The notes below the pieces were generated by a model. That model saw only the letters and a list, made by a program, of their open reading frames with translations, did no database searches and was not told the origin of the DNA. Of a stretch of DNA of 64,000 bases, positions 1 through 64,000 are shown one piece after another. Every line of letters begins with the position of its first letter. The stretch's first letter is position 1. The stretch is from an archaeon. Lineage in GTDB: Archaea; Nanobdellota; Nanobdellia; Pacearchaeales; GW2011-AR1. The translations under genes were made by a program, and so were the position numbers. The stretch spans positions 32,481 through 96,480 of the forward strand of contig DAOVXQ010000003.1 in the NCBI GenBank assembly GCA_030636025.1, read 5' to 3'.

Positions 1-342
1 TGCAGAAATTGTCCCAGTATAATCAGGTTTGTATTGAACACTATATAAATCAGTTTTATTTCCGTAGACAAAAACAATGCTCGTGCCCTCGGTTTTTTTC
101 AAAAAATAAGGCGCAAATTCAGATTCTGTAAAATCCTCTGTTAATTCTGTCAGATTTTCTTTCTGATAAATTCCATGCTCAACAATTCTTGAAGTTTCTT
201 CTTTTAACTCTGTACTAATATCATTTATTTTTCTCGGCTCATATTTTGTGATTGCATAAGTTCTGACACTTGTTATTCCAACAATCGCCAACACAATAAT
301 CACTGCCGCCACAAGATAAAACTGCCCTTTTTTCCCTCTCAT
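1..342 (-). CDS. Partial membrane-anchored protein with archaeal class III (type IV pilin-like) signal peptide; C-terminus lies beyond the window edge
   Basis: Minus-strand ATG at 342-340 gives MRGKKGQFYLVAAVIIVLAIVGI... (basic N-terminus, G-Q, then a hydrophobic helix). The frame stays open to position 1. It is absent from the track because it is truncated. Confidence 0.5.
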   Translation of the reverse strand, partial: MRGKKGQFYLVAAVIIVLAIVGITSVRTYAITKYEPRKINDISTELKEETSRIVEHGIYQKENLTELTEDFTESEFAPYFLKKTEGTSIVFVYGNKTDLYSVQYKPDYTGTISA

Positions 343-431
343 ACAATTATTAACAATTTCTCCTATATAAATATTCAGTTTTTGTTTTGATTATTAACAT
401 TGGGATTAAGGAATGTTTTCTTGAGGAGTAG

Positions 432-650
432 ATGGGGCAAACTAAAAAGGAATTCCATAAGATTAAAAGAGGAGTAAAAGAAGTTCAAACTTATGCAGAT
501 GGTTTTAAGGTGTTTCATAATTTTGTTAGAAAGAATGTTAAGGATAAAACTACTCCTGCCGAGAAGTGTGGTATTGGAACACAAGGATTAAATAGGTGGG
601 AAGGACTTTTATTAAATAGTTTAGAACATGGGAAGCAAGATTATAGGTAG
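432..650 (+). pseudogene. C-terminal remnant of a DDE (IS6/rve-like) transposase
   Basis: The 72-aa ORF ...EFHKIKRGVKEVQTYADGFKVFHNFVRKNVKDKTTPAEKCGI resembles the conserved C-terminal tail of IS6/rve-type transposases (FxxxYNFxRxH...TPAExxGI). No catalytic core lies upstream. Confidence 0.35.
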
Positions 651-1272
651 ATGGGGTTTGGGAAGTCTCAGTCCAAACTATCATGTAGATAATAAGAAAT
701 TCCCGAATAAGATTATTACTATAATCTCTCATAAGGAAGGATATGAGGTTAAGGAAATTTTTGAGAATGATATAAAAACCAAGATTTTGGTGTATGAAGA
801 TAGAATAAAGGGATGGTTTCTTGATTTTGCAAGAAAATTAACGAAGCAGGAAAATTCGGAGTTTGTTGTAATGATGATTTGTATGAACTATCTTGAAGGA
901 AATCAACAATTTAGGGAAGGTAATTCATCAGAAAGAAACAGCACCCCAGTGTTAAAAAGAGCATTAGAAAGAATTTTTCCAGATAATAAAAATGAAATTA
1001 ATCTTTTGATTGAGAAAGTAAGACATGGACTTTTTCATGATGGAATGACTAAGCGAGGGGCTTTATTGAGATATGGTTTAGGCACTCCTTTTTTTACTTT
1101 TAATTTTGATGGTGAAGATTGGATAGAGATAGAACCTTCTTTATTTCTAAAACATTTAGAAAAGGACTTTAGTTCCTATATCAAAATATTAAAGGATGAA
1201 AAAAACAAAACAGAAAGAGAGAACTTTTGGGAGCATTACAAAGAAAGATATGAAAGAACTCCCGACATTTGA
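628..1272 (+). CDS. Hypothetical protein with an Rx4H (HEPN-like) motif
   Basis: 214-aa ORF containing VRHGLFHDG (R-x4-H). No other recognisable domain. Confidence 0.45.
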   Translation: MGSKIIGRWGLGSLSPNYHVDNKKFPNKIITIISHKEGYEVKEIFENDIKTKILVYEDRIKGWFLDFARKLTKQENSEFVVMMICMNYLEGNQQFREGNSSERNSTPVLKRALERIFPDNKNEINLLIEKVRHGLFHDGMTKRGALLRYGLGTPFFTFNFDGEDWIEIEPSLFLKHLEKDFSSYIKILKDEKNKTERENFWEHYKERYERTPDI

Positions 1273-1410
1273 CAACGAAGGAGATAATTATGATAACTCC
1301 CTAAGACTTGACAATCCCTTGCCCCAGAGCGATTGAAACTAATAGGGATTAAAGGGCGTTCTATCAAACTCGAAGAGTCTTAAAGAACAAGAATAAAGAG
1401 CAGGGTTTTA

Positions 1411-1965
1411 TTATCTAAACATTTTAATGGGGTATTTTTCACGTAATGCTGTAATTTCTGCATCGAAACCTTTTGCTTTAGCATTTCTATCCACAATACT
1501 TTCAACAAAATTCCCATAAGCTGCACATGGAACATAAGCAGCCAATCTTAAACCTAATCCTGTAACCATTTTTACTTTACCTAGTTTTGTTGAAGGAGGT
1601 TCTCTTACACCTTGACCCATCTCTTGGAAAGGTTGCATTGATTTATTTGCTAAAGTTAATGCAATAAAATATCTAACATGGTAAGGTTTTTTAAGAAGTT
1701 CAAGGTGACTACATTCATGAGCAAAATAAGCTGTTGTTAATTGTGGATCTTCTGCTAATTCTACTGGAATTCTAAAGGTGATTCCATCTAGAAATCTTTT
1801 TTCAGATTTGTCGAAAATATTTGGTCTATGTGTATAATCTATTGCTCCTGTATATCCAGATTCCATTAAAAGAGAGGGATTTCCATCTACAACAACCTTT
1901 GGATTTCTCAAATCCAAATTAAATCTTGGATATATCTGAGATAAAATGTCTTCTAATGGTTCCAT
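1411..1965 (-). CDS. Putative zinc metalloprotease (HExxH)
   Basis: 184-aa ORF with FAHECSHLELL (HExxH). Confidence 0.5.
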   Translation of the reverse strand: MEPLEDILSQIYPRFNLDLRNPKVVVDGNPSLLMESGYTGAIDYTHRPNIFDKSEKRFLDGITFRIPVELAEDPQLTTAYFAHECSHLELLKKPYHVRYFIALTLANKSMQPFQEMGQGVREPPSTKLGKVKMVTGLGLRLAAYVPCAAYGNFVESIVDRNAKAKGFDAEITALREKYPIKMFR

Positions 1966-2212
1966 AGAAGAAATAGATTACTCATAGTATTTAAAGGTTT
2001 AGACAATGTAATTATTAATAAGTAGTAAATGAAGCCCTGCTCAATCAATAAAAGCCCCTCAAAATTATTGGATTTAACAAGTTTATAACGAACTTTAGTT
2101 TGTTATGTCCTTTAGAAGGAAGTTATATCTACTTTTTTTATTTATAAATTTCATAAAACCATCTCCGCATCAATCACATTAACCTTATTAATCCTCCACC
2201 CTTTCAATAAAC

Positions 2213-2983
2213 ATGAAAATAAAATTCGGCCCATCTGGATTAGGACCTGTAAAAGACGCAATCAATAACCTCAAAAGATACCACGAATTAGGATTAAACG
2301 CCTGCGAAATCGCATTTACTTATGGAGTTTACATTAATCACGAAAAAGACATAAAAGAAATCAGAAAAACAGCTGAAAAATATGATATAAAATTAAGTAT
2401 TCACGCCCCTTACTGGATAAACCTTAACTCAAAAGAGCCAGAAAAAATTCAGGCAAGTAAAAAAAGGATTTTAAAATGTTGCGAAATCGGGGAAAAACTC
2501 AACGCTTACAGAGTTGTTTTTCATTCAGGTTATTATACTAATGGGGACAAAGAAGAAACATATCAAAACATAAAAACAGAAATTTTAGATATGCAAGAAG
2601 AAATTAAAAAGCAGGGATGGAAAATCAGACTTGCCCCCGAAGTTATGGGGAAAATAAATGTTTTTGGCAGTGTTGAAGAAATCTCGCGACTTGTCAAAGA
2701 AACTGGATGTGGGTTTTGCATTGACTTTGCACATGTTTTGGCAAGATATAAAAAAATCGATTACAATAAAGTCAAAAAATTATTCCCTCAAAAAAATTGG
2801 CACTGCCATTTTTCTGGAATTAATTATGGTGAGAAAGGTGAAAAAAATCACATTAAAACTCCAGAAGATAAACTAAAAGAATTATTAAAAAACCTGCCCA
2901 AAGAAAAAGAAATCACAATCATTAACGAAAGCCCCTGTCCTGTTGAAGACTCTATTTTAAGTTTGAAACTCGCGCAGATTTAG
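2213..2983 (+). CDS. Endonuclease IV / xylose-isomerase-like TIM-barrel protein
   Basis: 256 aa. Motifs HAPYWINL, VFHSGYY, PEVMG and CIDFAHV match the AP endonuclease family 2 pattern. Confidence 0.7.
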   Translation: MKIKFGPSGLGPVKDAINNLKRYHELGLNACEIAFTYGVYINHEKDIKEIRKTAEKYDIKLSIHAPYWINLNSKEPEKIQASKKRILKCCEIGEKLNAYRVVFHSGYYTNGDKEETYQNIKTEILDMQEEIKKQGWKIRLAPEVMGKINVFGSVEEISRLVKETGCGFCIDFAHVLARYKKIDYNKVKKLFPQKNWHCHFSGINYGEKGEKNHIKTPEDKLKELLKNLPKEKEITIINESPCPVEDSILSLKLAQI

Positions 2984-3219
2984 TCTTTCTTTGTCTGAGA
3001 AAATTCTTTCAAATATGTGCCCCTATTTTTGATAGTCCTATCAATTCCCCTAAGAATCCGATTAGCTTTCTCAGGACTTTTCCGAATCGTATTCAAAATA
3101 TAAAGCATTTTTTTAATAACAGCCTCGTAACTTTCCCTTTCATGCTCTTTCAATCTACCCAATCTCGTTTTCGTCGCCTTTTCAATTTTAATTGTTGTAA
3201 TTAAGGTATCTTTAGCCAT
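2980..3219 (-). CDS. Small ribbon-helix-helix-like protein (hypothetical)
   Basis: The ORF probably starts at MAKDTLITTIKIEKATKTRLGRLKEH... Beta-strand plus helices is typical of CopG/RHH. Its 4-nt overlap with the upstream convergent gene is only a stop overlap. Confidence 0.4.
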   Translation of the reverse strand: MAKDTLITTIKIEKATKTRLGRLKEHERESYEAVIKKMLYILNTIRKSPEKANRILRGIDRTIKNRGTYLKEFSQTKKD

Positions 3220-3347
3220 ACTAAAGTATACTTCTGAATACTTTATAAACATTCCCATATTTGTAATTATTATTAAGTTACTACAATATAGAAAGCTTTA
3301 TAAGTGGGTAATCTCTGACTAAATTAATTAAATTTGATATACCAAAC

Positions 3348-4574
3348 ATGAAAAACAAAGCAATTTTGGTTTCTTTTATAGCACTTTTCGCTATAGTTTT
3401 AACTTTGAATGCAGTAATGGCTGTTGACTTCGCAACTATCAATGAAGTTGAATTTGACGATGTTTCAATAGTTGGTTTAACTTGGGCTGGATTTGCTTCT
3501 GAGGAAGTAGAAGTTGAAGTTGAATTTACTGCAGAAGATACTGTTTCTGATGTTAGGGTTAAAGTCTATATTGAAGGATATAGGGATGAAGTCTCAGAAA
3601 TTACTTCTAGATTCAACATTGTTGATGGAAGTAAATATGTTAAGAGATTTGTAATCAGATTACCTTCAACATTGGACTTAGATGATAACCCTGAAGACTT
3701 GTCTTTAATCATAAGGATGAGTGCTAAAGGTGAGGATTCATTCGAGGAATCTTATGCAATAAAAATGCAAAAAGATTCATACAGTTTGAATTTCTTATCT
3801 ATTGAAGCAGTTCAGAAAGCTGTTGCTGGCGATGTTATTGCGCTTGACGTTGTTGTTGAAAACAACGGAGATGAAAGCCTTGAGAATATTTATGTTAGAG
3901 CCTCAATTCCTGAATTAGGCGTTTCTAAAAGGGTATATGTTGGAGATTTACTTGCTGATGGTGAAGAAAGCGACGACGATAATGATAACGACGACGACGC
4001 AACAAGCAAAAGAATCTACTTGACATTACCTCGAGACACAATTCCAGGAATCTATGATATAGAAGTTGAAGCTTATAACTACGACACTGGTATCTCAGCT
4101 AAAAAAACTATAGCTGTTGGCGGTGTTGACTCAAGTATTTTACCTGCGATAACTTCAAAAAGCATTTCTGTTGGTGAGGAAACAATCTACAGCGTAGTGA
4201 TTGTTAATCCAAGTGATAGAATGGTTGTTTACATAATAACACCAGAAGAATCTAAAGGATTAATAGTAGATGTTGCTGAACCAATTGTTACAGTCCCTGC
4301 TGATTCAAGCAGAACTGTAAAAATAAGAGTTAAGGCCACTGAAAGTGCAGATGAAGGTACACATTTGATAGTAGTGAATGTTAATTCAGAAAGCGGACTT
4401 GTAAAACAAGTTAGCCTTACTGCAAATGTAGAAGATACAGGAAGAACAGACACTGTTTTCGTATTAACAGTTATTCTTGCAATAATCTTCGTCGTGCTTT
4501 TAATCGTACTTATCGTGCTATTAACAAAGAAACCCGCAGAAACTGAAGAATTCGGAGAAACAAGTTATTATTAA
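3348..4574 (+). CDS. Secreted acidic surface protein with C-terminal membrane anchor
   Basis: N-terminal signal peptide (MKNKAILVSFIALFAIVLTLNAVMA), beta-rich acidic body, and a C-terminal TM helix (VFVLTVILAIIFVVLLIVLIVLL) followed by KKP. Confidence 0.6.
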   Translation: MKNKAILVSFIALFAIVLTLNAVMAVDFATINEVEFDDVSIVGLTWAGFASEEVEVEVEFTAEDTVSDVRVKVYIEGYRDEVSEITSRFNIVDGSKYVKRFVIRLPSTLDLDDNPEDLSLIIRMSAKGEDSFEESYAIKMQKDSYSLNFLSIEAVQKAVAGDVIALDVVVENNGDESLENIYVRASIPELGVSKRVYVGDLLADGEESDDDNDNDDDATSKRIYLTLPRDTIPGIYDIEVEAYNYDTGISAKKTIAVGGVDSSILPAITSKSISVGEETIYSVVIVNPSDRMVVYIITPEESKGLIVDVAEPIVTVPADSSRTVKIRVKATESADEGTHLIVVNVNSESGLVKQVSLTANVEDTGRTDTVFVLTVILAIIFVVLLIVLIVLLTKKPAETEEFGETSYY

Positions 4575-4622
4575 TTTTTTATTTTTTTATTTTTTTTATT
4601 GTTTCTCTTTTTTTCTTTTTAA
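4575..4622 (+). terminator. Oligo-T tract downstream of the surface-protein gene
   Basis: Runs of T6-T8 immediately follow the stop codon, which is typical of archaeal termination signals. Confidence 0.3.
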
Positions 4623-4662
4623 TGAAGTGATAATTTTATAAATTAAGAGGAGATGTAATATT

Positions 4663-5400
4663 ATGGCAAAAACACAAAAAATCAGAATTGATGTAACACC
4701 AAGAGAAATTATGTCTGCTTATGTGGCTGCACCATTTGATGAGGGTAAAAAAGCATTAGAAGAGCAAGGATACAATGTAATCTCTTTAGAAGAAAATGCT
4801 AAATTAAGAATCCAAGAAGGAAAGGATTCTAATATTCCATACAATTCAAATTGGACAAGGGAGGGGGTTGTTTATATTCCTAAAAAAGGAATTTTTTTGA
4901 CTAAAAATTCTCCCATAATGGAAAATCCAAAAAAAGCGACAGAATTTCATAAAAATGAAAAAGATTTTTATTTAAACAATGAACAAGTTGAGAAATCTTT
5001 AGCAGATTGTGTAGAAATAAAAAATAATCAAAATTTAGAAGGCAAATTTTGTAGCGACGAAGTACTTGTCTATGCTTTTGGAGGGGAAACAAATGCAAGA
5101 AATTATATAGCATTTTTAGAAAAAAATAAAAATATCAGGCAAATACCGATTTGGTTAGCAAATATGCAGGATAAACCTTTTGCTACACAAGTAATGTTAA
5201 AAGATTTGGCTAACTGGTCTGGACTTAATTGTTCTATCATTGGCCTTCAGGGTTTTCATTTTCTGCGTGGGACATATGATTATACAAAAAATACACTTGA
5301 AAAATTTGGATTTTATACCCCTAAACAGATTTCAAGTGCGTTGGAAAAAGCAAATCTTTCAGGAATTGAAAAGACTTTGATTGAAAATTTAAAACAATAA
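4663..5400 (+). CDS. Hypothetical protein
   Basis: 245-aa ORF. An AGGAG-like sequence lies upstream, and the gene is tightly coupled to the next ORF. Confidence 0.5.
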   Translation: MAKTQKIRIDVTPREIMSAYVAAPFDEGKKALEEQGYNVISLEENAKLRIQEGKDSNIPYNSNWTREGVVYIPKKGIFLTKNSPIMENPKKATEFHKNEKDFYLNNEQVEKSLADCVEIKNNQNLEGKFCSDEVLVYAFGGETNARNYIAFLEKNKNIRQIPIWLANMQDKPFATQVMLKDLANWSGLNCSIIGLQGFHFLRGTYDYTKNTLEKFGFYTPKQISSALEKANLSGIEKTLIENLKQ

Positions 5401-5401
5401 A

Positions 5402-5665
5402 ATGCAACCCCTAACCCCCCAAAAAGCCAAATTTGAATTAGAAAATTTTATGTTGCTTTTAGAAAAAATTGTAAATAATATTGATTCAAAAAAAATTGAT
5501 GTTAAAAAAATTCCAAGATTGATTTCTAAACTTGAAGGAATATATCAGCCAATATCAAGTCATATTTTAGATTTTTTCCCAAAGTCAGATTGGTATGTTG
5601 ATGGGGCAAGAAAAAAAATTAGAGAATATAGTGATAGAATTCTGGATTTCGGGCAAGTTGCTTAA
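5402..5665 (+). CDS. Hypothetical protein
   Basis: 87-aa ORF starting 1 nt after the upstream stop. Confidence 0.45.
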   Translation: MQPLTPQKAKFELENFMLLLEKIVNNIDSKKIDVKKIPRLISKLEGIYQPISSHILDFFPKSDWYVDGARKKIREYSDRILDFGQVA

Positions 5666-5682
5666 ACTTCTAAACTTATAAC

Positions 5683-5806
5683 CTTCGCTAACCTAATAAC
5701 TAATATTTATATTTTATAATATCAATCTCTTTGAAGATGAGTGATTAAGAAGAATAAGATATAAATAAAAAGAAATTTTTGGTTAGTGAACTCCAAAAAT
5801 TTCATC
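5683..5806 (+). repeat. Dispersed intergenic repeat, copy 1 (TATA-like box plus hairpin)
   Basis: ...CTTCGCTAACCTAA...GAAGATGAGTGATTAAGAAGAATAAGATATAAATAAAAAGAAATTTTTGGTTAGTGAACTCCAAAAATTTCAT, with hairpin arms AAATTTTTGG/CCAAAAATTT. Confidence 0.8.
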
Positions 5807-5894
5807 TAAAGCAAGCAATAAAAAAGTATAACAATTATTCTCTTGGAGTTTAAACCACTAAATCTTTATAAATTAATAAAACATTATACTAAAA

Positions 5895-6124
5895 TGGCTA
5901 AAAAAGAATTATTAGAAAAAGCACTTTCAGAAGTAAATAAATGTAATCCTAATTCACCAGACTATCTCTCTAAATTTTTGAAATATTATTCTCTTTTTGA
6001 AGAAGTCCATCCTGAATGTATTCGAGGATATAATTTAGGAAGTCCATATGCACGTCCAGACCCAAAACCAGGGGGCAGAGGAGATTTAGGGGGAGCAATT
6101 AAACTTCGCCATATCCGAAATTGA
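5895..6124 (+). CDS. Small hypothetical protein
   Basis: ATG-initiated version (MAKKELLEKAL...) of track ORF 5843..6124. It lies downstream of repeat copy 1. Confidence 0.35.
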
Positions 6125-6197
6125 AAAACAATTTCAGAGATATTAAAAACAAGCACTTATAGTGCATTGTTTTTTTGATATACTTCAGTAATTCTTT

Positions 6198-9062
6198 TTA
6201 AACCTCTAAACTCAACACCTTAGAAATTCCTTCTTGCATTGAAACACCATACAACACTGAAGAGGATTCTGAAATAATCGAATCATTGTGAGTAATAATA
6301 AGGTATTGCCCATTTTTCATATATCTTTTCAGCAAATACGCAAGTTTCTCTGAGTTCCTCCTGTCCAATGCAGCATCAATTTCATCAAATATATAAAAAC
6401 AATAAGGACTAAATTCCTGAATTGCAAAAATCAATGAAAGTGCAACAAGACATTGTTCTCCTCCTGAAAGCGAAGTAACATCAAAATATTTCCCACCCCC
6501 CACCTTAACAATAATATCAATCCCTGCATCAAAAACCTCTTTTTTATTCTGCGGTTCAAGAGTCACAATCCCTTTCTCACTAAGATTACTAAAATTCCTC
6601 GAAAACAAATCATTCACCTCATTCAAGGTTTGAAGAAACGCCTTTTTCTTTTTCCTGTCAATCTGCTCAATTATTTTCAAAATCTCCTCTTTCTCTTTAT
6701 CTAATTGCTCAACTTTCTCTTTTATTTTATCATATTCTGCTTTAATGTCGTCGTAAACTTCCAGTGCCCTCAAATTAACATTTCCAATTCTCGAGAAAAT
6801 ATCTTCTGAAGACTGCAACCTCCTGCAAAGTTTTTCCATGGAAAGATTAATAAATTCAACTCCCTCAAATTCTTTTATCTCATCTAAAAGAGATTCATAT
6901 TTTGCATTTATCTGTGCCCTCAAAATAGCAAAATCATTAACCTCATTCTCAAAAATCCTTTTCTCGTTCTGTTGTTTCATTAAATTCGACTCAAACATTC
7001 TAACCTTATCTTGAAAAACATTTTTCTCTGCAAACATTTTCTGATACTTCCTCTTCACAATCTCTGATTGTTCTTCTTTCTCCTCAACAATCTCCTGTTT
7101 CTCCTCGAGAACTTCCCCTAATTCAACCAACTCCTCACTTATCTCTTCCCTGTCATGCACAACCTGTTTAATCGCAACTCTTGTCCTCTCCAACTCCCTC
7201 TGTTTAATCGTAATCTCCCCGCCCAAATTCCTCTCCTCACTTCTCTGCAATTCATTAACCTCTAACTTAAGCATCTCATGCCCCTCTTCATTCGATTTTA
7301 TATGCGAAAATTTCGCCTGATTTATCGTCTGCTTTTTTTCAAATTTCTCCAACTCCAACTCAAAAAGCCTAACCTCCTCCCGATTCCTTTTCAATTGCTG
7401 TTTTTTATCCTCAATCGTCTGAAACTTAATCACATTTATCTCCCGCACATTTATCTCCTTATTCTCTCTAATTATCTTTTCCTTTAATTCATTTATTTTC
7501 TCAGAAGATTCCCTTATTTCTTTTTCAGCACCTGATAATATTTTTTTAAAATTAGAAATATCCTTATTTGTTTTATCAGAAACTTCTTTCATATGCTCCC
7601 CTGTCATTTTTGTCTTGCATAAAGGACAAATGTCAATCTTTGAAACCTGCACATTTATTTTTTCTGCTTTCTGAATTTCCTGCGTCTTAACAGCAAAAAT
7701 TTTCTCATTTTCTAAAAGCGACTTCTCCAAATCTATTATTGTTTGTCTGTTTTTATTTAAAGAATGTTTTAAATTAATAAGTGCCTCTTGGTTTTTATCC
7801 GAATTCTCCTTTATTTTTATTTCAGATTCAATTTGTTCAATCTGATTCAAAATAAAATTCGACTCATCTTTAACCCTCTGAGTCTGCCTTTTTTTATCTT
7901 CTATCTGGTTGTTCAGCGAAGAGATATTTGACTTAAGCAAATAATACTGCCTTTTCGCCTCCTCAAATCCCTCAAGCTTCGCCTTCTTTTCCTCTAATTC
8001 TTTCTTATGATTTTTCCCTTTCTCTTTAGACATTTCAGAAATTTCAATCTCAGCAGTTTTTATTGTCTCTGTAAGCATATTTTTTCTTCTGTCTAATTCA
8101 TTAAGTTGGTTTTCAAAATTTTCTTTTCTCGCACTAATACCTGCAATCTCCTGTTTTAATTCAGAAATATCTGAAAGCAATGTATCCTGTTCAAACCCCG
8201 ACGACTTCTGAATCACATTAGAAATATTATTTATTTTCTCATTCAGCAAATTTATCTCATTCTGCGTTTTAGAAATTATCTGAGATTTTTTCTCAATCTC
8301 CTGTTTTTTCAAATCAATTTTTTTATTTATCTCTTGCAATTCTTTTTGCTTTTCCTGTATTTTTTTATTAATAATCGACGCCTTGCATTTTTTTATTGTC
8401 TCTTCTAATTTTTTAAATCTAAGTGCTTGCTCCCGTTCATTTTCCAAATTCCGAAGATAATTCGTCCTTTCTCTCAAAACAGCATTTATTTGTTTTAATC
8501 TCTCCTCGGTTTTACCTAATTCTTTCAACGACTTCGTTTTTCTCATTTCATAAACAGAAATCCCTGCAACTTCCTCAATTACTTTTCTCCTGTCCTCCCC
8601 AGGCATTTTAACAAACTTTTCAATTTCTCCCTGAAGAATTATATTGAATCCGTGCGGGTCAATCGACGCCTGCCCTAAAATCTCCAAAACTTCCTGCCTC
8701 GTTTTCGTCTGGTTATTTATCAGATAAATACTCTGCCCATTTTTTTTCACAATTCTTTTAATCTTTATTTCTTTCTCATCCAACGCAAAAGTTTTATCCT
8801 CGTTATCAAAAACTATTTCAACATTTGCTTCATTAGATTTTTTGAATCTTTTATTTCCTGCAAAAATTAAATGCGACGCCTTTGCCGCCCTCATTGATTT
8901 AATGCTCAATCTCCCAAGAACAAAACAGAGTGCATCAGTAATATTGCTCTTCCCAGAACCATTCGGTCCAACAATTACATTAACATTTTTATCCAAATGA
9001 ATAGTCGTCTCTCTTGCAAAACTCTTAAATCCTTTTATTACCAACTTTTTTATATATGTCAT
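6198..9062 (-). CDS. smc: SMC-family chromosome-organisation ATPase, hinge-less, with central CxxC
   Basis: 954 aa. N-terminus KGFKSF...GPNGSGKSN (Walker A, SMC context). C-terminus LSGGEQ signature and FDEIDAALD. Long K/E-rich coiled coils. CPLC at 7617-7628 lies at the protein midpoint, and no Gly-rich globular hinge is visible. Confidence 0.85.
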   Translation of the reverse strand: MTYIKKLVIKGFKSFARETTIHLDKNVNVIVGPNGSGKSNITDALCFVLGRLSIKSMRAAKASHLIFAGNKRFKKSNEANVEIVFDNEDKTFALDEKEIKIKRIVKKNGQSIYLINNQTKTRQEVLEILGQASIDPHGFNIILQGEIEKFVKMPGEDRRKVIEEVAGISVYEMRKTKSLKELGKTEERLKQINAVLRERTNYLRNLENEREQALRFKKLEETIKKCKASIINKKIQEKQKELQEINKKIDLKKQEIEKKSQIISKTQNEINLLNEKINNISNVIQKSSGFEQDTLLSDISELKQEIAGISARKENFENQLNELDRRKNMLTETIKTAEIEISEMSKEKGKNHKKELEEKKAKLEGFEEAKRQYYLLKSNISSLNNQIEDKKRQTQRVKDESNFILNQIEQIESEIKIKENSDKNQEALINLKHSLNKNRQTIIDLEKSLLENEKIFAVKTQEIQKAEKINVQVSKIDICPLCKTKMTGEHMKEVSDKTNKDISNFKKILSGAEKEIRESSEKINELKEKIIRENKEINVREINVIKFQTIEDKKQQLKRNREEVRLFELELEKFEKKQTINQAKFSHIKSNEEGHEMLKLEVNELQRSEERNLGGEITIKQRELERTRVAIKQVVHDREEISEELVELGEVLEEKQEIVEEKEEQSEIVKRKYQKMFAEKNVFQDKVRMFESNLMKQQNEKRIFENEVNDFAILRAQINAKYESLLDEIKEFEGVEFINLSMEKLCRRLQSSEDIFSRIGNVNLRALEVYDDIKAEYDKIKEKVEQLDKEKEEILKIIEQIDRKKKKAFLQTLNEVNDLFSRNFSNLSEKGIVTLEPQNKKEVFDAGIDIIVKVGGGKYFDVTSLSGGEQCLVALSLIFAIQEFSPYCFYIFDEIDAALDRRNSEKLAYLLKRYMKNGQYLIITHNDSIISESSSVLYGVSMQEGISKVLSLEV

Positions 9063-9101
9063 TCTGTTTAAAAGAAAAAGGTATTTTTAAAGTTTGTTTG
9101 A

Positions 9102-9743
9102 CTAATACGCCCCCAAATCTTTTTGATTATTTTCTTTATGATACCTTTTATACGTGGACCAAGTCGTCCTCATTATTTCTTTATATTTCTTCCCATACTT
9201 TTTAACAAATTCCTGAGTCGTTTGATTTGAAGGATAACCTGGCCCACAATTCCCATATTTCTCGCGAATCTTTTTCATTTCATCTTCTCGTTCTACCTTC
9301 GCAATAATCGACGCAGCCGAACAAATCGGATAATTCGCATCTGCCTTGTGCTCAACAATCAACTTTATATTTTTATTATCCAAAAGATTTTTCAAATACT
9401 CCTCATACTTATAAGTGTTAATACTCGGGCAGTCAATTATCGCAGTGTCTGGATTTAGCTTATTAATAATCTGGGCTTGCTTATGTGCCTCCAACCAATT
9501 AAGATTCAAATCATCAGAATTCAGGGCATCGTCAATTTCCTTTGGCTCTACTTTAATTATTTTATACTCAAAATTTTCCTTTAAATGTTTTGATAATTTA
9601 ATCCTTTTACTATGATATAAAAATTTAGAATCCTTGACCTCCCCCAACATCTCCTCTTTTCCCTCTTCAATCATCGCTCCTGCAATAATCATTGGACCAA
9701 TAACCGGCCCCCTTCCTGCTTCATCAATTCCTAAAACTTTCAT
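9102..9743 (-). CDS. rnhB: Ribonuclease HII
   Basis: MKVLGIDEAGRGPVIGPMIIAG... (DEAGRG catalytic motif). The track ORF extends 53 codons further upstream across a tRNA on the other strand, so the start was moved to ATG 9743. Confidence 0.9.
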   Translation of the reverse strand: MKVLGIDEAGRGPVIGPMIIAGAMIEEGKEEMLGEVKDSKFLYHSKRIKLSKHLKENFEYKIIKVEPKEIDDALNSDDLNLNWLEAHKQAQIINKLNPDTAIIDCPSINTYKYEEYLKNLLDNKNIKLIVEHKADANYPICSAASIIAKVEREDEMKKIREKYGNCGPGYPSNQTTQEFVKKYGKKYKEIMRTTWSTYKRYHKENNQKDLGAY

Positions 9744-9795
9744 AAAAATAAATACATAGTTAGCTTTATAAATATAATAGGGTGTTATTTTATAT

Positions 9796-9871
9796 AGCGG
9801 GGTGGAGCAGTCTGGAGTGCTCACCGGGCCCATAACCCGGAGGTCGCGTGGTTCAAATCCCGCCCCCGCTA
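9796..9871 (+). tRNA. tRNA-Met (CAT), initiator-like
   Basis: Cloverleaf by eye: acceptor AGCGGGG/CCCCGCT, D stem GAGC/GCTC, anticodon stem CCGGG/CCCGG, loop CCCATAA. A1:U72 and GGG:CCC next to the loop are archaeal initiator hallmarks. The T arm GCG(T)GG-TTCAAAT-CCCGC has one extra nucleotide. Confidence 0.8.
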
Positions 9872-9934
9872 TAATTTTTAGGGCAGGATTTTCTAAACAC
9901 ATAATTATTTAAGGAATAAAATATTAAGTAAAAT

Positions 9935-10171
9935 ATGGAAAAACAAATAATGGATTTCAATGTATTTATAGAACAAGATGAAGATGGGATTTATGTAGCA
10001 AAAGTTCCAGAAATTGAAGGATGCTATACTCAAGGGAAAAATTTAGAAGAAGTAATTGAAAGAATTAAAGAAGCAATTGAGGTATGTTTAGAAGCAGATA
10101 AAGAAGAGATAAATCCAATGAGATTTGTAGGAATACAAAAAGTTCGTGTTGAAAGACCTCAGTTAGTTTAA
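9935..10171 (+). CDS. hicB: HicB-family antitoxin
   Basis: FNVFIEQDEDGIYVAKVPEIEGCYTQGKNLEEVIERIKEAIEVCLE is a typical HicB/UPF0150 N-terminal fold sequence. Confidence 0.8.
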   Translation: MEKQIMDFNVFIEQDEDGIYVAKVPEIEGCYTQGKNLEEVIERIKEAIEVCLEADKEEINPMRFVGIQKVRVERPQLV

Positions 10172-10172
10172 A

Positions 10173-10505
10173 ATGACAAAACTGATTACTATTTCTGGAA
10201 AGAAATTTTGCAAGATACTTGAAAAATTAGAGTTTGAAAAAATTCATGGAAAAGGAAGCCATATAAGATTCAAGCATCCTGATGGAAGAAGAACAGTTGT
10301 CCCTGTTCATGGAAATGAAGATTTAGGAAAAGGATTATTAAGAACAATTTTAAACCAAATTGATTTAACTAAAGAAGAGTATGAGAATCTGAGGAAAGAG
10401 GCTTCGTTGAATTTTTTGATTGGGCAGGTGATGCGGTTGTCGGAGAGACGTGCTGGTCCTGATGAAGTTCGAGTGTGTTTGAAGAGGTTGATAGGTGAGG
10501 GTTGA
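10173..10505 (+). CDS. hicA: HicA-family toxin with a ~40-aa GatB/YqeY-like C-terminal extension
   Basis: ISGKKFCKILEKLEFEKIHGKGSHIRFKHPDGRRTVVPVHGNEDLGKGLLRTIL is HicA. The tail SLNFLIGQVMRLSERRAGPDEVRVCLKRL resembles the C-terminal helix of GatB/YqeY domains and is visibly more GC-rich. Confidence 0.75.
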   Translation: MTKLITISGKKFCKILEKLEFEKIHGKGSHIRFKHPDGRRTVVPVHGNEDLGKGLLRTILNQIDLTKEEYENLRKEASLNFLIGQVMRLSERRAGPDEVRVCLKRLIGEG

Positions 10506-10518
10506 GAGATATAATTTA

Positions 10519-11280
10519 TTAATTCAATTTCTTTCTAATTATGTTAAGAACTGCCTCAATATCCTCAATGTCTGAGGGGTTGTTCAATGGGAATTCGAAC
10601 TTGGCATTTTCTCCGAAAATATTAACTATATACTTATTTTCTTTAAGCGATATCTTTTCTTTCTCTCTTATTTCTTCTGTGGAATTTTCTTCAGGACTCC
10701 CCCTTTCTTTTTCTTCTTGGGACTCTATTAATTTGAAATAATTTCCTTCTTTAGTTATTAGGTTGCAAAATGAAAGAAGTAAAATTGTAAATCTTACGCC
10801 TCTTTGATAATATCCTGGAGTCTTTCCGGGGGATTTGCTTTTGTAATAATTTTCAAGATCTAGGAGAGTAGGGGCGGGATTGTTTTTTATTAACTCTTCT
10901 TTTATCCCCTGATAGAGGTCGTGGTTTTTTATAACCTCTCTAAATCTCTGTTTTGCACTCTCTTCTCTTCCTGCCTTAAAATCGTAAAATAAATCAAACA
11001 TTTCCGTATTATCTACTTGATGCCATTTTTGAGTCTTTTTTTGTTCCCCATTAGAGTCCTCAAGCCCCCTAGTTTCTAAAATAAATCCCAAATATTTAAG
11101 ATAAGATAATATTCTCGACAAATTCCCTTCGCCAATAGGGGAGCCTGTTTTGATAAGATTCTCTTCGGTGAATGTTTTGCCAGTTGTAGAAATAACTTTA
11201 AGTATCTCGAATAGGTTTTTCACATTTATTACATCTCCGCTAGGGAGTTTTATATTGTATTTTTTTATCTTTTCTGCCAT
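10519..11280 (-). CDS. Hypothetical protein
   Basis: 253-aa ORF with typical local codon composition and no recognised motif. Confidence 0.5.
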   Translation of the reverse strand: MAEKIKKYNIKLPSGDVINVKNLFEILKVISTTGKTFTEENLIKTGSPIGEGNLSRILSYLKYLGFILETRGLEDSNGEQKKTQKWHQVDNTEMFDLFYDFKAGREESAKQRFREVIKNHDLYQGIKEELIKNNPAPTLLDLENYYKSKSPGKTPGYYQRGVRFTILLLSFCNLITKEGNYFKLIESQEEKERGSPEENSTEEIREKEKISLKENKYIVNIFGENAKFEFPLNNPSDIEDIEAVLNIIRKKLN

Positions 11281-11499
11281 GTTAATCTTATGGATTCGTT
11301 GTTTATAAATCTTTCTATTGTGATATGATTAGAATATATATATTCATATTGATTCATTACTCTATCTTTTTACTTTCTAATATGACAATATCTCTGATTA
11401 TATTCATAATGTCCCATAATTTGTCTTTCTTTGTGTTATAATTTGTCTACTTTGATTAAAACTATACAAAAGTATATAAAGAGAGTTTTTCTTTAATAT

Positions 11500-11615
11500 T
11501 AAAGCTAAAGCTCAATCTTGTAGCAATCGCTTGGTTCCAGACCAAGAAAGAAGTTACGGGGTGACTACAGCTAGACTGACTTCCAACCTCAGTCTGGCTG
11601 TGGGGACTTGATAAT
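11500..11615 (+). ncRNA. Candidate small structured RNA (unclassified)
   Basis: TATA-like AGTATATAAAG at ~11471-11481. Hairpins CTTGG-TTCCAGA-CCAAG and CAGCTAGACTGA-CTTCCAACC-TCAGTCTGGCTG (12 bp; one G-U that is a C-A mismatch on the other strand). A T-rich tract follows. Confidence 0.25.
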
Positions 11616-11740
11616 TTATTTATTATCTTTATATATATTAATTTCAATCACTATAAAAACTTTTGTTAGCAGGGGATATAGTTACACGAGCGTAGCGATA
11701 TCCTTACAAGTTACATAAGATACTTACACAAGATATTGAT

Positions 11741-11815
11741 GGGGCGGATGAGAGGGGAACGGTGGACGGGTGATGGACGGGAAGGCAGGGGACGGGGAGC
11801 AGAGGGCATTTAGGG
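11741..11815 (+). repeat. G-rich, C-poor tract with GGACGGG x3 and many G3-G4 runs
   Basis: GATGGGGCGGATGAGAGGGGAACGGTGGACGGGTGATGGACGGGAAGGCAGGGGACGGGGAGCAGAGGGC, which stands out in ~30% GC surroundings. Confidence 0.6.
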
Positions 11816-11882
11816 AATCTTCGATTCCGGATACACGGCGTCGCTTGGGTTAAGTTTAAATAAAAAGTTTCTAATTAGTTTT

Positions 11883-12221
11883 ATGGTTAAAAAGAAGAGT
11901 GATAAAAAAATTGATAAGGAAGTCCAGAAGAAGTTGAGGCATATTCTTTATGAGCGGGCGAAGAGGCATAGTGGGAATTTTCAGAGAGAGTTTAAGAAGC
12001 ATGTTATTGTGGCGATTACTGCTGCGCTTGGGTTTTTGATTGCGTTGAGTTGGAGGGAGCCGATTTCGGAATTTGTGGGGATTATTATTGAGCGTTTGGG
12101 TGTCGGGGACCAGATGATTTATTATAAATTTTTATCTGCGATTATTATTACAGTTATTGCGGTTTTGGCTTTGATTATTGTTTCTAAGTGGGCGATTGAG
12201 AAAGATTCTATTGGAAGTTGA
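11883..12221 (+). CDS. Small two-TM membrane protein, compositionally atypical
   Basis: 112 aa with a basic N-terminus and two hydrophobic helices. Third codon positions are rich in G/T (GCG, TTG, GTG, GGG), unlike neighbouring genes. TTTAAATA lies ~22 nt upstream of the ATG. Confidence 0.5.
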   Translation: MVKKKSDKKIDKEVQKKLRHILYERAKRHSGNFQREFKKHVIVAITAALGFLIALSWREPISEFVGIIIERLGVGDQMIYYKFLSAIIITVIAVLALIIVSKWAIEKDSIGS

Positions 12222-12372
12222 TTTGTGTGTTAAAATGTATATATTCACTTACGACATATGTCACCTACTTGCACACCTTTAAAGTCTTTCGATAGCTTTT
12301 TAAATAGGATCTTTTTCAATCACTATTTAATTGTTTAGTAAGGCTTTAAAGTAATAATTTCCTGAATTTTTT

Positions 12373-13500
12373 ATGCCTCAGAAAAGAATTATACTAAAAC
12401 CAGAAGATAAGGTAGATGAGCCTCCTCCTAATTTAAATAAAGATTGGCATTTCAGAAGAGTTGGAATTCTGAATCCTGCTGTTATTCAAAGAGATAATGA
12501 AATAGATTTGTTATCAAGATTAATTTATAAAGACCAAAGGGGATTAAATTCTTGCATTGTGAGGAATCAAGGAGTCTTAGTAGGAAAACATGTTAGGATT
12601 AAAAGAGATAAAAGAGGGTATCCTCTTGAAGAGTTGGTTTTCCAACCAGAAGGCCCTCATGGAAAAAGAGGTATTGAAGATCCAAGATTAATTAAGTTAA
12701 AATTTGAGGATCCTATTCATGCATTTCTTGTCCATCATAATGGTCATGAATATGGGGATGCCAGAACAGAATATTTAAGAACAAAAGAAGAGAATCCTAC
12801 AGAACTTTCATTATGGGAGAGATTTGGAATTTATTTCCCGAATATTGGATTAGAAGAAGCTATTGAAACAGTTTCTAGTAAAATTCATAAACAAAGATGG
12901 GAAACAGAAGATATTGAAAGATTAGGGAAAAAATCCGAAAATTACCCGCCCTCAAGTCCTTTCTTGAAAACAAAAGATTGTTGTTTATCGCCAAAGAAAA
13001 TAATTAAAGATGACCGGGAATATTATGGGGTTATTGTAAGATTATTGCCAGATATGCAAATTTTATATGTCAAGGATTTTAAAGAACTTGCAAAATATGA
13101 ATTTTGGCAGGGTGTTGTGAAAAATATAGAAGAGCATACTTTGTTGAAAATTGAAAACTGCTGGGAAAATAGCCATATTGGCTTGGCAGGCCCTCCTTTT
13201 GAAATAGATGATGGGGTTTTAATTCCTTATCACGGAGCAGTTATGAAACCCAGAGATTATAAATTTGGATTAGCATTAGCAGACCCTAATGACCCGCAAA
13301 AAATTTTAGCAAGAACAAAAGAACCAGTTTTAGTTACAACAGAACCTTGGGAAACAAATGGAGTTGTCTCAGGAAAAGTCGTATTCCCAACAGGGCATGC
13401 AATTAAAGATGGAATTATACATTGGTTTTATGGTGCTGGAGATAGATATGTTGCGCATACTACAACAACTGAAGAAGAAATATTAGATAATTTGTCTTGA
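12373..13500 (+). CDS. GH130 / DUF377-like glycosidase or glycoside phosphorylase
   Basis: 375 aa. LNPAVI, GIEDPRLIKL and YGAGDRYV are reminiscent of the 5-bladed-propeller GH130 family. Confidence 0.6.
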   Translation: MPQKRIILKPEDKVDEPPPNLNKDWHFRRVGILNPAVIQRDNEIDLLSRLIYKDQRGLNSCIVRNQGVLVGKHVRIKRDKRGYPLEELVFQPEGPHGKRGIEDPRLIKLKFEDPIHAFLVHHNGHEYGDARTEYLRTKEENPTELSLWERFGIYFPNIGLEEAIETVSSKIHKQRWETEDIERLGKKSENYPPSSPFLKTKDCCLSPKKIIKDDREYYGVIVRLLPDMQILYVKDFKELAKYEFWQGVVKNIEEHTLLKIENCWENSHIGLAGPPFEIDDGVLIPYHGAVMKPRDYKFGLALADPNDPQKILARTKEPVLVTTEPWETNGVVSGKVVFPTGHAIKDGIIHWFYGAGDRYVAHTTTTEEEILDNLS

Positions 13501-13597
13501 AAAAAATTAGAAACACAAAGCTTTAAATCTTCAAAAATACATATATTTAGAACTCACAATCATATAAAATAATTAAATTAAATATATGGAGGATAAA

Positions 13598-13783
13598 ATG
13601 AAAGGAAAAGTAAAGTTTTTCAATAGAACTAAGGGATTTGGATTTATAGCTGGAGAAGACAACAAAGAATATTTTGTTCATGAATCTGGAATAAAAGAAG
13701 GACCTATAGACGAAAACGACGAAGTTGAATTTGATGTTGAAGAAGGCGATAAGGGACCAAAAGCAGTTAATGTTAAAAAATAA
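13598..13783 (+). CDS. Cold-shock domain protein
   Basis: MKGKVKFFNRTKGFGFIAGEDNKEYFVHESGI contains the RNP1 (KGFGFI) and RNP2-like (FVH) motifs. Confidence 0.85.
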   Translation: MKGKVKFFNRTKGFGFIAGEDNKEYFVHESGIKEGPIDENDEVEFDVEEGDKGPKAVNVKK

Positions 13784-13851
13784 TATTAATTCTTAATTTT
13801 GTTAGTCAAAATATCAAGATTTTTAATTAATATAATTTATTAGGAGGAAAA

Positions 13852-13941
13852 ATGCCAAGAAATAGAGTAACAAGAAAAGTTAAAGCAAGAAGCAAACAAG
13901 CTAAACGTAGAAAGTCTCGTCAGAAAAAATTAAGGAAATAA
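13852..13941 (+). CDS. 29-aa highly basic peptide (ribosomal-protein-like?)
   Basis: TAGGAGGAAAA precedes an ATG. Product is MPRNRVTRKVKARSKQAKRRKSRQKKLRK. It is below the track length cut-off. Confidence 0.35.
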   Translation: MPRNRVTRKVKARSKQAKRRKSRQKKLRK

Positions 13942-13984
13942 GATTTTCTATCTCATTCAAAATCCATAAAAGATTTTGAAGATA

Positions 13985-14074
13985 ATGGTATTGTCGAGCA
14001 AAAGCAATTTCTTATTTATTTGTTTATTTATTTATTTACTAAAATTGCTTTTGGGAGCAGGATTGCTAATCCCG
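13985..14074 (+). pseudogene. tRNA-Ser fragment (a): D-arm remainder plus hairpin plus anticodon-arm-like sequence
   Basis: ATGGTATTGtCGAGCAAAAGCAATT-[33-nt AT loop]-AATTGCTTTTGGGAGCAGGATTGCTAATCCCG is homologous to fragment (b). It lacks an acceptor 5' strand. Confidence 0.6.
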
Positions 14075-14189
14075 CACTATAAAAATGGCACTATACTAAA
14101 AAATAGGGAAACTCAGATAATTATTTAAACTATAAAATACTTTATTCTATATGATTAAAATTAAATTAAAAGGAGGTTAAAAAATAAAT

Positions 14190-15464
14190 ATGAAAAAATC
14201 AATAAAGGTATTAAGTTTAATTTTGGGAGTAATTTTAATCAGTATGGGATTAGTTGTTGCTTATAATCAAGAGCCTAGTCAAGATATAGAAAATAACAGA
14301 TTTTTAGTAAAGTCAAATAATGGAGTACTGAAAGCTATGTTCAATGTTCACCATAATTTTGATAAAGGATTTACAACTGACTTATCTCTAGGACAATTAA
14401 AAGTTTTAGAAAGACTTGGTATCGAAGTAGAACAAGTTGAAATATATTCTATAACAGCAAGACCAATTTGTGGTGATGGAAGATGTCATCCAGTTAAAGA
14501 AGATGCTATAACATGCCCAGAAGATTGTTCAACTCAACCACCAGTAGAACCGTTTTGTGGAGATGGAATTTGTAATGGCGACGAAACAACAGAAACCTGT
14601 TCAGAAGATTGCTCAGCAGAACCAGAACCAACAGAATGTTTCCCAGATAATCAAATCCCTTGGGGAATAAACAAAGTAAATGGAGGCGTTGGCGGAAATG
14701 GAATTGTAGTGGCTGTATTAGATACAGGAGTTGATCAAGATCATCCAGATTTAGTAGGAAATATAATTGATTGTGTAGCATTCAGATATAGAACTTGTGA
14801 AGATGGAAATGGGCATGGAACTCATGTTGCAGGAACAATCTTAGCTAATGGAAATATAATTGGTGTAGCACCTCAAGCAAAATTAATGGCAATAAAAATC
14901 TTAAAAGATAATGGAAGAGGATATACAGATGATATTGCAGCAGGAATTTATTATGCAACAGATCATGGAGCAAATATAATTTCAATGAGTCTTGGTGGTT
15001 CAGAAAGTAGTCTAATAAATGAAGCAGTTGATTATGCAGTTAGTAATAATGTTTTAGTTATTGCCTCTGCAGGTAATAGCGGACCCTCTGAAGGTAGCAT
15101 ACTTTATCCAGCAGCAAATCCTGAAGTAGTTGCAGTGGCAGCATTTTGGGAATCAGATAATATGGCAGATTTCTCATCAAGAGGAATAAATGATGGAGAT
15201 TGGGTTGTAGAAGAGAGAGAAATTGAATTTACAGCCCCCGGTGTATATGTTGAATCAACATATAAAGATGGATGTTATGCAGTTTATTCAGGAACATCAA
15301 TGGCTGCACCACATATAACAGGCATTGCAGCAAGAGACTGGCAAGAAAGTGCTTCATTAACAAGAACTCATCTACAAAGTTTAGCAGAATCTTATACACT
15401 TAATGTTTATGACTATGGACAAAGTGGAGACGATATAGAAGCTGGACTTGGACTGCCAATTTAA
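14190..15464 (+). CDS. Secreted subtilisin-like serine protease (S8) with Cys-rich N-terminal repeats
   Basis: Signal/TM at the N-terminus. Catalytic triad motifs are DTGVDQDHPDL, HGTHVAGT and GTSMAAPH. There are two CGDGxC...C(P/S)EDC modules. Confidence 0.9.
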   Translation: MKKSIKVLSLILGVILISMGLVVAYNQEPSQDIENNRFLVKSNNGVLKAMFNVHHNFDKGFTTDLSLGQLKVLERLGIEVEQVEIYSITARPICGDGRCHPVKEDAITCPEDCSTQPPVEPFCGDGICNGDETTETCSEDCSAEPEPTECFPDNQIPWGINKVNGGVGGNGIVVAVLDTGVDQDHPDLVGNIIDCVAFRYRTCEDGNGHGTHVAGTILANGNIIGVAPQAKLMAIKILKDNGRGYTDDIAAGIYYATDHGANIISMSLGGSESSLINEAVDYAVSNNVLVIASAGNSGPSEGSILYPAANPEVVAVAAFWESDNMADFSSRGINDGDWVVEEREIEFTAPGVYVESTYKDGCYAVYSGTSMAAPHITGIAARDWQESASLTRTHLQSLAESYTLNVYDYGQSGDDIEAGLGLPI

Positions 15465-15510
15465 TCCAATTTTTTCTTTATTTTTCTCTTTTTTTATCAC
15501 AACACAAACC

Positions 15511-15517
15511 TTTAAAT
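15511..15517 (+). promoter_or_regulatory. TATA-like box upstream of tRNA-Ser fragment (b)
   Basis: TTTAAAT lies within ACACAAACCTTTAAATTCT, centred ~28 nt upstream of GCCGACA. The same 19-mer recurs at 16224-16242. Confidence 0.5.
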
Positions 15518-15541
15518 TCTCAATCTTTCTTTTATTTTTAA

Positions 15542-15682
15542 GCCGACATCGCATACCCCTCTGGGCATACCCAAAGGGCACAAGCAAGAGCCTCTGAGGA
15601 GGTAATGGTATTGCCGAGCAAAAGCAATTTTAGTATATAGATAAAAATAAGGAATTGCTTTTGGGAGCAGGATTGCTAATCC
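15542..15682 (+). pseudogene. tRNA-Ser fragment (b): 5' half with two insertions, ending after the anticodon loop
   Basis: GCCGACATCGCATA + 49-nt insertion (15556-15604) + ATGGTATTGC + hairpin CAAAAGCAATT/AATTGCTTTTG + CAGGA-TTGCTAA-TCCAG. No T arm or 3' acceptor follows. Confidence 0.65.
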
Positions 15683-15745
15683 AGTCAAACAAAATAGGGC
15701 AGTTAGTAAATAAATTCTTATAAATGATAATTATTTAGAAAATTC

Positions 15746-16216
15746 ATGTCGCATAGAAAAATCAATTCAATCATTGAAGGTTGTATGCCAGATACCCCAA
15801 GACAATTGATGTATACTGGAATTGAATTAGATATCCCTAAAAATGCAAATGTCTTATTTTGGAGTCATGAGGTTCATCCCTTGAGATATTTATTGTATGG
15901 AAAAACTAAAAATTTTACAGATCTTGAAATAATTAATAATCCTTTTTTTCAATTTAAATTAGGATTAGATGTTAATAAGTTAATTAAGGGAGGGTTACCT
16001 TTAAGAGATTATGACCCTAAGTTTAGACAGACATTTGATACTCAAAGATCAATTACAACAAGAGATGGAAGAATTTATATTAAAGCACTACATTTCCAAG
16101 ACCGTTGGAGACGTTATCTTGATGCAGTTCAAACAATACTTAAAGAGAGTGGGGAGATTTTTAGAGGAGAGAAAACTGAAAACGATTTTTATAAGAACCC
16201 TAGTGGGGCGTGGTAA
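15746..16216 (+). CDS. Hypothetical protein (cassette ORF)
   Basis: 156-aa ORF lying between tRNA-Ser fragments (b) and (c). Confidence 0.45.
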   Translation: MSHRKINSIIEGCMPDTPRQLMYTGIELDIPKNANVLFWSHEVHPLRYLLYGKTKNFTDLEIINNPFFQFKLGLDVNKLIKGGLPLRDYDPKFRQTFDTQRSITTRDGRIYIKALHFQDRWRRYLDAVQTILKESGEIFRGEKTENDFYKNPSGAW

Positions 16217-16233
16217 TATATTAAACACAAACC

Positions 16234-16240
16234 TTTAAAT
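16234..16240 (+). promoter_or_regulatory. TATA-like box upstream of tRNA-Ser fragment (c)
   Basis: Same ACACAAACCTTTAAATTCT block as at 15501-15520, ~30 nt upstream of GCCGACA at 16267. Confidence 0.5.
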
Positions 16241-16266
16241 TCTTAAAATATTGTATATTTTCATAA

Positions 16267-16339
16267 GCCGACATCGCATACCCCTCTGGGCATACCCAAA
16301 GGGCACAAGCAAGAACCTCTAAGGAGGTAATGGTATTGC
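16267..16339 (+). pseudogene. tRNA-Ser fragment (c): acceptor 5' strand plus 49-nt insertion plus D-arm remainder
   Basis: Identical to (b) over GCCGACATCGCATA[49 nt]ATGGTATTGC except for two G-to-A differences in the insertion. It diverges after the D arm. Confidence 0.65.
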
Positions 16340-16395
16340 GGAAATATTCCATAACAATGGATTTTTAAGGCATATCTGCTTTGCAGATATGAAAA

Positions 16396-16476
16396 GCCGA
16401 CATCGCATAATGGTATTGCACTAGATTGCTAATCTAGACCCTTCGGGGTTCCCAGGTTCGATTCCTGGTGTCGGCG
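16396..16476 (+). tRNA. tRNA-Ser (GCT)
   Basis: Acceptor GCCGACA/TGTCGGC, discriminator G, anticodon arm CTAGA-TTGCTAA-TCTAG, long variable arm ACCCTTCGGGGTTC, T arm CCAGG-TTCGATT-CCTGG. Total 81 nt. Confidence 0.9.
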
Positions 16477-16507
16477 TAATATGGCTGAAAGCCATACACC
16501 AAGAATT

Positions 16508-16565
16508 TAATCCTGTGTAGGGGTGCTGCAGGGGATGTGCCCCTGCTTCGTTCCTGGTGTCGGCG
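16508..16565 (+). pseudogene. tRNA-Ser fragment (e): 3' portion from the anticodon loop to the acceptor end
   Basis: TAATCCTGTGTAGGGGTGCTGCAGGGGATGTGCCCCTGCTTCGTTCCTGGTGTCGGCG. The last 19 nt match the intact tRNA 3' end apart from a 1-nt deletion. The trailer hairpin is paralogous to the trailer of the intact gene. Confidence 0.6.
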
Positions 16566-16706
16566 TTAAAGGGGCTGTAAGCCCCTCAATTCTCCAAGAA
16601 TTCCAACCAGTGTCTGGTTTGATTCACTCCAGACAAAATCATACGTAATAATTTCATAGTAGTTACAAATGATAAAATTTAAATATGTTGTTTTTCTATA
16701 AAAATT

Positions 16707-17255
16707 ATGATAACCCCGATTGAAGTCAAACCAAAAGAATACAAATCTACTTGGGACCCAGAAATTTCCCTGCACACTAAAGAATTAAATTCCGGAGTGG
16801 GTATTGCATTAGTTGAAGACATTCTCTGTGAGAACAAAATACAAAGAAAAAGGTCATTAGCCCATGTTTATTATGACGGAAAAAAAGATTTTGATTTAAA
16901 AACTGCAGACAGGACATTAGAAGGACTCTTTTCTGGATTTCACAACCCATTAATTTATATCGCTTACAATAGATTTAATGTCTCTGAATTAGATCATTTC
17001 GTTAATCCTATGTTTGACCATATTAACAACTGGATTCATAACAATGGCGGAACAATCAAAGATTTTGACGATACCTATGAAGGAAAAAGAAAAATTAGCG
17101 GGCGAATAGTCAATATCTCAATTCAATGGAAAGAACTTACCTTATTAAATAACTCTGTAAGAATAGTATACAGAGATTCAAACAAAGTAATTCTTAATCC
17201 AGAACCCCAAGGATATAAACAAATAAATATCCCAGACAAAATAAATAATCTCTAA
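16707..17255 (+). CDS. Hypothetical protein
   Basis: 182-aa ORF with no recognised motif. Confidence 0.45.
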   Translation: MITPIEVKPKEYKSTWDPEISLHTKELNSGVGIALVEDILCENKIQRKRSLAHVYYDGKKDFDLKTADRTLEGLFSGFHNPLIYIAYNRFNVSELDHFVNPMFDHINNWIHNNGGTIKDFDDTYEGKRKISGRIVNISIQWKELTLLNNSVRIVYRDSNKVILNPEPQGYKQINIPDKINNL

Positions 17256-17318
17256 TTATTAAGTCAACCCTTCCAAATATTTAAATAGTTGTTTAGTTTA
17301 ATTTTAAAAAAGAGGAAA

Positions 17319-17903
17319 ATGGTATGGCTAGAAGTTGAAACAAAAGTTAGAATTAATAATGTTAGTAAACTAAGAGAGAAAATTAAAAAAATAGCCAAAC
17401 TTGAAAAAAAAGAATCTCGTTCTGACGATTATTTTGCATTGCATAGAAAATTCCGAAGACACGGCTACCCAAAAAAAGCATTTAGAATAAGGCACAAACC
17501 AAATAAACACGAAATTAATTTCAAAAAAAGATTATACAAATACTGGGACGATTACATTGTTGTAAAAAAAGAATACGAATTTGAAACAAAAAACCCAGAC
17601 GAATTTTTAGCATTAATGTTTGACTTGGGTTTTGTCCAATGGATAAAAAAATTCAAAACTTCTGAATCCTACACACATAAAAAAGATAAACGAATTATAA
17701 TTGAAATTAATAAAGTCAGGCACCTTGGCTATTTTATGGAAATAGAATACCTTTGCAAACAAAATGAAATGAAAAAAGCAAAAAAGAAAATCAGGGATGT
17801 TTTAAAAGAATTAGAAATAAAAAAAGAAGATGTCGATAATGTCGGTTATACAAAAAGACTTTGGGATAAAGGAATTAAAGATAAAAAACATTGGGTGGAT
17901 TGA
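17319..17903 (+). CDS. CYTH-domain protein (CyaB-like class IV adenylyl cyclase / triphosphatase)
   Basis: MVWLEVETKVRI carries the ExExK signature at the N-terminus. The size and beta-rich basic sequence fit a triphosphate tunnel enzyme. Confidence 0.65.
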   Translation: MVWLEVETKVRINNVSKLREKIKKIAKLEKKESRSDDYFALHRKFRRHGYPKKAFRIRHKPNKHEINFKKRLYKYWDDYIVVKKEYEFETKNPDEFLALMFDLGFVQWIKKFKTSESYTHKKDKRIIIEINKVRHLGYFMEIEYLCKQNEMKKAKKKIRDVLKELEIKKEDVDNVGYTKRLWDKGIKDKKHWVD

Positions 17904-17979
17904 AATAATTCATCAAAGATATGCGGGAACTACTGTTCTTCAAAGCGTTTAATATTTTAAGATATAATAATAAAATAAA

Positions 17980-19899
17980 ATGACAAAATACATAACAAAA
18001 AAAAGTGGCAAGTATTGGCCAAGCAAAGAAATGAAAAAAATTGCATGGGTTAACGACGATAAAATCTACAAACAGGCAGATAAAAATCCAGTTAAATTCT
18101 GGGAAAAATTAGCTAAAGAAGGTTTGGTTTGGAAAAAGCAATGGGATAAAGCTTATGTAGAAAAACTACCTTATTTCCAATGGTTTAAGGGTGGAAAATT
18201 AAATTTTTGCGTTAATTGTTTAGACCGGCATCTTGGAAAAGATAAAACTGCTTTGATTTGGATTCCAGAACCTGTAAAAGAAAAACCAGTTAAATTAAGC
18301 TATGGAGAATTGCACGAAAAAGTCTGCAAGTTTGCAAATGTTTTGAAAAAACTAGGGGTCAAGAAAAAAGATGTCGTGGCAATTTACCTCCCGATGATTC
18401 CAGAAACCTTGATTACAATGTTGGCTTGCACAAGAATCGGGGCAATTCATTCAGTTGTCTTCAGCGCCTTTTCTTCAGATGCATTAAAAGCAAGAATTCA
18501 GGACGGAAAAGCAAAAGTTCTTATCACCTCTGAGGGATATTACCGACGAGGGAAAAAAGAATTATTGTTAAAGAAAGCAAAAAAAGCAGTGACAGGAACA
18601 AGTGTAAAAAAAATTATTGTAGTCAGCAGATTTGGAAAAAAAGTTTCTGGAACTAAGTATCTTGATTTCCAGAAAGAATTAGAAAAAGCAGATTCATATT
18701 GCAAACCAGAAATAATAAACTCAGAAGATACAATGTTTATACTTTATACTTCTGGAACAACAGGAAAACCCAAGGGGATTGTCCACGATACAGGCGGGTA
18801 TGCAACTCAGGCATACTGGACAGCAAAATGGAATTTCAACTTGCACGAAAATGACATCATGTGGTGCACTGCCGACGTCGGATGGATTACAGGACACACT
18901 TATGCCTTTTATGGCCCATTATTAAATGGGGCAACAACATTAATTTTTGAAGGAAGCCCAGATTTCCCAAATCCTGGAAGATGGTGGGACATCATTGACA
19001 AAAATAAAGTTACCGTATTTTACACAGCTCCGACAGCAATTAGAATGTTTATGAAATTTGGAGATAGGTGGGTGAAAAAATACAAGTTTAGCAGTTTGAA
19101 AATCTTAGGAACTGTTGGAGAGCCAATTGATGAAGATGCATGGGACTGGTATTTTAAAAAAATCGGAAAATCAAGATGTCCGATTATTGACACTTGGTGG
19201 CAGACAGAAACAGGGGGCACTTTAATAAATGCCCTGCCGGGGATTGGACCCTTTATCCCAACTGTTGCTGGAAAATGTTTCCCTGGAACAAAACACATTG
19301 TTGTTGATAAAAATGGAAAGAAAGTTAAAACAGGTAAAACAGGAAATTTAGTTCAATGCTCGCCCTTTGCTCCAGGAATGCTTCACGGAGTTTACAAAAA
19401 TCATAAAAAATATATAGAAACTTACTGGAAAAGATTTAAAAAATATTATGATACCAGCGACGGGGCTTACATAGATAAACAAAATCAGATAAGAATAACT
19501 GGAAGAACAGATGATGTTATGAAAGTCGCCGGGCACCGGCTTGCAACTGCTGAGCTGGAAAATGCAATAAATGAAAGTAAAATCGTAAGCGAATCAGCAG
19601 TAGTCCCAGTCCCTCACAAAATTAAAGGAGAAGTCCCAATCGCATTTATTGTTTTAAAAAAACACAACCCTTCCGAAGCACTTGAGAAACAATTAAAAAA
19701 ACAAGTGGATAAATCAATCGGACCAACTGCCCGCCCGTCAAAAATTTATTTTGTTAAACAATTACCTAAAACTCGTTCAGGAAAAATTATGAGGCGAATT
19801 TTAAAAGCATTATTGGTTGGCGAAGAACCTAAAGGTTTAATGACACTGGTTAATCCGAAATCTGTTGAAGAGATAAAAGAAATAATCTCCAAAAAATAG
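17980..19899 (+). CDS. acs: Acetyl-CoA synthetase (AMP-forming)
   Basis: 639 aa with YTSGTTGKPKG, DVGWITGH, GEPI and the C-terminal KTRSGKIMRR. Confidence 0.95.
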   Translation: MTKYITKKSGKYWPSKEMKKIAWVNDDKIYKQADKNPVKFWEKLAKEGLVWKKQWDKAYVEKLPYFQWFKGGKLNFCVNCLDRHLGKDKTALIWIPEPVKEKPVKLSYGELHEKVCKFANVLKKLGVKKKDVVAIYLPMIPETLITMLACTRIGAIHSVVFSAFSSDALKARIQDGKAKVLITSEGYYRRGKKELLLKKAKKAVTGTSVKKIIVVSRFGKKVSGTKYLDFQKELEKADSYCKPEIINSEDTMFILYTSGTTGKPKGIVHDTGGYATQAYWTAKWNFNLHENDIMWCTADVGWITGHTYAFYGPLLNGATTLIFEGSPDFPNPGRWWDIIDKNKVTVFYTAPTAIRMFMKFGDRWVKKYKFSSLKILGTVGEPIDEDAWDWYFKKIGKSRCPIIDTWWQTETGGTLINALPGIGPFIPTVAGKCFPGTKHIVVDKNGKKVKTGKTGNLVQCSPFAPGMLHGVYKNHKKYIETYWKRFKKYYDTSDGAYIDKQNQIRITGRTDDVMKVAGHRLATAELENAINESKIVSESAVVPVPHKIKGEVPIAFIVLKKHNPSEALEKQLKKQVDKSIGPTARPSKIYFVKQLPKTRSGKIMRRILKALLVGEEPKGLMTLVNPKSVEEIKEIISKK

Positions 19900-19947
19900 A
19901 GTTTTTACTATAACAATTATTATAAATCTAATATTAATATATTAACT

Positions 19948-20319
19948 ATGGACCCCCCAAAGTATTTTGTTTTAACTCCTGATAAAAAAGAGATTGATTG
20001 GTTAATCTTAAAAGTGGATACTAATGCTAAATTAGAAGAGAGATTAAGTGAAATAAGTTGTGTTAATTATAATGTTGGTATTATTTATTATGATGGAAGA
20101 AAAGGTTGGGATAAAGGGGTTGCACATTATGAAATCCCTCTTGACCCGTGGAATAGAATTATTTTAGGTATAGATAAAGAAAGAAACCTTAAGCTTTTAC
20201 AAGACCCAAAAGAAGATTTTGAGGTTACAATAAAAGAAATAAATGATATAAGGGCTGAAGCATTAAGAGAATATAAAGACCCGGTCTTATTAGCAATAGG
20301 ATATATTGCTTGTAGTTAA
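19948..20319 (+). CDS. Hypothetical protein
   Basis: 123-aa ORF. Confidence 0.4.
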   Translation: MDPPKYFVLTPDKKEIDWLILKVDTNAKLEERLSEISCVNYNVGIIYYDGRKGWDKGVAHYEIPLDPWNRIILGIDKERNLKLLQDPKEDFEVTIKEINDIRAEALREYKDPVLLAIGYIACS

Positions 20320-20361
20320 TTTCTCAAAAACATTTAAATATCTATTTTATCTTAATATAAA

Positions 20362-21879
20362 ATGAGGATTAATATTTTAATCGGCGGAAAAGCAGGGCAG
20401 GGAATCAACAAAATTTCTGAAATAGTTTCGCAAGTTTTAGTTTCTCAGGGGTATTTCACATTTAATTATCGGGATTACCCTTCGCTTATCCGGGGCGGAC
20501 ATAATTTTAACATTCTTTCGGTTTCTGACAAAAGAGTTGGAAGTTATGAAACTAAATTAGATATAATTATTGCAATGGATGAAAATACTATTGAAAAACA
20601 CAAATTAGAATTAAAAAAACAAGGAGTGATTGTTGGGCATAAGACCTTGGAGGATTTGGGAAGAAACTTAAATGTTGCCCTCGCAGGTTGCCTGATTAAA
20701 ATTTTAGGAATAAATAAAGAATCATTAATTGATGAAGTGCAAAAACAATTTAACAGTAAAGAAAGTAATTCTGCAGCTGAAAAAGGATTTGAATCTCAGA
20801 AGCAAAAGTTTGATTTGAAAAAATTAAATAATAAAATTTCAATTATGGCTGGTTCGCAGGCAGTTGCACAAGGTGCTGTGAATTCCAGAATTGATTTATA
20901 TTTGGCATACCCAATGACTCCAGCGACAGGAGTCATGCACGAGTTGGCTTCAAACCAGATTGAAAATAAATTAATGGTATTTCAACCAGAAAATGAAATT
21001 ACTGTTGTAAATGCAGGATTAGGAGCGTCATTTGCAGGAGCAAAAGTCATGGTCGGAACCTCTGGCGGAGGCTATGATTTAATGACAGAAGGTTTAAGTT
21101 TGCAAGGAATGTCTGAAATCCCATTGGTAGTTTATTTGGCCTCAAGACCAGGCCCTGCAACAGGAGTCCCAACTTATTCAACTCAGGCAGATTTAGATGT
21201 TGCTTTACGAGGAGGACACGGGGAATTCCCGCGAGTCGTAATTGCACCAGGAGACCCAATCGAATGCATTGAAAAAACAAACGAAGCATTTTACCTCGCT
21301 GAAAAATTTGGAACATTGTCAATTGTTTTAAGCGACAAACATTTAGCAGAATCTGAATTTAGTTCAGATAGAAAACCAAAAAAACCACTAAAAGTTGAAA
21401 TTAAAAGAAAATTACTCGGAGAAGGAATTATCAAAACTTCTTCTTATGAACATGATGTCGTCGGGAACACAACTGAAAATGCAAAATTAACACAAGAAAA
21501 TGCAGATGCCAGAGTTGCAAAATATGAAAACATTAAAAAAGAATGCTCTAAATTTGAGATGATTAAAATTTATGGAAAAAAGAATTCAAAAAATTTGATT
21601 ATCGGATGGGGAAGCACAAAGACAGTTATTTTAGATGCAATTGAAAATTTGGATTATAAATTTTTGCAGGTTTTGTATGTAAAACCATTATCAAATGAGA
21701 TTAAAAAAGAAATCCAAAAAGCAGATAAAGTTATTTTAGTTGAGCAAAATGTTACAGGACAATTAGGAAGATTAATCAGAGAAAAAACAGGAATAAAAAT
21801 CAAGAACAGAATTTTAAAATACGACGGAAGACCTTTTGCAAGTGATGAATTAAAAAGAGGGATTGAAAAAATAAAATGA
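20362..21879 (+). CDS. 2-oxoacid:ferredoxin oxidoreductase, fused gamma-alpha subunit
   Basis: N-terminus MRINILIGGKAGQGI is gamma-like, followed by an alpha-like YPMTPAT core. There is a 4-nt overlap with the beta gene. Confidence 0.85.
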   Translation: MRINILIGGKAGQGINKISEIVSQVLVSQGYFTFNYRDYPSLIRGGHNFNILSVSDKRVGSYETKLDIIIAMDENTIEKHKLELKKQGVIVGHKTLEDLGRNLNVALAGCLIKILGINKESLIDEVQKQFNSKESNSAAEKGFESQKQKFDLKKLNNKISIMAGSQAVAQGAVNSRIDLYLAYPMTPATGVMHELASNQIENKLMVFQPENEITVVNAGLGASFAGAKVMVGTSGGGYDLMTEGLSLQGMSEIPLVVYLASRPGPATGVPTYSTQADLDVALRGGHGEFPRVVIAPGDPIECIEKTNEAFYLAEKFGTLSIVLSDKHLAESEFSSDRKPKKPLKVEIKRKLLGEGIIKTSSYEHDVVGNTTENAKLTQENADARVAKYENIKKECSKFEMIKIYGKKNSKNLIIGWGSTKTVILDAIENLDYKFLQVLYVKPLSNEIKKEIQKADKVILVEQNVTGQLGRLIREKTGIKIKNRILKYDGRPFASDELKRGIEKIK

Positions 21880-22703
21880 CAATCAATTTAAAAACAAACC
21901 AACAAAATACTTGGTGTCCAGGATGTCCAAACTTTATGATACTTGAAAGTGTGAAACAAACAATTACAAAATTAATTAACAAAGGTGCAAAACAAGAGGA
22001 TTTCGCAATGGTCACAGATATTGGATGTCATGCAAAAATATTTGATTACATAAATATAAGTGGAATTTATGGATTGCACGGAAGAGCCCTGCCAACAGCA
22101 TTTGGAATAACACTCGGAAACCCAAATTTAAAAGTCCTGGCATTCATGGGTGACGGTGCAGTGTATTCAGAAGGAATAGCCCATTTCATTCATGCAGGAA
22201 GATTAAATTCAAACATGACTTTAATTATCCACGACAACCAGAGCTTTTCTTTAACAACAGGACAAAACACCCCTGTTTCTCAGCAAGGATACAAAAGCAA
22301 GGCATACCCTTTAGGAGAATTCAACAAACCAATGAACCCAATTAAACTCGCCCTGGCATCAAACATAAATTTCATCGCAAGATGCAATGCAAAAGACATT
22401 AAACACACAGCAGAAATTTTACAAAAAGCAATAGAACACAAAGGATTCTCATTTGTAGAAATTATTCAGGACTGTTTAATATTTAATAAAGAAGCAAATA
22501 ATAAAGATTCATTAATGTATAAAATCCAAGACAATAAAAACAAATTAAAAGCAGAAAAATTAGCAGACGAATGGGATTATAATGATAGAAAGGGCAAAAT
22601 TGCCCTCGGCGTTTTATATTGTGAGGAAAAACCGATGTTGAGCGAGGAATGGCCTCAATTAAAAAACTTAATAAAAAAGAAAGTTGGTTGGAAAAATAAA
22701 TAG
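21876..22703 (+). CDS. 2-oxoacid:ferredoxin oxidoreductase, beta (TPP-binding) subunit
   Basis: WCPGCPNF near the N-terminus and a GDGA...S TPP-binding motif. Confidence 0.85.
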   Translation: MTINLKTNQQNTWCPGCPNFMILESVKQTITKLINKGAKQEDFAMVTDIGCHAKIFDYINISGIYGLHGRALPTAFGITLGNPNLKVLAFMGDGAVYSEGIAHFIHAGRLNSNMTLIIHDNQSFSLTTGQNTPVSQQGYKSKAYPLGEFNKPMNPIKLALASNINFIARCNAKDIKHTAEILQKAIEHKGFSFVEIIQDCLIFNKEANNKDSLMYKIQDNKNKLKAEKLADEWDYNDRKGKIALGVLYCEEKPMLSEEWPQLKNLIKKKVGWKNK

Positions 22704-22712
22704 AGATTTAAA

Positions 22713-23570
22713 ATGGGTGATAAAAATAATATTCTTAAAATAGAGTCACAGTTGCAACAGGGGGTTAAGATGGTTGCAATGATTGCACCAAGTTTTGTCG
22801 TGGATTTCCAATACCCCTCGATAATAAATAAATTATGTAAACTTGGGTTTGATAAATCTGTTGAATTGACTTTTGGTGCAAAAATGATTAATCGAGAGTA
22901 TCATAAAAAATTAAAAAAAGCAAAAGAATTAGTTATTGCTACTGCCTGTCCGGGAATTGTAAATAGTATAAAAAACAAATACCCGCAATATGTAAAAAAT
23001 TTGATTTTAGTTGATAGTCCCGTGGTTGCAATGGGAAAAATTTGCAGAAGAGAATACCCTAAACATAAATTAGTTTTTATTTCTCCTTGTGATTTTAAAA
23101 AAACAGAAATAGAAAATTCAGAATATATTGATTATGTTATTGATTATGAACAATTAAAAGAATTATTCAAAAAAAATAAAATCGTAAAAAATAACTGCCC
23201 GATTTTATTTAATAAATTCTATAATGATTATACTAAAATTTATCCTCTCGCAGGAGGGTTAGGGAAAACCGCGAATTTAAAAGGAATTCTCAAACAAGAA
23301 GAGATTCTTGCTTTAGACGGAATTAAAAAAGTGTTTAAATTTTTAGATAATCCAAATCCAAAAATAAAATTTTTAGATGTTTTATTTTGTGTTGGGGGAT
23401 GTATTGGAGGACCAAAAACAACTAAAAAATTAACAATTCCTCAAAAAAGAAAAAAGGTTTTAGATTATTTAAAAAAAGCAAAAGATGAAGACATCCCTGA
23501 AGATAGGAAAGGCCTGATTGAAAAAGCAAAAGGGATTAAGTTTAGTGGTAAGTGTTGGTTTAGTAAGTAA
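22713..23570 (+). CDS. Minimal [FeFe]-hydrogenase large-subunit-like protein (H-domain only)
   Basis: 285 aa. MIAPSF, ATACPG (versus TSCCP), ISPCDFKKTE (versus MPCxxKKxE) and FCVGGCIGGP (versus MACxGGCxxGGG). No ferredoxin-like N-terminal domain. Confidence 0.6.
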   Translation: MGDKNNILKIESQLQQGVKMVAMIAPSFVVDFQYPSIINKLCKLGFDKSVELTFGAKMINREYHKKLKKAKELVIATACPGIVNSIKNKYPQYVKNLILVDSPVVAMGKICRREYPKHKLVFISPCDFKKTEIENSEYIDYVIDYEQLKELFKKNKIVKNNCPILFNKFYNDYTKIYPLAGGLGKTANLKGILKQEEILALDGIKKVFKFLDNPNPKIKFLDVLFCVGGCIGGPKTTKKLTIPQKRKKVLDYLKKAKDEDIPEDRKGLIEKAKGIKFSGKCWFSK

Positions 23571-23609
23571 TTTAATAAATAACCAATAATTTTGTATAAA
23601 ATAATATGG

Positions 23610-23709
23610 ATTAAACTTTCGTAACTTAAGTTTTGCAGACAAGTGATTAAGAAGAATAAGATATAAATAAAAAAGAAATTTTTGGTTAGTGAAACTCCAA
23701 AAATTTTAT
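23610..23709 (+). repeat. Dispersed intergenic repeat, copy 2
   Basis: ATTAAACTTTCGTAACTTAAG...GCAGACAAGTGATTAAGAAGAATAAGATATAAATAAAAAAGAAATTTTTGGTTAGTGAAACTCCAAAAATTTTAT. Confidence 0.8.
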
Positions 23710-23788
23710 AGGATATTTCAGAACTATTCTTCCCATAATAAATCTCCCCCACAATAATCCTTATAAACTATTTTAATTCAAATAAATT

Positions 23789-24259
23789 ATGGATTTAACT
23801 AAACTTCCCGAATCCCCAATATATACCCATAAATCTGAAGACCTGATTTTAAAACAAATAGTTAGACAAACTTCTTTTTTAGGAGAATTAGAAAAAAGAA
23901 TATGCAGAACTTTAGATATAACAAAACCTTGGCAGCACGAATTAAGCTATCCTGATGAAACTAATTTTGAGAATGCAAAAAAGGTTGAAACAGGAAATTT
24001 AACATTTGCAAAAGAAAATTCTTCTTTTTCTGGAACAAGATTAAAAAATATTAGAGATACGCTAAAATCTGTTTATGAGGGGAAAGGATTTATAATTAAA
24101 GGAAAAGATATTGAAAAAGAAAAAACCCCTGAAGGATTATCTGTTCCTAAAGATTATTATCAAAATACAGTTTTAATTGTAGAAAAAGGAAACCAAAAAT
24201 ATCAAATTAATATTTGGCAGGGAGGCGAATATATCATTCATATAACAGATGACATTTAA
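23789..24259 (+). CDS. Hypothetical protein
   Basis: 156-aa ORF downstream of repeat copy 2. Confidence 0.4.
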   Translation: MDLTKLPESPIYTHKSEDLILKQIVRQTSFLGELEKRICRTLDITKPWQHELSYPDETNFENAKKVETGNLTFAKENSSFSGTRLKNIRDTLKSVYEGKGFIIKGKDIEKEKTPEGLSVPKDYYQNTVLIVEKGNQKYQINIWQGGEYIIHITDDI

Positions 24260-24749
24260 AGAAATTCACAAAACAATAACAGAATCAAAAGTATTCCAAA
24301 ACTTTAAACAAGAATACCCTTCTGCAGAACTTATTATCGGATTTTTCATTATAGATTTTATAAGTAATGATACTCAGAAAGCGTTAGATTATAAAACAGA
24401 TAGTAAAATATTTACATTTTCCTTAAATGAAAATAATGAAATAACTTTAAAAGAAGATAAATTAATTGAAACTCCTGATAAACCAGATTTGGAAGAAATC
24501 TCAGGAGATATAAAAATTGATTTAGATGAAATTCAATCTATGGCAGAAAAATCTGCTGTTGAAAATAATATTAAAAGCAAATTTCACAAAATAATTGCTG
24601 TTTTGCAAAAAAATGAAAACAAACAAATCTGGAATTTGACTTGTATGTTAGACGAATTAATTATTTTACATATTTTAATAGATGCAAACACAGGAGAAAC
24701 CATTAAGTTTGAAAAAAAGAGCATGATGGATTTTGTGAAGAAACGATAG
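24249..24749 (+). CDS. Hypothetical protein
   Basis: 166-aa ORF overlapping the upstream gene by 11 nt. Confidence 0.4.
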   Translation: MTFKEIHKTITESKVFQNFKQEYPSAELIIGFFIIDFISNDTQKALDYKTDSKIFTFSLNENNEITLKEDKLIETPDKPDLEEISGDIKIDLDEIQSMAEKSAVENNIKSKFHKIIAVLQKNENKQIWNLTCMLDELIILHILIDANTGETIKFEKKSMMDFVKKR

Positions 24750-24765
24750 CCATTTAGAAAATTAT

Positions 24766-25011
24766 TTATTCATAAACATTTTTTCTATGTTCAAATCTTA
24801 AAAAAATAAGAACTCCTTCACGAAAAGTATAAATTATTCTATAATGTTTAACATAAATAGTTCTCTCACCCTTCAAATCATATTTTAAAGGCTTACCAAT
24901 TTCAGAGTTATCTATAATTTTTTTAACTTGTTTAATTAATTTTTGTTTAATAAAAGAATCAACCTTTTTCACATCTTTTTCAAATTTTTCAGTATAAATG
25001 GTTCTTACCAT
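24766..25011 (-). CDS. RelE/ParE-family toxin
   Basis: 81 aa. FEKDVKKV...IGKPLKYDLKGERTIYVKHYRIIYTF...ILIFLRFEHRKNVY is the typical RelE/ParE pattern. It overlaps the antitoxin gene by 7 nt. Confidence 0.75.
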   Translation of the reverse strand: MVRTIYTEKFEKDVKKVDSFIKQKLIKQVKKIIDNSEIGKPLKYDLKGERTIYVKHYRIIYTFREGVLIFLRFEHRKNVYE

Positions 25012-25265
25012 TTTTTTAATTCTTTTAAAAAATCATCACTTTCCATTTCTTTAAACCTGCCTTCTTCAATATCTTTCCAAGCTTCTTCAACCCTCTTTAT
25101 AGTTTTAATATCTTCTTCAAGAATAACATTATCAATTTTTTTTAAAATAATCAAATCATTATCTTTAATTGTAGCAAATACACTGCCTTCTTTCAAACCT
25201 AAACTCTCACGAATTCCTATAGGCAAAACAATTTGTCCCTTGCTACTCATTTTCGTAATTTCCAT
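25005..25265 (-). CDS. AbrB/MazE/SpoVT-family antitoxin
   Basis: SSKGQIVLPIGIRESLGLKEGSVF is the swapped-hairpin AbrB motif. Confidence 0.8.
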   Translation of the reverse strand: MEITKMSSKGQIVLPIGIRESLGLKEGSVFATIKDNDLIILKKIDNVILEEDIKTIKRVEEAWKDIEEGRFKEMESDDFLKELKKW

Positions 25266-25455
25266 AACCTAGTAAGAATTTCTTACTATATAAATATTTC
25301 TAAAAGATTTAAAATAAAAATTTTGAGATAAAAACACCAAAATTTAAGAAACATCAGAATCATCCCCAACCTCCTTATTTTTATCAGTTATAAAAAATCA
25401 ACCCAATATTTAAAAACAACCCCTTCCTATTATTCTCATAAAAAGGAGAAACAAT

Positions 25456-26937
25456 ATGTCAGACATAGATAAATTAATTCAGGAAATTAGTCCACATTAT
25501 AAAAAGAAAAAAGAACCCTCTTCAGAACACAAATTAGTCTATGACTCGACAACAGAAACATTAGAGCCGATTTATTTTTGGATTTTGGATTTTATGAACG
25601 GAATGTTCCGCGGAGATGTAACTAAAGTTATTGACAATTTCGCGTCGTCACCTGGCTCAGGACATTTCGGGGAAATCGGGCAAAAAGCTTCTGTAATGCA
25701 ACAACAAGCAATGAACATAATGGGGCAAGTCAACACAGTCCTAAAATCAGTTATAAATCTAATTTATGATTTAAAAGAATTCCAAATAAGATTAAAAAAT
25801 TATGAAGATGCAAACTCCGACGACAAATCAAAAGCAGAATACGGGAATTTAACATTAAAACAAATCTGGATGGACCAAGTAGATATAAAAAGAGGGCAAG
25901 GAAGCATAAATGGCTTGGCCTCAGGAAACCTGCAGTTCATAACCTTAAGGGATGCATTCATGGCAATTAAATCTCCTGAAGATGTAGACAAAAAAGATGT
26001 AGATTTAAATGAAAGAGTAAAAAGAATTTTAAAACCGCGACTTGCTGAATTCATTGAATGGAAAAAAAGAAGCGGGCAGGAATTAACAAAAAGATTTGAA
26101 ATTGAAAGAAGCTATTTGAAAAGCCAGGTCAACACTTTAAAATTATACGCAAGATGGGCAAAGCCATATTTAAAAGCAACTCAGCAATTAGAATCAAACG
26201 AAAAATTAGGAGAAAATCCTGCATTGGTCAATATCTTTAATACATTAATGTTAGAACTGACAATCTTAGGAAAATCATCTGTAAATGTAAAAGAAGCAGT
26301 TATTACAAAAGACCTGCCAAAAGATTTCGCAAAAATAAAAAAATTAAGAAAATATTATTCAATAGTTGTGATTGATTTTAATTTCAGAGGAATCCCAAGC
26401 AAGGCGGGACAGCATTATGTTTTCGGGGGCAGAGCAGAAGTAACATTCAAATCATATACATTAAACGAAGACGAGCTAACACTATTAAAAGACAAATTAG
26501 ACAAATCAGATTTAGAAGATTCACTAAAACTAATTCAGGGAATGACAGACGAATCACTAATGCAATTAAATCAAGACATAGAAGATTTTTTAGACTCTGA
26601 AAAAAAAGCAGAAAAAGAAAAAGCAAAATTTGAAGAGGAGGATACAAATCCTTTTTCTGCATTGTTCTCTGGTTTAAAATGGAAAAAGAAGGAAAAACCA
26701 AAAGAAGAAGACAAAAGTGCAGAGAAATTGAAACAATTAAAAGAAAGAGGAATCAAGAAAGATAATTATTCTGAAGAATATATTCGGAGCATGGCAGAGG
26801 CAGGGGCAATAAATTCTTGTTTTAGTATTTTTGATATTTATAAAAAGGCCCATGGAATGGCTGCGTTCCCTTATGCAGAGGAAGCTGAAACAAAAGCGCC
26901 TCAGACAGAAGCAGAGAAATGGTTTGGGTTTAAGTGA
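25456..26937 (+). CDS. Large hypothetical protein (first gene of a + strand cluster)
   Basis: 493-aa ORF preceded by AAAAGGAG. K/E-rich C-terminal third. No motif recognised. Confidence 0.5.
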   Translation: MSDIDKLIQEISPHYKKKKEPSSEHKLVYDSTTETLEPIYFWILDFMNGMFRGDVTKVIDNFASSPGSGHFGEIGQKASVMQQQAMNIMGQVNTVLKSVINLIYDLKEFQIRLKNYEDANSDDKSKAEYGNLTLKQIWMDQVDIKRGQGSINGLASGNLQFITLRDAFMAIKSPEDVDKKDVDLNERVKRILKPRLAEFIEWKKRSGQELTKRFEIERSYLKSQVNTLKLYARWAKPYLKATQQLESNEKLGENPALVNIFNTLMLELTILGKSSVNVKEAVITKDLPKDFAKIKKLRKYYSIVVIDFNFRGIPSKAGQHYVFGGRAEVTFKSYTLNEDELTLLKDKLDKSDLEDSLKLIQGMTDESLMQLNQDIEDFLDSEKKAEKEKAKFEEEDTNPFSALFSGLKWKKKEKPKEEDKSAEKLKQLKERGIKKDNYSEEYIRSMAEAGAINSCFSIFDIYKKAHGMAAFPYAEEAETKAPQTEAEKWFGFK

Positions 26938-26984
26938 AAAGAAGGAGTAAATTACATATATCTTCACAAAATAACTTATTTCAT

Positions 26985-27286
26985 ATTAAACTTAAAAACC
27001 ACGCTAACCTAAGTTTGTTCTTTTCTTAAAATCATATAAAGTTAATAAGTTTCACAGACGAGATTATAAATAAAAAGAAATTTTTGGTTAAATTAAGGAA
27101 GGGTGACTTGTTAAGTATCTCAAGGGAAGATGACTTGTTAAGAAACCGTTAGGTGTCTTACGATTCCATACGATCCTTAATTTCATAGAATATTACAAAA
27201 CTAATTTTAGGTTTCCTTAGGACATATATCTCTGGATTGCACATGAAATATCTATCAATTAAACTTAAAAACACCCTTAATCTAAC
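26985..27286 (+). repeat. Dispersed intergenic repeat, copy 3, disrupted by a 90-nt nested insertion and flanked by imperfect direct repeats
   Basis: ATTAAACTTAAAAAC... occurs at 26985 and 27258. The core AGATTATAAATAAAAAGAAATTTTTGGTTA is interrupted at 27091-27180 and resumes TTTCATAGAATAT as in copy 5. Confidence 0.7.
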
Positions 27287-27295
27287 AAGAATACC

Positions 27296-27586
27296 ATGGA
27301 ATTTACACCAATAAAATGGAAAGATGTTGTAAGAGAATTTAAAATCCCGAAATCAGAATACAAACTATTTCAAAAGCCATTAACCAGAGGATACGACAGA
27401 ATCCCGCAAACACAATCTTTTGATTCTCTTAAAAACATAGATTATAATTTAAAAATACTCGACTATAAAACAAAAAAAGATTTAGAATACCCAACGCTTT
27501 CACCATTTCATGGTTCTTATGGCGGGGCAGACGGTTATCAATCATCAATGCCCAAAGCTTCAACATCAAATTATTCTGTTAATTAG
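27296..27586 (+). CDS. Hypothetical protein with S/G/Y-rich tail
   Basis: 96-aa ORF. Confidence 0.4.
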   Translation: MEFTPIKWKDVVREFKIPKSEYKLFQKPLTRGYDRIPQTQSFDSLKNIDYNLKILDYKTKKDLEYPTLSPFHGSYGGADGYQSSMPKASTSNYSVN

Positions 27587-27651
27587 GTTTAAAAATTTTC
27601 TAAAAATATCAATTACCAAAACCTTAAATAATTCAACTCCTTATAATTAAC

Positions 27652-28170
27652 ATGAAAAAAGAACAATCTAATCAAGAGAATGAAGACCAAGAAATATCTT
27701 TAAACTGGAGTTCAGAACCTTCAAAACCAAAATCAGAAAAAATAAAACAAGAAGACGAAGAACCAGAAATAGAAGATATTGTAGAAGAAACTTTTTCTCC
27801 GCAACCAACACAAATATCTACAACTTTAGAACAAGAACAAATTCAAGACCAGCCAATTCAAAATTTAGAAACCGATTTGCAAAATGCCTCTGGACAAAAT
27901 CTGGAACAAGAGCAAACAATAACTTATGATTCAAATGCAGGAGCTTATGATTCTGAACCAGCATTAATGGGCTCTCCATCACTTAAACAAAGTCCACAAG
28001 GAATTCAACAATCAACAAAATTTGAATCTCCTTCTGCTTGGAGACAGGCAAAAATTCAAAACTCTGCATGGGAACAATCAAAAATAAACGAAACTACCCA
28101 CATTAATCCAACAGATATTAAAAAATACAATCCATTCTCAGAAGATTTTGCAAAAAGAAGGAGAAAATAA
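27652..28170 (+). CDS. Q/E/S-rich low-complexity protein
   Basis: 172-aa ORF, acidic, Q-rich and probably disordered, with a basic C-terminus KRRRK. Confidence 0.4.
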   Translation: MKKEQSNQENEDQEISLNWSSEPSKPKSEKIKQEDEEPEIEDIVEETFSPQPTQISTTLEQEQIQDQPIQNLETDLQNASGQNLEQEQTITYDSNAGAYDSEPALMGSPSLKQSPQGIQQSTKFESPSAWRQAKIQNSAWEQSKINETTHINPTDIKKYNPFSEDFAKRRRK

Positions 28171-28222
28171 ATATTAATCTAAATAAATAATTATTTAAAT
28201 AACAATCCCCTTAAAAAAGAAA

Positions 28223-30019
28223 ATGGTGAACTACGAGAATTTTTATAATGGTGCAGATTCTGCTTTAATACCAAGTTATAATCCTGTTGGCTATCAGATT
28301 GATGTAGGAGAAATTGGGACTGCCCTTGACCCAAGAACTGCAAATCAATTAGGAGAAGTCAATCACAAAATGAATCCGGGTGTTAAAACAGTTGAAGTTC
28401 AGGGAGTTTCTGCAGACGTATTAGAATCTATCCCAGACCAGCATTTAGATGAATTAAAAAGATTAATGAAATTAACAGGAGTTAATCCATCTTTTCATGC
28501 ACCAATAATCGAAGCTTCGGGTGTTGGAGAAAAAGGATGGAATGAAGAGACAAGAGAATCAGCAGAAAGACAATTAAAATCAGCAGTTCTTAGAAGCCAT
28601 AAATTAGACCCAGAGGGAAATATTTCTGTAACAGTTCATTCAACAGCCCAGCTTCCTGAAATGAGGCCTGTTACAAAAACAGAAGATGGAAAAATCAAGG
28701 AAGGACCTTTCTGGGTTATTGACCCTGATTCAGGACAAATCGGACAATTGCCAAGAGAAAAAAGATATTTCCCAGAAGAAGGAAAATTCGAAGGCAAAGA
28801 AATGCCATTTGAACCTGAAAAAGAATTAGCAAAACTAAACAATGACCAATGGATGAGCCAGCTTTCAGACATTAATAGGTATTCAAACTATGGTGAAGAA
28901 ATAATTAGTAAATTAAAAACAGAGGGAAGATTAAATCCAGAAGTTTTATCTAAACTTAAGCAAGGATTTGATGCAGAACAATTTAAAGGCGAGGAAGAAA
29001 AATCATATTTAAAAAATTTGCAAAAAGACATAAATCACGGGCAAATTTATCTAAGAGATTCTTATAGAAATATGAAATCATTATTTGATAAAGCTTATGC
29101 AAGTTCTAAGGGGGAAGATAAAGAAAGATTGTCTGGATTTGCAAAATGGGCTGCTCCAATAGTTGAAAATGGGATTGAAAATGACCCAGAGAAATTAGAA
29201 AAATTTTCAGAAGTAATTGAAAGAGGATTGAAAACACTCGGAGCAATAAAATCCCCACAAAAATTTCAGGAATTAAATAATTTTGTCGTCGATAAATCTG
29301 CAGAAACTTTTGCAAATATTGCTACATCTTCATTTGAAAAATTTGGAAACACTACCCCAATTATAAATATTGAAAATCCACCTGCAGGCGGAGGACTAAG
29401 CAAGGCAGAAGATTTGAAAGAACTTATTGAATCATCAAGAGATAAATTAAAACAAAACTTAATTAAAAAAGGAATGGGCAAATCAGAAGCAAAACAAACA
29501 GCAGAAAAATTAATCGGCGCAACATGGGATATCGGACATATAAATATGCTAAGAAAACAAGGATACACAAAAGAAGATATTATTAAACAAACTAAAACAA
29601 TTGCTCCATTCGTAAAACATGTCCATCTTTCTGATAATTTTGGAATGGAGCATACAGAACTCCCAATGGGAATGGGCAATGTTCCAACCAAAGAAATATT
29701 AAAAGAATTAAAGAAAAAAGGATTTAAGGGAAAGAAAATTGTTGAAGCTGGAAATTGGTGGCAGCATTTTGCAGACAAGGGCGGGGGAAATCCAATCTAC
29801 CCTACTCTTCAAAATTTCGACTCTCCATTATATTCAAGTGGTACAGGCCCAACCTGGAGCCAATTGGGTGGCTATGGCACATATTTTTCAGGGCAAGGTG
29901 CAATCAGCCCACAAGTACACCATTCACTTTACGGGGCAGGATTTTCAAATCTTCCTCAAGAACTCGGTGGAGAAATTCCAGGAACACAAAGCAGATTTTC
30001 CGGGACCCCTAATCAATAA
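28223..30019 (+). CDS. Xylose-isomerase-like TIM-barrel protein with a large internal insertion and low-complexity tail
   Basis: N-terminal part ...FHAPIIEASG...VTVHST and C-terminal part WDIGHINM...HVHLSDNFGMEHTELPMGMGNVP...IVEAGNWW resemble AP-endonuclease-2/sugar isomerase barrels split by ~270 aa. The G/S/Q/Y-rich tail spans ~80 aa. Confidence 0.55.
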   Translation: MVNYENFYNGADSALIPSYNPVGYQIDVGEIGTALDPRTANQLGEVNHKMNPGVKTVEVQGVSADVLESIPDQHLDELKRLMKLTGVNPSFHAPIIEASGVGEKGWNEETRESAERQLKSAVLRSHKLDPEGNISVTVHSTAQLPEMRPVTKTEDGKIKEGPFWVIDPDSGQIGQLPREKRYFPEEGKFEGKEMPFEPEKELAKLNNDQWMSQLSDINRYSNYGEEIISKLKTEGRLNPEVLSKLKQGFDAEQFKGEEEKSYLKNLQKDINHGQIYLRDSYRNMKSLFDKAYASSKGEDKERLSGFAKWAAPIVENGIENDPEKLEKFSEVIERGLKTLGAIKSPQKFQELNNFVVDKSAETFANIATSSFEKFGNTTPIINIENPPAGGGLSKAEDLKELIESSRDKLKQNLIKKGMGKSEAKQTAEKLIGATWDIGHINMLRKQGYTKEDIIKQTKTIAPFVKHVHLSDNFGMEHTELPMGMGNVPTKEILKELKKKGFKGKKIVEAGNWWQHFADKGGGNPIYPTLQNFDSPLYSSGTGPTWSQLGGYGTYFSGQGAISPQVHHSLYGAGFSNLPQELGGEIPGTQSRFSGTPNQ

Positions 30020-30060
30020 TCAACACATTTTTAAATAAAAGTATATTAATATAATAAAAG

Positions 30061-30924
30061 ATGGTGAAAAAAATAAACAATTCTAAAGGCAATAAACTTA
30101 GTGTAGCTCCTAAACAATTATCTCAAAAACAAATAAAAAATTTCCCTTCTTTAAAACTTAAAACAGAAAAAGATATCGCGATGGACTTTGCTGAAAAGGC
30201 CTACAAAAAATTCGACAAATTAATAAAATCAATAATTTTGTTTGGTTCAACAATTAAACAAACAAACACCTCTAACTCAGACATTGATATAATTTTAATT
30301 GTAGACGACGCTAGTATTAATTTTGATGATAAATTAGTTTCATGGTATAGGGAAGAATTAGGAAAATTAATCCAAAAAAATCCTTACAAAAAAGATTTGC
30401 ACATCAACACAATTAAATTAACAACATGGTGGCAGGATTTATCAAGGGGCGACCCAGTTGTAATTAATATGTTAAGATACGGAGAATCAGTAATAGATTT
30501 TGGCGGATTTTTCAATCCATTAAAAATTCTCCTTCAGCAAGGTAAAATCAAACCAACACCAGAATCAATTTACACTGTTTTAAATAGAATCCCTGGACAC
30601 ATTTTAAGAAGCAGATTATCTGAATTAAGTGCAATCGAAGGATGCTATTGGGCATTTGTCGAATCTGCACAGGCATTATTAATGTCTGTCAAAGTTCTCC
30701 CGCCAAGCCCAGAGCACATTTCAATTTTACTAAAAGAACATTTCGTAGATAAAAAATTAATTAAAATGAAATGTGTTACAGATTTCAGAGATTTATATGA
30801 ACTTCATAAAAAAATAACTCATGGAGAAATTAGAAATTTAGACGGAAAAATCATTGATGGCTGGCAGGAAAAATCCGAAGATTTTTTCAAAAGCACTTTG
30901 AAATTAATTGATGAAATTATCTGA
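30061..30924 (+). CDS. Nucleotidyltransferase-domain protein (Pol-beta superfamily), paralogue of the core of 42504..44306
   Basis: ILFGSTIKQTNTSNSDIDIILIVDD (GS...DxD). The shared block GKIKPTPESI...ALLM also appears in the 600-aa protein. Confidence 0.65.
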   Translation: MVKKINNSKGNKLSVAPKQLSQKQIKNFPSLKLKTEKDIAMDFAEKAYKKFDKLIKSIILFGSTIKQTNTSNSDIDIILIVDDASINFDDKLVSWYREELGKLIQKNPYKKDLHINTIKLTTWWQDLSRGDPVVINMLRYGESVIDFGGFFNPLKILLQQGKIKPTPESIYTVLNRIPGHILRSRLSELSAIEGCYWAFVESAQALLMSVKVLPPSPEHISILLKEHFVDKKLIKMKCVTDFRDLYELHKKITHGEIRNLDGKIIDGWQEKSEDFFKSTLKLIDEII

Positions 30925-31000
30925 TTAAATATTTAAATTAATTCTAAAATTTCTTAAACATATTCTAATTTAGATATGATAACCCAACTAATTAAAATTA

Positions 31001-31056
31001 TAAGATATAAATAGGAAAAGTGAATTTGGGTTAGATTTATCTTCCCAAATTTCATT
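31001..31056 (+). repeat. Dispersed intergenic repeat, copy 6 (divergent)
   Basis: TAAGATATAAATAGGAAAAGTGAATTTGGGTTAGATTTATCTTCCCAAATTTCAT. The hairpin arms carry compensatory changes relative to copy 1. Confidence 0.65.
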
Positions 31057-31140
31057 TAAAATAAACTTCTCATCTCCAAAGCTCATCTGTTTTTAAGAGA
31101 TTTAAAAAATAAAATAATCAAAGAAAATTTTTAACTAAAA

Positions 31141-31890
31141 TCACTCGGTTTTTCCTTTTGATTGTTTTTTAGCATCCTCAAGAATTTCATAAAATTTTAC
31201 AATGTCCTTACCCTTTAAATTTTCTGTTAAGTACGGAACTATATTTTTTTGTATTTTTTTCTCATAATTCTCTCGATTAGTCTCAAACATTTTAGAATAT
31301 CTCATTGCAACAAGACCCTTGCCGGTTTTTATTAATTCTTTAATAAAATCTAATGTCTCTTTTTCTTCTGGCTTTGAATACTCACTTTCATAAAGTTTTC
31401 TAACTACTTCACTCATTTCCCCAAAATCCTGGTCATGAAGAACCTTGCTCATTTCTCGAACTTTTTGATGTAATTTAGTTATATCTGTATAAGTTTGCGC
31501 TTTATCCCCCTGATAACTTTCCTTTAATCCCCCAAGTTCTTGCTCTATAACGGTTAATCCAACATCTCTTAAATCTTTTTCATTAATTCCCTTAAGAATC
31601 TCTTCTAAACTTTCAGTAGCTGTTTTATTTGCTTTTCCTTTATTTTCAGTAATTTTAATCCTCAATCCATTAGAAAATTCCTGTTGACTATTTCTAAATA
31701 ACTCTCTTACATTAGTGTCAGGACTAATTTTTTCGATTATTTTATTTAATCCTTCAGAATACTGTTTATCATATCCATTTTTTTGAAGGTCGATAGCCGC
31801 ATCCCTATATGTTTTATATTTTCTAAAAAAGCCATCAAAGTCATTAAAACTTGCCATTTTATTTTTTAATTTTATTAATTTACCTAACAA
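31141..31890 (-). CDS. Hypothetical protein
   Basis: 249-aa ORF. Confidence 0.45.
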   Translation of the reverse strand: MLGKLIKLKNKMASFNDFDGFFRKYKTYRDAAIDLQKNGYDKQYSEGLNKIIEKISPDTNVRELFRNSQQEFSNGLRIKITENKGKANKTATESLEEILKGINEKDLRDVGLTVIEQELGGLKESYQGDKAQTYTDITKLHQKVREMSKVLHDQDFGEMSEVVRKLYESEYSKPEEKETLDFIKELIKTGKGLVAMRYSKMFETNRENYEKKIQKNIVPYLTENLKGKDIVKFYEILEDAKKQSKGKTE

Positions 31891-31981
31891 CTTAAACTAT
31901 ATAAACCTTTCTATTGGTAGAACTATAAAGTAGTAACATAACAGAAACATTTATATATGCAGATTTTTTAGATATTTTACA

Positions 31982-32176
31982 ATGAAACACACAAGATGTA
32001 AAAGATGCAACAGAAGAAAATCAACAGGAATCATAAGGCAAAAAGATGTCTGCAATAGTTGTTACGAAGTAATCAATAAAGACAATTATTTCAGAATCAA
32101 ATCAGGAAAATCAATCCCAAAAGATTTTACAATGATAATTGAGTTAGATAAAAACGGAAAGATTATTAGTTTTTAG
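31982..32176 (+). CDS. Small zinc-ribbon protein
   Basis: CKRCNRRK...CNSCYE (CxxC-x17-CxxC). Confidence 0.4.
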   Translation: MKHTRCKRCNRRKSTGIIRQKDVCNSCYEVINKDNYFRIKSGKSIPKDFTMIIELDKNGKIISF

Positions 32177-32234
32177 GATGTTGAAATGAAAGACAAAACT
32201 TTAGAACAAGAAATAAAAGAACATAAAGAAAAAC

Positions 32235-32627
32235 ATGGCGATAGCGTGGGTTTCTCAATTTAATAATTTTGCATTTAGATTGCCAAATGATGAAAATGAA
32301 GGAGCATATAGAGAAGTAATAAAACAACAAGGAAATCTAGATAAAACCTACAAAGAAACCTTTCCTTTTAATGTATTTGGAGAACCTGATGACTTCAAAG
32401 GGTACAGTCAGTTATATATAAATCAAACTAGAAGAGAATTTTTTGATACAATTGATAGAGTTATTAAAGAAACCGGTATTTCAGTGAGTAGAATTAAGAA
32501 ACTACAAGGTTTAAGAAATAAACCAGGCATAAAAAAAGATTCTTGGCAAGTTTTATATAAATTAGTTTTCCCTGTATATAAAAAATTAAGAGAAATGGGT
32601 TATACTAATGCAGATTTAAGAATATAA
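32235..32627 (+). CDS. Hypothetical protein
   Basis: 130-aa ORF. Confidence 0.4.
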   Translation: MAIAWVSQFNNFAFRLPNDENEGAYREVIKQQGNLDKTYKETFPFNVFGEPDDFKGYSQLYINQTRREFFDTIDRVIKETGISVSRIKKLQGLRNKPGIKKDSWQVLYKLVFPVYKKLREMGYTNADLRI

Positions 32628-32672
32628 AAAAGATTTAAATAAGTTTAATTCTTTGGAGGGGGAGAGGTTAAG

Positions 32673-33119
32673 ATGAAAATTGAGCTTAAAAAATTTGGAT
32701 TTACAGATTATTTTCGAGTCCTTTTAATGACTCTGGACAAAAAATATTCTAAGGAACGTGATGACACTTTTTTTAGTTATTTTTTTAAAGGGTTAAAATC
32801 AGTATTCCCAAATGATTCTTATGAATTTTCAATTTTGGTAAATGAAAAATTTGCAGGAAATATAGGGCTTTTTAATCCTAAAAATGAGGTTTATGAATTA
32901 GGTTATATGGTTTTAAGAGATTATAGGATGAAAGGAATCGCTAGTAATGCCATTAACAAAATTATAAAAAAGGGATTTGAAGAATTAAATATTTCAAAGA
33001 TTTTTGCTATAACTGATTTCGAAAACAAAGAATCTCAGAAAGTTTTGAGAAAAAACAAATTTAAATTAGTGAAAAGAGATAAAACTAAAAAAGAATTAAT
33101 TTGGGAGAGGATAAAATGA
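32673..33119 (+). CDS. GNAT-family N-acetyltransferase
   Basis: 148 aa. ...YRMKGIASNAINKIIKKGF... is an acetyl-CoA-binding motif-A-like sequence (R/Q-x-x-G-x-A). Confidence 0.6.
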   Translation: MKIELKKFGFTDYFRVLLMTLDKKYSKERDDTFFSYFFKGLKSVFPNDSYEFSILVNEKFAGNIGLFNPKNEVYELGYMVLRDYRMKGIASNAINKIIKKGFEELNISKIFAITDFENKESQKVLRKNKFKLVKRDKTKKELIWERIK

Positions 33120-33595
33120 AAATCCGCAAAGCAACTAAAAAAGATATCTCTGAAATAATTAATCTACTAAAAGAATATGAAAAATATATGTATAAAATAG
33201 ATAATTCTAAAAATCCGTGGATAAAAAGAAAAAAGAATATTGATAAAAGAATAGAAAAAGATATTTTACAAGTTATTAAATCTAAAAATGATGAGATTGT
33301 TGTTGTAGAGATTGATAAATCTTTAGTGGGATTTATTTGGTTTTCTAAAGAAAAACCTAATTGGATTCATAAAATTAAATCAACAGGTAAAATAAATTAT
33401 ATGTTTGTATTGCCAAAGTTTAGAGGCAAAGGTATTTCATCAAAATTAAAAAATGAAACATTCAAATGGTTTAAAAAAAATCAAGTAAAATGGATAGGAT
33501 TAAATGTTCATAACAATAATCCAAAATCTCATAAAATATACAAAAAATGGGGCTTTGAAGATTATGAAATTGAAATGTGGAATGAGTTGAAATAA
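33116..33595 (+). CDS. GNAT-family N-acetyltransferase
   Basis: MKIRKATKKDISEII...PKFRGKGISSKLKNE... contains RGKGIS motif A. The ATG was chosen instead of the TTG used in the track. Confidence 0.6.
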   Translation: MKIRKATKKDISEIINLLKEYEKYMYKIDNSKNPWIKRKKNIDKRIEKDILQVIKSKNDEIVVVEIDKSLVGFIWFSKEKPNWIHKIKSTGKINYMFVLPKFRGKGISSKLKNETFKWFKKNQVKWIGLNVHNNNPKSHKIYKKWGFEDYEIEMWNELK

Positions 33596-33713
33596 CATAC
33601 ATTCTCCCATTCAAAAAACGCCTTGTAAAAATCAGGCAAGGATTTAATAAAACTAAGCCTCTTAGAAAATAACCCTCCAAACATTTATAAACTCCGTAAG
33701 ATAATTCTACCAT

Positions 33714-34346
33714 ATGGTAGAAAATATTACCAACTTAGAAATAGAAATAATCCGTTTATATAAAAATAATTATCTTAAAGAGATTTACATAAGAGAGATG
33801 GCTAAATTACTTGAAAAAAGCCATGTTACTCTTCTTCCTCACTTAAAAAATCTTGAAAAAAGAAATATCCTAATTTCAAAAATTTCTGGTAAAAATAAAA
33901 ACTACAAACTAAATATGGGCAATAATCTATCTAAGGAATATATTTCTATGGCAGAAAAACAAGATACTATTTCCATAATAAAAAAAGAGTTTTTTATAAA
34001 AAAAATTTATGATGAAACTCTAAATTTAGATTTAAATGGGATTATGGCACTATTTGGGAGTTATGCATCTGGGACATATAATAAAAAGAGTGACATAGAT
34101 TTATTTTACATAGGTTCAATCACAGAAAATCAAAAAAAATCAATAAAAAACATGGGAAGACTTTACAAAAAACGCATTCATTTAAGTGTTATGAATTTAA
34201 ACCAATTCAAAAAATCTTTAAAAGAAAATATAATAATAACCAAAGAAATAATAAAAAACCACATAATCCTGCAAAATTCAGACACATTCATAAATTCATT
34301 ATGGAAATATTATAATGGAAAAAGAGAATTTAACATGGTGTTTTAA
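33714..34346 (+). CDS. Nucleotidyltransferase (MNT-type antitoxin) with N-terminal wHTH
   Basis: LFGSYASGTYNKKSDIDLFYIG (GSxxxG...DxD). Confidence 0.7.
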   Translation: MVENITNLEIEIIRLYKNNYLKEIYIREMAKLLEKSHVTLLPHLKNLEKRNILISKISGKNKNYKLNMGNNLSKEYISMAEKQDTISIIKKEFFIKKIYDETLNLDLNGIMALFGSYASGTYNKKSDIDLFYIGSITENQKKSIKNMGRLYKKRIHLSVMNLNQFKKSLKENIIITKEIIKNHIILQNSDTFINSLWKYYNGKREFNMVF

Positions 34347-34818
34347 AAAAGAAAGAGGATTAAAAATAATTGAAACTAATGAGAATCTTGTTAAAACATA
34401 TTTAAAAAAGTCAAAGAGTGCATTAAATATGCTTAATTCAGCAATTAGCAAAGATGAACTTGATTGGGTTTTAGACACTTCGTATTATGCAAAATATTTT
34501 TCAGTTTATGCTCTTTTTATGAAGATTGGAATTAAATGTGAAATACACGATTGCACAATATCTGCACTTAAGATATTTGTTGAAGAAGGAATTTGCACTA
34601 AAGAAATATATGAAGAACTTGAAAAATCCAAAGAATTAAGAATAAATGCATTATACTATGAAAAAGAATTTGGGAGGCAAGATATTATAGAAAGAGCAGA
34701 TAAAACTCCTGATTTTTGCTTAAAAATTGAAAAGATTATTAACAATATTACCAACGATGAGATTAATAGCATTAGAAATAAGTTTATTGATTTTGAAAAA
34801 ACACAAACCCCCCACTAA
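34315..34818 (+). CDS. HEPN-domain protein (toxin partner of MNT)
   Basis: It overlaps the MNT gene by 32 nt. The helical protein has LKKSKSALNMLNSAI...YYAKYFSVYALFMKIG, typical of the HEPN N-terminal helices. Confidence 0.6.
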   Translation: MEKENLTWCFKKERGLKIIETNENLVKTYLKKSKSALNMLNSAISKDELDWVLDTSYYAKYFSVYALFMKIGIKCEIHDCTISALKIFVEEGICTKEIYEELEKSKELRINALYYEKEFGRQDIIERADKTPDFCLKIEKIINNITNDEINSIRNKFIDFEKTQTPH

Positions 34819-35702
34819 GCAACCTTCTCTTTTTTCTTAGGATACAAATCAACATAATCTAAATTTTTTCCAATTTTCGGATGTTCTTTTTTAATTAAAT
34901 CAATCGCCTGTGTAATATCCATATCTTTTTGTGCAACTATTGCATGATATTTTTCCCTCGCCATTTTCAAACCAGTAGCTAAAACATCAACATCTGTTTC
35001 TGAAACTTTACAATGCTTTTCTAAATATTCATGAGTTTTTTTAATTCCACTCATCCCCTGACCCCGCATATCAAACTTATCCCTTCTTGCTAATTTTTTT
35101 AACCTCGCTGAATTTTGAGAAAGAAGCTGAAATTCCTTTGGAGACAAGTCACCAATTTTTCTGTTCCCACTAATTACATCGTCCAAAATTGGAGCAAGTG
35201 CTTCATACATTCTTGGCTTCTCGGTTTTCTCTAAATATTTTTTAGCACTTTTCCTATATTTTTCAAATCCCTCAACCTCATAACTATTATCCTCAACAAC
35301 TTTTTTTAAAGGAAAATATTTAATTTCATCTAAGACAGAATTAGGAACATAACTTTTCTTATAATTTTTTAAAATTCTTTCAACTTGTGGGGGTGAGCGT
35401 TTTATAAATGCAGAAGCATCCCCGATTAATGCAACTTTATTTTTATTTGGTTCTATATTACTTATCCTGCTCAAAATATCATCAACATTTATCTCCTCTG
35501 CAATAGCTTCTAATTTTTGTCCAGTAATAATTAAAACAATTCCACCCCCCACCAACCCCAACCCAATAAAAAACCAAACCTTACTAATCGTTGACGAAAT
35601 ATCAATAACTGCCCCAGTCAATCCAGCAAACGGCTGAAAAATAATTATAAAAATTCCCAATAAAATTAAACCAAAACCAAATTTTTTAAACCTGTTTTTC
35701 AT
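34815..35702 (-). CDS. Membrane protein (2 N-terminal TM helices) of unknown function
   Basis: 295-aa ORF. The first 9 codons and the promoter lie inside the 68-bp direct repeat. Confidence 0.55.
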   Translation of the reverse strand: MKNRFKKFGFGLILLGIFIIIFQPFAGLTGAVIDISSTISKVWFFIGLGLVGGGIVLIITGQKLEAIAEEINVDDILSRISNIEPNKNKVALIGDASAFIKRSPPQVERILKNYKKSYVPNSVLDEIKYFPLKKVVEDNSYEVEGFEKYRKSAKKYLEKTEKPRMYEALAPILDDVISGNRKIGDLSPKEFQLLSQNSARLKKLARRDKFDMRGQGMSGIKKTHEYLEKHCKVSETDVDVLATGLKMAREKYHAIVAQKDMDITQAIDLIKKEHPKIGKNLDYVDLYPKKKEKVA

Positions 35703-35742
35703 AAATAAAATTAGATGAATGTTTATTTAAATGTTTAGAAAA
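35675..35742. repeat. 68-bp direct repeat, left copy (island boundary)
   Basis: AACCAAATTTTTTAAACCTGTTTTTCATAAATAAAATTAGATGAATGTTTATTTAAATGTTTAGAAAA is identical by eye to 38262-38329. Confidence 0.9.
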
Positions 35743-36050
35743 TTATTTTAAACAAGTTTAATTCTTTAAAATATAAGAAATTCTATGCCTATGATACAAT
35801 TAAAATTATTTCTCATTTTAAAGGCGCATTTCTTTTCTTTACTAAATCATTTCTCTTACCTATTAAAAGAACAAAAAACATTAGCCCAAAAAATAATTCT
35901 TCTCGATAAAGTCAAGACTATCTGTCCGTAGGACCAAAAGTTCCCCCTTTTATATTTTAGGCTTTTTGAATTTTTCTTTTCAGGTGGGGAGGGGGTGGTG
36001 CCGACGACATTAAATTAGAGAGATTGCCCGACTTTTTTGCTTCTTTCTTT

Positions 36051-36497
36051 TTAAGAAAGAAGATGAGGAGTTCCGTTGTTTGCATAAGAATAAATGAGCC
36101 ACGAATTTCCTAGAGATCCACTTATAAAAACTACGCTTCCACCGCTTAAAGCTATTTCAATTTGTTTTTGTCCATGATTCTTAATGTGGCAACTCATTCC
36201 GTAAAACGGAGAACCGACATCTATATGCCCTTGACCTTGTTCATCCAAATAAATACTTCCATTATTCAGTTGAGCCTGAACAGAACCTACCATAAAATTC
36301 TGAACTAAAGGAGTATTTTTTCCTGCTCCAAGATCTCCACGAGATTTATTAATGCTACCCTCTATTTGATTATGACAATCTCTACAAATATCAGGCCTTA
36401 AATTTGATTGGTCATCATTGCCCATATATTTTTGAGCAACCAAGTGGTGAGTTGTTAACTTCTTTTCTTTTCCACAAAAACTACAAATTACAACCAT
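36051..36497 (-). CDS. HNH-like zinc-finger nuclease domain protein with beta-rich C-terminal domain
   Basis: CSFCGKEKKLTTHHLVAQKYMGNDDQSNLRPDICRDCHNQIE (CxxC...HH...N...CxxCH). Confidence 0.6.
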   Translation of the reverse strand: MVVICSFCGKEKKLTTHHLVAQKYMGNDDQSNLRPDICRDCHNQIEGSINKSRGDLGAGKNTPLVQNFMVGSVQAQLNNGSIYLDEQGQGHIDVGSPFYGMSCHIKNHGQKQIEIALSGGSVVFISGSLGNSWLIYSYANNGTPHLLS

Positions 36498-36503
36498 TTT
36501 ATT

Positions 36504-37481
36504 TTAATCCTCGATCTTTATATCTGCATATGAATTTTTTATAAATTCCAAGTATTTTTTGTGAATCTTTAAATTTCTCTTTTGTATTTCAATAAGTTTT
36601 TGAAGCCTCTTTACAAGGGGGTTTTCCAAAGTGTAATATTCTAGGGGGTTCTTTTTTCCAGGGTAGCGTGAAAAATTAAAGTGAGGTTCTATAAAAAAAT
36701 TCAAAGTTGAACTTACTGCATGAGAGGTTCCACCATAAACCATAGACTCTGCATGTCTAAGTGCGATATGCCTAAGAAATTCTCCAGTTACATTAAGTGC
36801 TTCTTTCTCCTCTTGTTCGCTTATTCCAATTCCCTCCTCTCTTTTTATTTTAGAAAAGGCCTTAATATTGCTAATCCATTCATTTGCAAGTTCTTCTTCT
36901 GTAAGTTTGTCTAACTTTTTAGCTTCAAACGTTTCTGCATTAAGTAATACCTTATCCATCTCCGAGAGGTTCTGGTCTAAAATTTCAAGATTGTCTGAAT
37001 AAATTTTTCCCTTTTCACTAACGCTCTTAATAATTCCTTCTGCCTCAATAACTTTTTTTTGATAGTCTTCTAGGTTTAATTTTTTAATCATAGGTATTTC
37101 TTTTAACTTGGGATTATTCTTTATAGCCTCCTTTAAATTAATAGTTTTTTTTAGGTTGGCTTTAATATCTTCGAGGTGTTTTTTAGAAGGGAAATGCCCA
37201 ACCTTTTCTTTTAATTCCTGTGATTTAAGAATCTCATTTAGCAAAAAGAGTGCTTTTGTGCTTTTCTCCACACTTTGTTGAAATGAAGATACAGAATTTG
37301 GGTATTTCTTATTTTCAAATAAAATTTTAGAGGATTCAAGATCTTCTTCTGCAATTTTTATTAATTCAAAAGCATAATCCACTTCTTTCTGATATTCTAG
37401 CCTTCTCTGGATATCTTCCTTTCCAGGCCCTTCTGGCATTTTCTTTAAAGCTTTTTCAACAGATTCTGGATCTGATATCAT
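36504..37481 (-). CDS. HEPN-domain protein with a ~170-aa coiled-coil insertion
   Basis: The N-terminal helices AEEDLESSKILFENKKYPNSVSSFQQSVEKSTKALFL and the C-terminal NFSRYPGKKNPLEYY match the HEPN (xxRYP) pattern. RHIALRH is also present. Confidence 0.55.
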   Translation of the reverse strand: MISDPESVEKALKKMPEGPGKEDIQRRLEYQKEVDYAFELIKIAEEDLESSKILFENKKYPNSVSSFQQSVEKSTKALFLLNEILKSQELKEKVGHFPSKKHLEDIKANLKKTINLKEAIKNNPKLKEIPMIKKLNLEDYQKKVIEAEGIIKSVSEKGKIYSDNLEILDQNLSEMDKVLLNAETFEAKKLDKLTEEELANEWISNIKAFSKIKREEGIGISEQEEKEALNVTGEFLRHIALRHAESMVYGGTSHAVSSTLNFFIEPHFNFSRYPGKKNPLEYYTLENPLVKRLQKLIEIQKRNLKIHKKYLEFIKNSYADIKIED

Positions 37482-37990
37482 GAACTTCTCTCCTTTTCTT
37501 CAGGATAAAAATATTTATCATGAATTTCTTTTACTCCCAAGTCACTTTTTGCTAATTTCATTTCCTTCATCATCTCATCTCCTTTTTCCCTAGTTAGTGG
37601 CTTGAAGGTTCTACCATAATCAATATAATCTGCATTTGTCCATTTTTCCAGAGAATCTTTTGATAATTTCAGGTTTATTTTTTCTTCATTTAATTTAACC
37701 CAAAACCTGAAAAAGACTAATATAAAAATTCCCAGAACAATAAAGTTAAAGCCCTTAAGTGAAATCTTTCCATTAATCAAATCATAAACCCCGGTTGCTA
37801 AGTAGCTTCCTAGAATTGCGAACAAAATTCCATACATAAAAAACTCTGATTCTCTTATTTTCTGCGTCAAAGATTTTTCATGATCATAATAAGATTCTAA
37901 AATTTTTCCTTTATCTTTTTTGCTTAAATACACTCTTCCGCCCTCGGGATTTTCACCCATTCTTTCAGTCCAAGATTTTTCTTCTTCCAT
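37478..37990 (-). CDS. Two-TM membrane protein (first gene of the island operon)
   Basis: 170 aa with TM helices FFMYGILFAILGSYLATGVY and FNFIVLGIFILVFFRFWV. ATGA overlap with the next gene. Confidence 0.5.
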   Translation of the reverse strand: MEEEKSWTERMGENPEGGRVYLSKKDKGKILESYYDHEKSLTQKIRESEFFMYGILFAILGSYLATGVYDLINGKISLKGFNFIVLGIFILVFFRFWVKLNEEKINLKLSKDSLEKWTNADYIDYGRTFKPLTREKGDEMMKEMKLAKSDLGVKEIHDKYFYPEEKERSS

Positions 37991-38261
37991 AAAATTCCGA
38001 ATGCTAACCCCTTAATATATTTATTTATAATGAACTCCCAAATGAAATAGAAAAATTTGGGTGTAACGAAGTGAAACCTTTTACCCTTTGTTATGAGAAA
38101 TTTTAATTTCGCGGGTTTTCTCGTCGGTTGGGTAAAAGAAGTTTTTCTCTGAAAACAAAGTTTTCAGCTATCTGTCCGAAGGGCGCGGGCTTATCTCTCC
38201 TATCGTTAGGGTGGGAAGAAAAGAAAAATTAAAATTTGGGCGAAGCCAAGCAACACCCTTT

Positions 38262-38329
38262 AACCAAATTTTTTAAACCTGTTTTTCATAAATAAAATTA
38301 GATGAATGTTTATTTAAATGTTTAGAAAA
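38262..38329. repeat. 68-bp direct repeat, right copy (overlaps the ppsA stop codon)
   Basis: Identical to 35675-35742. It contains a truncated copy of the start of gene 34815..35702 and ends at the last codons of ppsA. Confidence 0.9.
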
Positions 38330-41135
38330 CCTCGCTAAATTCATCCTCATTATTATCAAAACTATATTCATATTTATTTTCTTCTGGAACAGGGGGATTA
38401 TACACTCCGATATTATTATCTTCTGCCCCACTAACGCCCCCATCCTCTGATTTTTCAACAGGTTCTTCAACCCCCTCATTCTTTTCTTCAATCGGTTCTT
38501 CAATATCTTCTTGAACATCTTCTGCCCGAGCACCCTTAATCTCTTTTACTCTTTCTTCAACCCCCTCAAAATTATCAACAGGTTTAATTGGCTCTTGTTT
38601 CAATTCTTTTTCCAGAGCTTTTTTCTTTTTATAACATTCCTTACAACAAAGATTGTCCTGATTCTCCCTGGGCTTAAATGGAACAGTCGCCTCCTTCCCG
38701 CATTCAGAACAAATTATATTAAACCCCCATTTTTTCCTTTTAGGTTTCGCCTCAACAAACTTTTCCTTAAATTCAACAGGTTTTTCTTTCTCAAACTTTC
38801 TTTCATAAATCGGTTTAGGTTCCTCAATCTTTTCTTCAATCACTGGAGCAACTTCTTCCACAAAAGAATCTTCCAACTCTTTAATCAAAACAGAAACATC
38901 ATAACCAGCGTCAGCATTAACAGAAATAGAATCAATCCCATTCTTAAAAAGAAATTTCACTATTTCTTTTTTACTTCCTGCCTGCCCACAAATACTTGTT
39001 TCAATATTATATTTTTTGCAAACTTCAATAACTTTTTTTATCTGAGACAAAATTGCGGGATGAGACTCGTCATATAAATACTGAACATCATCATTGCCCC
39101 TATCAACACCCAATGTAAACTGAGTCAAATCATTTGTCCCAAAACTAACAAAATCAACATTCTCTTTGCAAATGTCTTCGATAATTTGAACAGAAGCAGG
39201 AGTTTCAATCATAACCCCGAACTGAATATTCGGCAATTTTATCTTATCAAAATACTCTTTTGCTTGTTTAATTTCTTCAACAGAAATAATCTGTGGGAAC
39301 ATAATCCCAATTTTTTTATCAGGATATTTCTCAGCAACTTGTTTAACCGCCAAAAGTTCTGCTTCAAATATTTTAAGATGCTTTAAACTAAATCTAATCC
39401 CGTGAAATCCCAGCATTGGATTAATTTCTTCTTCAGGTGCCCCCTCTAATGTTCCATATTCATCACTCCTAATATCAGAACTTCTTATCCAAACTAATTT
39501 AAAATACTCTGCAATTTTTTCAATCCCTTCTCTTAAAAGTTGAGTGTACTCTTCAAGTTTATTTTCCTTTTCATACTGCAAAGGATGCTTGCCAGAACTC
39601 GCAATAACTCCCTCCAACCTCATCAAACCAACAGAATCAATTTTAGATTCAGCAGCCCGTTCAGCAAAATCCGGCAAATCAACAATCACCTTTAATTTAA
39701 CTTTTGAAGTTTCTATGACCGGTTTAATTTCTGCCAAGGTGGTTTCAGCAACAGCACCCTCATAAATTTTCCCAGTGCTTCCATTAACAGTAATTTTCAT
39801 TCCATCTTTTAATCTCTCTGTCGCCCCATCTGCCCCGACAACAGCTGGAATCCCCATCTCTCGACTCACAATAGAAGCATGCGAAGTTATCCCTCCCTCG
39901 TCAGTAACAATGGCATTTGATTTCTGCATACTAACAACCATATCCGGATTAGTCATTTTTGTAACAAGAATATCTCCTTTTTTAATTTTAGAAAGGTCAT
40001 CCATTGTATTAATTATTTTAACAACCCCGACACCAATCCCAGGACTAGCCGGCTCTCCTTTCAAAATAACATTACCAGAAATCTTTCCTGTCTTCTCTTT
40101 GGCCTTCAAGGTTGTAATTGGTCTTGACTGCAAAATATAAACTTTATCTTCTTCAATACCAAACTCAATATCTTGTGGCTTTCCATAATGCTCTTCTAAT
40201 TTAATTGCATAATCTCCAACCTCAAGAATTTGTGCATTTGACAAAACCTGACTCCTACTTTTTTCTAAACTTAATTTAACAATCTCATTCTCTCCAGAAC
40301 CAGTTCTAACTATTGCAATTTTTTTATCTGCTGTTTTAACTTTCTGAACATGCAAATCTCTTGAAACAATATAATGGTCTGGTTTAATTTTACCAGAAAC
40401 AATGCCCTCACCCAAACCATAAACCGCCTCAATTACAATATTCTCATCTAAATTAACAGGGTCTCTGGAAAAAACAACACCCGACTTTTCTGAATCAACC
40501 ATTTTCTGAACAACAACTGCAAGCAAGGATTCCTCTTCCTTAAAGCCCTTTTTATTCCGATAATAAATTGCCCTCGCTGTATACAAACTCGCAAAACATT
40601 TTTTAATATATTCAATTAATTGATGGTCTCCTTTAACATTCAAAAAACTTTGTTGCTGTCCTGCAAAACTCGCATCTACTAAATCCTCTGTCGTTGCAGA
40701 ACTCCGAACAGAAACAAAAATCGGCTCCTGCGAATTTTTCAAAATAGTCAAAGCATCTGAAGAAACTCCTTTCTCATCAATTTTTTCAGTCCCCAAAATA
40801 TGATATGCCTCAAGAATTTCTTTTTTTAAATCATCAGGGATATTCTGCTCAATAATCATTTCCCGAATTTCTTTTGCTTTTTCAGTCAGCTCAGAAGTAT
40901 TTTCCATATCAATTCCAATAATAATATTCGCAATTCTTTCTTTCAATCCACTATTGCCAATAAAATACTCAAAAGACTGGGCAGTCGCAACAAATCCTTG
41001 TGGCACAGGAAATTTATGATTATACATCTCGCCCAGCGACGCCCCCTTCCCCCCGACAATATCAACATTCTTATTACTCAGCTCAGCAAACCACTTAATA
41101 TACTTGTCATCAAAATCAACCCTTTTTGTTTCCAT
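38322..41135 (-). CDS. ppsA: Phosphoenolpyruvate synthase (pyruvate, water dikinase) with a ~165-aa C-terminal zinc-ribbon/acidic extension
   Basis: 937 aa. ATP-grasp N-terminus (GGKGASLGEM), phosphohistidine region GGITSHASIVSREMGIPAV, and PEP-utilising TIM domain (GTNDLTQ). Extension: CSECGKEATVPFKPRENQDNLCCKECY plus an E/D-rich tail. Confidence 0.9.
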   Translation of the reverse strand: METKRVDFDDKYIKWFAELSNKNVDIVGGKGASLGEMYNHKFPVPQGFVATAQSFEYFIGNSGLKERIANIIIGIDMENTSELTEKAKEIREMIIEQNIPDDLKKEILEAYHILGTEKIDEKGVSSDALTILKNSQEPIFVSVRSSATTEDLVDASFAGQQQSFLNVKGDHQLIEYIKKCFASLYTARAIYYRNKKGFKEEESLLAVVVQKMVDSEKSGVVFSRDPVNLDENIVIEAVYGLGEGIVSGKIKPDHYIVSRDLHVQKVKTADKKIAIVRTGSGENEIVKLSLEKSRSQVLSNAQILEVGDYAIKLEEHYGKPQDIEFGIEEDKVYILQSRPITTLKAKEKTGKISGNVILKGEPASPGIGVGVVKIINTMDDLSKIKKGDILVTKMTNPDMVVSMQKSNAIVTDEGGITSHASIVSREMGIPAVVGADGATERLKDGMKITVNGSTGKIYEGAVAETTLAEIKPVIETSKVKLKVIVDLPDFAERAAESKIDSVGLMRLEGVIASSGKHPLQYEKENKLEEYTQLLREGIEKIAEYFKLVWIRSSDIRSDEYGTLEGAPEEEINPMLGFHGIRFSLKHLKIFEAELLAVKQVAEKYPDKKIGIMFPQIISVEEIKQAKEYFDKIKLPNIQFGVMIETPASVQIIEDICKENVDFVSFGTNDLTQFTLGVDRGNDDVQYLYDESHPAILSQIKKVIEVCKKYNIETSICGQAGSKKEIVKFLFKNGIDSISVNADAGYDVSVLIKELEDSFVEEVAPVIEEKIEEPKPIYERKFEKEKPVEFKEKFVEAKPKRKKWGFNIICSECGKEATVPFKPRENQDNLCCKECYKKKKALEKELKQEPIKPVDNFEGVEERVKEIKGARAEDVQEDIEEPIEEKNEGVEEPVEKSEDGGVSGAEDNNIGVYNPPVPEENKYEYSFDNNEDEFSEVF

Positions 41136-41210
41136 AGATAAAAATAATCCTGTTTATATTTAAAGTTTGTGGGAGTGGAGAAGACGAATTTAATAATAAA
41201 TGAATAACAA

Positions 41211-41771
41211 TCACCCATCAACTTTCTTAACCTTCTCAATCTCAACAACAACCTTTGTTTTGCAAGGCAATTTAGGAGTAGCTTTCTTAAAAAATCTTCG
41301 AACTTTTGGAAGATTCAAATCTCCTTCAAAATAAGCAACAAAAATAGGTCTGCCCTTTTTGACAATCGCAGCCCGCCCATCTGGCGAACCAAAACTTTTT
41401 GTCATTCCTGTCTGCACCCTTTCACCTTTACTAGCCCCAGAATAAACCCTATTATTTCTCAAAATATTATGCGGATAACAATGGCACCTCAAAAAATAAT
41501 TCTTAGGCATTAATTTATTCAAATCTTTATTCAAAGTCTGCCGAACTGCCTCCAACGCCAAATCTCGTATCTGAATATTCTCCTCAGTCGAAAGCGTAAC
41601 CTTAATTGGAAACTCTCCACCATCAAATTTTTTAATATTCCCCATATTAAATTTAACAATTTTCTGCGGCGGCACTGTTTTATTATATGTAAGGTGCTGT
41701 TTTTTAGACCTACGAGTATTCACAATCGGTTTTCTTTTCGAATACGCCAGTGCTTTTCTTACTTTAGCCAT
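41211..41771 (-). CDS. rpl10e: Ribosomal protein uL16 (L10e)
   Basis: 186 aa. The N-terminus MAKVRKALAYSKRKP...KIVKFNMGN... and CHCYPHNILRNN are typical of L10e. Confidence 0.85.
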   Translation of the reverse strand: MAKVRKALAYSKRKPIVNTRRSKKQHLTYNKTVPPQKIVKFNMGNIKKFDGGEFPIKVTLSTEENIQIRDLALEAVRQTLNKDLNKLMPKNYFLRCHCYPHNILRNNRVYSGASKGERVQTGMTKSFGSPDGRAAIVKKGRPIFVAYFEGDLNLPKVRRFFKKATPKLPCKTKVVVEIEKVKKVDG

Positions 41772-41772
41772 T

Positions 41773-42039
41773 TTAATTAATTAAATCTCCAAAAACTTTT
41801 CTTTCAAAATCCTTTAATTCTTGTTCTTCATTTGGAAAAAGATAATCATATTTTTTATCCTCAATCCCATAAATTCGCATATTTGCTCCACCCATAGTGC
41901 TAACTCTAGAACCGTTTGGGAGAGGAAAATCCTCATCAACAATAATCTTTTCAATATGGTGTCCATTAATTATCCCCTGCTCTGGAATATTAATTCCATC
42001 ACACATGAATTCCATATCTAAGTAAAGTTCTTTTCCCAT
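41773..42039 (-). CDS. Hypothetical protein between two r-protein genes
   Basis: The start was moved to MGKELYLDMEF... (ATG 42039), immediately after the stop of the upstream gene. The longer track ORF would overlap rpl35ae. Confidence 0.45.
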   Translation of the reverse strand: MGKELYLDMEFMCDGINIPEQGIINGHHIEKIIVDEDFPLPNGSRVSTMGGANMRIYGIEDKKYDYLFPNEEQELKDFERKVFGDLIN

Positions 42040-42040
42040 T

Positions 42041-42295
42041 TTATCTAACTTCAACCTCATCATTTCTTGCCTGTCCAGGCAATCCTTTTTCAAAAATCGC
42101 CCTAACAAGTCCTTTATTTCCGTGAGCAGAACTTATCTTTCCCTTAATCTTTCTCCCTGCAGGCGAAGTCCACTCAACATCCTTGCCAACAAACTTCCCA
42201 GCATCTTCTCTAGACTTCGCATCTACATCTAAAATAAAATGCCTTTCATGGATTCGCTTCAACCCCCTTCGAAACTGAATTACTTTTGCTTTCAT
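42041..42295 (-). CDS. rpl35ae: Ribosomal protein eL33 (L35Ae)
   Basis: KAKVIQFRRG...FVGKDVEW...GKISSAHGNKGLVRAIFEKGLPGQA. Confidence 0.8.
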   Translation of the reverse strand: MKAKVIQFRRGLKRIHERHFILDVDAKSREDAGKFVGKDVEWTSPAGRKIKGKISSAHGNKGLVRAIFEKGLPGQARNDEVEVR

Positions 42296-42347
42296 AAATT
42301 CTTTAGAAAAAATAGGTTTTTAAAGGTTATGACAAGAAATTTCTATT

Positions 42348-42498
42348 CTTCGCTAATCTAATTATCTATATCTTATAATATCGATCTCTTTGAAGATGAG
42401 AATTATAGTTTATACAAACTGCTCTTCTCTAAATCTCATAAGTTTTGAAAGATATAAACAAAAAGAAATTTTGGGTTAGTAAACTTCCAAAATAAATT
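42348..42498 (+). repeat. Dispersed intergenic repeat, copy 4 (divergent, with an extra ~45 nt)
   Basis: CTTCGCTAATCTAATTATC...ATCGATCTCTTTGAAGATGAG...GATATAAACAAAAAGAAATTTTGGGTTAGTAAACTTCCAAAATAAATT. Confidence 0.65.
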
Positions 42499-42503
42499 AA
42501 ATC

Positions 42504-44306
42504 TCACAAAACAATCTCAAACTTGCCCAACTCTTTTTTCAAAAAATCCAGCATCTTACTATCCAAACCAATCCCATCCCCCTTAAACTCACTCAAAACT
42601 TTATTTAATTCATTAACATCACTCTTAACAATTTTCCCACCCTCAATTTTCTGCACATTTTTTTCAGAAACTAAAAAACTCGGTTTTGTCAAAAACAATT
42701 CAGAGTGTTTCCCACCATGAGTCAAAACAATTTTCGCTTTTTCCAGCAATCCCAAATCCCTCCTCTGCCCATACTCAATCAAACTCTCAACCAAATAAAC
42801 AGAATCCTTTCTTAAATCTTCAAATTTTTGCTTTGGAATATCCTCTTTCTTTTTAGCATATTTCTTCTCAACCTTAATCAAATCATGCAGAGTATGCAAA
42901 AATTTAGGATTCCCCTTCCCCCGATTTACAATTTCTTTTTCATATTCTTTAATCAATAAACTTTCATTCTTATTTCCAAACAGCGACTTCATTATCTTAA
43001 AAACATTCTCGTAAATTTCCTTAAGCGTCTTTTTCTGCATTCTTTTTTCAATGTCCACTCGTAGTTCCCTCAATCTTTTCAAATAATCCTCAGAATCCTT
43101 CAACAATCTGTCAATATCCTTTCCAGAAACTTCTTTAACTTTTCCATGTTCATACCCCTTATAATATTTAATCATAACCTCATCCAATATATCCCAATAT
43201 TTTTTCTCTAACATTTTTTCTTTATCTACAAAAATTCTTTTCATCTCTGCAACAGTTTCTTTAATATTTGTTGGAGGCAAACCATACAACATTAAAAGTG
43301 CCTGACTCGGCATTGAAACCCCCCAGTAAATATCTCCAATTAAAATATCCAACAATTTTCTTTTTGCAATTTCCTGAGTTTTGTCCCCCGCAGACATAAA
43401 CATATCAATTGATTCTGGACTTGGTTTAATCTTGCCCATTTTCAAAAGAAGTTTCCAGGGTAAAAATCCGCCCCTATCATATAATGGTGCTCCATCTCTT
43501 AAAAAAGTATAAAAAACAGGATTCGCATCCTTAACACCGTCCCAAAATTCAGTCAGCAAATAAACTTGCGGACTCAACTTATTCTGAACCCCTGCCAACT
43601 CTCCTGCCTGCATAACATAAGAATAAATAATATTCCTCAATTTGTCCTTCAACTCCAATCTCGGCATCCGCTTAACATCTGTATCATCAATTATAATATA
43701 AACATCAACATCACTTGTCTTAATCGCCTCTCCCCGAACCAAACTCCCGCCGACAACATAACTATAAACATACTTCTCAAACTTTTTCAAAACCAAAGAT
43801 TTATGAATCTGCGCAACCCTCAATGACCCTAAAATCCCTTTGTCATAAAGCGGGAAAGCCATCCCAATCGCCTCGATAACCTCGTACTTGCTGTCCATGC
43901 AAATCTCCCACAAATCCCTCTCCAAAAACAAATTAAGCCAAATATTCTGTTTAGACTCCTGAATCTTTTTCACAATTTCTAATTTAACTTTATTAAATTC
44001 CTTCTCCTTATCATCTGGCAAAACAACAAGCAAATGCATTGGCTTTTTCTTTTTCTCTTCGTCAGGCAATTCATTTTCTTCATCAAAAATCTCTGCTGCC
44101 TGTGGCGGAATTATCCCAATCGCCTGAACAAACCGATACTTTTTATTAATAAATTTTTTAATAGAATCTAATCTCTCCCGAGTCTTCTGCATTTCTTTCT
44201 GCTGTTTTTCAGAAGGAACATTCTGTGCATTCGGAATCGGCTTTCCATTAACCTCTGGAGTCTGATACTGCTTATCATCCAAAGTCTTTTCATTTTCTTC
44301 TGCCAT
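42504..44306 (-). CDS. Large nucleotidyltransferase-domain protein
   Basis: 600 aa. GGSLVRGEAIKTSDVDVYIIIDD, and the block GKIKPSPESI...ALLMLYG is shared with 30061..30924. Confidence 0.6.
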   Translation of the reverse strand: MAEENEKTLDDKQYQTPEVNGKPIPNAQNVPSEKQQKEMQKTRERLDSIKKFINKKYRFVQAIGIIPPQAAEIFDEENELPDEEKKKKPMHLLVVLPDDKEKEFNKVKLEIVKKIQESKQNIWLNLFLERDLWEICMDSKYEVIEAIGMAFPLYDKGILGSLRVAQIHKSLVLKKFEKYVYSYVVGGSLVRGEAIKTSDVDVYIIIDDTDVKRMPRLELKDKLRNIIYSYVMQAGELAGVQNKLSPQVYLLTEFWDGVKDANPVFYTFLRDGAPLYDRGGFLPWKLLLKMGKIKPSPESIDMFMSAGDKTQEIAKRKLLDILIGDIYWGVSMPSQALLMLYGLPPTNIKETVAEMKRIFVDKEKMLEKKYWDILDEVMIKYYKGYEHGKVKEVSGKDIDRLLKDSEDYLKRLRELRVDIEKRMQKKTLKEIYENVFKIMKSLFGNKNESLLIKEYEKEIVNRGKGNPKFLHTLHDLIKVEKKYAKKKEDIPKQKFEDLRKDSVYLVESLIEYGQRRDLGLLEKAKIVLTHGGKHSELFLTKPSFLVSEKNVQKIEGGKIVKSDVNELNKVLSEFKGDGIGLDSKMLDFLKKELGKFEIVL

Positions 44307-44367
44307 ACTTAGAATAAAAATATAGTGTATTTAAAGTTTAGCATCACTCAAAAATAACAAATTCCCT

Positions 44368-44913
44368 TTAACTACAAAATTCACATCCATTTTCAAAGCA
44401 CATACATTCAGGTTCATAGTATTCTTTAGGATGTTTGCAGGAAGGACATTCCTCAGGGGGCTCTGTCCCCTCGTGAACATACCCACATTTTGAACATTTC
44501 CATCTAATTGGTTTTTTCCTTTTCCAGACAGTTCCCTTCTCAACCATTTCAAGAATCTTTTTATATCTGGCTTCATGATGTTTTTCTACTTCTGAAATTT
44601 CCTTAAAAAGTTTTACAGCCTCGGCATTCTCCTCTTCTTCAGCATCTTTCTGCATTTGCGGATACATTTCAGAATTCTCATAATGCTCTCCCTCAATTGC
44701 CGCCTTAAGATTTTCCGCAGTAGAACCAATCCCATTCAAAAGTTTAAACTCATCTTTCGCATGCTGAATTTCATTCATCGCAGTCTCTTCAAAAATTTTC
44801 GCAACATAATGATAATTTTCTTTTCTCGCAACTTTCGCAAAATAACCATATTTATTTCTCGCCTGACTTTCCCCAGCAAATGCTTTTTTCAAATTTTCCT
44901 CTGTTTTTGTCAT
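44368..44913 (-). CDS. rbr: Rubrerythrin
   Basis: Ferritin-like ExxH motifs (EIQHAKDE, EGEHYE, EKHHEARY) plus the C-terminal rubredoxin CSKCGY...CPSC. Confidence 0.85.
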   Translation of the reverse strand: MTKTEENLKKAFAGESQARNKYGYFAKVARKENYHYVAKIFEETAMNEIQHAKDEFKLLNGIGSTAENLKAAIEGEHYENSEMYPQMQKDAEEEENAEAVKLFKEISEVEKHHEARYKKILEMVEKGTVWKRKKPIRWKCSKCGYVHEGTEPPEECPSCKHPKEYYEPECMCFENGCEFCS

Positions 44914-44991
44914 TTTATTAAATAAGATTTAGTTTTATTTAAATGTTTTTATATCTAAAATTAAAAATAACTAATCTCTTGTTTTTTATTT

Positions 44992-47070
44992 TTAAGAAGT
45001 ATTATCAAGGCACTTTTGTCTTGCCCTGTCTTCAATTATTTTTTCACATAAGCTTTTATCATTAGTTTGTATTCCAACATCTCTGTAACATTTGTCCCCA
45101 ATATGGCTATCAGTTATTTTGTCACAATAACTAGCATCCCCTGTTTTCTCTGCAACCCCCACATAACATTCTGCTTGTAAAGAACTATCTTCCATTTCTT
45201 CGCAAACACCAACATCCCCCTTTTGTTCTGCAACCCAAAAATAACATTTTTCCCGTAAAGAATTATCAACCACATTGTCACAAATATTAGCATCCCCTGT
45301 GTGTTCTGCAACATTAACATAACATTTATTTTTGTGTTCACTATCATAAACTATGTTTTCACAAATCTCAAAATCACTCTTACTTATTGCAACATCAATA
45401 TAACAGCCCGCCCTTTCAATATTATCTTCTATCTCCCCGCAAAGTTCAACACTATTCGGGGGTCTCGGTGGTAAATCTCCAATTTCAATCTCTTCTAAAT
45501 CATTTTTATATTTCTTAAAATAAGCATCTGCTATAGGTTCTGGGAACGGAGCACCACTGTCTGGTCCAGTGCCAACTGCGATAACATAGTTTTCATGTGC
45601 CCAAACCATTGAAACCCTGTCTTGATATACTTTTTGACCCTTATACTCTTTTAAAACAAAATTTTTATTTAATGTAGTCAGCTGTTTAACTAAGTTTTCC
45701 ACATACTCCCTGTTTTCATATGGACAAACAAGCCCGATACCAACCTTTTCATCTTTATCATACAATGCTACACAACACTTTATTGTCCCTATTTGCTCAC
45801 CTTCATCTGTAAATAATGGCACTTGTGATTCTTTACTAGGACCATATTCTGATTTAACATATTCATAATCTTCAATATCCTTTTCTATAAGAAATTTAGA
45901 GCAATCTTTAGACTCTTCATCGCCCCCAAATAATTTTTTAAACCACCCAAGAAATTTATCCCATAACTTACTGCTCACACAATTTCCATTAATACATAAA
46001 TTAGTCTCGCATTCAAAATTATTTTCACATTTTTCATCATCTCCAAACTGATTTACAAATGCATCATTTTCAGCAGAACAATAGCTCCCTGATTTCCTAT
46101 AACCGTATGGATAACATTTTTCTTCTAATTCACAGCCACTACAAGGATAAAATATCTCTTTATCTTCATCATCTTCTGGACAAGGAGGACAATCTCCTCC
46201 GCACATTCTAACTTTATCTTTACATTCTGGTTCAGGCTCGCATTCTCCAATTCCGCACCCTTTTGGTTGAAATTTAACTTCTATAATATCTTCAACAGAA
46301 CCGCAAGAACCTGTTTCTTTTGTATAAACTTTAAACCTAACTTTTGTAACTCCTCCGGCAGGCTTTTCTGCTTTTCCAGTATGGATAAAATATCCTTTAT
46401 TATCTGTTTTCTGCAAATCAGGAGTATGCCACCTATCATCATACATCTGCCCATAAAAAGCATAATCTGGAAGATGATTCCCCTGTGAATCAAAAACTTC
46501 AATTATAATTTTCACATCCTCACCAATTTGATAGCTTCCTTTATTGAATGTTACTTTTATTTTAGCAGCACATATTTCAGGTCCAGGTCCAACATCTGGA
46601 CAATCATCTTCAACAGAAATTTTACATACCCACCCCCCGATTTCACACTTGCACTCAGGAATTTTTGTCCCATCTTCACAAACATAATATTTTATTTCTC
46701 CTTCATTACATTGTTTTTCATCATCATCATCATCATCTTCTTTTTCTACAGGAGGTTCTAATTCAAGCACTATACATTCACAACCACAACTTCCTTGAAC
46801 AGCTCCATCAGGACATTCTAAGGTACAAAAAGCTTCACAACAATCCTTATCACATTTTTCCCCTTCTTGACAAATGCCATCTCCACAAATTTCTTCTTCT
46901 ATTGGAGCTGTCTCAATTCCGTCAGTTTCATTATCTTCAACAACTTTTCCAGTAATTTTATTCCAAACCCCATTAAACAAATTAGCAGAAACAAAACTAA
47001 CAGAACTAATCACACTAATTAACAATACAGATATTAATAATAATCCTAAGATTGCACCCTTTTTTTTCAT
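44992..47070 (-). CDS. Secreted cysteine-rich repeat protein
   Basis: 692 aa with a signal peptide, a CGDGICQEGEKCDKDCC module, a poly-D tract, and ~5 C-terminal ~36-aa repeats of type C-x-(V/I)-(A)-x3-GD-x3-C. Confidence 0.6.
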   Translation of the reverse strand: MKKKGAILGLLLISVLLISVISSVSFVSANLFNGVWNKITGKVVEDNETDGIETAPIEEEICGDGICQEGEKCDKDCCEAFCTLECPDGAVQGSCGCECIVLELEPPVEKEDDDDDDEKQCNEGEIKYYVCEDGTKIPECKCEIGGWVCKISVEDDCPDVGPGPEICAAKIKVTFNKGSYQIGEDVKIIIEVFDSQGNHLPDYAFYGQMYDDRWHTPDLQKTDNKGYFIHTGKAEKPAGGVTKVRFKVYTKETGSCGSVEDIIEVKFQPKGCGIGECEPEPECKDKVRMCGGDCPPCPEDDEDKEIFYPCSGCELEEKCYPYGYRKSGSYCSAENDAFVNQFGDDEKCENNFECETNLCINGNCVSSKLWDKFLGWFKKLFGGDEESKDCSKFLIEKDIEDYEYVKSEYGPSKESQVPLFTDEGEQIGTIKCCVALYDKDEKVGIGLVCPYENREYVENLVKQLTTLNKNFVLKEYKGQKVYQDRVSMVWAHENYVIAVGTGPDSGAPFPEPIADAYFKKYKNDLEEIEIGDLPPRPPNSVELCGEIEDNIERAGCYIDVAISKSDFEICENIVYDSEHKNKCYVNVAEHTGDANICDNVVDNSLREKCYFWVAEQKGDVGVCEEMEDSSLQAECYVGVAEKTGDASYCDKITDSHIGDKCYRDVGIQTNDKSLCEKIIEDRARQKCLDNTS

Positions 47071-47200
47071 TTATTTTAAAAGAATATGTGGTATTTAACT
47101 TTTTGGGTTTTATGAATCTGGTAGAAATTAAACTAGTCAAGAGATAAACTAATTTATCAAACTAATTCCAAAAAATAACAACCTTTTCAAATAAACCTAA

Positions 47201-47410
47201 TTACATCCCTAAAAATTTAAACAATTCAAGGACCATAAATACCGGCCAAACAATAGCTTTTAAGAATCCTAAAACTCCCATCCAAAAGCCAGTTGCACTA
47301 GAGATATAATAAATTGCAGCCCCAATAAAACCAAGACCATAAAATGCCCCTCCGCAAGAATCACAAGGATTTATTTTACAATTCTTTATTTTTTTCTTCA
47401 TAATTTTCAC
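47201..47410 (-). CDS. Small membrane protein
   Basis: 69 aa with CDSCGG followed by two hydrophobic helices. Confidence 0.4.
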   Translation of the reverse strand: MKIMKKKIKNCKINPCDSCGGAFYGLGFIGAAIYYISSATGFWMGVLGFLKAIVWPVFMVLELFKFLGM

Positions 47411-47458
47411 CTCCTAATTTCTAATGTCTTTTAGATTTAAATAGTTTACTAAATGGAC

Positions 47459-48339
47459 GGCTCTGTTGAAAATCTCCTAGCATACAAGATTTAAATTGTG
47501 TGCTATTCCCTTACAAAATATTTCTGTTCTCATTCCTGCAATCTTTTTGGCTTTAATCGTTCCACCATACTTTCTTTTTATCGCAGAAAATCCTGCCTCA
47601 ACATTACTTCTTAAATTATATTCCCTTTGATTCCAGTTTTTCATTTGCTTTTTTCTAAAATGCCCTCGATGAATATTCTTTTTTAATGGGATAAATGTTT
47701 GGATGGATTTCCAATAGCATAATTCATAAAGCCATTCAGCACAGTAACCCTTATCTCCAGAAAAGATTTTAACGTCGCTGATTCTCTTTAAAAGATATTT
47801 TACATCTTGCATATCATGTCTAGGGGTTGTTCTAATTCTCATCACTAAAAACTTTTTAGTTTTCACGTCCAGCAAGGCTGAAAGTTTGGTATAATCTTTT
47901 GGATTTGTTCCATTAATCCTTTTCAAATAATGAAACCCTGGATTTGTTTTGGAAAATCCTGTTCCATCAATAGCGACTTTTCCCGACGACAAACCTGCAG
48001 TTATCTTCAAAAGTTTTTGCCACAAACCAACAGGAATTCTTTTTCTACTTCTACACAATGCAGAATAAGTTGAACATTTTTGTCCAAACATATCTAAAGT
48101 TTTCTCAACTCTCCTTAAACTTAATTGACAAACTTGCATTATCAAAAGTCCAGAAATATGATTTTCAAGTTTATACTTTTTTGGTCCAAATCTATGCAAA
48201 AATTCAGGATATTTAATTTTTTTAAGCAACCGCTTAATTTTTATTTGAAGATTTCTTATATGTTTCATGTTTATCACCTCAGATAAACATAGTTTTCAGG
48301 GTAGATATATTTTACCCTGAAGACTTTTTCAACAGAGCC
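47459..48339 (-). mobile_element. Intact IS4/IS5-type insertion sequence (881 bp)
   Basis: 14-bp perfect terminal inverted repeats, GGCTCTGTTGAAAA (47459-47472) and TTTTCAACAGAGCC (48326-48339). 9-bp target duplication TAAATGGAC (47450-47458 and 48340-48348). Single transposase ORF. Confidence 0.85.
47477..48277 (-). CDS. DDE transposase (IS4/IS5 type)
   Basis: AIDGTGF (D), GDKGY (D) and YNLRSNVEAGFSAIK, which is the Y-x2-R-x3-E-x6-K signature. Confidence 0.85.
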   Translation of the reverse strand: MINMKHIRNLQIKIKRLLKKIKYPEFLHRFGPKKYKLENHISGLLIMQVCQLSLRRVEKTLDMFGQKCSTYSALCRSRKRIPVGLWQKLLKITAGLSSGKVAIDGTGFSKTNPGFHYLKRINGTNPKDYTKLSALLDVKTKKFLVMRIRTTPRHDMQDVKYLLKRISDVKIFSGDKGYCAEWLYELCYWKSIQTFIPLKKNIHRGHFRKKQMKNWNQREYNLRSNVEAGFSAIKRKYGGTIKAKKIAGMRTEIFCKGIAHNLNLVC

Positions 48340-48343
48340 TAAA

Positions 48344-48422
48344 TGGACCTACCAGAGATCGCGGCCTCTTTAATAAAAAGAGGTCATCCCCACAGGGAAA
48401 CTGCTGAATTCTCGGTGTAAAC
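48344..48422 (-). pseudogene. tRNA-Val 3'-half copy V3 (with 44-nt replacement in the T arm)
   Basis: TGGACCTACCAGAGATCG[CGGCCTCTTTAATAAAAAGAGGTCATCCCCACAGGGAAACTGCTG]AATTCTCGGTGTAAAC. The IS target duplication lies in its 3' end. Confidence 0.65.
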
Positions 48423-48506
48423 TAATGGGTCAAATTACTTCTTTTTTGAAAGAACAATATTTCACTTAACAGAAAGACATATAAATACAAAAAGTATACT
48501 TTTAGT

Positions 48507-48725
48507 ATGCAACTTAGAATTAAAGAAGAAACACACCTTGCAATTACAAAACTTAAAGAACAACTTTTGCTAGATTCTTATGATGATGTTATCTGGCATT
48601 TTATTGAACCTTTTCTTCCTTTGTCTAATTCAAGCGAAAGTTTAAGAAAAGAAGCCTTAGATGAATTTAAAAAAGGAGAAACAATTTCTTTTGAAGAAAT
48701 TTTAGCTGAGCATGAAAAAGATTGA
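48507..48725 (+). CDS. Putative antitoxin (partner of RelE-like toxin)
   Basis: 72-aa ORF overlapping the toxin gene by 14 nt. Confidence 0.45.
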   Translation: MQLRIKEETHLAITKLKEQLLLDSYDDVIWHFIEPFLPLSNSSESLRKEALDEFKKGETISFEEILAEHEKD

Positions 48726-48957
48726 ATTTTCTTCAAAAGCAAAAAAGAAATATTTTAAATTACCCTTTAATATAAGAAATTTTATTAATGCAAGATTAAA
48801 AGATTTACAAAATGAAAAAAGAGTTGATATTAAAAAATTACAGGGCTATAAAAGTTGTTTTAGATTAAGAATTGGCGGATATAGAATTTTATTAGAATTA
48901 CAAAATAATATCTGGATTGTATTTGATATAGATACTAGAAAAAAGGTTTATGGATAA
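48712..48957 (+). CDS. RelE/ParE-family toxin
   Basis: KKLQGYKSCFRLRIGGYRILLELQNNIWIVFDIDTRKKVY. Confidence 0.7.
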   Translation: MKKIEFSSKAKKKYFKLPFNIRNFINARLKDLQNEKRVDIKKLQGYKSCFRLRIGGYRILLELQNNIWIVFDIDTRKKVYG

Positions 48958-49035
48958 TTTATAATATATTCAAAGGTTAATAATTTAATAATTTACTAAT
49001 ATAGTTAGGGGGATGAATTTATATTTAAAAAAACA

Positions 49036-49113
49036 TGGACCTACGCGGGATCGCGGCCTCTTTAATAAAAAGAGGTCATCCCCACAGGGAAACTGCTGAA
49101 TACTCGGTGTAAA
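49036..49113 (-). pseudogene. tRNA-Val 3'-half copy V2 (with 44-nt replacement in the T arm)
   Basis: TGGACCTACGCGGGATCG[same 44 nt as V3]AATACTCGGTGTAAAT, followed by a ~40-nt block shared with V1. Confidence 0.65.
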
Positions 49114-49151
49114 TAATCATATACCTTTAGTAACTATTTTGGTAATAATCA

Positions 49152-50072
49152 TTATTTCCCATTAATCATAAATTTCCTAAAATAAACCTTCTCTTTCTTT
49201 GTTGTATGCCATGTTTCATCATCTCCGCCAAAGAACAAACTAAACATAACTTGATTAATGCCATAACTTTTTTTCTTCCTTAAATTTATCTTTCTCTCCA
49301 ATACTCTCTTTCCATTAACCCATGCGAAAATTGTGTCCTTCTTTTTTGGATTTTCGGAGAGTTTCATGCGCATTTTAATATTATACCATTTATTTGGCTC
49401 AATAAACACTTTTTTATTTTTGTATTTGTATATCTGGTCATCTCCCTGATTTGTTTTCCTATCTGGATAATACATATATTGCACAAGATATGCTTTATGA
49501 GATTCTTTTATTAGATCCCTACAATACCATTCATATTTTATAATTTCTTTACTAATAGTTCTCATTTGAGCTAATATTTTCTCTTTACTTTCATCGGACC
49601 TGACGATTTTTTTTAGCATCTTAAATTCTTTTGATAAAGGTCTTTTTTGAATTACTAATTTTTCAAAATCTGTCTCTCTCCACATTAACCTAGCAGAAAA
49701 ACCGTTTTGATATTGTTCTTGTGTTCCCCCACACCCCATTGAAGCTCCTCCGCCGAATCCTGGAAGCTTTCCCCCACGAACAAAATCAAAATTGTCTCCA
49801 AACATAATATCATATTCAAAAGTAGCATCGTCTAAATTTCTTGGAAAATTTAATCTCCAAAAAGAGCCCCCTTTGCTTTCAGTGTCTTTTGGAATTGTTA
49901 TTTCTAAAACTTTCTCGCCTTTCTTTTTTATAATTCTACATCTTTTTTCAGCAACACCCCTTCTTGGTTCAGAACCCCAATCTTTGATAAAAGTATCAAC
50001 ATCATATAAGCCAATCTTATGATCTGCAAAATCAATAACCTTTAAGTACAAATTTTCTTTTTTATTTTCCAT
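49152..50072 (-). CDS. Cassette ORF, possibly polysaccharide-lyase-like
   Basis: 306 aa. GGKLPGFGGG...GCGGT...NGFSARLMWRE is reminiscent of the PF14099-type lyase fold. This is a weak call. Confidence 0.35.
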   Translation of the reverse strand: MENKKENLYLKVIDFADHKIGLYDVDTFIKDWGSEPRRGVAEKRCRIIKKKGEKVLEITIPKDTESKGGSFWRLNFPRNLDDATFEYDIMFGDNFDFVRGGKLPGFGGGASMGCGGTQEQYQNGFSARLMWRETDFEKLVIQKRPLSKEFKMLKKIVRSDESKEKILAQMRTISKEIIKYEWYCRDLIKESHKAYLVQYMYYPDRKTNQGDDQIYKYKNKKVFIEPNKWYNIKMRMKLSENPKKKDTIFAWVNGKRVLERKINLRKKKSYGINQVMFSLFFGGDDETWHTTKKEKVYFRKFMINGK

Positions 50073-50104
50073 CTATTAAATGAGCTATTTAGACTTTAAA
50101 AACA

Positions 50105-50145
50105 TGGACCTACCAAGGATCGAACCTGGGAATACTCGGTGTAAA
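50105..50145 (-). pseudogene. tRNA-Val 3'-half copy V1
   Basis: TGGACCTACCAAGGATCGAACCTGGGAATACTCGGTGTAAAT has 1 mismatch to the intact gene over its 3' half and breaks in the anticodon loop. Confidence 0.75.
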
Positions 50146-50200
50146 TAATAATACCCTAAAGGTAACTATTTTAGTAATAAACTTTTGTGTTTATTTTAGT

Positions 50201-50938
50201 TCATATATCCTTACTATATCCTTTCCATTTCTTTTTAAATATTTTATAATAATTATCATCCCATATTTTTTTTTGTTTTTTCTTTCCTAAAACAAAACTA
50301 GAAGCTCCCCCCTCGTGATATACAAAAACCTCGGGATTAATATAAACATTATACTTTTTTTTATAAAGAGTAAACAATATATCTATATCTTCTCCAGAAG
50401 CAATTAGATACTCTTCTGAAAAACCTCCAATTTCGTCAAGTATTTTTTTCTTGAATAACAAAAACTCTCCCCAAACCCCCTGATTCCATCTCTTTAACTT
50501 TATCAAACTACTTGCTTGATTAAGGAGAGGTGACTTTTTTATTGATTTTATCCTTTTTGTTTCAATACCAAAATTATAATTCCATAAGGTTAATGGAGAA
50601 ACCATCCCACATTTTTTATCTTTTTCAAAAGGTTTTCTCAATTTTTTAAACCAACCTTTTGGAACTATGGTATCATTATTAGCAATACAAATAAACTTCC
50701 CAGAAGATAGTTCTATCCCCTTATTCCATGCCTTTGCTAAATCTGTTCTTTTATTAAATCTATAACAAATATCTGAAGATTTTTTTATAAAATTAATTGC
50801 TTTTTTGTCTTTTGAACCATTATCTATTAAGATTAGTTCATAATTACAATTAGTATATTGTCTAATACTTGAAATAAATCTTTTAGTTATTTCTAGGTTA
50901 TCTATCACAACTGCAATAATTGAAAGTTCTTTGTTCAT
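50201..50938 (-). CDS. Family 2 glycosyltransferase
   Basis: LSIIAVVIDNLEITKRFISSIRQYT...ELILIDNGSKD...NNDTIV. Confidence 0.75.
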   Translation of the reverse strand: MNKELSIIAVVIDNLEITKRFISSIRQYTNCNYELILIDNGSKDKKAINFIKKSSDICYRFNKRTDLAKAWNKGIELSSGKFICIANNDTIVPKGWFKKLRKPFEKDKKCGMVSPLTLWNYNFGIETKRIKSIKKSPLLNQASSLIKLKRWNQGVWGEFLLFKKKILDEIGGFSEEYLIASGEDIDILFTLYKKKYNVYINPEVFVYHEGGASSFVLGKKKQKKIWDDNYYKIFKKKWKGYSKDI

Positions 50939-50969
50939 CTTATTCTCTTTTTTTATTTATTATAAAAAA

Positions 50970-51040
50970 TGGACCTACCAGGGATCGAACCTGGGAATAC
51001 TCGGTGTAAACGAGTCAGTTTGCCACTAGCTTATAGGTCC
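50970..51040 (-). tRNA. tRNA-Val (TAC)
   Basis: Sense strand: GGACCTA TA AGCT AGTGGCA AACT G ACTCG TTTACAC CGAGT ATTC CCAGG TTCGATC CCTGG TAGGTCC A. Total 71 nt with one C-A mismatch in the D stem. Confidence 0.8.
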
Positions 51041-51121
51041 TTAAAATATTATTGATTTTTATATTTTATAAAGTTAATTATTTAAAATTTTTGGCAAGGT
51101 TATAAAGAAATAATAATATTC

Positions 51122-52102
51122 TTATGCTCTTGATTCAATTAAACCAGCAATATAATCTCTAGCACCTTGAACAGCTTCCATTTCTTCAGAAGTTACTGCA
51201 GCCGGGGTTGAATATTTTTCTCTGGGCAATGCTACAGAACAAACTAAAGAAGGTTTTACTATTCTTGGTTCACATCTATCATTTCTGTTTTCTGCCCAAG
51301 TTGTCCAAGCTCCACCCACAATAGATTTTCCTCTTGCCTGTATATATTCACTACCATGTTCTCCACCTTCAGGTCTTAAATAATTATCAGCGTTTAATCC
51401 TATTGATAATGAAAATTTTCTACCTTCATGTTTAAATTCAAATTCCGGTGCCTCATCAAATCCACCAGATGCAAAATATTGTGTCCATTGATTTACATTT
51501 TTTAAAGCTCCATTAGGTAAAGGTAAACTTTTAACAGCATCTTCTAAATTTAAATTAAACCACCAATCATCAACAACACCCAATCTACCTTTTGCACTTG
51601 AATTAACTAAAGCCATAGGTTTTTCAATAGTTTCAGCAAGTTTTCCTTCTGGCTCTCTTCCAACATAAGCAGCACATAAACTTAATACATATTTGTCTCC
51701 AAATCTATTTCCTTCCACCGTAGTTTTAAAGAAATTAGTGCCCATTGCATCATGATCAAATCTTTTATGAAATCTACCGCTCCTTTGTAAAGAAGATACT
51801 GCCTCATTAACTAATTTTTCAGTAAATCCCTCTGCGTTTTTAGCTCCAGCCAATAATAATAAACATGCACCCATTCCTCCACCTTCATTTCCTAAAGCAT
51901 TCATAAGATTATTTTGTGTAGCTCTTGCTCCTTGAACTGAACCACCATTATATACTGCAATCGCTTGACCAAATTCTTCAGGACTATCTAGAATTATACC
52001 TTGCCTATAATCATCTCTATCCACCCCTTCAATTTGTGATTCTCCACTAAAACTCTCTGGAGTTGTTTTACATTGTTTTTCTGGATTAGTAATTTTTGCC
52101 AT
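51122..52102 (-). CDS. Hypothetical protein, compositionally atypical (G/A-rich, K-poor)
   Basis: 326-aa ORF adjacent to the tRNA-Val 5' side. Confidence 0.45.
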   Translation of the reverse strand: MAKITNPEKQCKTTPESFSGESQIEGVDRDDYRQGIILDSPEEFGQAIAVYNGGSVQGARATQNNLMNALGNEGGGMGACLLLLAGAKNAEGFTEKLVNEAVSSLQRSGRFHKRFDHDAMGTNFFKTTVEGNRFGDKYVLSLCAAYVGREPEGKLAETIEKPMALVNSSAKGRLGVVDDWWFNLNLEDAVKSLPLPNGALKNVNQWTQYFASGGFDEAPEFEFKHEGRKFSLSIGLNADNYLRPEGGEHGSEYIQARGKSIVGGAWTTWAENRNDRCEPRIVKPSLVCSVALPREKYSTPAAVTSEEMEAVQGARDYIAGLIESRA

Positions 52103-52240
52103 TTTCTTTAAATTATAACTGCATTAATCCTTTTTAAAGATTCCGTTAATGTTATCACTTAAAAATTAAGAAATATTGCCGAGTAGAATTCAAATTTACA
52201 CTTCACAAATATTTATAAATTAACAACAACAAAAAATTAT

Positions 52241-52675
52241 ATGCCAATACAAACAGTTGAAGTAAGGATTAAGAAACTGCATCCAGATGCAAAGATTCCA
52301 ACTATTGGAACAGGCCACTCTGCAGGATTTGACATTTATTCTATAGAAGACAAAGTAATTCCTCCAGGAGAAACAGCCACCATAGAAACAGGAATTGCAT
52401 TAGAAATCCCAATCGGAAAAGTAGTTTGTTTATGGGACAGGAGCGGAATGGGTTCTAATTCACAGCACAGATTTGCAGGACTTTTAGATTCAGATTACCG
52501 AGGAGAATATAAAATAGTAATTCACAACCATAATAAAAAACCTTATGAAATAAAAAAAGGAGACAAAATTGTCCAAGGAGTTATACAAGATTATTACAAA
52601 CCAATTTTCAAAGAAGTCAAAGAACTTTCAGACTCTCAAAGAAGCGAAGGAGCATTTGGTTCAACAGGAAAATAG
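52241..52675 (+). CDS. dut: dUTP diphosphatase
   Basis: GHSAGFDIYS, WDRSGMG, GLLDSDYRGE and the C-terminal RSEGAFGSTG. Confidence 0.9.
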   Translation: MPIQTVEVRIKKLHPDAKIPTIGTGHSAGFDIYSIEDKVIPPGETATIETGIALEIPIGKVVCLWDRSGMGSNSQHRFAGLLDSDYRGEYKIVIHNHNKKPYEIKKGDKIVQGVIQDYYKPIFKEVKELSDSQRSEGAFGSTGK

Positions 52676-52717
52676 AAACAACTAAATTTAAATATCAATT
52701 ATTCTAATCAATTTTAT

Positions 52718-52788
52718 GCGCCAGTAGTTTAGTGGTAGAATATCTCGTTGCCAACGAGGTGACCCGAGTTCAATTCTCGGCTGGCGCA
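52718..52788 (+). tRNA. tRNA-Gly (GCC)
   Basis: Acceptor GCGCCAG/CTGGCGC, anticodon arm TCTCG-TTGCCAA-CGAGG, T arm CCGAG-TTCAATT-CTCGG. Confidence 0.85.
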
Positions 52789-52842
52789 TTTTTTATTTTC
52801 AGTCTCATATATTCTTTTATAATAGAATTTCATTGGATTTTT

Positions 52843-53394
52843 ATGGATTGGATAATATTTTTAAGCGATTTAATTAGATTTGCGATAATTACTGGAGCAA
52901 TATCATATATAATAAAATATTATTTTGATAAAAAATTTGAAGAATTTAAAAATAGAATGGAACAGGAAAAAATTAGATTTTCAAAACTACATGAAAAAAG
53001 AGGAGAAGTAATTTGCAAACTCTATGGGTTACTTGATGATTTAGATAAAACAATGGGCATTTTAACTAGTCCTGCAGAATTTACAGGAGACCTTCCAAGA
53101 AAAGAAAAAATTCAGAATGCCGCGGAATCTGGAGATAGGTTTGTAGAATATTATTCTAAGAATGCAATTTATTTTAGAGAAGATATTGAGATTCTACTAA
53201 ATGAATTAAAAAGTAACTTCAGAAAATCATTTATAATTTATAACCTTAGCCCACATCATGGAGAAAAAGAATGGGATGAAAAGATTAAAGCATGGGAGAT
53301 AATTATTGACAAGATTCCTCCCCTAAAAAAGAAACTTAAAGACGAGTTTAGAAGAATTTTGGGAGTTCATACAAAAATAAGGTTAAAAAAATAA
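52843..53394 (+). CDS. Membrane-anchored hypothetical protein
   Basis: The start was moved to MDWIIFLSDL..., because the track ORF start overlaps tRNA-Gly. Confidence 0.45.
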   Translation: MDWIIFLSDLIRFAIITGAISYIIKYYFDKKFEEFKNRMEQEKIRFSKLHEKRGEVICKLYGLLDDLDKTMGILTSPAEFTGDLPRKEKIQNAAESGDRFVEYYSKNAIYFREDIEILLNELKSNFRKSFIIYNLSPHHGEKEWDEKIKAWEIIIDKIPPLKKKLKDEFRRILGVHTKIRLKK

Positions 53395-53418
53395 AAAACT
53401 ATATTACTGAATTCTATA

Positions 53419-53628
53419 TCAAAATTTAACTCCAATCATTTCTAAAAATTTGAGGATTAATGCTACAGCTATTAAAAGAATTGCTACATAAAAGAAAATT
53501 ATAATAAAAATTGCAGGCCCTCCTAATGAGGCAAATAAAAGTGGAGACAAAAGCGCCCCCATGATTATAAATACAATAATTGCAAATACTCCTTGTAATA
53601 AGTCTTCAAAATCATTTCTTCTTCTCAT
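53419..53628 (-). CDS. Small two-TM membrane protein
   Basis: 69-aa hydrophobic ORF. Confidence 0.4.
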   Translation of the reverse strand: MRRRNDFEDLLQGVFAIIVFIIMGALLSPLLFASLGGPAIFIIIFFYVAILLIAVALILKFLEMIGVKF

Positions 53629-53854
53629 TTTTATTTACCTCCTTTTCCTTATTTTTATCATTAAATATAAATAAATCTAAAATTTTCCACGTCGCCATAA
53701 GTATAAATAATGCAAATATTATTTTTATTAAAAGTGCAATGTGTTCATCTGGAATATCATAATTAAAAAATATCCCTAATACTCCAATCACAGAGAATAT
53801 TATTGTAATTACAATTGCCTTCTCACTAGTTTTTAATTCATGCACGCCTCTCAT
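53612..53854 (-). CDS. Small two-TM membrane protein
   Basis: 80-aa ORF overlapping the downstream gene by 17 nt. Confidence 0.4.
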   Translation of the reverse strand: MRGVHELKTSEKAIVITIIFSVIGVLGIFFNYDIPDEHIALLIKIIFALFILMATWKILDLFIFNDKNKEKEVNKNEKKK

Positions 53855-53934
53855 AAAATTTAATTAAGCCCAAGGTATATAAATTTATTGTAACAAAATA
53901 AAAACATATAAGATTTTACCCACAGCAGGCACAT

Positions 53935-54279
53935 TCAACCACCAAAACTCCCAGAACCAAATTTTACTAAGATTTTCCTAATCTCATTAATAGTTTCTTG
54001 TTGATTTTGTTTATCAGACATTCTGACAAATCTCATTAATACATCTACCAAACTTTCCCTATCCAATAATTTCGATTTATATCCATCTGTAATAAAATAA
54101 AACCTAAATGATTTATATTTAAGTTCCTTAATTACAATTCCACCAACACTCCCTAAAACTTTTCCTTTTTTTGGATTGTCCTCTAAAGAATACATTTGCC
54201 TAAAAATTATTTTAGATTCACTTTTAAATTTTTTTAAAATCTTATTTTTTAGAATTTCATCAATACTTACTTTGGCCAT
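53935..54279 (-). CDS. Putative RelE/HigB-fold toxin
   Basis: GKVLGSVGGIVIKELKYKSFRFYFITDG. It overlaps the upstream small gene by 13 nt. Confidence 0.4.
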   Translation of the reverse strand: MAKVSIDEILKNKILKKFKSESKIIFRQMYSLEDNPKKGKVLGSVGGIVIKELKYKSFRFYFITDGYKSKLLDRESLVDVLMRFVRMSDKQNQQETINEIRKILVKFGSGSFGG

Positions 54280-54473
54280 TTTTTATCTGCCTCTTTTATG
54301 GCCTCTTCAATAGGAATAAATCTCTCATCAGACATTAAAAATTCCTTTAATTGCTCTTTAACTGCTAATGAATAAATCCTTTTAAGAATATCCTCATAAC
54401 TCTCGCCTTTAATCCCGAAAGAAGATATTTTGTCTTTTGTTTTTTTACTTAATTGAATTGTTGTTGTTTCCAT
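54267..54473 (-). CDS. Putative antitoxin
   Basis: 68-aa helical ORF immediately upstream of, and overlapping, the toxin-like gene. Confidence 0.4.
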   Translation of the reverse strand: METTTIQLSKKTKDKISSFGIKGESYEDILKRIYSLAVKEQLKEFLMSDERFIPIEEAIKEADKKWPK

Positions 54474-54569
54474 TTAATCTATAATTACTATGGTGGCTAT
54501 AGTTTTTAAATATTTCCATCATTCCAAAAATGGACCTAACGTCCACCCTCAAATCAAAAAAAATTAAAT

Positions 54570-55022
54570 TTATTCAAGCTGTGCTCGGTTTCCTTGACCT
54601 TTCATTCCAGAGCCCTGCATCAAACCTTGCTTCAAACCTTTTCCACCGCCGAAACCAGTTCCCTCTCTAAGACCAACGCCATTTCTCAAACCAAGCTCTG
54701 CCCTCAACTCCGAAGCTCTTGCAAAATCTCCTGCCACTCCAGCCTCGTGAGCTTCGACAAATGTCGCAAAATTATCCTCAGTCACAACAGTTAATACTCG
54801 CGGACTTCTCCCAGATTCAGTCATCAAACTAACCCAAGAATCGTAATCTAAATTGTCAAAAGCATCTTGCATTGGTTCATGTCTTTCTTCAGAATAGTCT
54901 GGTCCTTCAACAGAATAATTTCCTTGATAAGCTGCAACAAAACTAATTCCCAAAAGAGCAACCATCCCCAAAGCAAACACGCCCAACATCTTTTTATTTT
55001 CCATTTTTATTTTACCTCCCAT
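54570..55022 (-). CDS. Secreted protein with Gly-rich C-terminal tail
   Basis: Signal/TM MLGVFALGMVALLGISFVAA. The tail is GLRNGVGLREGTGFGGGKGLKQGLMQGSGMKGQG. Confidence 0.45.
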   Translation of the reverse strand: MGGKIKMENKKMLGVFALGMVALLGISFVAAYQGNYSVEGPDYSEERHEPMQDAFDNLDYDSWVSLMTESGRSPRVLTVVTEDNFATFVEAHEAGVAGDFARASELRAELGLRNGVGLREGTGFGGGKGLKQGLMQGSGMKGQGNRAQLE

Positions 55023-55084
55023 GATTTAATTAAATAAATAAGATTAAGTTTCTTTATAAGAAAGATGGACTTGAAGTCATAAAA

Positions 55085-55345
55085 TTATTCCCCCCTAAAA
55101 ATACTCTTCGTAACCGCAACAATCCAACCCCAATGCAAAGCCAGATGAATCAGAACAAGAAGCCCCATAATAAGGCCGCTCCAATCATGCAATATAGAAA
55201 TATTACTAAAACTTAAAGTTCTATAAGCAGAAACTCCAACAATTTTTATTAATCCAGGCCATTTAATCAAACCAGTAATAAAACAAATAAAAAAAGATAT
55301 TGCCAATCCAACATCAATCCAATAATTTAATTTTAATTTATTCAT
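55085..55345 (-). CDS. DUF4405-like membrane protein
   Basis: 86 aa. YWIDVGLAISFFICFITG...HDWSGLIMGLLVLIHLALHW. Confidence 0.45.
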   Translation of the reverse strand: MNKLKLNYWIDVGLAISFFICFITGLIKWPGLIKIVGVSAYRTLSFSNISILHDWSGLIMGLLVLIHLALHWGWIVAVTKSIFRGE

Positions 55346-55703
55346 TTTGCAAGTCCCCTCTTTTTAATTCTTCTGCAATATCTTTTATTAATGCAGGAGA
55401 AAATGCATACTCTTCTCGAATATCTTCCAAAACACTATCCCCAGTATAACTTTCTTCCAAATTAAACTCTATAACCATCCTAGACAGAAGAACATTAGAA
55501 TCAATTTCCCACAAGTCTGCTACCTCTTGAACTGTTAATAATTTCATCTCATTTCCTTCAATCTCAACAGAATGCTCATGCCCGTCCTCATGTTCATGCT
55601 CTTCAAAATTTGAATAAGATAAATATCCAAAAATTCCAAATAAAGAACCAATAATCATCACCAAAACAAAAATTGTTATTTTTTTCATTTTAAGATTAAA
55701 CAA
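55338..55703 (-). CDS. Membrane-anchored His/Glu-rich (metal-binding?) protein
   Basis: N-terminal TM helix followed by EEHEHEDGHEHSVE. Confidence 0.45.
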   Translation of the reverse strand: MFNLKMKKITIFVLVMIIGSLFGIFGYLSYSNFEEHEHEDGHEHSVEIEGNEMKLLTVQEVADLWEIDSNVLLSRMVIEFNLEESYTGDSVLEDIREEYAFSPALIKDIAEELKRGDLQNE

Positions 55704-55721
55704 TTTTCACTTATAAGTAAT

Positions 55722-55738
55722 GTGGACTCCAAGTCCAC
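55722..55738. promoter_or_regulatory. Perfect palindrome GTGGACT-CCA-AGTCCAC in a divergent promoter region
   Basis: 7-bp arms. Related half-sites RTGGACY occur at 54530-54546 and 55065-55080, each upstream of a minus-strand gene start. Confidence 0.4.
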
Positions 55739-55779
55739 CCAATTTAAAAGTATTTAAACTTCTGATTATTTATTATAAA

Positions 55780-56496
55780 ATGCCAGTGCAACAATTAACC
55801 GGGAGGGTAATTAGCCAAGGATTAGGTCAGGGTCTCGGAAGACTCATGAACTTCGGAATTGGAACCGAAATAATTTACTCGTTTGTAATAATCGTCTGCA
55901 GTTTAATGATTTATTTTGGAACAAGAGAATTATACGAACTAAGCAAACACAAAGGAATCAAATACTTCAGATTGTCGTTTCTATTTTTCGCACTCGCTTA
56001 TTTTTTCCGGTCGTTCATAAAAATAATTCTCTTTTATTTCAACAAACAAGAAATCAGAACAATCCTTCCTTTTTTCGGCAACATCACATTATTCATATTT
56101 GTATATTTCAGCATAATCGCAATTTTTTATCTCATTTATAGTGTCATGCACAAAAAATACAAACAAAAATACATCATCTCCCTCGCGCACATCACTGCAA
56201 TAATCATATCGATAATAATGACATTATCTGGATTCCCCATCATATTATAGTTATCACTAAATCTATTACTCTTCATATTTATCGGACTCGCAGTTTACAC
56301 CGCATACCATCAATCCAAAAAAAAGAAATCCCTTAACCTCTACACAATTTACTTACTACTTTCTATCTTCTGGATTTTTAACATCATAGACATCATAGTC
56401 CCGAATTTTTTACAAACATTTCAACTAATTATTTATCTCGCTTCCTCAGGAATATTTCTAACAATTTTATACAAGGTTCTTAGAAAAACAAACTAA
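55780..56496 (+). pseudogene. Polytopic membrane protein gene interrupted by one in-frame TAG (56248-56250)
   Basis: The ORF from ATG 55780 stops at TAG 56248. The same frame then stays open for 81 more hydrophobic codons to TAA 56494-56496. The next gene starts at 56498. Confidence 0.55.
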
Positions 56497-56497
56497 A

Positions 56498-56761
56498 ATG
56501 GCAAAAAGAAACAGATTAGAAATAATAAAAGACATCTTAAAAATTATCCAGGAAAATCATCCAATAAAACCAACACCCTTACTTAGGAGAACAAACATTT
56601 CTTCATCCAGATTCAAGGAATATTATTTAGAATTATTAGATAAAGAATTTATAAAACAAACTCATGGAAAAAATAAAAAAATTACTCTGACAAAAAAAGG
56701 TTATAAATATCTAGAAAAATATCTGACAATAATAAATTTTATTGATGAATTTGAATTGTGA
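56498..56761 (+). CDS. Winged-helix DNA-binding protein
   Basis: 87 aa. RLEIIKDILKII...PTPLLRRTNISSSRFKEYYLELLDKEFI... Confidence 0.5.
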   Translation: MAKRNRLEIIKDILKIIQENHPIKPTPLLRRTNISSSRFKEYYLELLDKEFIKQTHGKNKKITLTKKGYKYLEKYLTIINFIDEFEL

Positions 56762-56830
56762 TTATTTTGATAATTACAACCCACACAACAAATCAAAAAA
56801 CTTTAAATATCTTCTTTTTCTTCAATCTTT

Positions 56831-57967
56831 ATGAATAAAACAATCCAAGAAAAACTCGCTCTTATAAAAAGGAACACAGAAGAGATTTTAACTGAAGATG
56901 ATTTAGTGAAATTATTGGAAAGTGGAACTCCCCTAAAACATTATATTGGTTTTGAAATTTCTGGGAAAATTCATTTAGGAACTGGATTAATGTGCATGTC
57001 AAAGGTTAAAGATTTAATGGACGCGGGAGTTGAGTGCAGTGTTTTTTTAGCAGACTGGCACTCGTGGATTAATGATAAGCTCGGCGGAGATTTAGATGTA
57101 ATTAAAAAAATTGCTGTAGGATATTTTAAAGAAGGATTAAAAACAAGTTTAAAATGCGTCGGTGGAAATCCAGAAAAATTAAAATTTGTTTTAGGAAGTG
57201 AATTATATCACAACAACGATAAATTCTGGGCAACAGTAATTGATGTCAGCAAACACACCTCTTTATCAAGAATGCAGAGAAGCATTACAATTCTCGGGAG
57301 AAAAGAAGAGGGCAAAGTGGATTTTGCAAAATTAATTTACCCGCCAATGCAGGTCGCAGATATTTTTGCTCAGGGAATTAATATCCCCCAATCAGGGCTT
57401 GATCAAAGAAAAGCACAGGTGATTGCAAGAGATGTAGCAAAGAAATTAAGTTTCTGTCCATTGAAAAATAAAAAACAAGAAATAATCAAACCTTGTGCAG
57501 TCCACCATCATTTAATTTTAGGATTAGGAAAACCAACCGAATGGCCTTTGCCAAAAGAAAGAATGCAGGAATTATGGTCTATTTTAAAAATGAGCAAATC
57601 AAAACCAGACACTTGTGTTTTTATCCACGACTCTCCTGAAGAAATAAAAAGAAAAATAAACAAAGCATTTTGCCTGGAATGTGAAATTGAATTTAATCCA
57701 ATTATGGATTGGTGCAAAAGTTTGATTTTCCCAATAAAAGGAAAATTAGAAATTAAAAGACCTGAAAAATTCGGAGGAAACATAAATTTTGAAAATTATG
57801 AAGATTTAGAAAAATCTTTTTCAGAAAAATCATTACATCCAGCAGATTTAAAATCTGGAGTTGCCGACGCATTAATAGAAATTTTAGCTCCTGCAAGAAA
57901 ACATTTTGAAAAACCAAAAATCAAAAATATGTTAAAGGAAATGGAAAAATTAGCGATTACAAGATGA
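56831..57967 (+). CDS. tyrS: Tyrosyl-tRNA synthetase (archaeal type)
   Basis: HYIGFEISGKIHLG (HIGH region), KMSKS, IKRPEKFGG and LHPADLK parallel the M. jannaschii TyrRS as remembered. Confidence 0.85.
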   Translation: MNKTIQEKLALIKRNTEEILTEDDLVKLLESGTPLKHYIGFEISGKIHLGTGLMCMSKVKDLMDAGVECSVFLADWHSWINDKLGGDLDVIKKIAVGYFKEGLKTSLKCVGGNPEKLKFVLGSELYHNNDKFWATVIDVSKHTSLSRMQRSITILGRKEEGKVDFAKLIYPPMQVADIFAQGINIPQSGLDQRKAQVIARDVAKKLSFCPLKNKKQEIIKPCAVHHHLILGLGKPTEWPLPKERMQELWSILKMSKSKPDTCVFIHDSPEEIKRKINKAFCLECEIEFNPIMDWCKSLIFPIKGKLEIKRPEKFGGNINFENYEDLEKSFSEKSLHPADLKSGVADALIEILAPARKHFEKPKIKNMLKEMEKLAITR

Positions 57968-58012
57968 TTGAATTTCCAATTAATTTAAATAACCCCTTTC
58001 CTTATTTTAATC

Positions 58013-58216
58013 ATGATGTTCAAATCAATAATCGGATTGATTATATTATTTTTAATTAGAAAATATCTTCACACAACCCTTTGCAGTTACGGCTCACTAA
58101 TCTGCATTTTCTGGTCAATCATACTTTACTCCTCTATGGCAATCATAGCAATTTATTGGATTATCAAAATAAAAAACTGGTTCAATCAAAAAAAGGAAAT
58201 CAAATCAGATAATTAA
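58013..58216 (+). CDS. Small membrane protein
   Basis: 67-aa hydrophobic ORF. Confidence 0.35.
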   Translation: MMFKSIIGLIILFLIRKYLHTTLCSYGSLICIFWSIILYSSMAIIAIYWIIKIKNWFNQKKEIKSDN

Positions 58217-58337
58217 TATTAATTATTAATTGCGATTATCTAAAATATTCGTTGTTATCTTTTAGTTTTTTTAGGTGTTAAAAAATTTAAATCACAAATG
58301 CAAACTTTAAAATAAGGTCAATTCTTTTAATAAATAT

Positions 58338-58940
58338 ATGATTAAAACAATTATTTTTGATTTGGCAGAAGTGTATCTCAAGGGTTTTTGTGGTATAGAA
58401 GATTATTTTAAAGATATATTGGATTTGAAAGCCATAGAAATCAAGGAAAAACTTCAAGGTCCAGAATTCAAATTGTTAATGGAAGGTAAAATAACGGAAG
58501 ATAAATTCTGGGAAAAACTAATTCAACGAAATAATTGGAGGATTGGAATAGATGAATTCAAGAAAGCAATTAGAAATAATTTTGATGAAATTAAAGGAGT
58601 GAGAGAAATTATTGAAAAGCTTAAAGACAATGGTTTCAAATTGGGATTGCTTTCTGACCATGCGAGAGAGTGGATAAATCATTGTAATGGAAAATTCGAT
58701 TATCATAAATTATTTCATTCTACACAATACTCTTTTGAAGTTGAATGTTGTAAGACAGATAAAAAAATCTTTGAGTTACTGCTTAAAAAGTTAGGTGAAA
58801 AATCAGAGAATTGTTTATTTATTGACGATAGTGAAAAAAATATTGCAGTCGCTAAATCAATTGGTTTAAATGTAATCCAATTTAAAAACCCCAAACAACT
58901 TAAAAAAGAATTGACCTCTTTCGCAATAATAATCAACTAA
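58338..58940 (+). CDS. HAD-superfamily hydrolase
   Basis: MIKTIIFDLAEV (motif I variant), LLSDH (motif II) and FIDDSEKN (motif IV). Confidence 0.6.
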   Translation: MIKTIIFDLAEVYLKGFCGIEDYFKDILDLKAIEIKEKLQGPEFKLLMEGKITEDKFWEKLIQRNNWRIGIDEFKKAIRNNFDEIKGVREIIEKLKDNGFKLGLLSDHAREWINHCNGKFDYHKLFHSTQYSFEVECCKTDKKIFELLLKKLGEKSENCLFIDDSEKNIAVAKSIGLNVIQFKNPKQLKKELTSFAIIIN

Positions 58941-59059
58941 GAGCTAAAATCTAAATTACACATAATACAAACAAACTAATCAAAATTTTTAGAACATATT
59001 ACAATATTCATTCATTCAATCTCAATAATATTTATATACAATTCTTTTCATAAAAAATT

Positions 59060-60031
59060 ATGAACAATGAACCAATTTTAATTTTAGCAGACCCTAACGG
59101 AAATGCATGGGATTTTGCAAAAGAAATATACAACAAACTTAATTCCAGCGAGGATAGAAACAGAAGGTATCATTTAGGAGAAGTTGAAATAAAAAAATTC
59201 AATGATGGCGAAATTTTCGCAGAAATAAAAGAAAATGTTCGAAAGAAAACCTGTTTCTATGTCCACGACTCTTCAATGAACCCGCAAGACTGGGCAATCT
59301 CTCTTGCAATAATAAATGACTCTTTGATGAGAAGTTCTGCAGGAAAAATAAATAACATCTTACCCTATATGAAATACTCTCGGCAGGACAGAATGGCATC
59401 GCCAAGAACTCCAATAACCTCATCAGTAATAGCAAAAATAATCAACCAAAGAGCATACAGAGTAATAACAACAGATTTACACAACCCAACAATTCAAGGA
59501 TTTTACGACATCCCCTTCGACAACCTAAAAGCATACCCGGTAATTATTAATCATCTCAAAAAAAATTACCCAGAATTTTTAGAAAACGCAATTTTAGTTG
59601 CACCCGATATTGGAAGTGCGAAAAAAGTCGAGGGATATGTTAAAAGATTAGGATTAGACATCGCAATTGCAAATAAAAAAAGAAAAGAAGCCGGCGTCGT
59701 CGGAGAAATGACAATAATCGGTGATGTTCAGGGGAAAAATGCAATAATTGTAGACGACATGATTGATACAGGCGGAACATTGATTAAGGCATCTGAAGTT
59801 TTAAAAGAAAAGGGTGCCAAAGAAATCTGGGCTTGTGCAACTCACGGACTTTTCAGCAACAACTCAATAGAAAAATTAGAAAATTCATCATTCAAAAAAA
59901 TCATAATCACAGATTCGATTCCCCAAAAATCTAAGGGAAAAATTGAAGTCATCTCATTGACAAAATTATTTGCCGAGGCAATTTTCAGAATTTCTCATGG
60001 CAAGTCAATTAGTGAGATGTTTAGGAATTAA
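59060..60031 (+). CDS. prs: Ribose-phosphate pyrophosphokinase
   Basis: YMKYSRQDR and AIIVDDMIDTGGTL (PRPP-binding loop). Confidence 0.9.
   Translation: MNNEPILILADPNGNAWDFAKEIYNKLNSSEDRNRRYHLGEVEIKKFNDGEIFAEIKENVRKKTCFYVHDSSMNPQDWAISLAIINDSLMRSSAGKINNILPYMKYSRQDRMASPRTPITSSVIAKIINQRAYRVITTDLHNPTIQGFYDIPFDNLKAYPVIINHLKKNYPEFLENAILVAPDIGSAKKVEGYVKRLGLDIAIANKKRKEAGVVGEMTIIGDVQGKNAIIVDDMIDTGGTLIKASEVLKEKGAKEIWACATHGLFSNNSIEKLENSSFKKIIITDSIPQKSKGKIEVISLTKLFAEAIFRISHGKSISEMFRN
59982..60025. repeat. Direct repeat, left copy (last 44 nt of prs coding sequence)
   Basis: TTTTCAGAATTTCTCATGGCAAGTCAATTAGTGAGATGTTTAGG recurs at 60951-60994 with 3 mismatches. Confidence 0.8.
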
Positions 60032-60072
60032 CGTTTGCCCTTATCTTAAATCAGATAATCCTAATAATTTTT

Positions 60073-60147
60073 ACAGATAAGCGATTAAAAATAATAAGAT
60101 ATAAATAAAAAGAAATTTTTGGATAGTAAAACTCCAAAAATTTCATA
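60073..60147 (+). repeat. Dispersed intergenic repeat, copy 5
   Basis: ACAGATAAGCGATTAAAAATAATAAGATATAAATAAAAAGAAATTTTTGGATAGTAAAACTCCAAAAATTTCAT. Confidence 0.8.
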
Positions 60148-60295
60148 GAATATAAAACTAATTTTTGTTTAACGAAAGACTTAAATAAGAACATAATTTC
60201 TATATGTTAAGGTGTCAGGGAATGCCTTAAGTCTTCGGACATCCTGCTTATGTATCCCCGGCTCTGGACTTTGTCAAGACCGGATTTTATTTAAA

Positions 60296-60847
60296 ATGGT
60301 TAAAAGAATTTCTGTTTATATTGATGGTGCAAATTTTTATTATGGATTAAAAACTATCAATCAAAGATATTCTGATATCTTTTTTGATTTTGAAAGATTT
60401 GTTAAAAAAATTGTAGGAGAAAATAAACTCGTCACAATTTATTATTACAATGCCCCATTAAAAGAAAATTTCAATAAATATGTTTATTGGAATCAAATGA
60501 AATTTTTTGCCCGCCTTAGAAAAATCCCTAAATGCAAGGTAGTTCTCTGTAAAAGACAAAAAAGGGTTGATGGAGATGATAAAGAATATTATATCATCAA
60601 GGGTGACGATATTCATTTATCTTTAGATATGTTAAAGGATGCCTGCAAGAATAAATATGACAAAGCAATTTTAATTTCAGGAGATGGAGATTTTACTCAA
60701 TTAGTAAATTATGTAAAAAAAGAAAACAAGGAAGTTGAAATCTATGCTTTCAAAAATTTAACTTCTGTTGATTTGATTAATAAGGCAAATAAACATTTTT
60801 GGATTGACAAGAAAATGGTTAATAAGTTTTTTTGGAGAAAAAACTAA
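60296..60847 (+). CDS. NYN-domain (LabA/DUF88-like) putative RNase
   Basis: MVKRISVYIDGANFYYG...AILISGDGDF. The start was moved to ATG 60296, because the longer track ORF runs through a GC-rich structured leader. Confidence 0.7.
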   Translation: MVKRISVYIDGANFYYGLKTINQRYSDIFFDFERFVKKIVGENKLVTIYYYNAPLKENFNKYVYWNQMKFFARLRKIPKCKVVLCKRQKRVDGDDKEYYIIKGDDIHLSLDMLKDACKNKYDKAILISGDGDFTQLVNYVKKENKEVEIYAFKNLTSVDLINKANKHFWIDKKMVNKFFWRKN

Positions 60848-60950
60848 TAAATCAATTTAAGAAAAAATAAATATAAAAAACATCCAGCAACCACAAAATC
60901 ACTAGAGATTATGCTCACAATTTAGTTTATGGGGTTTTTGAGTAGTCGTG

Positions 60951-60994
60951 TTTTCAGAATTTCTCATGGCAAGCCTATTAGTGAGATGTTTAAG
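60951..60994. repeat. Direct repeat, right copy (duplicate of the prs 3' end)
   Basis: TTTTCAGAATTTCTCATGGCAAGCCTATTAGTGAGATGTTTAAG would read VFRISHGKPISEMFK* in the prs frame. Confidence 0.8.
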
Positions 60995-61186
60995 TGAATA
61001 ATTTTGATCTCTTAATTAAGATCTACTATAAATGTATCGCTCCTCAAAAAATTCTACAAAGAAAATAAGGTTAAAATCTTTTCTCTGAGTCCTCCTCCTG
61101 TTCCAAAGGTTAAGGAGTTTTTGGAATCAAAATTAAATCATCATCAAATAGTTTTTAAGAGATTTCTCCCTAGCCTTTACCTAATT

Positions 61187-61807
61187 TTAACCCTTTTTTA
61201 TCTGTTCAATCTTTCCTTTATTGATTTTCATTAATCTTGTTTTTCTTTCAATCTGTTTTCCTAAAAGATATGGTTTACCTAATTCTAAAAACTCTGCCCA
61301 AGAAGTTGAAAGAAAAGGGTTTTTAGTTCGGCGGTTTTCTTCAACATAATTGACTTTTTCTATTAAAAGCGGGCTTTCAGTGTTCAAGTTGAGATCTTTA
61401 TAATTAGGAATTATAATGTTTATTAGTTTCTTTACCGAAGGCCCCTGTCCTTTATTATCAACTTCCTCCATAGAACCTAAAGCCTCATAAAGACCTCTAC
61501 TTTCCTGAGGCACATCTTTACAAGTTTCAGTATAGGTAATGTCTCCAGGATTAAAATAGCCACCACTACCAAATATCTCTGACATAGTTGATGAACTGTA
61601 GCTATCTGAAGACCAGTCCTGTCTTGTTGAAAGCCCCTTAATTTCTTGAGAAAATCCCTTTACAGGATCCCTTACAGTAATACCTGAAAATATATATGCT
61701 TTTACATTTCCACAAACTACTGGGGAACAAATTTCTTTTCCATCTGCATTTTCAGTATTTTCATTTACCATACAAGAGTAATAACAACCCTCTTTAACTA
61801 ATTTCAA
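61187..61807 (-). CDS. Hypothetical protein
   Basis: 206-aa ORF. Confidence 0.4.
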   Translation of the reverse strand: MKLVKEGCYYSCMVNENTENADGKEICSPVVCGNVKAYIFSGITVRDPVKGFSQEIKGLSTRQDWSSDSYSSSTMSEIFGSGGYFNPGDITYTETCKDVPQESRGLYEALGSMEEVDNKGQGPSVKKLINIIIPNYKDLNLNTESPLLIEKVNYVEENRRTKNPFLSTSWAEFLELGKPYLLGKQIERKTRLMKINKGKIEQIKKG

Positions 61808-61835
61808 CCGATAATAATCGGCTTTTTAAGAAAAT

Positions 61836-62525
61836 CTACTTTTTCATAGCTCTAATTACAAAATTAAGAATCTTATTTTCCGCCTTTCTTATATGTTCCT
61901 GAATTGTTGAAAAAGAGGTTTTTGTTAATATTGTTAATTTATCCAAACTTATTTTTCTAGGATATTCATAATATCCATTATTCAAAGCAAGATTTAATAT
62001 CTCTTCTTGTTTTTTTGTTAATTCAGGAAATATTGTCAGAAACCCAAAGTTCTTCAACTTCTCTTTTTTAAATTCCAACAACTCAAATTCATATTCAGAC
62101 TCCCCTACTGAAATCAACTTCTCTAGATTTTTTCTACCTATAGAAGCAACTTTAAATTCTTCCCACCCGTCTTTATGCCATATGACTGGCTCGAAATGTA
62201 TTAACTCTGGATTATATGCTACACCAACCATTAATTTCGATTCTCTGGTCTCGGCGTGCGAGGTAATCATAACAAAACAATCTCCCTCAAGTTCTAAAAA
62301 CTCCAGTCGCCGCCCATTCCTTGCATTCTTAAGTTTTCTAATTTCTCTAAAATATTTTCTTCTAGATTCAGGTTCTCCATATATTTTGCCGACGAGGACA
62401 AAATAATGTCTTCGAGATTTAGAGTAATTGTTTACAGGATAATAAAAAACCTCTACATTGTTATTTTTTATCGCTTGAGTAAGAGGACTTTCTATATCAA
62501 GAACCTTAAATTTTAGTATCCACAT
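61836..62525 (-). CDS. Bat-type (HTH_10) transcriptional regulator
   Basis: C-terminal LTKKQEEILNLALNNGYYEYPRKISLDKLTILTKTSFSTIQEHIRKAENKIL. Confidence 0.65.
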   Translation of the reverse strand: MWILKFKVLDIESPLTQAIKNNNVEVFYYPVNNYSKSRRHYFVLVGKIYGEPESRRKYFREIRKLKNARNGRRLEFLELEGDCFVMITSHAETRESKLMVGVAYNPELIHFEPVIWHKDGWEEFKVASIGRKNLEKLISVGESEYEFELLEFKKEKLKNFGFLTIFPELTKKQEEILNLALNNGYYEYPRKISLDKLTILTKTSFSTIQEHIRKAENKILNFVIRAMKK

Positions 62526-62581
62526 ATAACCGATAATTAACGGGAGTTTATAAATTTTGGCTTATTTCCGTATTAAACAAT

Positions 62582-64000
62582 TCACTCCATCCCCGGATAA
62601 CCCATTCCATTTCCAACAGGACTTTTGTTTCCCTTAGAAGCCAAAACATCATCAATTCTTAAAATCATTATTGCAACCTCTGTTGCCGACGAAATCGCCT
62701 GCGACTTTATTTTAACTGGTTCAATAATCCCCTCGTGCAGGGCATCTTCAATACGATTATTGAAGATATTAATCCCTGCGTATTTTTCCCCAGAGTCATG
62801 TCTTGATTTTAATTCAGTAAGAACATCAATCGGGTCTAAACCTGCATTTTCTGCAAGAGTTAAAGGAATAAATTCCAATGCATTTGCAAATTCTTGAACA
62901 GCCAACTGCTCCCTGCCAGAAAGAGAATTAGCAAATTCCCTTAACATTTTAGACAACTCCATTTCAATAGCCCCTGCTCCTGCAACTATTTTTTTAGTTT
63001 TAATCACAGAAACAACATCACCCAACCCATCTTTCAAAGCCCGCTCCATTTCATCCATAACATGCTCGCTCCCGCCATGAATTAAAATAGTCAAAGTTTT
63101 AGGATTCTCACAACCCCGAACATAAGTCATTGATTCATCTCCCTGTTTAACTTCTTCAACAACCTGTGCCTTGCCCAACTCACCTTCAGAAAGTTCATTC
63201 AAGTTACTTACAATCCTCCCACCAGTTGCACGAGCCAAACCTTCCATATCAGATTTAGCAACCCGCCTGCACGCATAAATTCCTTTCTTCGCCAAATAAT
63301 ACTGCACAACATCTGCAATTCCCTTCTGACAAAAAATTACATTCGCCCCGGAAAACTTTATCTTTTCAACAATCTGTTTCAACAATCTCTCTTCCCTATT
63401 AACAAAATCCTGCAACTGCTCTGGAGCAGTAATCGAAATCTTAGCATCTCCTTCAGGATTTTTCAACTCCAACGCATCTGAAACCAACGCAATCTTCGCC
63501 TCATCAATCTTCAAAGGCATATCCATCGAAACCCGCCCCTTATCAATAATAATCCCCTTAATCAACTCAGTGTCCTCAATCCCATAACTTTTATTCTTAA
63601 CAATCTTAATATTCTCCAAATCAATTTCCTTTTCATCAATTTGTCTAATCGCTTCAACAATAATATTTGCAAATTTCTCTTTAACTGCCTCTGCCCCCTT
63701 CCCTGTCATCGCCGTCATTGCAATAAATTTCAAAACATCACCCTGCTCGTCCACACTAACAGACAATTCCTCTAAAAATCTTTTTGTTTTATTTGAAGCT
63801 AAATTATAACCCTTAGTTATAACTGTCGGATGTATTTTCATGTCTAATAATTTTTCTGCATTTTCTAATAATTTCCCAGCCAGCATAACTGCAGTCGTAG
63901 TTCCGTCGCCAACTTCTTTCTCTTGTGTCTTTGCAATCTCAACCATCATCTTCGCTGCAGGATGTTCAAGTTCCATTTGCTCCAAAATCGTAACCCCGTC
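62582..64000 (-). CDS. ths: Thermosome subunit (group II chaperonin), N-terminus beyond the window edge
   Basis: ...[13 protein letters not shown]..., [11 protein letters not shown], and the C-terminal GMGYPGME tail. Confidence 0.9.

Follow-up and report, generated by a model that had tools for sequence, protein, structure and literature searches.

A candidate integrase-less mobile cassette with a mosaic cargo between ppsA and a membrane-protein gene of a Woesearchaeota-like archaeon

Introduction

IMEX (CTX/TLC) and the pdif modules of Acinetobacter plasmids are mobile elements that lack an integrase; they use the Xer-type recombinase of the host, are found in tandem next to its site and are bounded by 28-bp dif-like sites. 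In Thermococcales, the archaeal dif has been reported not to be adjacent to xerA (PMC2958812). Integrons have also been reported in Archaea, including Nanoarchaeota/DPANN genomes (Ghaly et al. 2022, PMC9668308), and archaeal integrative plasmids and proviruses of the pNOB8/pTN3/SNJ2 type carry long att repeats (PMC8371274).

The locus described here belongs to the genome of a Woesearchaeota-like (DPANN) archaeon. Its best explanation, held with modest confidence, is an integrase-less cassette that is inserted or excisable across a 68-bp repeat and is moved in trans by a tyrosine recombinase.

The island and its target site

The island lies in the window, that is, the whole 64-kb stretch of DNA that was analysed, and comprises the following features, listed with their immediate surroundings.

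34815-35702, minus strand: 295-aa membrane-protein gene, starting within copy 1 of the 68-mer
35675..35742, no strand: copy 1 of the 68-bp direct repeat, supplying the membrane gene with its working promoter and its first 9 codons
35743..35917, no strand: AT-rich island tail, 21% GC over 35743-35899
35918..35937, plus strand: second copy of CTATCTGTCCG, with a GUCC-GUA-GGAC hairpin
35965..36039, minus strand: conserved 3' noncoding segment with a C-rich tract (G-rich on the plus strand)
36040..36062, minus strand: terminator-like hairpin CTTCTTTCTT-AAA-AAGAAAGAAG, then CAAAAAAG
36051-36497, minus strand: 148-aa HNH nuclease, CxxC..HH..N..CxxCH (Pfam HNH, 2.2e-5)
36504-37481, minus strand: 325-aa HEPN-T/AbiV-like protein (Pfam HEPN, 1.5e-9, residues 39-89 only)
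37478-37990, minus strand: two-TM protein of 170 aa, helices at about residues 50-72 and 74-102; no family assigned
37991..38045, minus strand: AT-rich region with the promoter of the gene string; 24 nt separate the end of AAATATAT from the ATG
38046..38245, no strand: R1, a conserved noncoding element of ~200 nt (covariance model score 224.7 bits)
38241..38261, minus strand: boundary hairpin GGGTGTTGCTTGGCTTCGCCC, directly inside the repeat
38262..38329, no strand: copy 2 of the 68-bp direct repeat, on the ppsA side, with the ppsA stop codon, a TATA-like box and the duplicated membrane-gene start

The perfect repeat described in the initial annotation is present: 2,519 bp separate two identical 68-mers (35675-35742 and 38262-38329; 100% identity, 2587 bp start to start), and the 64-kb window contains no other long perfect repeat of this kind. 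The 68-mer holds the ppsA stop, a TTTAAATA box and the opening nine codons of the membrane gene; in copy 2 these codons end at a stop (MKNRFKKFG*), and this copy is read as an att-like junction. The proposal that a mobile island had inserted between ppsA and the membrane gene is borne out by the exact duplication of the junction and by the recurrence of the island genes elsewhere, at 60-89% identity and in unrelated contexts. In the related contig L029 (87% amino acid identity for ppsA over its catalytic part, 72% for the membrane protein), a single homologue of the 68-mer, 82% identical, lies immediately 5' of the membrane gene, but other genes occupy the interval between it and ppsA, and a true empty site was not found. 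There is no recombinase gene in the 64-kb window and no replication gene in the island.

The same window also contains three further integrase-less mini-islands at tRNA-Val, bounded by repeats of 47-79 bp.

The integrated order is identical in two assemblies that are 5 SNPs apart elsewhere. These two assemblies, the longer ones, speak against the idea that the island is mostly a free 2,587-bp circle with one 68-mer, coexisting with an empty chromosomal site, and that the loop was threaded in by assemblers. This alternative draws on the Logan (k=31) assembly, in which the island forms a separate 2,529-bp contig and the chromosomal contig ends 30 nt into the repeat, a graph compatible with either state, and on several homologues found on contigs of 2.3-2.6 kb. 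However, the short contigs retrieved proved to be ordinary linear pieces whose terminal genes are truncated, and the island lacks a replication gene. The free circle is thus considered unlikely and, if true, would change the state only: a circle that shares 68 bp with the chromosome would still be an integrative element.

A cargo of three independent genes

The three minus-strand ORFs predicted initially (170, 325 and 148 aa) are all present. Homologues of the two-TM protein, 67% identical, are paired with the HEPN protein in loci L006, L011 and L017 (tblastn, fetched loci); in L011, the pair is the cargo of an integrated element with primase-polymerase and integrase.

The HEPN protein had been described as split. 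Its N-terminal helices match Pfam HEPN and are followed by a helical insert of ~140 aa, but the C-terminal half, the PHF..RYP region, is not recognised by the profile, even when the insert is spliced out. The family keeps E72, K76, H96, H267 and R272 invariant, and the Rx4-6H motif is absent from the protein. The assignment of the third protein as HNH-like is supported by its Pfam match and by the invariance of C5, C8, H17, H18, N32, C38, C41 and H42 across 18 homologues; its C-terminal domain of ~90 aa is specific to the family. The HNH gene always comes last, and the gene sets upstream of it are of five unrelated kinds; no homologue was found in a phage or plasmid.

These three genes were initially viewed as a dedicated defence or addiction system, with a membrane sensor/effector, a HEPN RNase and an HNH DNase, under the control of a cis RNA in the flanks. 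In favour of this view are the tight packing of the genes, which overlap by 4 nt at one junction and are 6 nt apart at the other, the standing of HEPN and HNH as classic domains of conflict systems (PMC3710099), the recurrence of the TM-HEPN pair at the three loci mentioned above, and the presence beside relatives of a type II restriction-modification pair, Fic and MNT-HEPN. Against this, HEPN and HNH occur together only in this window (tblastn, all fetched loci); both belong to tiny families, with 14 HEPN and 18 HNH homologue clusters among 5.8 billion proteins. HEPN appears without the TM protein in L005, L014, L015 and L018; outside this window, it stands alone or has as its partner an LSM protein or a protein of 341 or 127 aa. 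Positions 36074-36498 are a clean 425-nt insertion relative to L014, flanked on one side by the HEPN stop codon and on the other by the terminator-like hairpin, into which the final eight HNH codons extend. Because the HNH gene is such an insertion with respect to the closest relative, the “operon” is a mosaic and not a conserved system. PADLOC gave nothing usable for a defence system, its one match on the island being a negligible one of 15.8 bits to the TM protein, and the supposed cis RNA lies upstream of the promoter and precedes unrelated genes elsewhere. A three-component system is, therefore, decidedly unlikely. Comparison among loci shows instead a mosaic of three genes that each travel independently elsewhere, with the HNH gene added last. 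A defence or addiction role for the cargo is plausible by association with the neighbours of the relatives.

Noncoding flanks

The description of the flanks as unusually GC/G-rich stands only up to a point: they reach about 38-40% GC at most, and the figure is only 21% for the outermost 157 nt on the left. The motif said to be shared by both flanks, CTATCTGTCCG, was confirmed; it occurs exactly twice in the window (at 35918 and 38168; 0.21 expected) and nowhere else in it. The long-range helix CTTTTACCC/GGGTAAAAG and the perfect hairpin CTGAAAAC/GTTTTCAG of the right flank are both present and kept in relatives, the hairpin of L014 being one base shorter, symmetrically. R1 includes this hairpin, CTATCTGTCCG with a GUCC-GAA-GGGC hairpin, and a G-tract. 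As a noncoding element, the right flank is conserved and probably structured.

On the left, the terminator-like hairpin is kept 3' of the last gene in L014, L021 (twice) and L023, and the 3' noncoding segment shares 73% identity with L014 9007-9124. The island tail (~175 nt) has no homologue and no strong palindrome.

The geometry of the promoter region, compared with that of standard archaeal promoters, indicates a leaderless-type start for the gene string. Since this promoter separates the conserved flank from the ATG, the right flank is not the 5' UTR of the operon. R1 heads unrelated genes at other loci (TM170; a 341-aa protein; a 121-aa protein with a restriction-modification pair), and because of this and its position upstream of the promoter it is not specific to the island operon.

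R1 is 86.5% identical to its counterpart in L014 and 82.6% to that in L021, compared with 77-79% for the adjoining coding DNA. Its covariance model has three strong members and one weak match, adjoining the recombinase gene of L023. It is possible, although doubtful, that R1 serves mainly as a gene, about 170-200 nt long, for a small RNA carried along with the cassettes, and not as a DNA recombination arm. Its conservation above that of the coding DNA, the lack of a conserved ORF, the indels that are not multiples of three, the conserved hairpins, the symmetric double indel and the swapped terminal hairpin of L021 would all suit an RNA. On the gene strand, it would start at the conserved TATA-like CCAAATTTWAAWTTT and end in a conserved T5 run; the consensus fold of the opposite strand is stronger (-29.4 vs -19.2 kcal/mol), with 177/187 cells in standard pairs vs 144/187 for the gene strand. 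However, only three sequences are available and their variable pairs split 5 vs 3 between strands, none of the single-sequence z-scores is significant (-0.5 to -1.4 for the flanks alone), and the long invariant blocks are equally compatible with protein-binding DNA. The Rfam scan of the flanks proposed at the outset gave no usable result, and no family matches R1.

Related units and their recombinases

R1 opens units of ~2.6 kb in L014 and L021, which end in branched palindromes of 100-170 nt and adjoin genes for tyrosine recombinases of the XerA type; comparison places their breakpoints at G|TT. The L014 unit (2,582 bp) begins 90 bp from the recombinase gene, while L021 has two units in succession, each ending AACATCGCGATTTAAAG...CTTTAAATCGCGATG|TT. 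Folded as single-stranded DNA, the unit ends give z = -6.7, -8.3 and -3.9. In L021 the end site adjoins R1, whereas in L014 the two lie at opposite ends of the unit, a circular permutation. Unit content varies between strains (L023 vs L024). The 5' end of the island (TT, hairpin, R1) is homologous to that of the L014 and L021 units, which have a hairpin of other sequence at the equivalent spot, after the G|TT breakpoint, and the island repeat boundary occupies the position equivalent to this breakpoint. A recombinase of the XerA type lies within 5 kb at 4/10 independent loci. The island is read as a small integrase-less mobile cassette with shuffled cargo because one of its noncoding ends matches cassette starts beside XerA-type genes; the model is drawn from three R1 copies and a handful of junctions.

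Some of these properties recall an ordinary integron gene cassette of the archaeal kind, inserted at a secondary GTT site. The island start GG|TTAAAGG resembles G|TTRRRY, imperfect palindromes with AAC...GTT on the outside close the related units, whose breakpoints fall at G|TT, GCCTAAC at the opening of one end site matches RYYYAAC, and integrons are on record in DPANN genomes, as mentioned above. But the recombinases (275-282 aa) score 175-208 bits against an integron-integrase cut-off of 265, with a split alignment, and XerA fits better (237 and 244 bits for L014 and L021, NCBIfam cut-off 220). The RYYYAAC...GTTRRRY pair is absent from all examined regions of the island and its relatives, the end sites are branched (102-166 nt), the units have their own promoters with R1 at the 5' end, the island has no attC-like palindrome, and integron insertion does not produce a 68-bp duplication. 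An integron cassette is consequently improbable.

A model for mobility

For the integrase-less cassette, it is proposed that a tyrosine recombinase encoded elsewhere in the genome would excise the island across both 68-mers, which would yield a 2,587-bp circle with one 68-mer, and that reinsertion would proceed in the same, Campbell-type, way. R1 and the 3' noncoding segment would serve the recombination site as arms or accessory parts, and might also be a small-RNA locus. The junction duplication would leave ppsA and the membrane gene intact, and the second copy of the membrane-gene promoter would be placed to read into R1. The cargo would most likely be of the conflict type (addiction or defence), with the HNH protein a putative active DNase and the HEPN protein a possible RNase with an alternative His/Arg site.

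Some observations go against this model, among them the absence of any recombinase gene from the window and the fact that no true empty site was found. The palindromic end site seen in its relatives is missing from the island, and the 68-mer has no counterpart at the L014 or L021 junctions, so that the 68-mer of the circle is not accounted for. Furthermore, a simple G|TT crossover would not give a 68-bp duplication, and the proximity of recombinases could reflect ordinary integrated elements and not a cassette platform. A target duplication without an att-carrying circle would account for relatives' junctions that lack a sequence like the 68-mer, and a G|TT-type dinucleotide adjoins each repeat boundary (GAGG|TTTT and TTGG|TT). 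It could arise if the cassette inserted at two GTT sites, 66 bp apart, in sister chromosomes that then underwent homologous exchange, or if staggered breaks, perhaps introduced by the HNH nuclease, were repaired. Nevertheless, the first route requires two rare events and the second a cleavage stagger for which we know of no precedent; A, not G, precedes copy 1, and nicking by the HNH protein is hypothetical. This origin of the repeat is very unlikely.

Comparison with known systems

The HEPN protein resembles HEPN-T (PF05168)/AbiV (Anantharaman et al. 2013, PMC3710099) in its N-terminal helices (PF05168, 1.5e-9), its Ex3K motif and its conserved Arg, the His of Rx4-6H being missing. It differs in the ~140-aa helical insert, in the C-terminal half unseen by the profile and in the lack of a nucleotidyltransferase partner within the island. 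The HNH gene is similar to the free-standing HNH homing endonuclease genes of phages and mobile elements: it is small, has the full set of zinc and catalytic motifs, is always last and shows clean presence/absence, from stop codon to terminator. Unlike them, it has a unique C-terminal domain of ~90 aa and no known homing site.

With integron cassettes and attC sites, the related units share their size of 1-3 genes beside a divergently placed tyrosine recombinase gene, imperfect terminal palindromes with breakpoints at G|TT, a cargo rich in toxin-antitoxin, restriction and acetyltransferase-type genes, and a strain-variable content (L023 vs L024). In contrast, their recombinases are XerA-like and lack the extra domain of IntI, their sites are branched, of about 100-220 nt and without the R''/R' consensus, and the units have their own promoters and a conserved 5' element of ~200 nt; the window island has no such palindrome and is bracketed by a 68-bp target duplication. 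The comparison with Xer-exploiting elements, backed in part by PMC5357621, rests on the dependence of integrase-less modules on a host Xer-type recombinase, although no dif-like 11-6-11 site was identified here.

Compared with integrative elements of the pNOB8/pTN3/SNJ2 type, the island is only 2.5 kb long, lacks integrase and replication genes, and targets a protein-gene junction, not a tRNA gene. It resembles them in its exact direct repeats of tens of bp at both ends, in the restoration of the interrupted gene end and in the circle proposed to result from Campbell-type excision, and the TM-HEPN pair of L011 is itself carried by an element of this type.

The Boundary Repeat and the Insertion Site

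The island, the 2,519 bp that separate ppsA from a gene for a 295-aa membrane protein, is bounded, as the initial annotation had reported, by two perfect copies of a 68-mer, AACCAAATTTTTTAAACC...GTTTAGAAAA. They are 100% identical (68 of 68 positions) and stand 2,587 bp apart from start to start. A scan of the whole 64-kb window revealed no second repeat that is equally long and perfectly identical. On the minus strand, the 68-mer comprises the last two codons and the stop codon of ppsA, a TTTAAATA box and the first nine codons of the membrane-protein gene; at the upstream copy, these nine codons run into a stop at the island border (MKNRFKKFG*).

Features at the insertion site
34815-35702, minus strand: membrane-protein gene, 295 aa, first nine codons within the 68-mer
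35675-35742: 68-mer copy
38262-38329: 68-mer copy
38322-41135, minus strand: ppsA, 3' end within the 68-mer

The features that would identify a site-specific integrative element are identical end repeats derived from one target, an integrase of its own, and an empty site or a circular form. The repeats are there (68/68, with a single homologous copy in a related contig, L029), and no integrase is encoded in the island or in the window. L029 carries the nearest relative of the membrane-protein gene (P0034, 72% identical) and has ppsA 2.5 kb upstream (87% aa identity in the catalytic part), with an ABC transporter gene on the opposite strand and small ORFs in the interval. An empty site, in which ppsA directly precedes the membrane-protein gene, was sought in this closest relative and was not found: L029 is ruled out as such a site by the genes that lie in between, and its junction is not duplicated either. 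The 68-mer homologue in L029 (82% identical) occurs once, at the membrane-protein gene, which shows that the 68-mer belongs to that gene's own upstream region, and the other genes found there show that the interval between ppsA and the membrane-protein gene is variable.

TM helices lie at the N terminus of the membrane protein, which also has a weak PIN_6-like region whose E of 5e-4 does not reach the cut-off; a large database contains only 16 homologues. The 3' part of ppsA (38322-38900) encodes a long acidic low-complexity C-terminal extension and a treble-clef zinc finger (PF23477, 4e-10); in the matching region of the L029 gene (1091-1207) three 39-nt repeats stand in tandem.

The island proteins are also encoded by a 32-kb ENA scaffold (ZHAN22-2_SAMN18200493), by an NCBI contig of 97.9 kb and by the Logan assembly of SRR13892586. 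The ENA scaffold has the identical integrated order and differs from the window by five SNPs, all outside the island. In the Logan assembly (k assumed to be 31) the island forms a separate contig of 2,529 bp (L004, window 35713-38241) and the chromosomal contig ends 30 nt into the 68-mer, a graph that is compatible both with an integrated island and with an empty site plus a circle of 2,587 bp. In either state, the 68 bp are common to the element and the chromosome. Archaeal ribosomal protein genes (L10e/L16, L35Ae and L21e) lie nearby, the GC content is about 32%, and a 74% identical HEPN homologue is found on a Candidatus Woesearchaeota contig; these features assign the DNA to the Woesearchaeota-like DPANN archaea.

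Proteins Encoded by the Island

Between the repeats lie the three ORFs described earlier, separated by a 4-nt overlap and a 6-nt gap.

Genes of the island
37478-37990, minus strand: TM protein (TM170), 170 aa, two hydrophobic helices
36504-37481, minus strand: HEPN protein, 325 aa, Pfam HEPN in the N-terminal helices
36051-36497, minus strand: HNH protein, 148 aa, Pfam HNH with zinc and catalytic residues

Searches of Pfam, PADLOC, NCBIfam and PHROGs assigned no family to the TM protein. The HEPN protein scores 38.5 bits against Pfam HEPN (PF05168; cut-off 22), with residues 39-89 covering profile positions 3-55 only. Its C-terminal half is not matched by this profile, even with the insert spliced out, so that the proposed split HEPN domain is plausible, with just one half of it shown: the N-terminal helices pass Pfam and the C-terminal half is unmatched. 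Sequence matches in the PDB (1o3u and 1wol) are both weak, and the AlphaFold model (pLDDT 78) is all-helical and had no neighbour at E <= 0.001 when the whole model was used in a PDB fold search. Seven residues are invariant among 14 homologues (E72, K76, H96, H267, R272, Y273 and P274). The catalytic motif Rx4-6H is absent, given that no histidine follows the invariant R272 at a distance of 4-6 residues; alternative residues such as those present here (E72-x3-K76, H96 and H267) have been described for HEPN proteins of the AF0298 and AbiV types (PMC3710099).

The HNH protein belongs to the HNH family (24.9 bits against a Pfam cut-off of 21.4), matches PHROGs HNH families with E down to 7e-6, and keeps every motif and zinc residue of CxxC...HH...N...CxxCH invariant in 18 homologues. 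Its C-terminal domain of about 90 aa occurs only in its own family, some 15-20 full-length clusters among 1.84 billion representatives, and the remaining matches in that set cover the HNH motif alone. The AlphaFold model (pLDDT 50) is unreliable. An RNA-guided IscB/HEARO enzyme, which would combine RuvC and HNH in about 400-500 aa and have an omega-RNA next to it, does not fit: the alignment is confined to the HNH motif (20.8 bits, cut-off 175), and the protein has just 148 aa. On the RNA side there is no Rfam HEARO match, and R1, the conserved noncoding element of the right flank, also occurs without HNH in the relative L014.

The suggestion of a defence system drew no support from PADLOC-DB 2.0, in which no system model matched the island, HEPN and HNH had no match, and the TM protein reached 15.8 bits (E = 0.0019) with the CARF_TM model. 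NCBIfam and PHROGs returned no system or family beyond generic HNH, and IMG/VR and the phage and plasmid collections held no homologue of HEPN, HNH or R1.

The Cargo as a Mosaic

Both families are small, with 14 HEPN and 18 HNH clusters among 5.8 billion proteins. When the three proteins were compared by tblastn with all fetched loci, HEPN and HNH were found together in the window only. Elsewhere, HEPN is paired with the TM protein (L006, L011 and L017), accompanies a 341-aa membrane protein (L014), stands between an upstream 127-aa protein and a downstream Fic (L015), follows an LSM protein (L018) or is alone (L005). The HNH gene is the last one in every gene set, and the partners upstream of it are unrelated: a 193-aa protein in L021, 287-aa and 69-aa proteins in L023 to L026, an MNT and HEPN-like pair in L027, and a 136-aa protein in L028. 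Compared with L014, the window has 425 extra nt (36074-36498), which constitute the HNH gene and are flanked by the stop codon of HEPN on one side and by a terminator-like hairpin, itself conserved, on the other. This clean insertion, together with the last position behind unrelated partners, indicates that HNH behaves like a free-standing homing-type gene. The operon of the initial annotation is a mosaic, and a fixed three-part system is not supported. In L011 (1-9000, on a 183-kb contig), an integrated plasmid-like element encodes a primase-polymerase of 692 aa, an HTH protein and an integrase fragment of 166 aa, and has a pair of TM170 and HEPN genes (60-67% identical) at its edge.

HEPN with its large helical insert and HNH with its unique C-terminal domain are two very small families that move independently, and both may be conflict genes. 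Even this modest reading corrects a tempting over-interpretation, as three adjacent conflict-type domains do not make a system here.

Beside the membrane-protein gene, on the opposite strand, the window also has an overlapping pair of MNT (210 aa, NTP_transf_2) and HEPN (167 aa) genes at 33714-34818, adjoined by two GNAT acetyltransferase genes (32673-33595). A similar MNT-HEPN pair precedes the HNH homologue of L027.

The Flanks and the R1 Element

The flank motif and the two right-flank helices noted at the outset are present. There are exactly two occurrences of the motif, CTATCTGTCCG, in the 64 kb (35918 and 38168), where 0.21 would be expected. Beyond this 11-mer and the G-tracts, nothing aligns between the left and right flanks. 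The left flank resembles, in its inner part (35965-36073), the DNA that follows HEPN in L014 (73% identity); its outer part of about 175 nt has 21% GC and no match.

The right flank (38023-38243) has counterparts at L014 6737-6954, with 86.5% identity, and at L021 7835-8027, with 82.6% identity, both above the 77-79% of the adjoining coding DNA. Its core, R1 (38046-38245, about 200 nt), was modelled over 198 positions with an nhmmer profile and a covariance model, which found exactly three strong members and one weak match (E = 0.13) in L023, in the space that separates the recombinase gene from the first gene. The absence of a common ORF and the presence of frame-shifting indels rule out R1 as coding sequence. 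In every case the gene immediately downstream of R1 is a different one: TM170, the 341-aa protein, or a 121-aa protein that is itself followed by a methylase and a HinfI-type endonuclease. The window has a TATA-like AAATATAT that stops 24 nt short of the ATG, and the location of this box between R1 and the start codon places R1 upstream of the promoter, so that it is not an operon leader.

The hairpin CTGAAAAC/GTTTTCAG of R1 is shortened symmetrically in L014, the inner hairpin is swapped for another in L021, and the boundary hairpin has three different sequences at the three loci; to judge from these alignments, such variation speaks for a probable structure. Folding gives -29.4 kcal/mol for the plus strand against -19.2 kcal/mol for the gene strand, whose TATA-like start and T5 end are both conserved. 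Assignment of the plus strand as the acting one by the logic of G·U pairs was withdrawn, because the variable pairs split only five to three. Folded as single sequences, the two flanks give no significant z-score on either strand. The initially proposed Rfam scan of the flanks gave no family: at the gathering score the window contains four tRNAs only, and at E <= 10 the best sub-threshold matches in 35600-38400 have E >= 3, with nothing usable in the flanks.

The Logan contig L004 ends at 38241, 20 nt before the repeat, and the homology of R1 to L014 and L021 ends at 38243; this contig end may reflect a population variant or a second R1 context within the sample. Another element of about 73 nt, AAGATATAAATAAAAAGAAATTTTTGGTTAGTGAACTCCAAAAATTT, which has a TATA-like box and then a hairpin, is present in four copies about 18 kb apart (64-82% identical) at 5730-5802, 23632-23704, 42423-42495 and 60070-60142.

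Recombinases and Cassette-Like Units in Related Loci

In L014, L021 and L023, a divergent tyrosine recombinase gene (275-282 aa) lies 0.3-0.45 kb from the first gene of the module, and in L006 one lies 4.7 kb away; tblastn found none in the 64-kb window. Such a gene near four of ten independent loci is far above what chance would give if, as presumed, each small genome has one copy of it. Two of the recombinases pass the NCBIfam XerA model NF040815 (237 and 244 bits, cut-off 220), and the scores against the integron integrase model TIGR02249 are 175-208 bits (cut-off 265), with the alignment split in two.

A 69-nt block of L021, 90% identical to L014 9231-9299, is contiguous with R1, and in L014 this block closes, and R1 opens, a unit of 2,582 bp that starts 90 bp from the recombinase gene. 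Aligned in this way, the two arrangements appear as a circular permutation with the breakpoint ...TTTAATCGCGATG|TTCCCAGCG-hairpin-CCAAATTT. L021 contains two consecutive units, the second with the methylase and the HinfI-type endonuclease, which end in AACAGCGATTAAAG...CTTTAATCGCGATG|TT and AACATCGCGATTTAAAG...CTTTAAATCGCGATG|TT; the unit of L014 has an end of the same kind, and a simple GATTTAATCTGTG|TT stands next to its recombinase gene. Altogether, four comparative breakpoints in the L014 and L021 units fall at G|TT. As single-stranded DNA, the unit ends (102-166 nt) fold into branched palindromes (z = -6.7, -8.3 and -3.9).

AttC-like branched palindromes, with outer inverted repeats of 14-17 nt (AACATCGCGATTTAAAG / CTTTAAATCGCGATGTT)
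L021 7716-7817
L021 10666-10827
L014 9171-9300

A second family that resembles cassette arrays lies beside an XerA-like gene in L023 (5645-11700) and L024 (4400-10400). In all its intergenic spaces a palindromic core (AACTAACATAATTAGTT) is accompanied by C-rich tracts (CCCCCNCCC), and the junction elements fold as branched palindromes of about 210-250 nt (z = -4.1 and -3.7). L024 has one additional unit of about 695 bp (2'-5' RNA ligase) compared with L023, and one unit of the region, which consists of a 135-aa gene, stands in inverted orientation, flanked by 97-nt repeats and by perfect inverted repeats of 18 nt.

Similar Structures Elsewhere in the Window

Next to the tRNA-Val gene (50970-51040, minus strand) there are three further partial copies of the 3' part of the tRNA, arranged as direct repeats (48343-51040). 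The bounding repeats measure 47-79 nt (95-96% identical), and all the inserts are integrase-less.

Repeats and inserts at tRNA-Val
50201-50938: insert, GT2 glycosyltransferase
50099-50145: partial tRNA copy, 96% identical to the gene copy
49152-50072: insert, polysaccharide lyase 14
49035-49113 and 48343-48421: partial tRNA copies, 95% identical to each other
48507-48957: insert, 72-aa and ParE-like 81-aa pair

These inserts show that repeat-bounded structures without an integrase recur in the same genome. A DDE transposase ORF (47477-48277) follows the region. Just upstream of tRNA-Ser (16396-16476) there is a GC-rich 96-nt repeat (15522-15617 and 16247-16342, 89% identical), with more repeated blocks nearby (14043-14103 / 15653-15713 and 13512 / 15501 / 16224), which may represent duplicated small-RNA or tRNA-related genes.

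Origin of the Island

On the R1 side, the boundary of the island, GG|TTAAAGGGTG-hairpin-CCCAAATTTT, occupies the same position as the G|TT breakpoint of L014 and L021. The boundary of the repeat and the breakpoint of the relatives thus coincide, and two independent lines point to one 5' end. The 3' end fits the cassette units not so well, because it lacks an end palindrome, has an unmatched tail and the relatives contain nothing like the 68-mer. AttC-like palindromes at the 3' end or within the 68-mer were rejected, as the inverted repeats of 12 nt (11/12) and 19 nt (15/19) are what chance gives in 80% AT; the fold z-scores of the island end and the 68-mer range from -1.6 to -2.4. A likeness between the last bases of the island and the end site of L014 (GAATTAAACTTGTTTAAAATAA against GAAATTAACTTTGTTTAATCGCGATG) was likewise too weak in AT-rich DNA.

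A single exchange at G|TT would not duplicate 68 bp. The simplest account would be an exchange of the Campbell type between a circle and the chromosome at a 68-bp segment common to the two, which would leave both flanking genes intact, as is the case with the att sites of archaeal integrative elements (PMC8371274). This account does not explain how the circle acquired its 68-bp segment. As alternatives, the duplication could stem from two insertions 66 bp apart followed by homologous exchange, or from staggered breaks.

Taken together, these observations lead us to favour, with modest confidence, the reading of the island as an integrase-less mobile cassette with a mosaic cargo of conflict type, whose 5' end is related to the units found beside XerA-type recombinase genes. 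The ends of the island are of greater interest than its genes.

Comparison with Integrons

The L014, L021, L023 and L024 loci look, at the level of sequence, like a putative cassette platform of the integron type. A canonical integron is disfavoured by the IntI cut-off, and probably by the attC core pattern. Integrons use IntI, with its additional domain; the recombinases of the relatives fit XerA better, and the window has no recombinase gene. An attC site is an imperfect palindrome of 57-141 nt with R'' (RYYYAAC) and R' (GTTRRRY); a regular-expression search found no such core pair in the island, L014, L021 or L023, and the island itself has no attC-like palindrome. The related units end in AAC...GTT palindromes of 102-166 nt. 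Crossover at G|TT and an array in one orientation beside a recombinase gene are present in the relatives only (two units in L021, one in L014); the island starts with GG|TTAAAGG and is no part of an array.

Little is known about how DPANN archaea, whose genomes are tiny, acquire and reshuffle accessory genes. It is conceivable, if rather doubtful, that those of the Woesearchaeota type carry a new integron-like capture platform of which the island is an ectopic unit. XerA-type recombinases without the IntI domain would serve this platform, exchanging units of about 1-3 kb at G|TT across branched palindromic sites of 100-220 nt that lie between them; many units would open with the R1 element of about 200 nt, and the island would have landed, or would shuttle, at an ectopic site through the att-like segment of 68 bp. 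If the favoured cassette reading holds, integron-type gene capture may be possible without an IntI-type enzyme, and a XerA-type recombinase, similar to the chromosome-dimer resolvases, could serve, with palindromic sites, G|TT junctions and R1 as its substrates.

Follow-up and report, generated by a model that had tools for sequence, protein, structure and literature searches.

A tRNA-Val(TAC) gene in the 64-kb stretch of DNA analysed here (the window) is followed by three displaced copies of its own 3' half, V1 to V3, which separate compact units carrying one gene or one toxin-antitoxin pair each. We consider it likely (probability about 0.7) that this array arose through several rounds of site-specific recombination at an att site in the anticodon loop of tRNA-Val and that it now lacks an integrase. 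The figure applies to this core claim and leaves aside the choice between born-small units and decay from larger elements. As an event, tandem integration at a tRNA gene is a well-known process, and it is the form that is unusual: an integron-like miniature with very small, integrase-less inserts.

Displaced 3' halves of a tRNA-Val gene

The intact gene (50970-51040, minus strand) is recognized by ARAGORN, scores 56.8 bits with the Rfam tRNA model and folds into a cloverleaf with the anticodon loop TTTACAC at 51004-51010. Sequence comparison places the three 3'-half copies on the same strand, and the original prediction of their presence proved accurate almost to the base. [quoted passage not shown] V2 (49036-49113) and the outermost copy V3 (48344 to 48421 or 48422) contain an additional block of 45 nt. 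They form a 79-nt repeat that is 95% identical with four differing positions, and the T-stem 3' strand of V2 reads CCGCG. The copies far exceed chance, with an acceptor/T-stem 18-mer found four times at up to two mismatches against 0.02 expected, and an anticodon-side 16-mer found four times against 0.44 expected.

All three are direct copies that share one end at GTGTAAA (plus strand). This boundary had been placed inside the anticodon loop; it is indeed common and sharp, but it lies at the 5' edge of the loop, whose seven nucleotides are all present in V1-V3. Together, these observations support V1-V3 as genuine 3' halves of tRNA-Val that share a sharp boundary, and we infer that the loop TTTACAC is the crossover core. 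The anticodon loop with its flanking stem is a documented overlap region, or core, of tyrosine integrases, including that of the archaeal virus SSV1 (PMC8371274).

The outer end of the array is marked by an IS5-family insertion sequence of 881 bp (47459-48339, minus strand; PF01609; NCBIfam transpos_IS5_2, 136.9 bits), which ends in perfect 14-bp inverted repeats, GGCTCTGTTGAAAA, and encodes a DDE transposase of 266 aa (47477-48277). Reading the sequence on both sides reveals a 9-bp target duplication, TAAATGGAC, at 47450-47458 (left) and 48340-48348 (right), composed of the final 5 nt of V3 and 4 nt of flank. The expected duplication of the V3 end is thus confirmed, and because it includes this end, the element arrived later than V3.

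A separate assembly from the Logan collection (L001) equals window positions 49072-55205 at 100% and confirms the tRNA, the glycosyltransferase gene, V1, the lyase gene and the start of V2. It stops within the 45-nt block, and the order V2, toxin-antitoxin pair, V3, insertion sequence comes from the window assembly alone. This end point and the 95% identity of V2 and V3 are what one would cite for a mis-join across the 79-nt repeat, or for slippage or unequal crossing-over followed by insertions of unrelated genes. We regard such an origin as very unlikely. The segment from the tRNA through V1 to V2 is reproduced exactly in L001; V2 and V3 represent two real loci because they differ at four positions and have different left arms; duplication leaves the foreign arms and three unrelated cargos unexplained; and the target duplication joins the end of V3 coherently to the chromosomal flank.

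Cargo and layout of the units

Pfam searches corroborate the cargo originally proposed, a GT2 glycosyltransferase, a possible lyase of 306 aa and a RelE-type toxin-antitoxin pair, the last of these at a borderline score. Cassette 1 (50201-50938, minus strand) encodes a 245-aa GT2 glycosyltransferase (PF00535, E 6e-18) and cassette 2 (49152-50072, minus strand) a 306-aa PL14-type polysaccharide lyase (PF21294, Polysacc_lyase_14, E 1e-35). Cassette 3 (48507-48957) has the opposite orientation, on the plus strand, and consists of two overlapping ORFs: a putative antitoxin of 72 aa (48507-48725) for which the Pfam search gave no family match, and a RelE/ParE-type toxin of 81 aa (48712-48957) that matches PF05016 (ParE_toxin) at E 9e-5, barely at the family cut-off. 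The GC content is 0.27 for the glycosyltransferase gene and 0.24 for the toxin-antitoxin pair, and 0.32 for the window.

Each unit is built from a 3' half, a T-rich spacer of 31-32 nt, one gene or toxin-antitoxin pair, and an arm of 38-55 nt. Between the 3' end of the tRNA and the glycosyltransferase ATG are 31 nt with a T-run/TATA-like tract, and the lyase ATG lies 32 nt past the 3' end of V1; the spacer could be used both as tRNA terminator and as TATA box. Arm A1 (50146-50185, minus strand) adjoins the V1 core on the element side. Arm A2 (49114-49153, minus strand), delimited by repeat comparison and alignment, reaches from the lyase stop codon, with 0 nt in between, to the V2 core, which lies 38 nt from the stop. 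The further 40 nt or so that V1 and V2 were said to share beyond the tRNA part are well supported, with 80% identity over 56 nt and a global A1-A2 alignment score above all 500 shuffles. Since these arms are homologous, we assign the glycosyltransferase and lyase units to a single family, and the idea of related elements holds for the two inner units. The left arm of V3 (48422 to about 48460) bears no relation to A1 and A2.

The two sides of the sites combine independently. The left side is the 5' half in the tRNA gene, arm A in V1 and V2, and a different arm C in V3; on the right is either a normal 3' half (tRNA and V1) or the type with the 45-nt block (V2 and V3). Such a mosaic of left and right halves is the expected outcome of crossover at one core.

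The block in the outer copies

The 45-nt block is 100% identical at 48362-48406 (V3) and 49054-49098 (V2), contains the 7-bp hairpin CCTCTTT/AAAGAGG and replaces AACCTGGG, that is, it sits where the T-stem 5' strand belongs. A shared block with this hairpin had been foreseen; its length, given as 44 nt, measures 45 nt. The block alone served as query in a scan of the metagenome collection.

In an alternative reading, V2 and V3 preserve an ancestral tRNA-Val with a T-arm intron, or a split tRNA, that was replaced by an incoming intron-less 3' half. Introns at non-canonical tRNA positions occur in DPANN and other archaea. A neighbouring tRNA-Ser locus, where 5' portions are reiterated upstream of the gene and the units are single genes, has copies with a clean 49-nt D-loop insertion that keep all exon bases. 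Furthermore, the block is perfectly conserved while 4 of the 34 positions outside it differ between V2 and V3 (hand Fisher p about 0.03). Against these points, the T-stem 5' strand is absent or altered in V2 and V3, and a bulge-helix-bulge scan found no motif with cuts bracketing the block, nor one at the tRNA-Ser insert. When every single excision was enumerated and scored with ARAGORN, V3 gave zero tRNA products and V2 only products with 3 of 5 T-stem pairs or with an aberrant variable arm of 17 nt. The breakpoint falls at tRNA position 31/32 instead of the canonical split site 37/38, and an Rfam search of V1-V3 up to E 5 returned no tRNA match. We therefore reject the block as an intron, and with it the earlier proposal that the outer copies retain one; an ancestral intron-bearing or split gene is highly improbable. 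The parallel drawn with the tRNA-Ser locus stands in kind, as partial copies with an insert, but homology between the two inserts is not demonstrable.

Under the preferred reading of serial integration, V2 and V3 with the block could no longer serve as parts of a tRNA, and perhaps not as sites for recombination either. A difficulty for this reading is that, with V3 as the original chromosomal 3' half, there would have to have been a nonfunctional tRNA bearing the block, unless the outer units entered a distal copy and not the gene.

Related loci

The region comes from a DPANN, Pacearchaeota-like archaeon, and the lyase family is common across Pacearchaeota/Nanoarchaeota metagenomes. One related locus is a metagenomic cassette array (L014/L191) with a 74%-identical lyase. 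Four sites with the core TTGTTTACAC, one of which (R1) reads TTTATAC, separate a NUDIX, a lyase and two toxin-antitoxin-like units. Their left and right halves show mosaic recombination like that of the tRNA-Val array, and the left arm of site R4 is homologous to arm A, with an alignment score reached by 0 of 500 shuffles. The right halves beyond the core have no significant tRNA likeness.

Comparison with relatives had been suggested as a way to find shorter arrays, and one was found: in L034, a tRNA-Gly is followed by tRNA-Val(TAC) and, after 42 nt, by a lyase homologue, the glycosyltransferase unit being absent. In L035 (and L175-L182), the lyase stop is followed after 39 nt by TTTACACCGAGT, where the tRNA-Val window has 38 nt; the arm 3' of the L035 lyase has no significant similarity to A2 (p 0.48). 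Thus, lyase homologues adjoin tRNA-Val(TAC) or its relic in two further lineages. Most lyase homologues have no tRNA or att sequence adjoining, and the same is true of the glycosyltransferase homologues that relatives carry, at 82% and 68% identity. Among relatives of the flanking 326-aa gene, tRNA-Val is absent from the neighbourhood and the array is not conserved. Judging from these neighbourhoods, the array is not ancestral synteny; the universally conserved order that would have spoken against recent integration is not observed.

A proposed model of serial integration

We interpret the region as a hotspot of integration at tRNA-Val(UAC). A tyrosine-recombinase-type enzyme would insert circular DNA units into the tRNA gene or an earlier 3'-half copy. 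The crossover would fall within the 7-nt anticodon loop or next to it, and the att site of each unit would combine a short arm with the loop sequence and a duplicate of the tRNA 3' half. Every insertion would rebuild a full tRNA-Val and move the prior 3' half farther from the gene. After three rounds, the order would be tRNA, glycosyltransferase, arm-V1, lyase, arm-V2, toxin-antitoxin, arm-V3; the current 3' half of tRNA-Val would have been supplied by the glycosyltransferase unit, and the IS5 element landed later than V3, at the V3 end. From the arrangement of the array we infer the type of recombinase, circular intermediates, the sequence of events and mobilization in trans.

Among the ORFs of at least 90 aa in the 64-kb window, several of which have no family match, an integrase was not detected, so that the recombining enzyme is hypothetical. 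The search proposed earlier for free or integrase-bearing elements that carry the arm plus the tRNA-Val half found none in viral contigs, and a search of 192 sequences for the arm detected it in none.

Tandem integration at the tRNA 3' half, as initially put forward, agrees with the repeats, the boundary and known precedent; that each element was then reduced to cargo was an assumption, and the units are very compact. According to that assumption, three multi-gene integrative elements, such as proviruses or plasmids with their own integrases, entered in tandem, and each was deleted to one cargo gene while both att sites were kept. Archaeal precedents include integrase loss after integration and tandem re-use of a single tRNA site (PMC8371274), and tycheposon remnants are comparable. 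In addition, L095 has a 76%-identical lyase and, at a distance of 1.4 kb, a XerA-like integrase adjoining tRNA-Thr, so that the lyase gene travels in larger integrase-bearing elements. This history would require, however, three independent reductions to exactly one gene or operon, each time with survival of an arm abutting the stop codon, as at the lyase, and of the promoter-bearing spacer. Between the tRNA-half copies, the ORF list and Pfam reveal neither pseudogene debris nor integrase fragments, and the L014/L191 array has the same grain, with one to two genes per unit across at least four units. We hold this course of events to be possible but doubtful. Units born as small cassettes, which an integrase from another locus would have mobilized in trans as happens with cis-mobilizable elements or integron cassettes, are at least as likely as whittled-down larger elements because the units are so compact, with an arm at the lyase stop and genes 31-32 nt from a tRNA 3' end; we lean slightly towards the small cassettes.

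Comparison with known systems

Serial integration has its nearest relatives in the tandem, accreted tRNA islands that tyrosine integrases produce, such as Islander-type islands, Prochlorococcus tycheposons and the 'gene capture' by SSV/pNOB8-type elements in Sulfolobus. There, too, displaced partial copies beyond an intact tRNA gene delimit the units, with the anticodon loop as the boundary; the newer a unit, the closer it is to the gene, older ones having been pushed out, and integrase-less remnants are found. The tRNA-Val array differs in size, its single-gene units measuring 0.7-1.0 kb against roughly 5-25 kb for known tRNA-island elements. Its units, and the 64 kb around them, contain no integrase, replication or virion genes, the arms measure merely about 40 nt, and the host is a DPANN archaeon; a review of archaeal recombinases mentions neither DPANN nor Nanoarchaeota (PMC8371274). 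Among the archaeal enzymes, pTN3-type integrases form the group for which use of the tRNA 5' half as att site is reported (PMC8371274). Such integration, found in Thermococcales, resembles the tRNA-Ser locus with its reiterated 5' portions, but that locus has no integrase, a 49-nt D-loop insert in the copies and single-gene units.

A different kind of precedent is given by the CIMEs of the Streptococcus ICESt1/ICESt3 family, att-flanked and integrase-less elements whose formation and movement both depend on accretion with a partner that has an integrase. Like the tRNA-Val units, they have functional-looking att borders and no recombination genes, and they are explained by site-specific accretion and the integrase of another element, as proposed here. 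CIMEs differ in being bacterial, several kb long and located beside a known ICE, whereas the partner of the tRNA-Val units is a hypothetical one.

Finally, integron arrays share one-gene units with their own short site, toxin-antitoxin cassettes and mosaic site halves, and integrons are on record in Nanoarchaeota MAGs (PMC9668308). Together with a 12-bp hairpin at site R2 of L014/L191 (z -3.0), this likeness might suggest that the array is itself an integron, or else a cluster of attC sites without integrase like those described from archaeal MAGs, with the repeats as attC sites. Such an identity is extremely improbable: instead of imperfect palindromes that fold as attC sites do, the repeats are exact tRNA-Val 3' halves with an arm, V1 plus arm shows no excess single-stranded structure (z +0.28), the boundaries have no GTTRRRY/RYYYAAC pair, and the window contains no integron-integrase (IntI) gene. 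The anchor is a tRNA gene rather than an attI site, each unit brings its own promoter-like tract and, unlike integrons, the tRNA-Val array regenerates an essential tRNA gene.

The array and its repeats

The tRNA-Val(TAC) gene at 50970-51040 on the minus strand is called by both ARAGORN and Rfam, and the displaced copies of its 3′ half that the original prediction had reported are present at 50105-50145 (V1), 49036-49113 (V2) and 48344-48421 (V3), numbered outward from the gene. An acceptor-side 18-mer occurs four times against 0.02 expected, an anticodon-side 16-mer four times against 0.44, and in the alignment the direct repeats match the 3′ part of the adjoining intact gene, the hallmark of a tRNA-targeted array. 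Read in tRNA sense, all three copies open with the complete anticodon loop TTTACAC, and similarity to the gene ends exactly at position 31/32. The anticodon loop is, with the T loop and the 3′ end, one of the sublocations recognised for integrase boundaries in tRNA genes (PMC8371274), and it is here that V1-V3 begin. The window has a GC content of ~32% and encodes ribosomal protein L10e, a thermosome subunit and TyrRS of archaeal type; homologues of its genes carry the source labels Pacearchaeota, Nanoarchaeota or Woesearchaeota, which places the host among the DPANN archaea.

In tRNA sense, the gene is followed by 31 nt, a GT2 glycosyltransferase gene, 55 nt that include arm A1, V1, 32 nt, a lyase gene, the 38-nt arm A2 counted from the lyase stop codon, V2, an inverted toxin-antitoxin (TA) pair, arm C, V3, an insertion sequence (IS) and a 69-aa ORF. 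The arms are the sequences adjoining the core, TTTACAC, on its 5′ side. The cargo agrees with what had been proposed, namely a GT2, a lyase of PL14 type and a ParE/RelE toxin whose 72-aa partner overlaps it; exact-protein look-ups for the toxin and the 69-aa ORF found neither on record. The 31-32 nt past each tRNA 3′ end open with a T-run and an A/T tract (TTTTTTATAAT, TGTTTTTAAAG), which by its position may be the archaeal TATA box of a near-leaderless gene.

On the left of the sites stand the tRNA 5′ half, arm A (a ~40-nt arm common to V1 and V2) or the unrelated arm C (V3); on the right stands either the normal half (tRNA gene, V1) or a half with a 45-nt block (V2, V3). The sides form a mosaic of the kind that exchange at a single fixed core yields. 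An independent Logan contig is 100% identical to window 49072-55205 and ends within the 45-nt block, and therefore confirms the inner two-thirds of the array; the outer third rests on the assembly of the window.

At the outer end, 47459-48339 is indeed an insertion sequence, of the IS5 family, with a DDE transposase, perfect 14-bp inverted ends and a 9-bp target-site duplication, TAAATGGAC, that takes in the last 5 nt of V3. Its transposase matches PF01609 and scores 136.9 bits against NCBIfam transpos_IS5_2, just under the cut-off of 140. We infer that the IS arrived later than V3.

The 45-nt block in V2 and V3

The block occupies the place of CCCAGGTT in the T arm of the gene and is 100% identical between V2 and V3, against four differences in the 34 nt that flank it (Fisher test by hand, p ~0.03). 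It folds into three small hairpins (z -2.8). In nhmmer, V2 and V3 align to the tRNA half through CAGCAGTT, matched to CCCAGGTT, and over its full length the block can be aligned colinearly with T arm, acceptor strand and T-run flank (p 0.005 in comparison with random segments of the window, 0.019 when only segments with a T-run were used). V2 and V3 may then be compound relics, each made up of a full 3′ half in decay and, after it, a more recent copy of the stretch between T loop and 3′ end (CGATC…CCA), a reading to which we give somewhat less than even odds. Such a T-loop-to-3′-end copy is also present 70 nt downstream of the tRNA-Ser gene in the window. As a hypothesis-grade lead, the hairpin half of the block resembles the left arm of V3 in inverted orientation (17 of 21 positions). 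Further copies of the block were found neither in the window and the retrieved loci nor in IMG/VR and JGI metagenomes.

The original prediction had proposed to test whether the block, as a T-arm insertion, folds as an intron. In this context, the tRNA 5′ half was joined to V2 or V3, every segment was excised, and the resulting 1,712 variants per copy were passed to ARAGORN. For V3 no excision gave a tRNA; for V2 the excisions gave only molecules with a T stem of three out of five pairs or a 17-nt variable arm, none of them a canonical cloverleaf. A custom scanner, uncalibrated on known introns, found no bulge-helix-bulge (BHB) motif with cuts at the block borders, and Rfam at a permissive threshold recognised only the intact tRNA and none of V1-V3. 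By these tests the array does not qualify as an intron-bearing or split tRNA, and the intron idea was abandoned. A common origin of the block with the inserts in the tRNA-Ser copies, a locus in which that prediction had seen a parallel, was not demonstrable, as the homology was not significant (p 0.5, 0.11 and 0.04, uncorrected).

Related loci and synteny

On its other side the tRNA gene is flanked by a gene for a 326-aa protein (51122-52102) that is kept in ~70 DPANN protein clusters and has no sequence match in Pfam, NCBIfam or PDB. A scan of GTDB representatives returned no relative, and homologues at ~70% identity (L002-L013) have no tRNA-Val beside or downstream of them; the array is therefore not conserved synteny. 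A cassette order universally conserved among distant relatives, which the original prediction had named as a pattern that would contradict it, was accordingly not found through these homologues.

The lyase family is widespread in archaea of the Pacearchaeota and Nanoarchaeota type. Most of its metagenomic and GTDB loci have no tRNA feature nearby, and the GTDB loci L096-L108 contain no tRNA-Val arrays; the exceptions are L034, L035 and L014. In L034, tRNA-Gly and tRNA-Val(TAC) are followed after 42 nt by a lyase gene, only 51% identical, and there is no GT2 unit; L034 may therefore be a shorter array. In L035 (identical to L175-L182), TTTACACCGAGT stands 39 nt past the end of the lyase gene, counted from its stop codon; the spacing in the window is 38 nt. 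We estimate the chance of this 12-mer falling within 120 nt at roughly 6e-6 per locus; the match is confined to spacing and 12-nt core, the similarity of the L035 arm to arm A2 being not significant (p 0.48). In the L035 organism, an IS with a 303-aa DDE transposase lies just upstream of the lyase, and several of the contigs L175-L182/L035 break there; the genes downstream encode a PhageMetallopep-domain protein and a protein of >3,000 aa.

The third locus, L014 1-2791, from a metagenomic contig, equals L191 61-2852 (ENA ERZ4903055) and holds a lyase 74% identical to that of the window in an array of at least four cassettes with sites of roughly 60 nt. Four sites with the core TTGTTTACAC, of which R1 has the variant TTTATAC, separate a NUDIX gene, the lyase, a RelE-like unit of two ORFs and a unit with a PemK-like pair. 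The halves are again mosaic: on the left, R2 and R3 are alike and R1 is only loosely similar, while on the right R1 shares the type of R2, and R3 that of R4. The left arm of R4 aligns with arm A of the window at a score that none of 500 shuffles reached. The right halves beyond the core are not significantly like tRNA-Val, BLASTP found no match between the TA pair of the window and the TA-like pairs of L191, and an arm model run over 1.8 Mb of retrieved sequence found no further sites. R1 and R2 also carry 12-bp inverted repeats (GATAAATCACCT), which flank the 7-nt core symmetrically at a distance of 5 nt.

A lyase 76% identical to that of the window is found in L095, near a XerA-like integrase beside a tRNA; the gene therefore also rides in conventional integrase-bearing elements. 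The locus (773-4488) comprises tRNA-Thr(GGT), the 393-aa tyrosine recombinase and, 1.4 kb beyond, the lyase homologue. An element of ~10 kb could have its far end at 10837, where 13 nt of the tRNA-Thr 3′ end recur (E 0.014).

Homologues of the GT2 gene stand in ordinary or variable contexts, with no att or tRNA sequence nearby. In one relative (L186 5636-10281, GCA_036169915.1), a GT2 homologue (68% identity) shares the interval from the POR to the acetyl-CoA-synthetase gene with NUDIX, MNT/HepT, PQ-loop and NYN genes; the region is variable there and without tRNA or att signs. In the window (17980-21879), POR and acetyl-CoA-synthetase genes are parted by only a 123-aa ORF with no family match.

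The tRNA-Gly(GCC) and tRNA-Val(TAC) genes are adjacent and co-oriented in L034 (243-388). In the window, tRNA-Gly(GCC) (52717-52789) lies 1.7 kb from tRNA-Val and is divergent from it, with the 326-aa protein and dUTPase genes in between. Judged from gene order, this suggests a rearrangement of the pair between the two arrangements.

The neighbouring tRNA-Ser array and other observations

The tRNA-Ser(GCT) gene at 16396-16476 belongs to a mirror-image array (13985-16565). Two copies of its 5′ portion lie upstream, at 15542-15613 and 16267-16338, each with promoter-like AACACAAACCTTTAAAT and a D loop cleanly interrupted by a 49-nt insert; they recall integration of the pTN3 type. A partial copy lies at 13985, the T-loop-to-3′-end copy at 16547-16565, and an anticodon-arm-like GATTGCTAATC follows a long hairpin at 14061 and 15671. 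Between the copies lie single genes, one for an S8 peptidase and the other a 156-aa ORF. A custom scanner, uncalibrated on known introns, found no BHB motif bracketing the 49-nt insert.

Elsewhere in the window, a 266-aa ORF (9102-9902) whose RNase HII domain starts at residue 57 overlaps tRNA-Met(CAT) (9795-9872) on the opposite strand; its start was probably over-extended by the mechanical ORF call. The window is also dense in toxin-antitoxin and defence-type genes (10173-10505, 33714-37990), among them HicA, two nucleotidyltransferase/HEPN pairs, an HNH protein and a PIN-like protein.

Mechanism of assembly

The boundary that all copies share at the anticodon loop, the mosaic pattern of halves, arms of foreign sequence and cargos unrelated to one another together point to repeated site-specific recombination of the tyrosine-integrase type. 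Anticodon loop and stem are the standard overlap, or core, region, as demonstrated for the archaeal SSV1 integrase, and both the re-use of one tRNA site in tandem and the later loss of the integrase are documented (PMC8371274). No Phage_integrase or other recombinase was detected in the window ORFs of ≥90 aa across the 64 kb, and the gene next to the tRNA is the GT2. A search of viral contigs found no free elements with the tRNA half or an arm, and the circular or integrase-bearing elements with arm plus tRNA-Val half that the original prediction proposed to look for did not turn up in them.

If each unit once existed as a circle, its att site would consist of arm, TTTACAC and 3′ half. The GT2 and lyase units would share both arm type and right-half type, and the TA unit would combine arm C with the 45-nt half. 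An excised GT2 circle would join arm A1 to the tRNA-type right flank (…TATTATTA/TTTACAC…CCCTGGTAGGTCCATTTTTTATAA), and in the empty site the tRNA 5′ half would be followed by the flank of V1 type, …CCTTGGTAGGTCCATGTTTTTAAAG. The GT2 unit is probably the latest insertion, because it is nearest to the gene and absent in L034. One difficulty of the serial model remains: should V3 be the half that the chromosome had at first, the gene would have to have carried the 45-nt block at some time. The difficulty would not arise if the TA unit had entered a distal copy instead of the gene.

Two histories could lead to such an array, three islands that eroded separately or small cassettes moved in trans. 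We slightly favour the latter, given the marked compactness of the units and an array of the same grain in L014/L191. Taken further, the cassettes could belong to an integron-like system in Pacearchaeota-type DPANN archaea, with minimal circles of a single gene, an integrase encoded elsewhere, tRNA-Val as att site and disabled 45-nt sites, for which we put the probability at roughly one in four. The recombination site would then be a short arm plus the tRNA-Val part from the anticodon loop to the 3′ end. An integrase from elsewhere would insert circles at tRNA-Val or at earlier copies and shuffle them, building arrays like those of the window and of L014/L191, and the copies with the 45-nt block, disabled as sites, would keep cassettes from moving on.

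Significance

DPANN archaea combine tiny genomes with dependence on hosts; to our knowledge, little has been charted of their mobile elements and of the ways in which they gain genes. If the cassette system were real, a tRNA-anchored array of single-gene, integrase-less cassettes would give DPANN cells a compact means of exchanging surface-sugar enzymes (GT2, polysaccharide lyase) and addiction modules with one another, and would be a second case, beside integrons, in which the pairing of one gene with one recombination site was invented independently. If the units are merely decayed islands, the array is an ordinary, tidy case of tandem integration. Such arrays break short-read assemblies and may be mis-annotated as tRNA fragments, and recognising the pattern helps to delimit the flexible genome in DPANN MAGs.

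Comparison with known systems

Integron arrays are similar in grain to the array described here. Integrons, however, require attC sites that are imperfectly palindromic, end in RYYYAAC...GTTRRRY and fold in single-stranded form, whereas the repeats in the window are tRNA halves with boundaries of the form …GGTGTAAA/TAAT. V1 with its arm lacks attC-like single-strand folding (z +0.28), no IntI or other recombinase was detected in the window, and the array is headed by a tRNA gene and not by attI; it thus fails the tests that define an integron (attC, IntI). Accreted tRNA islands and integrase-less cis-mobilizable elements work in the same way as the window array, and we file it under their known process, tandem integration at a tRNA site, in a new form.
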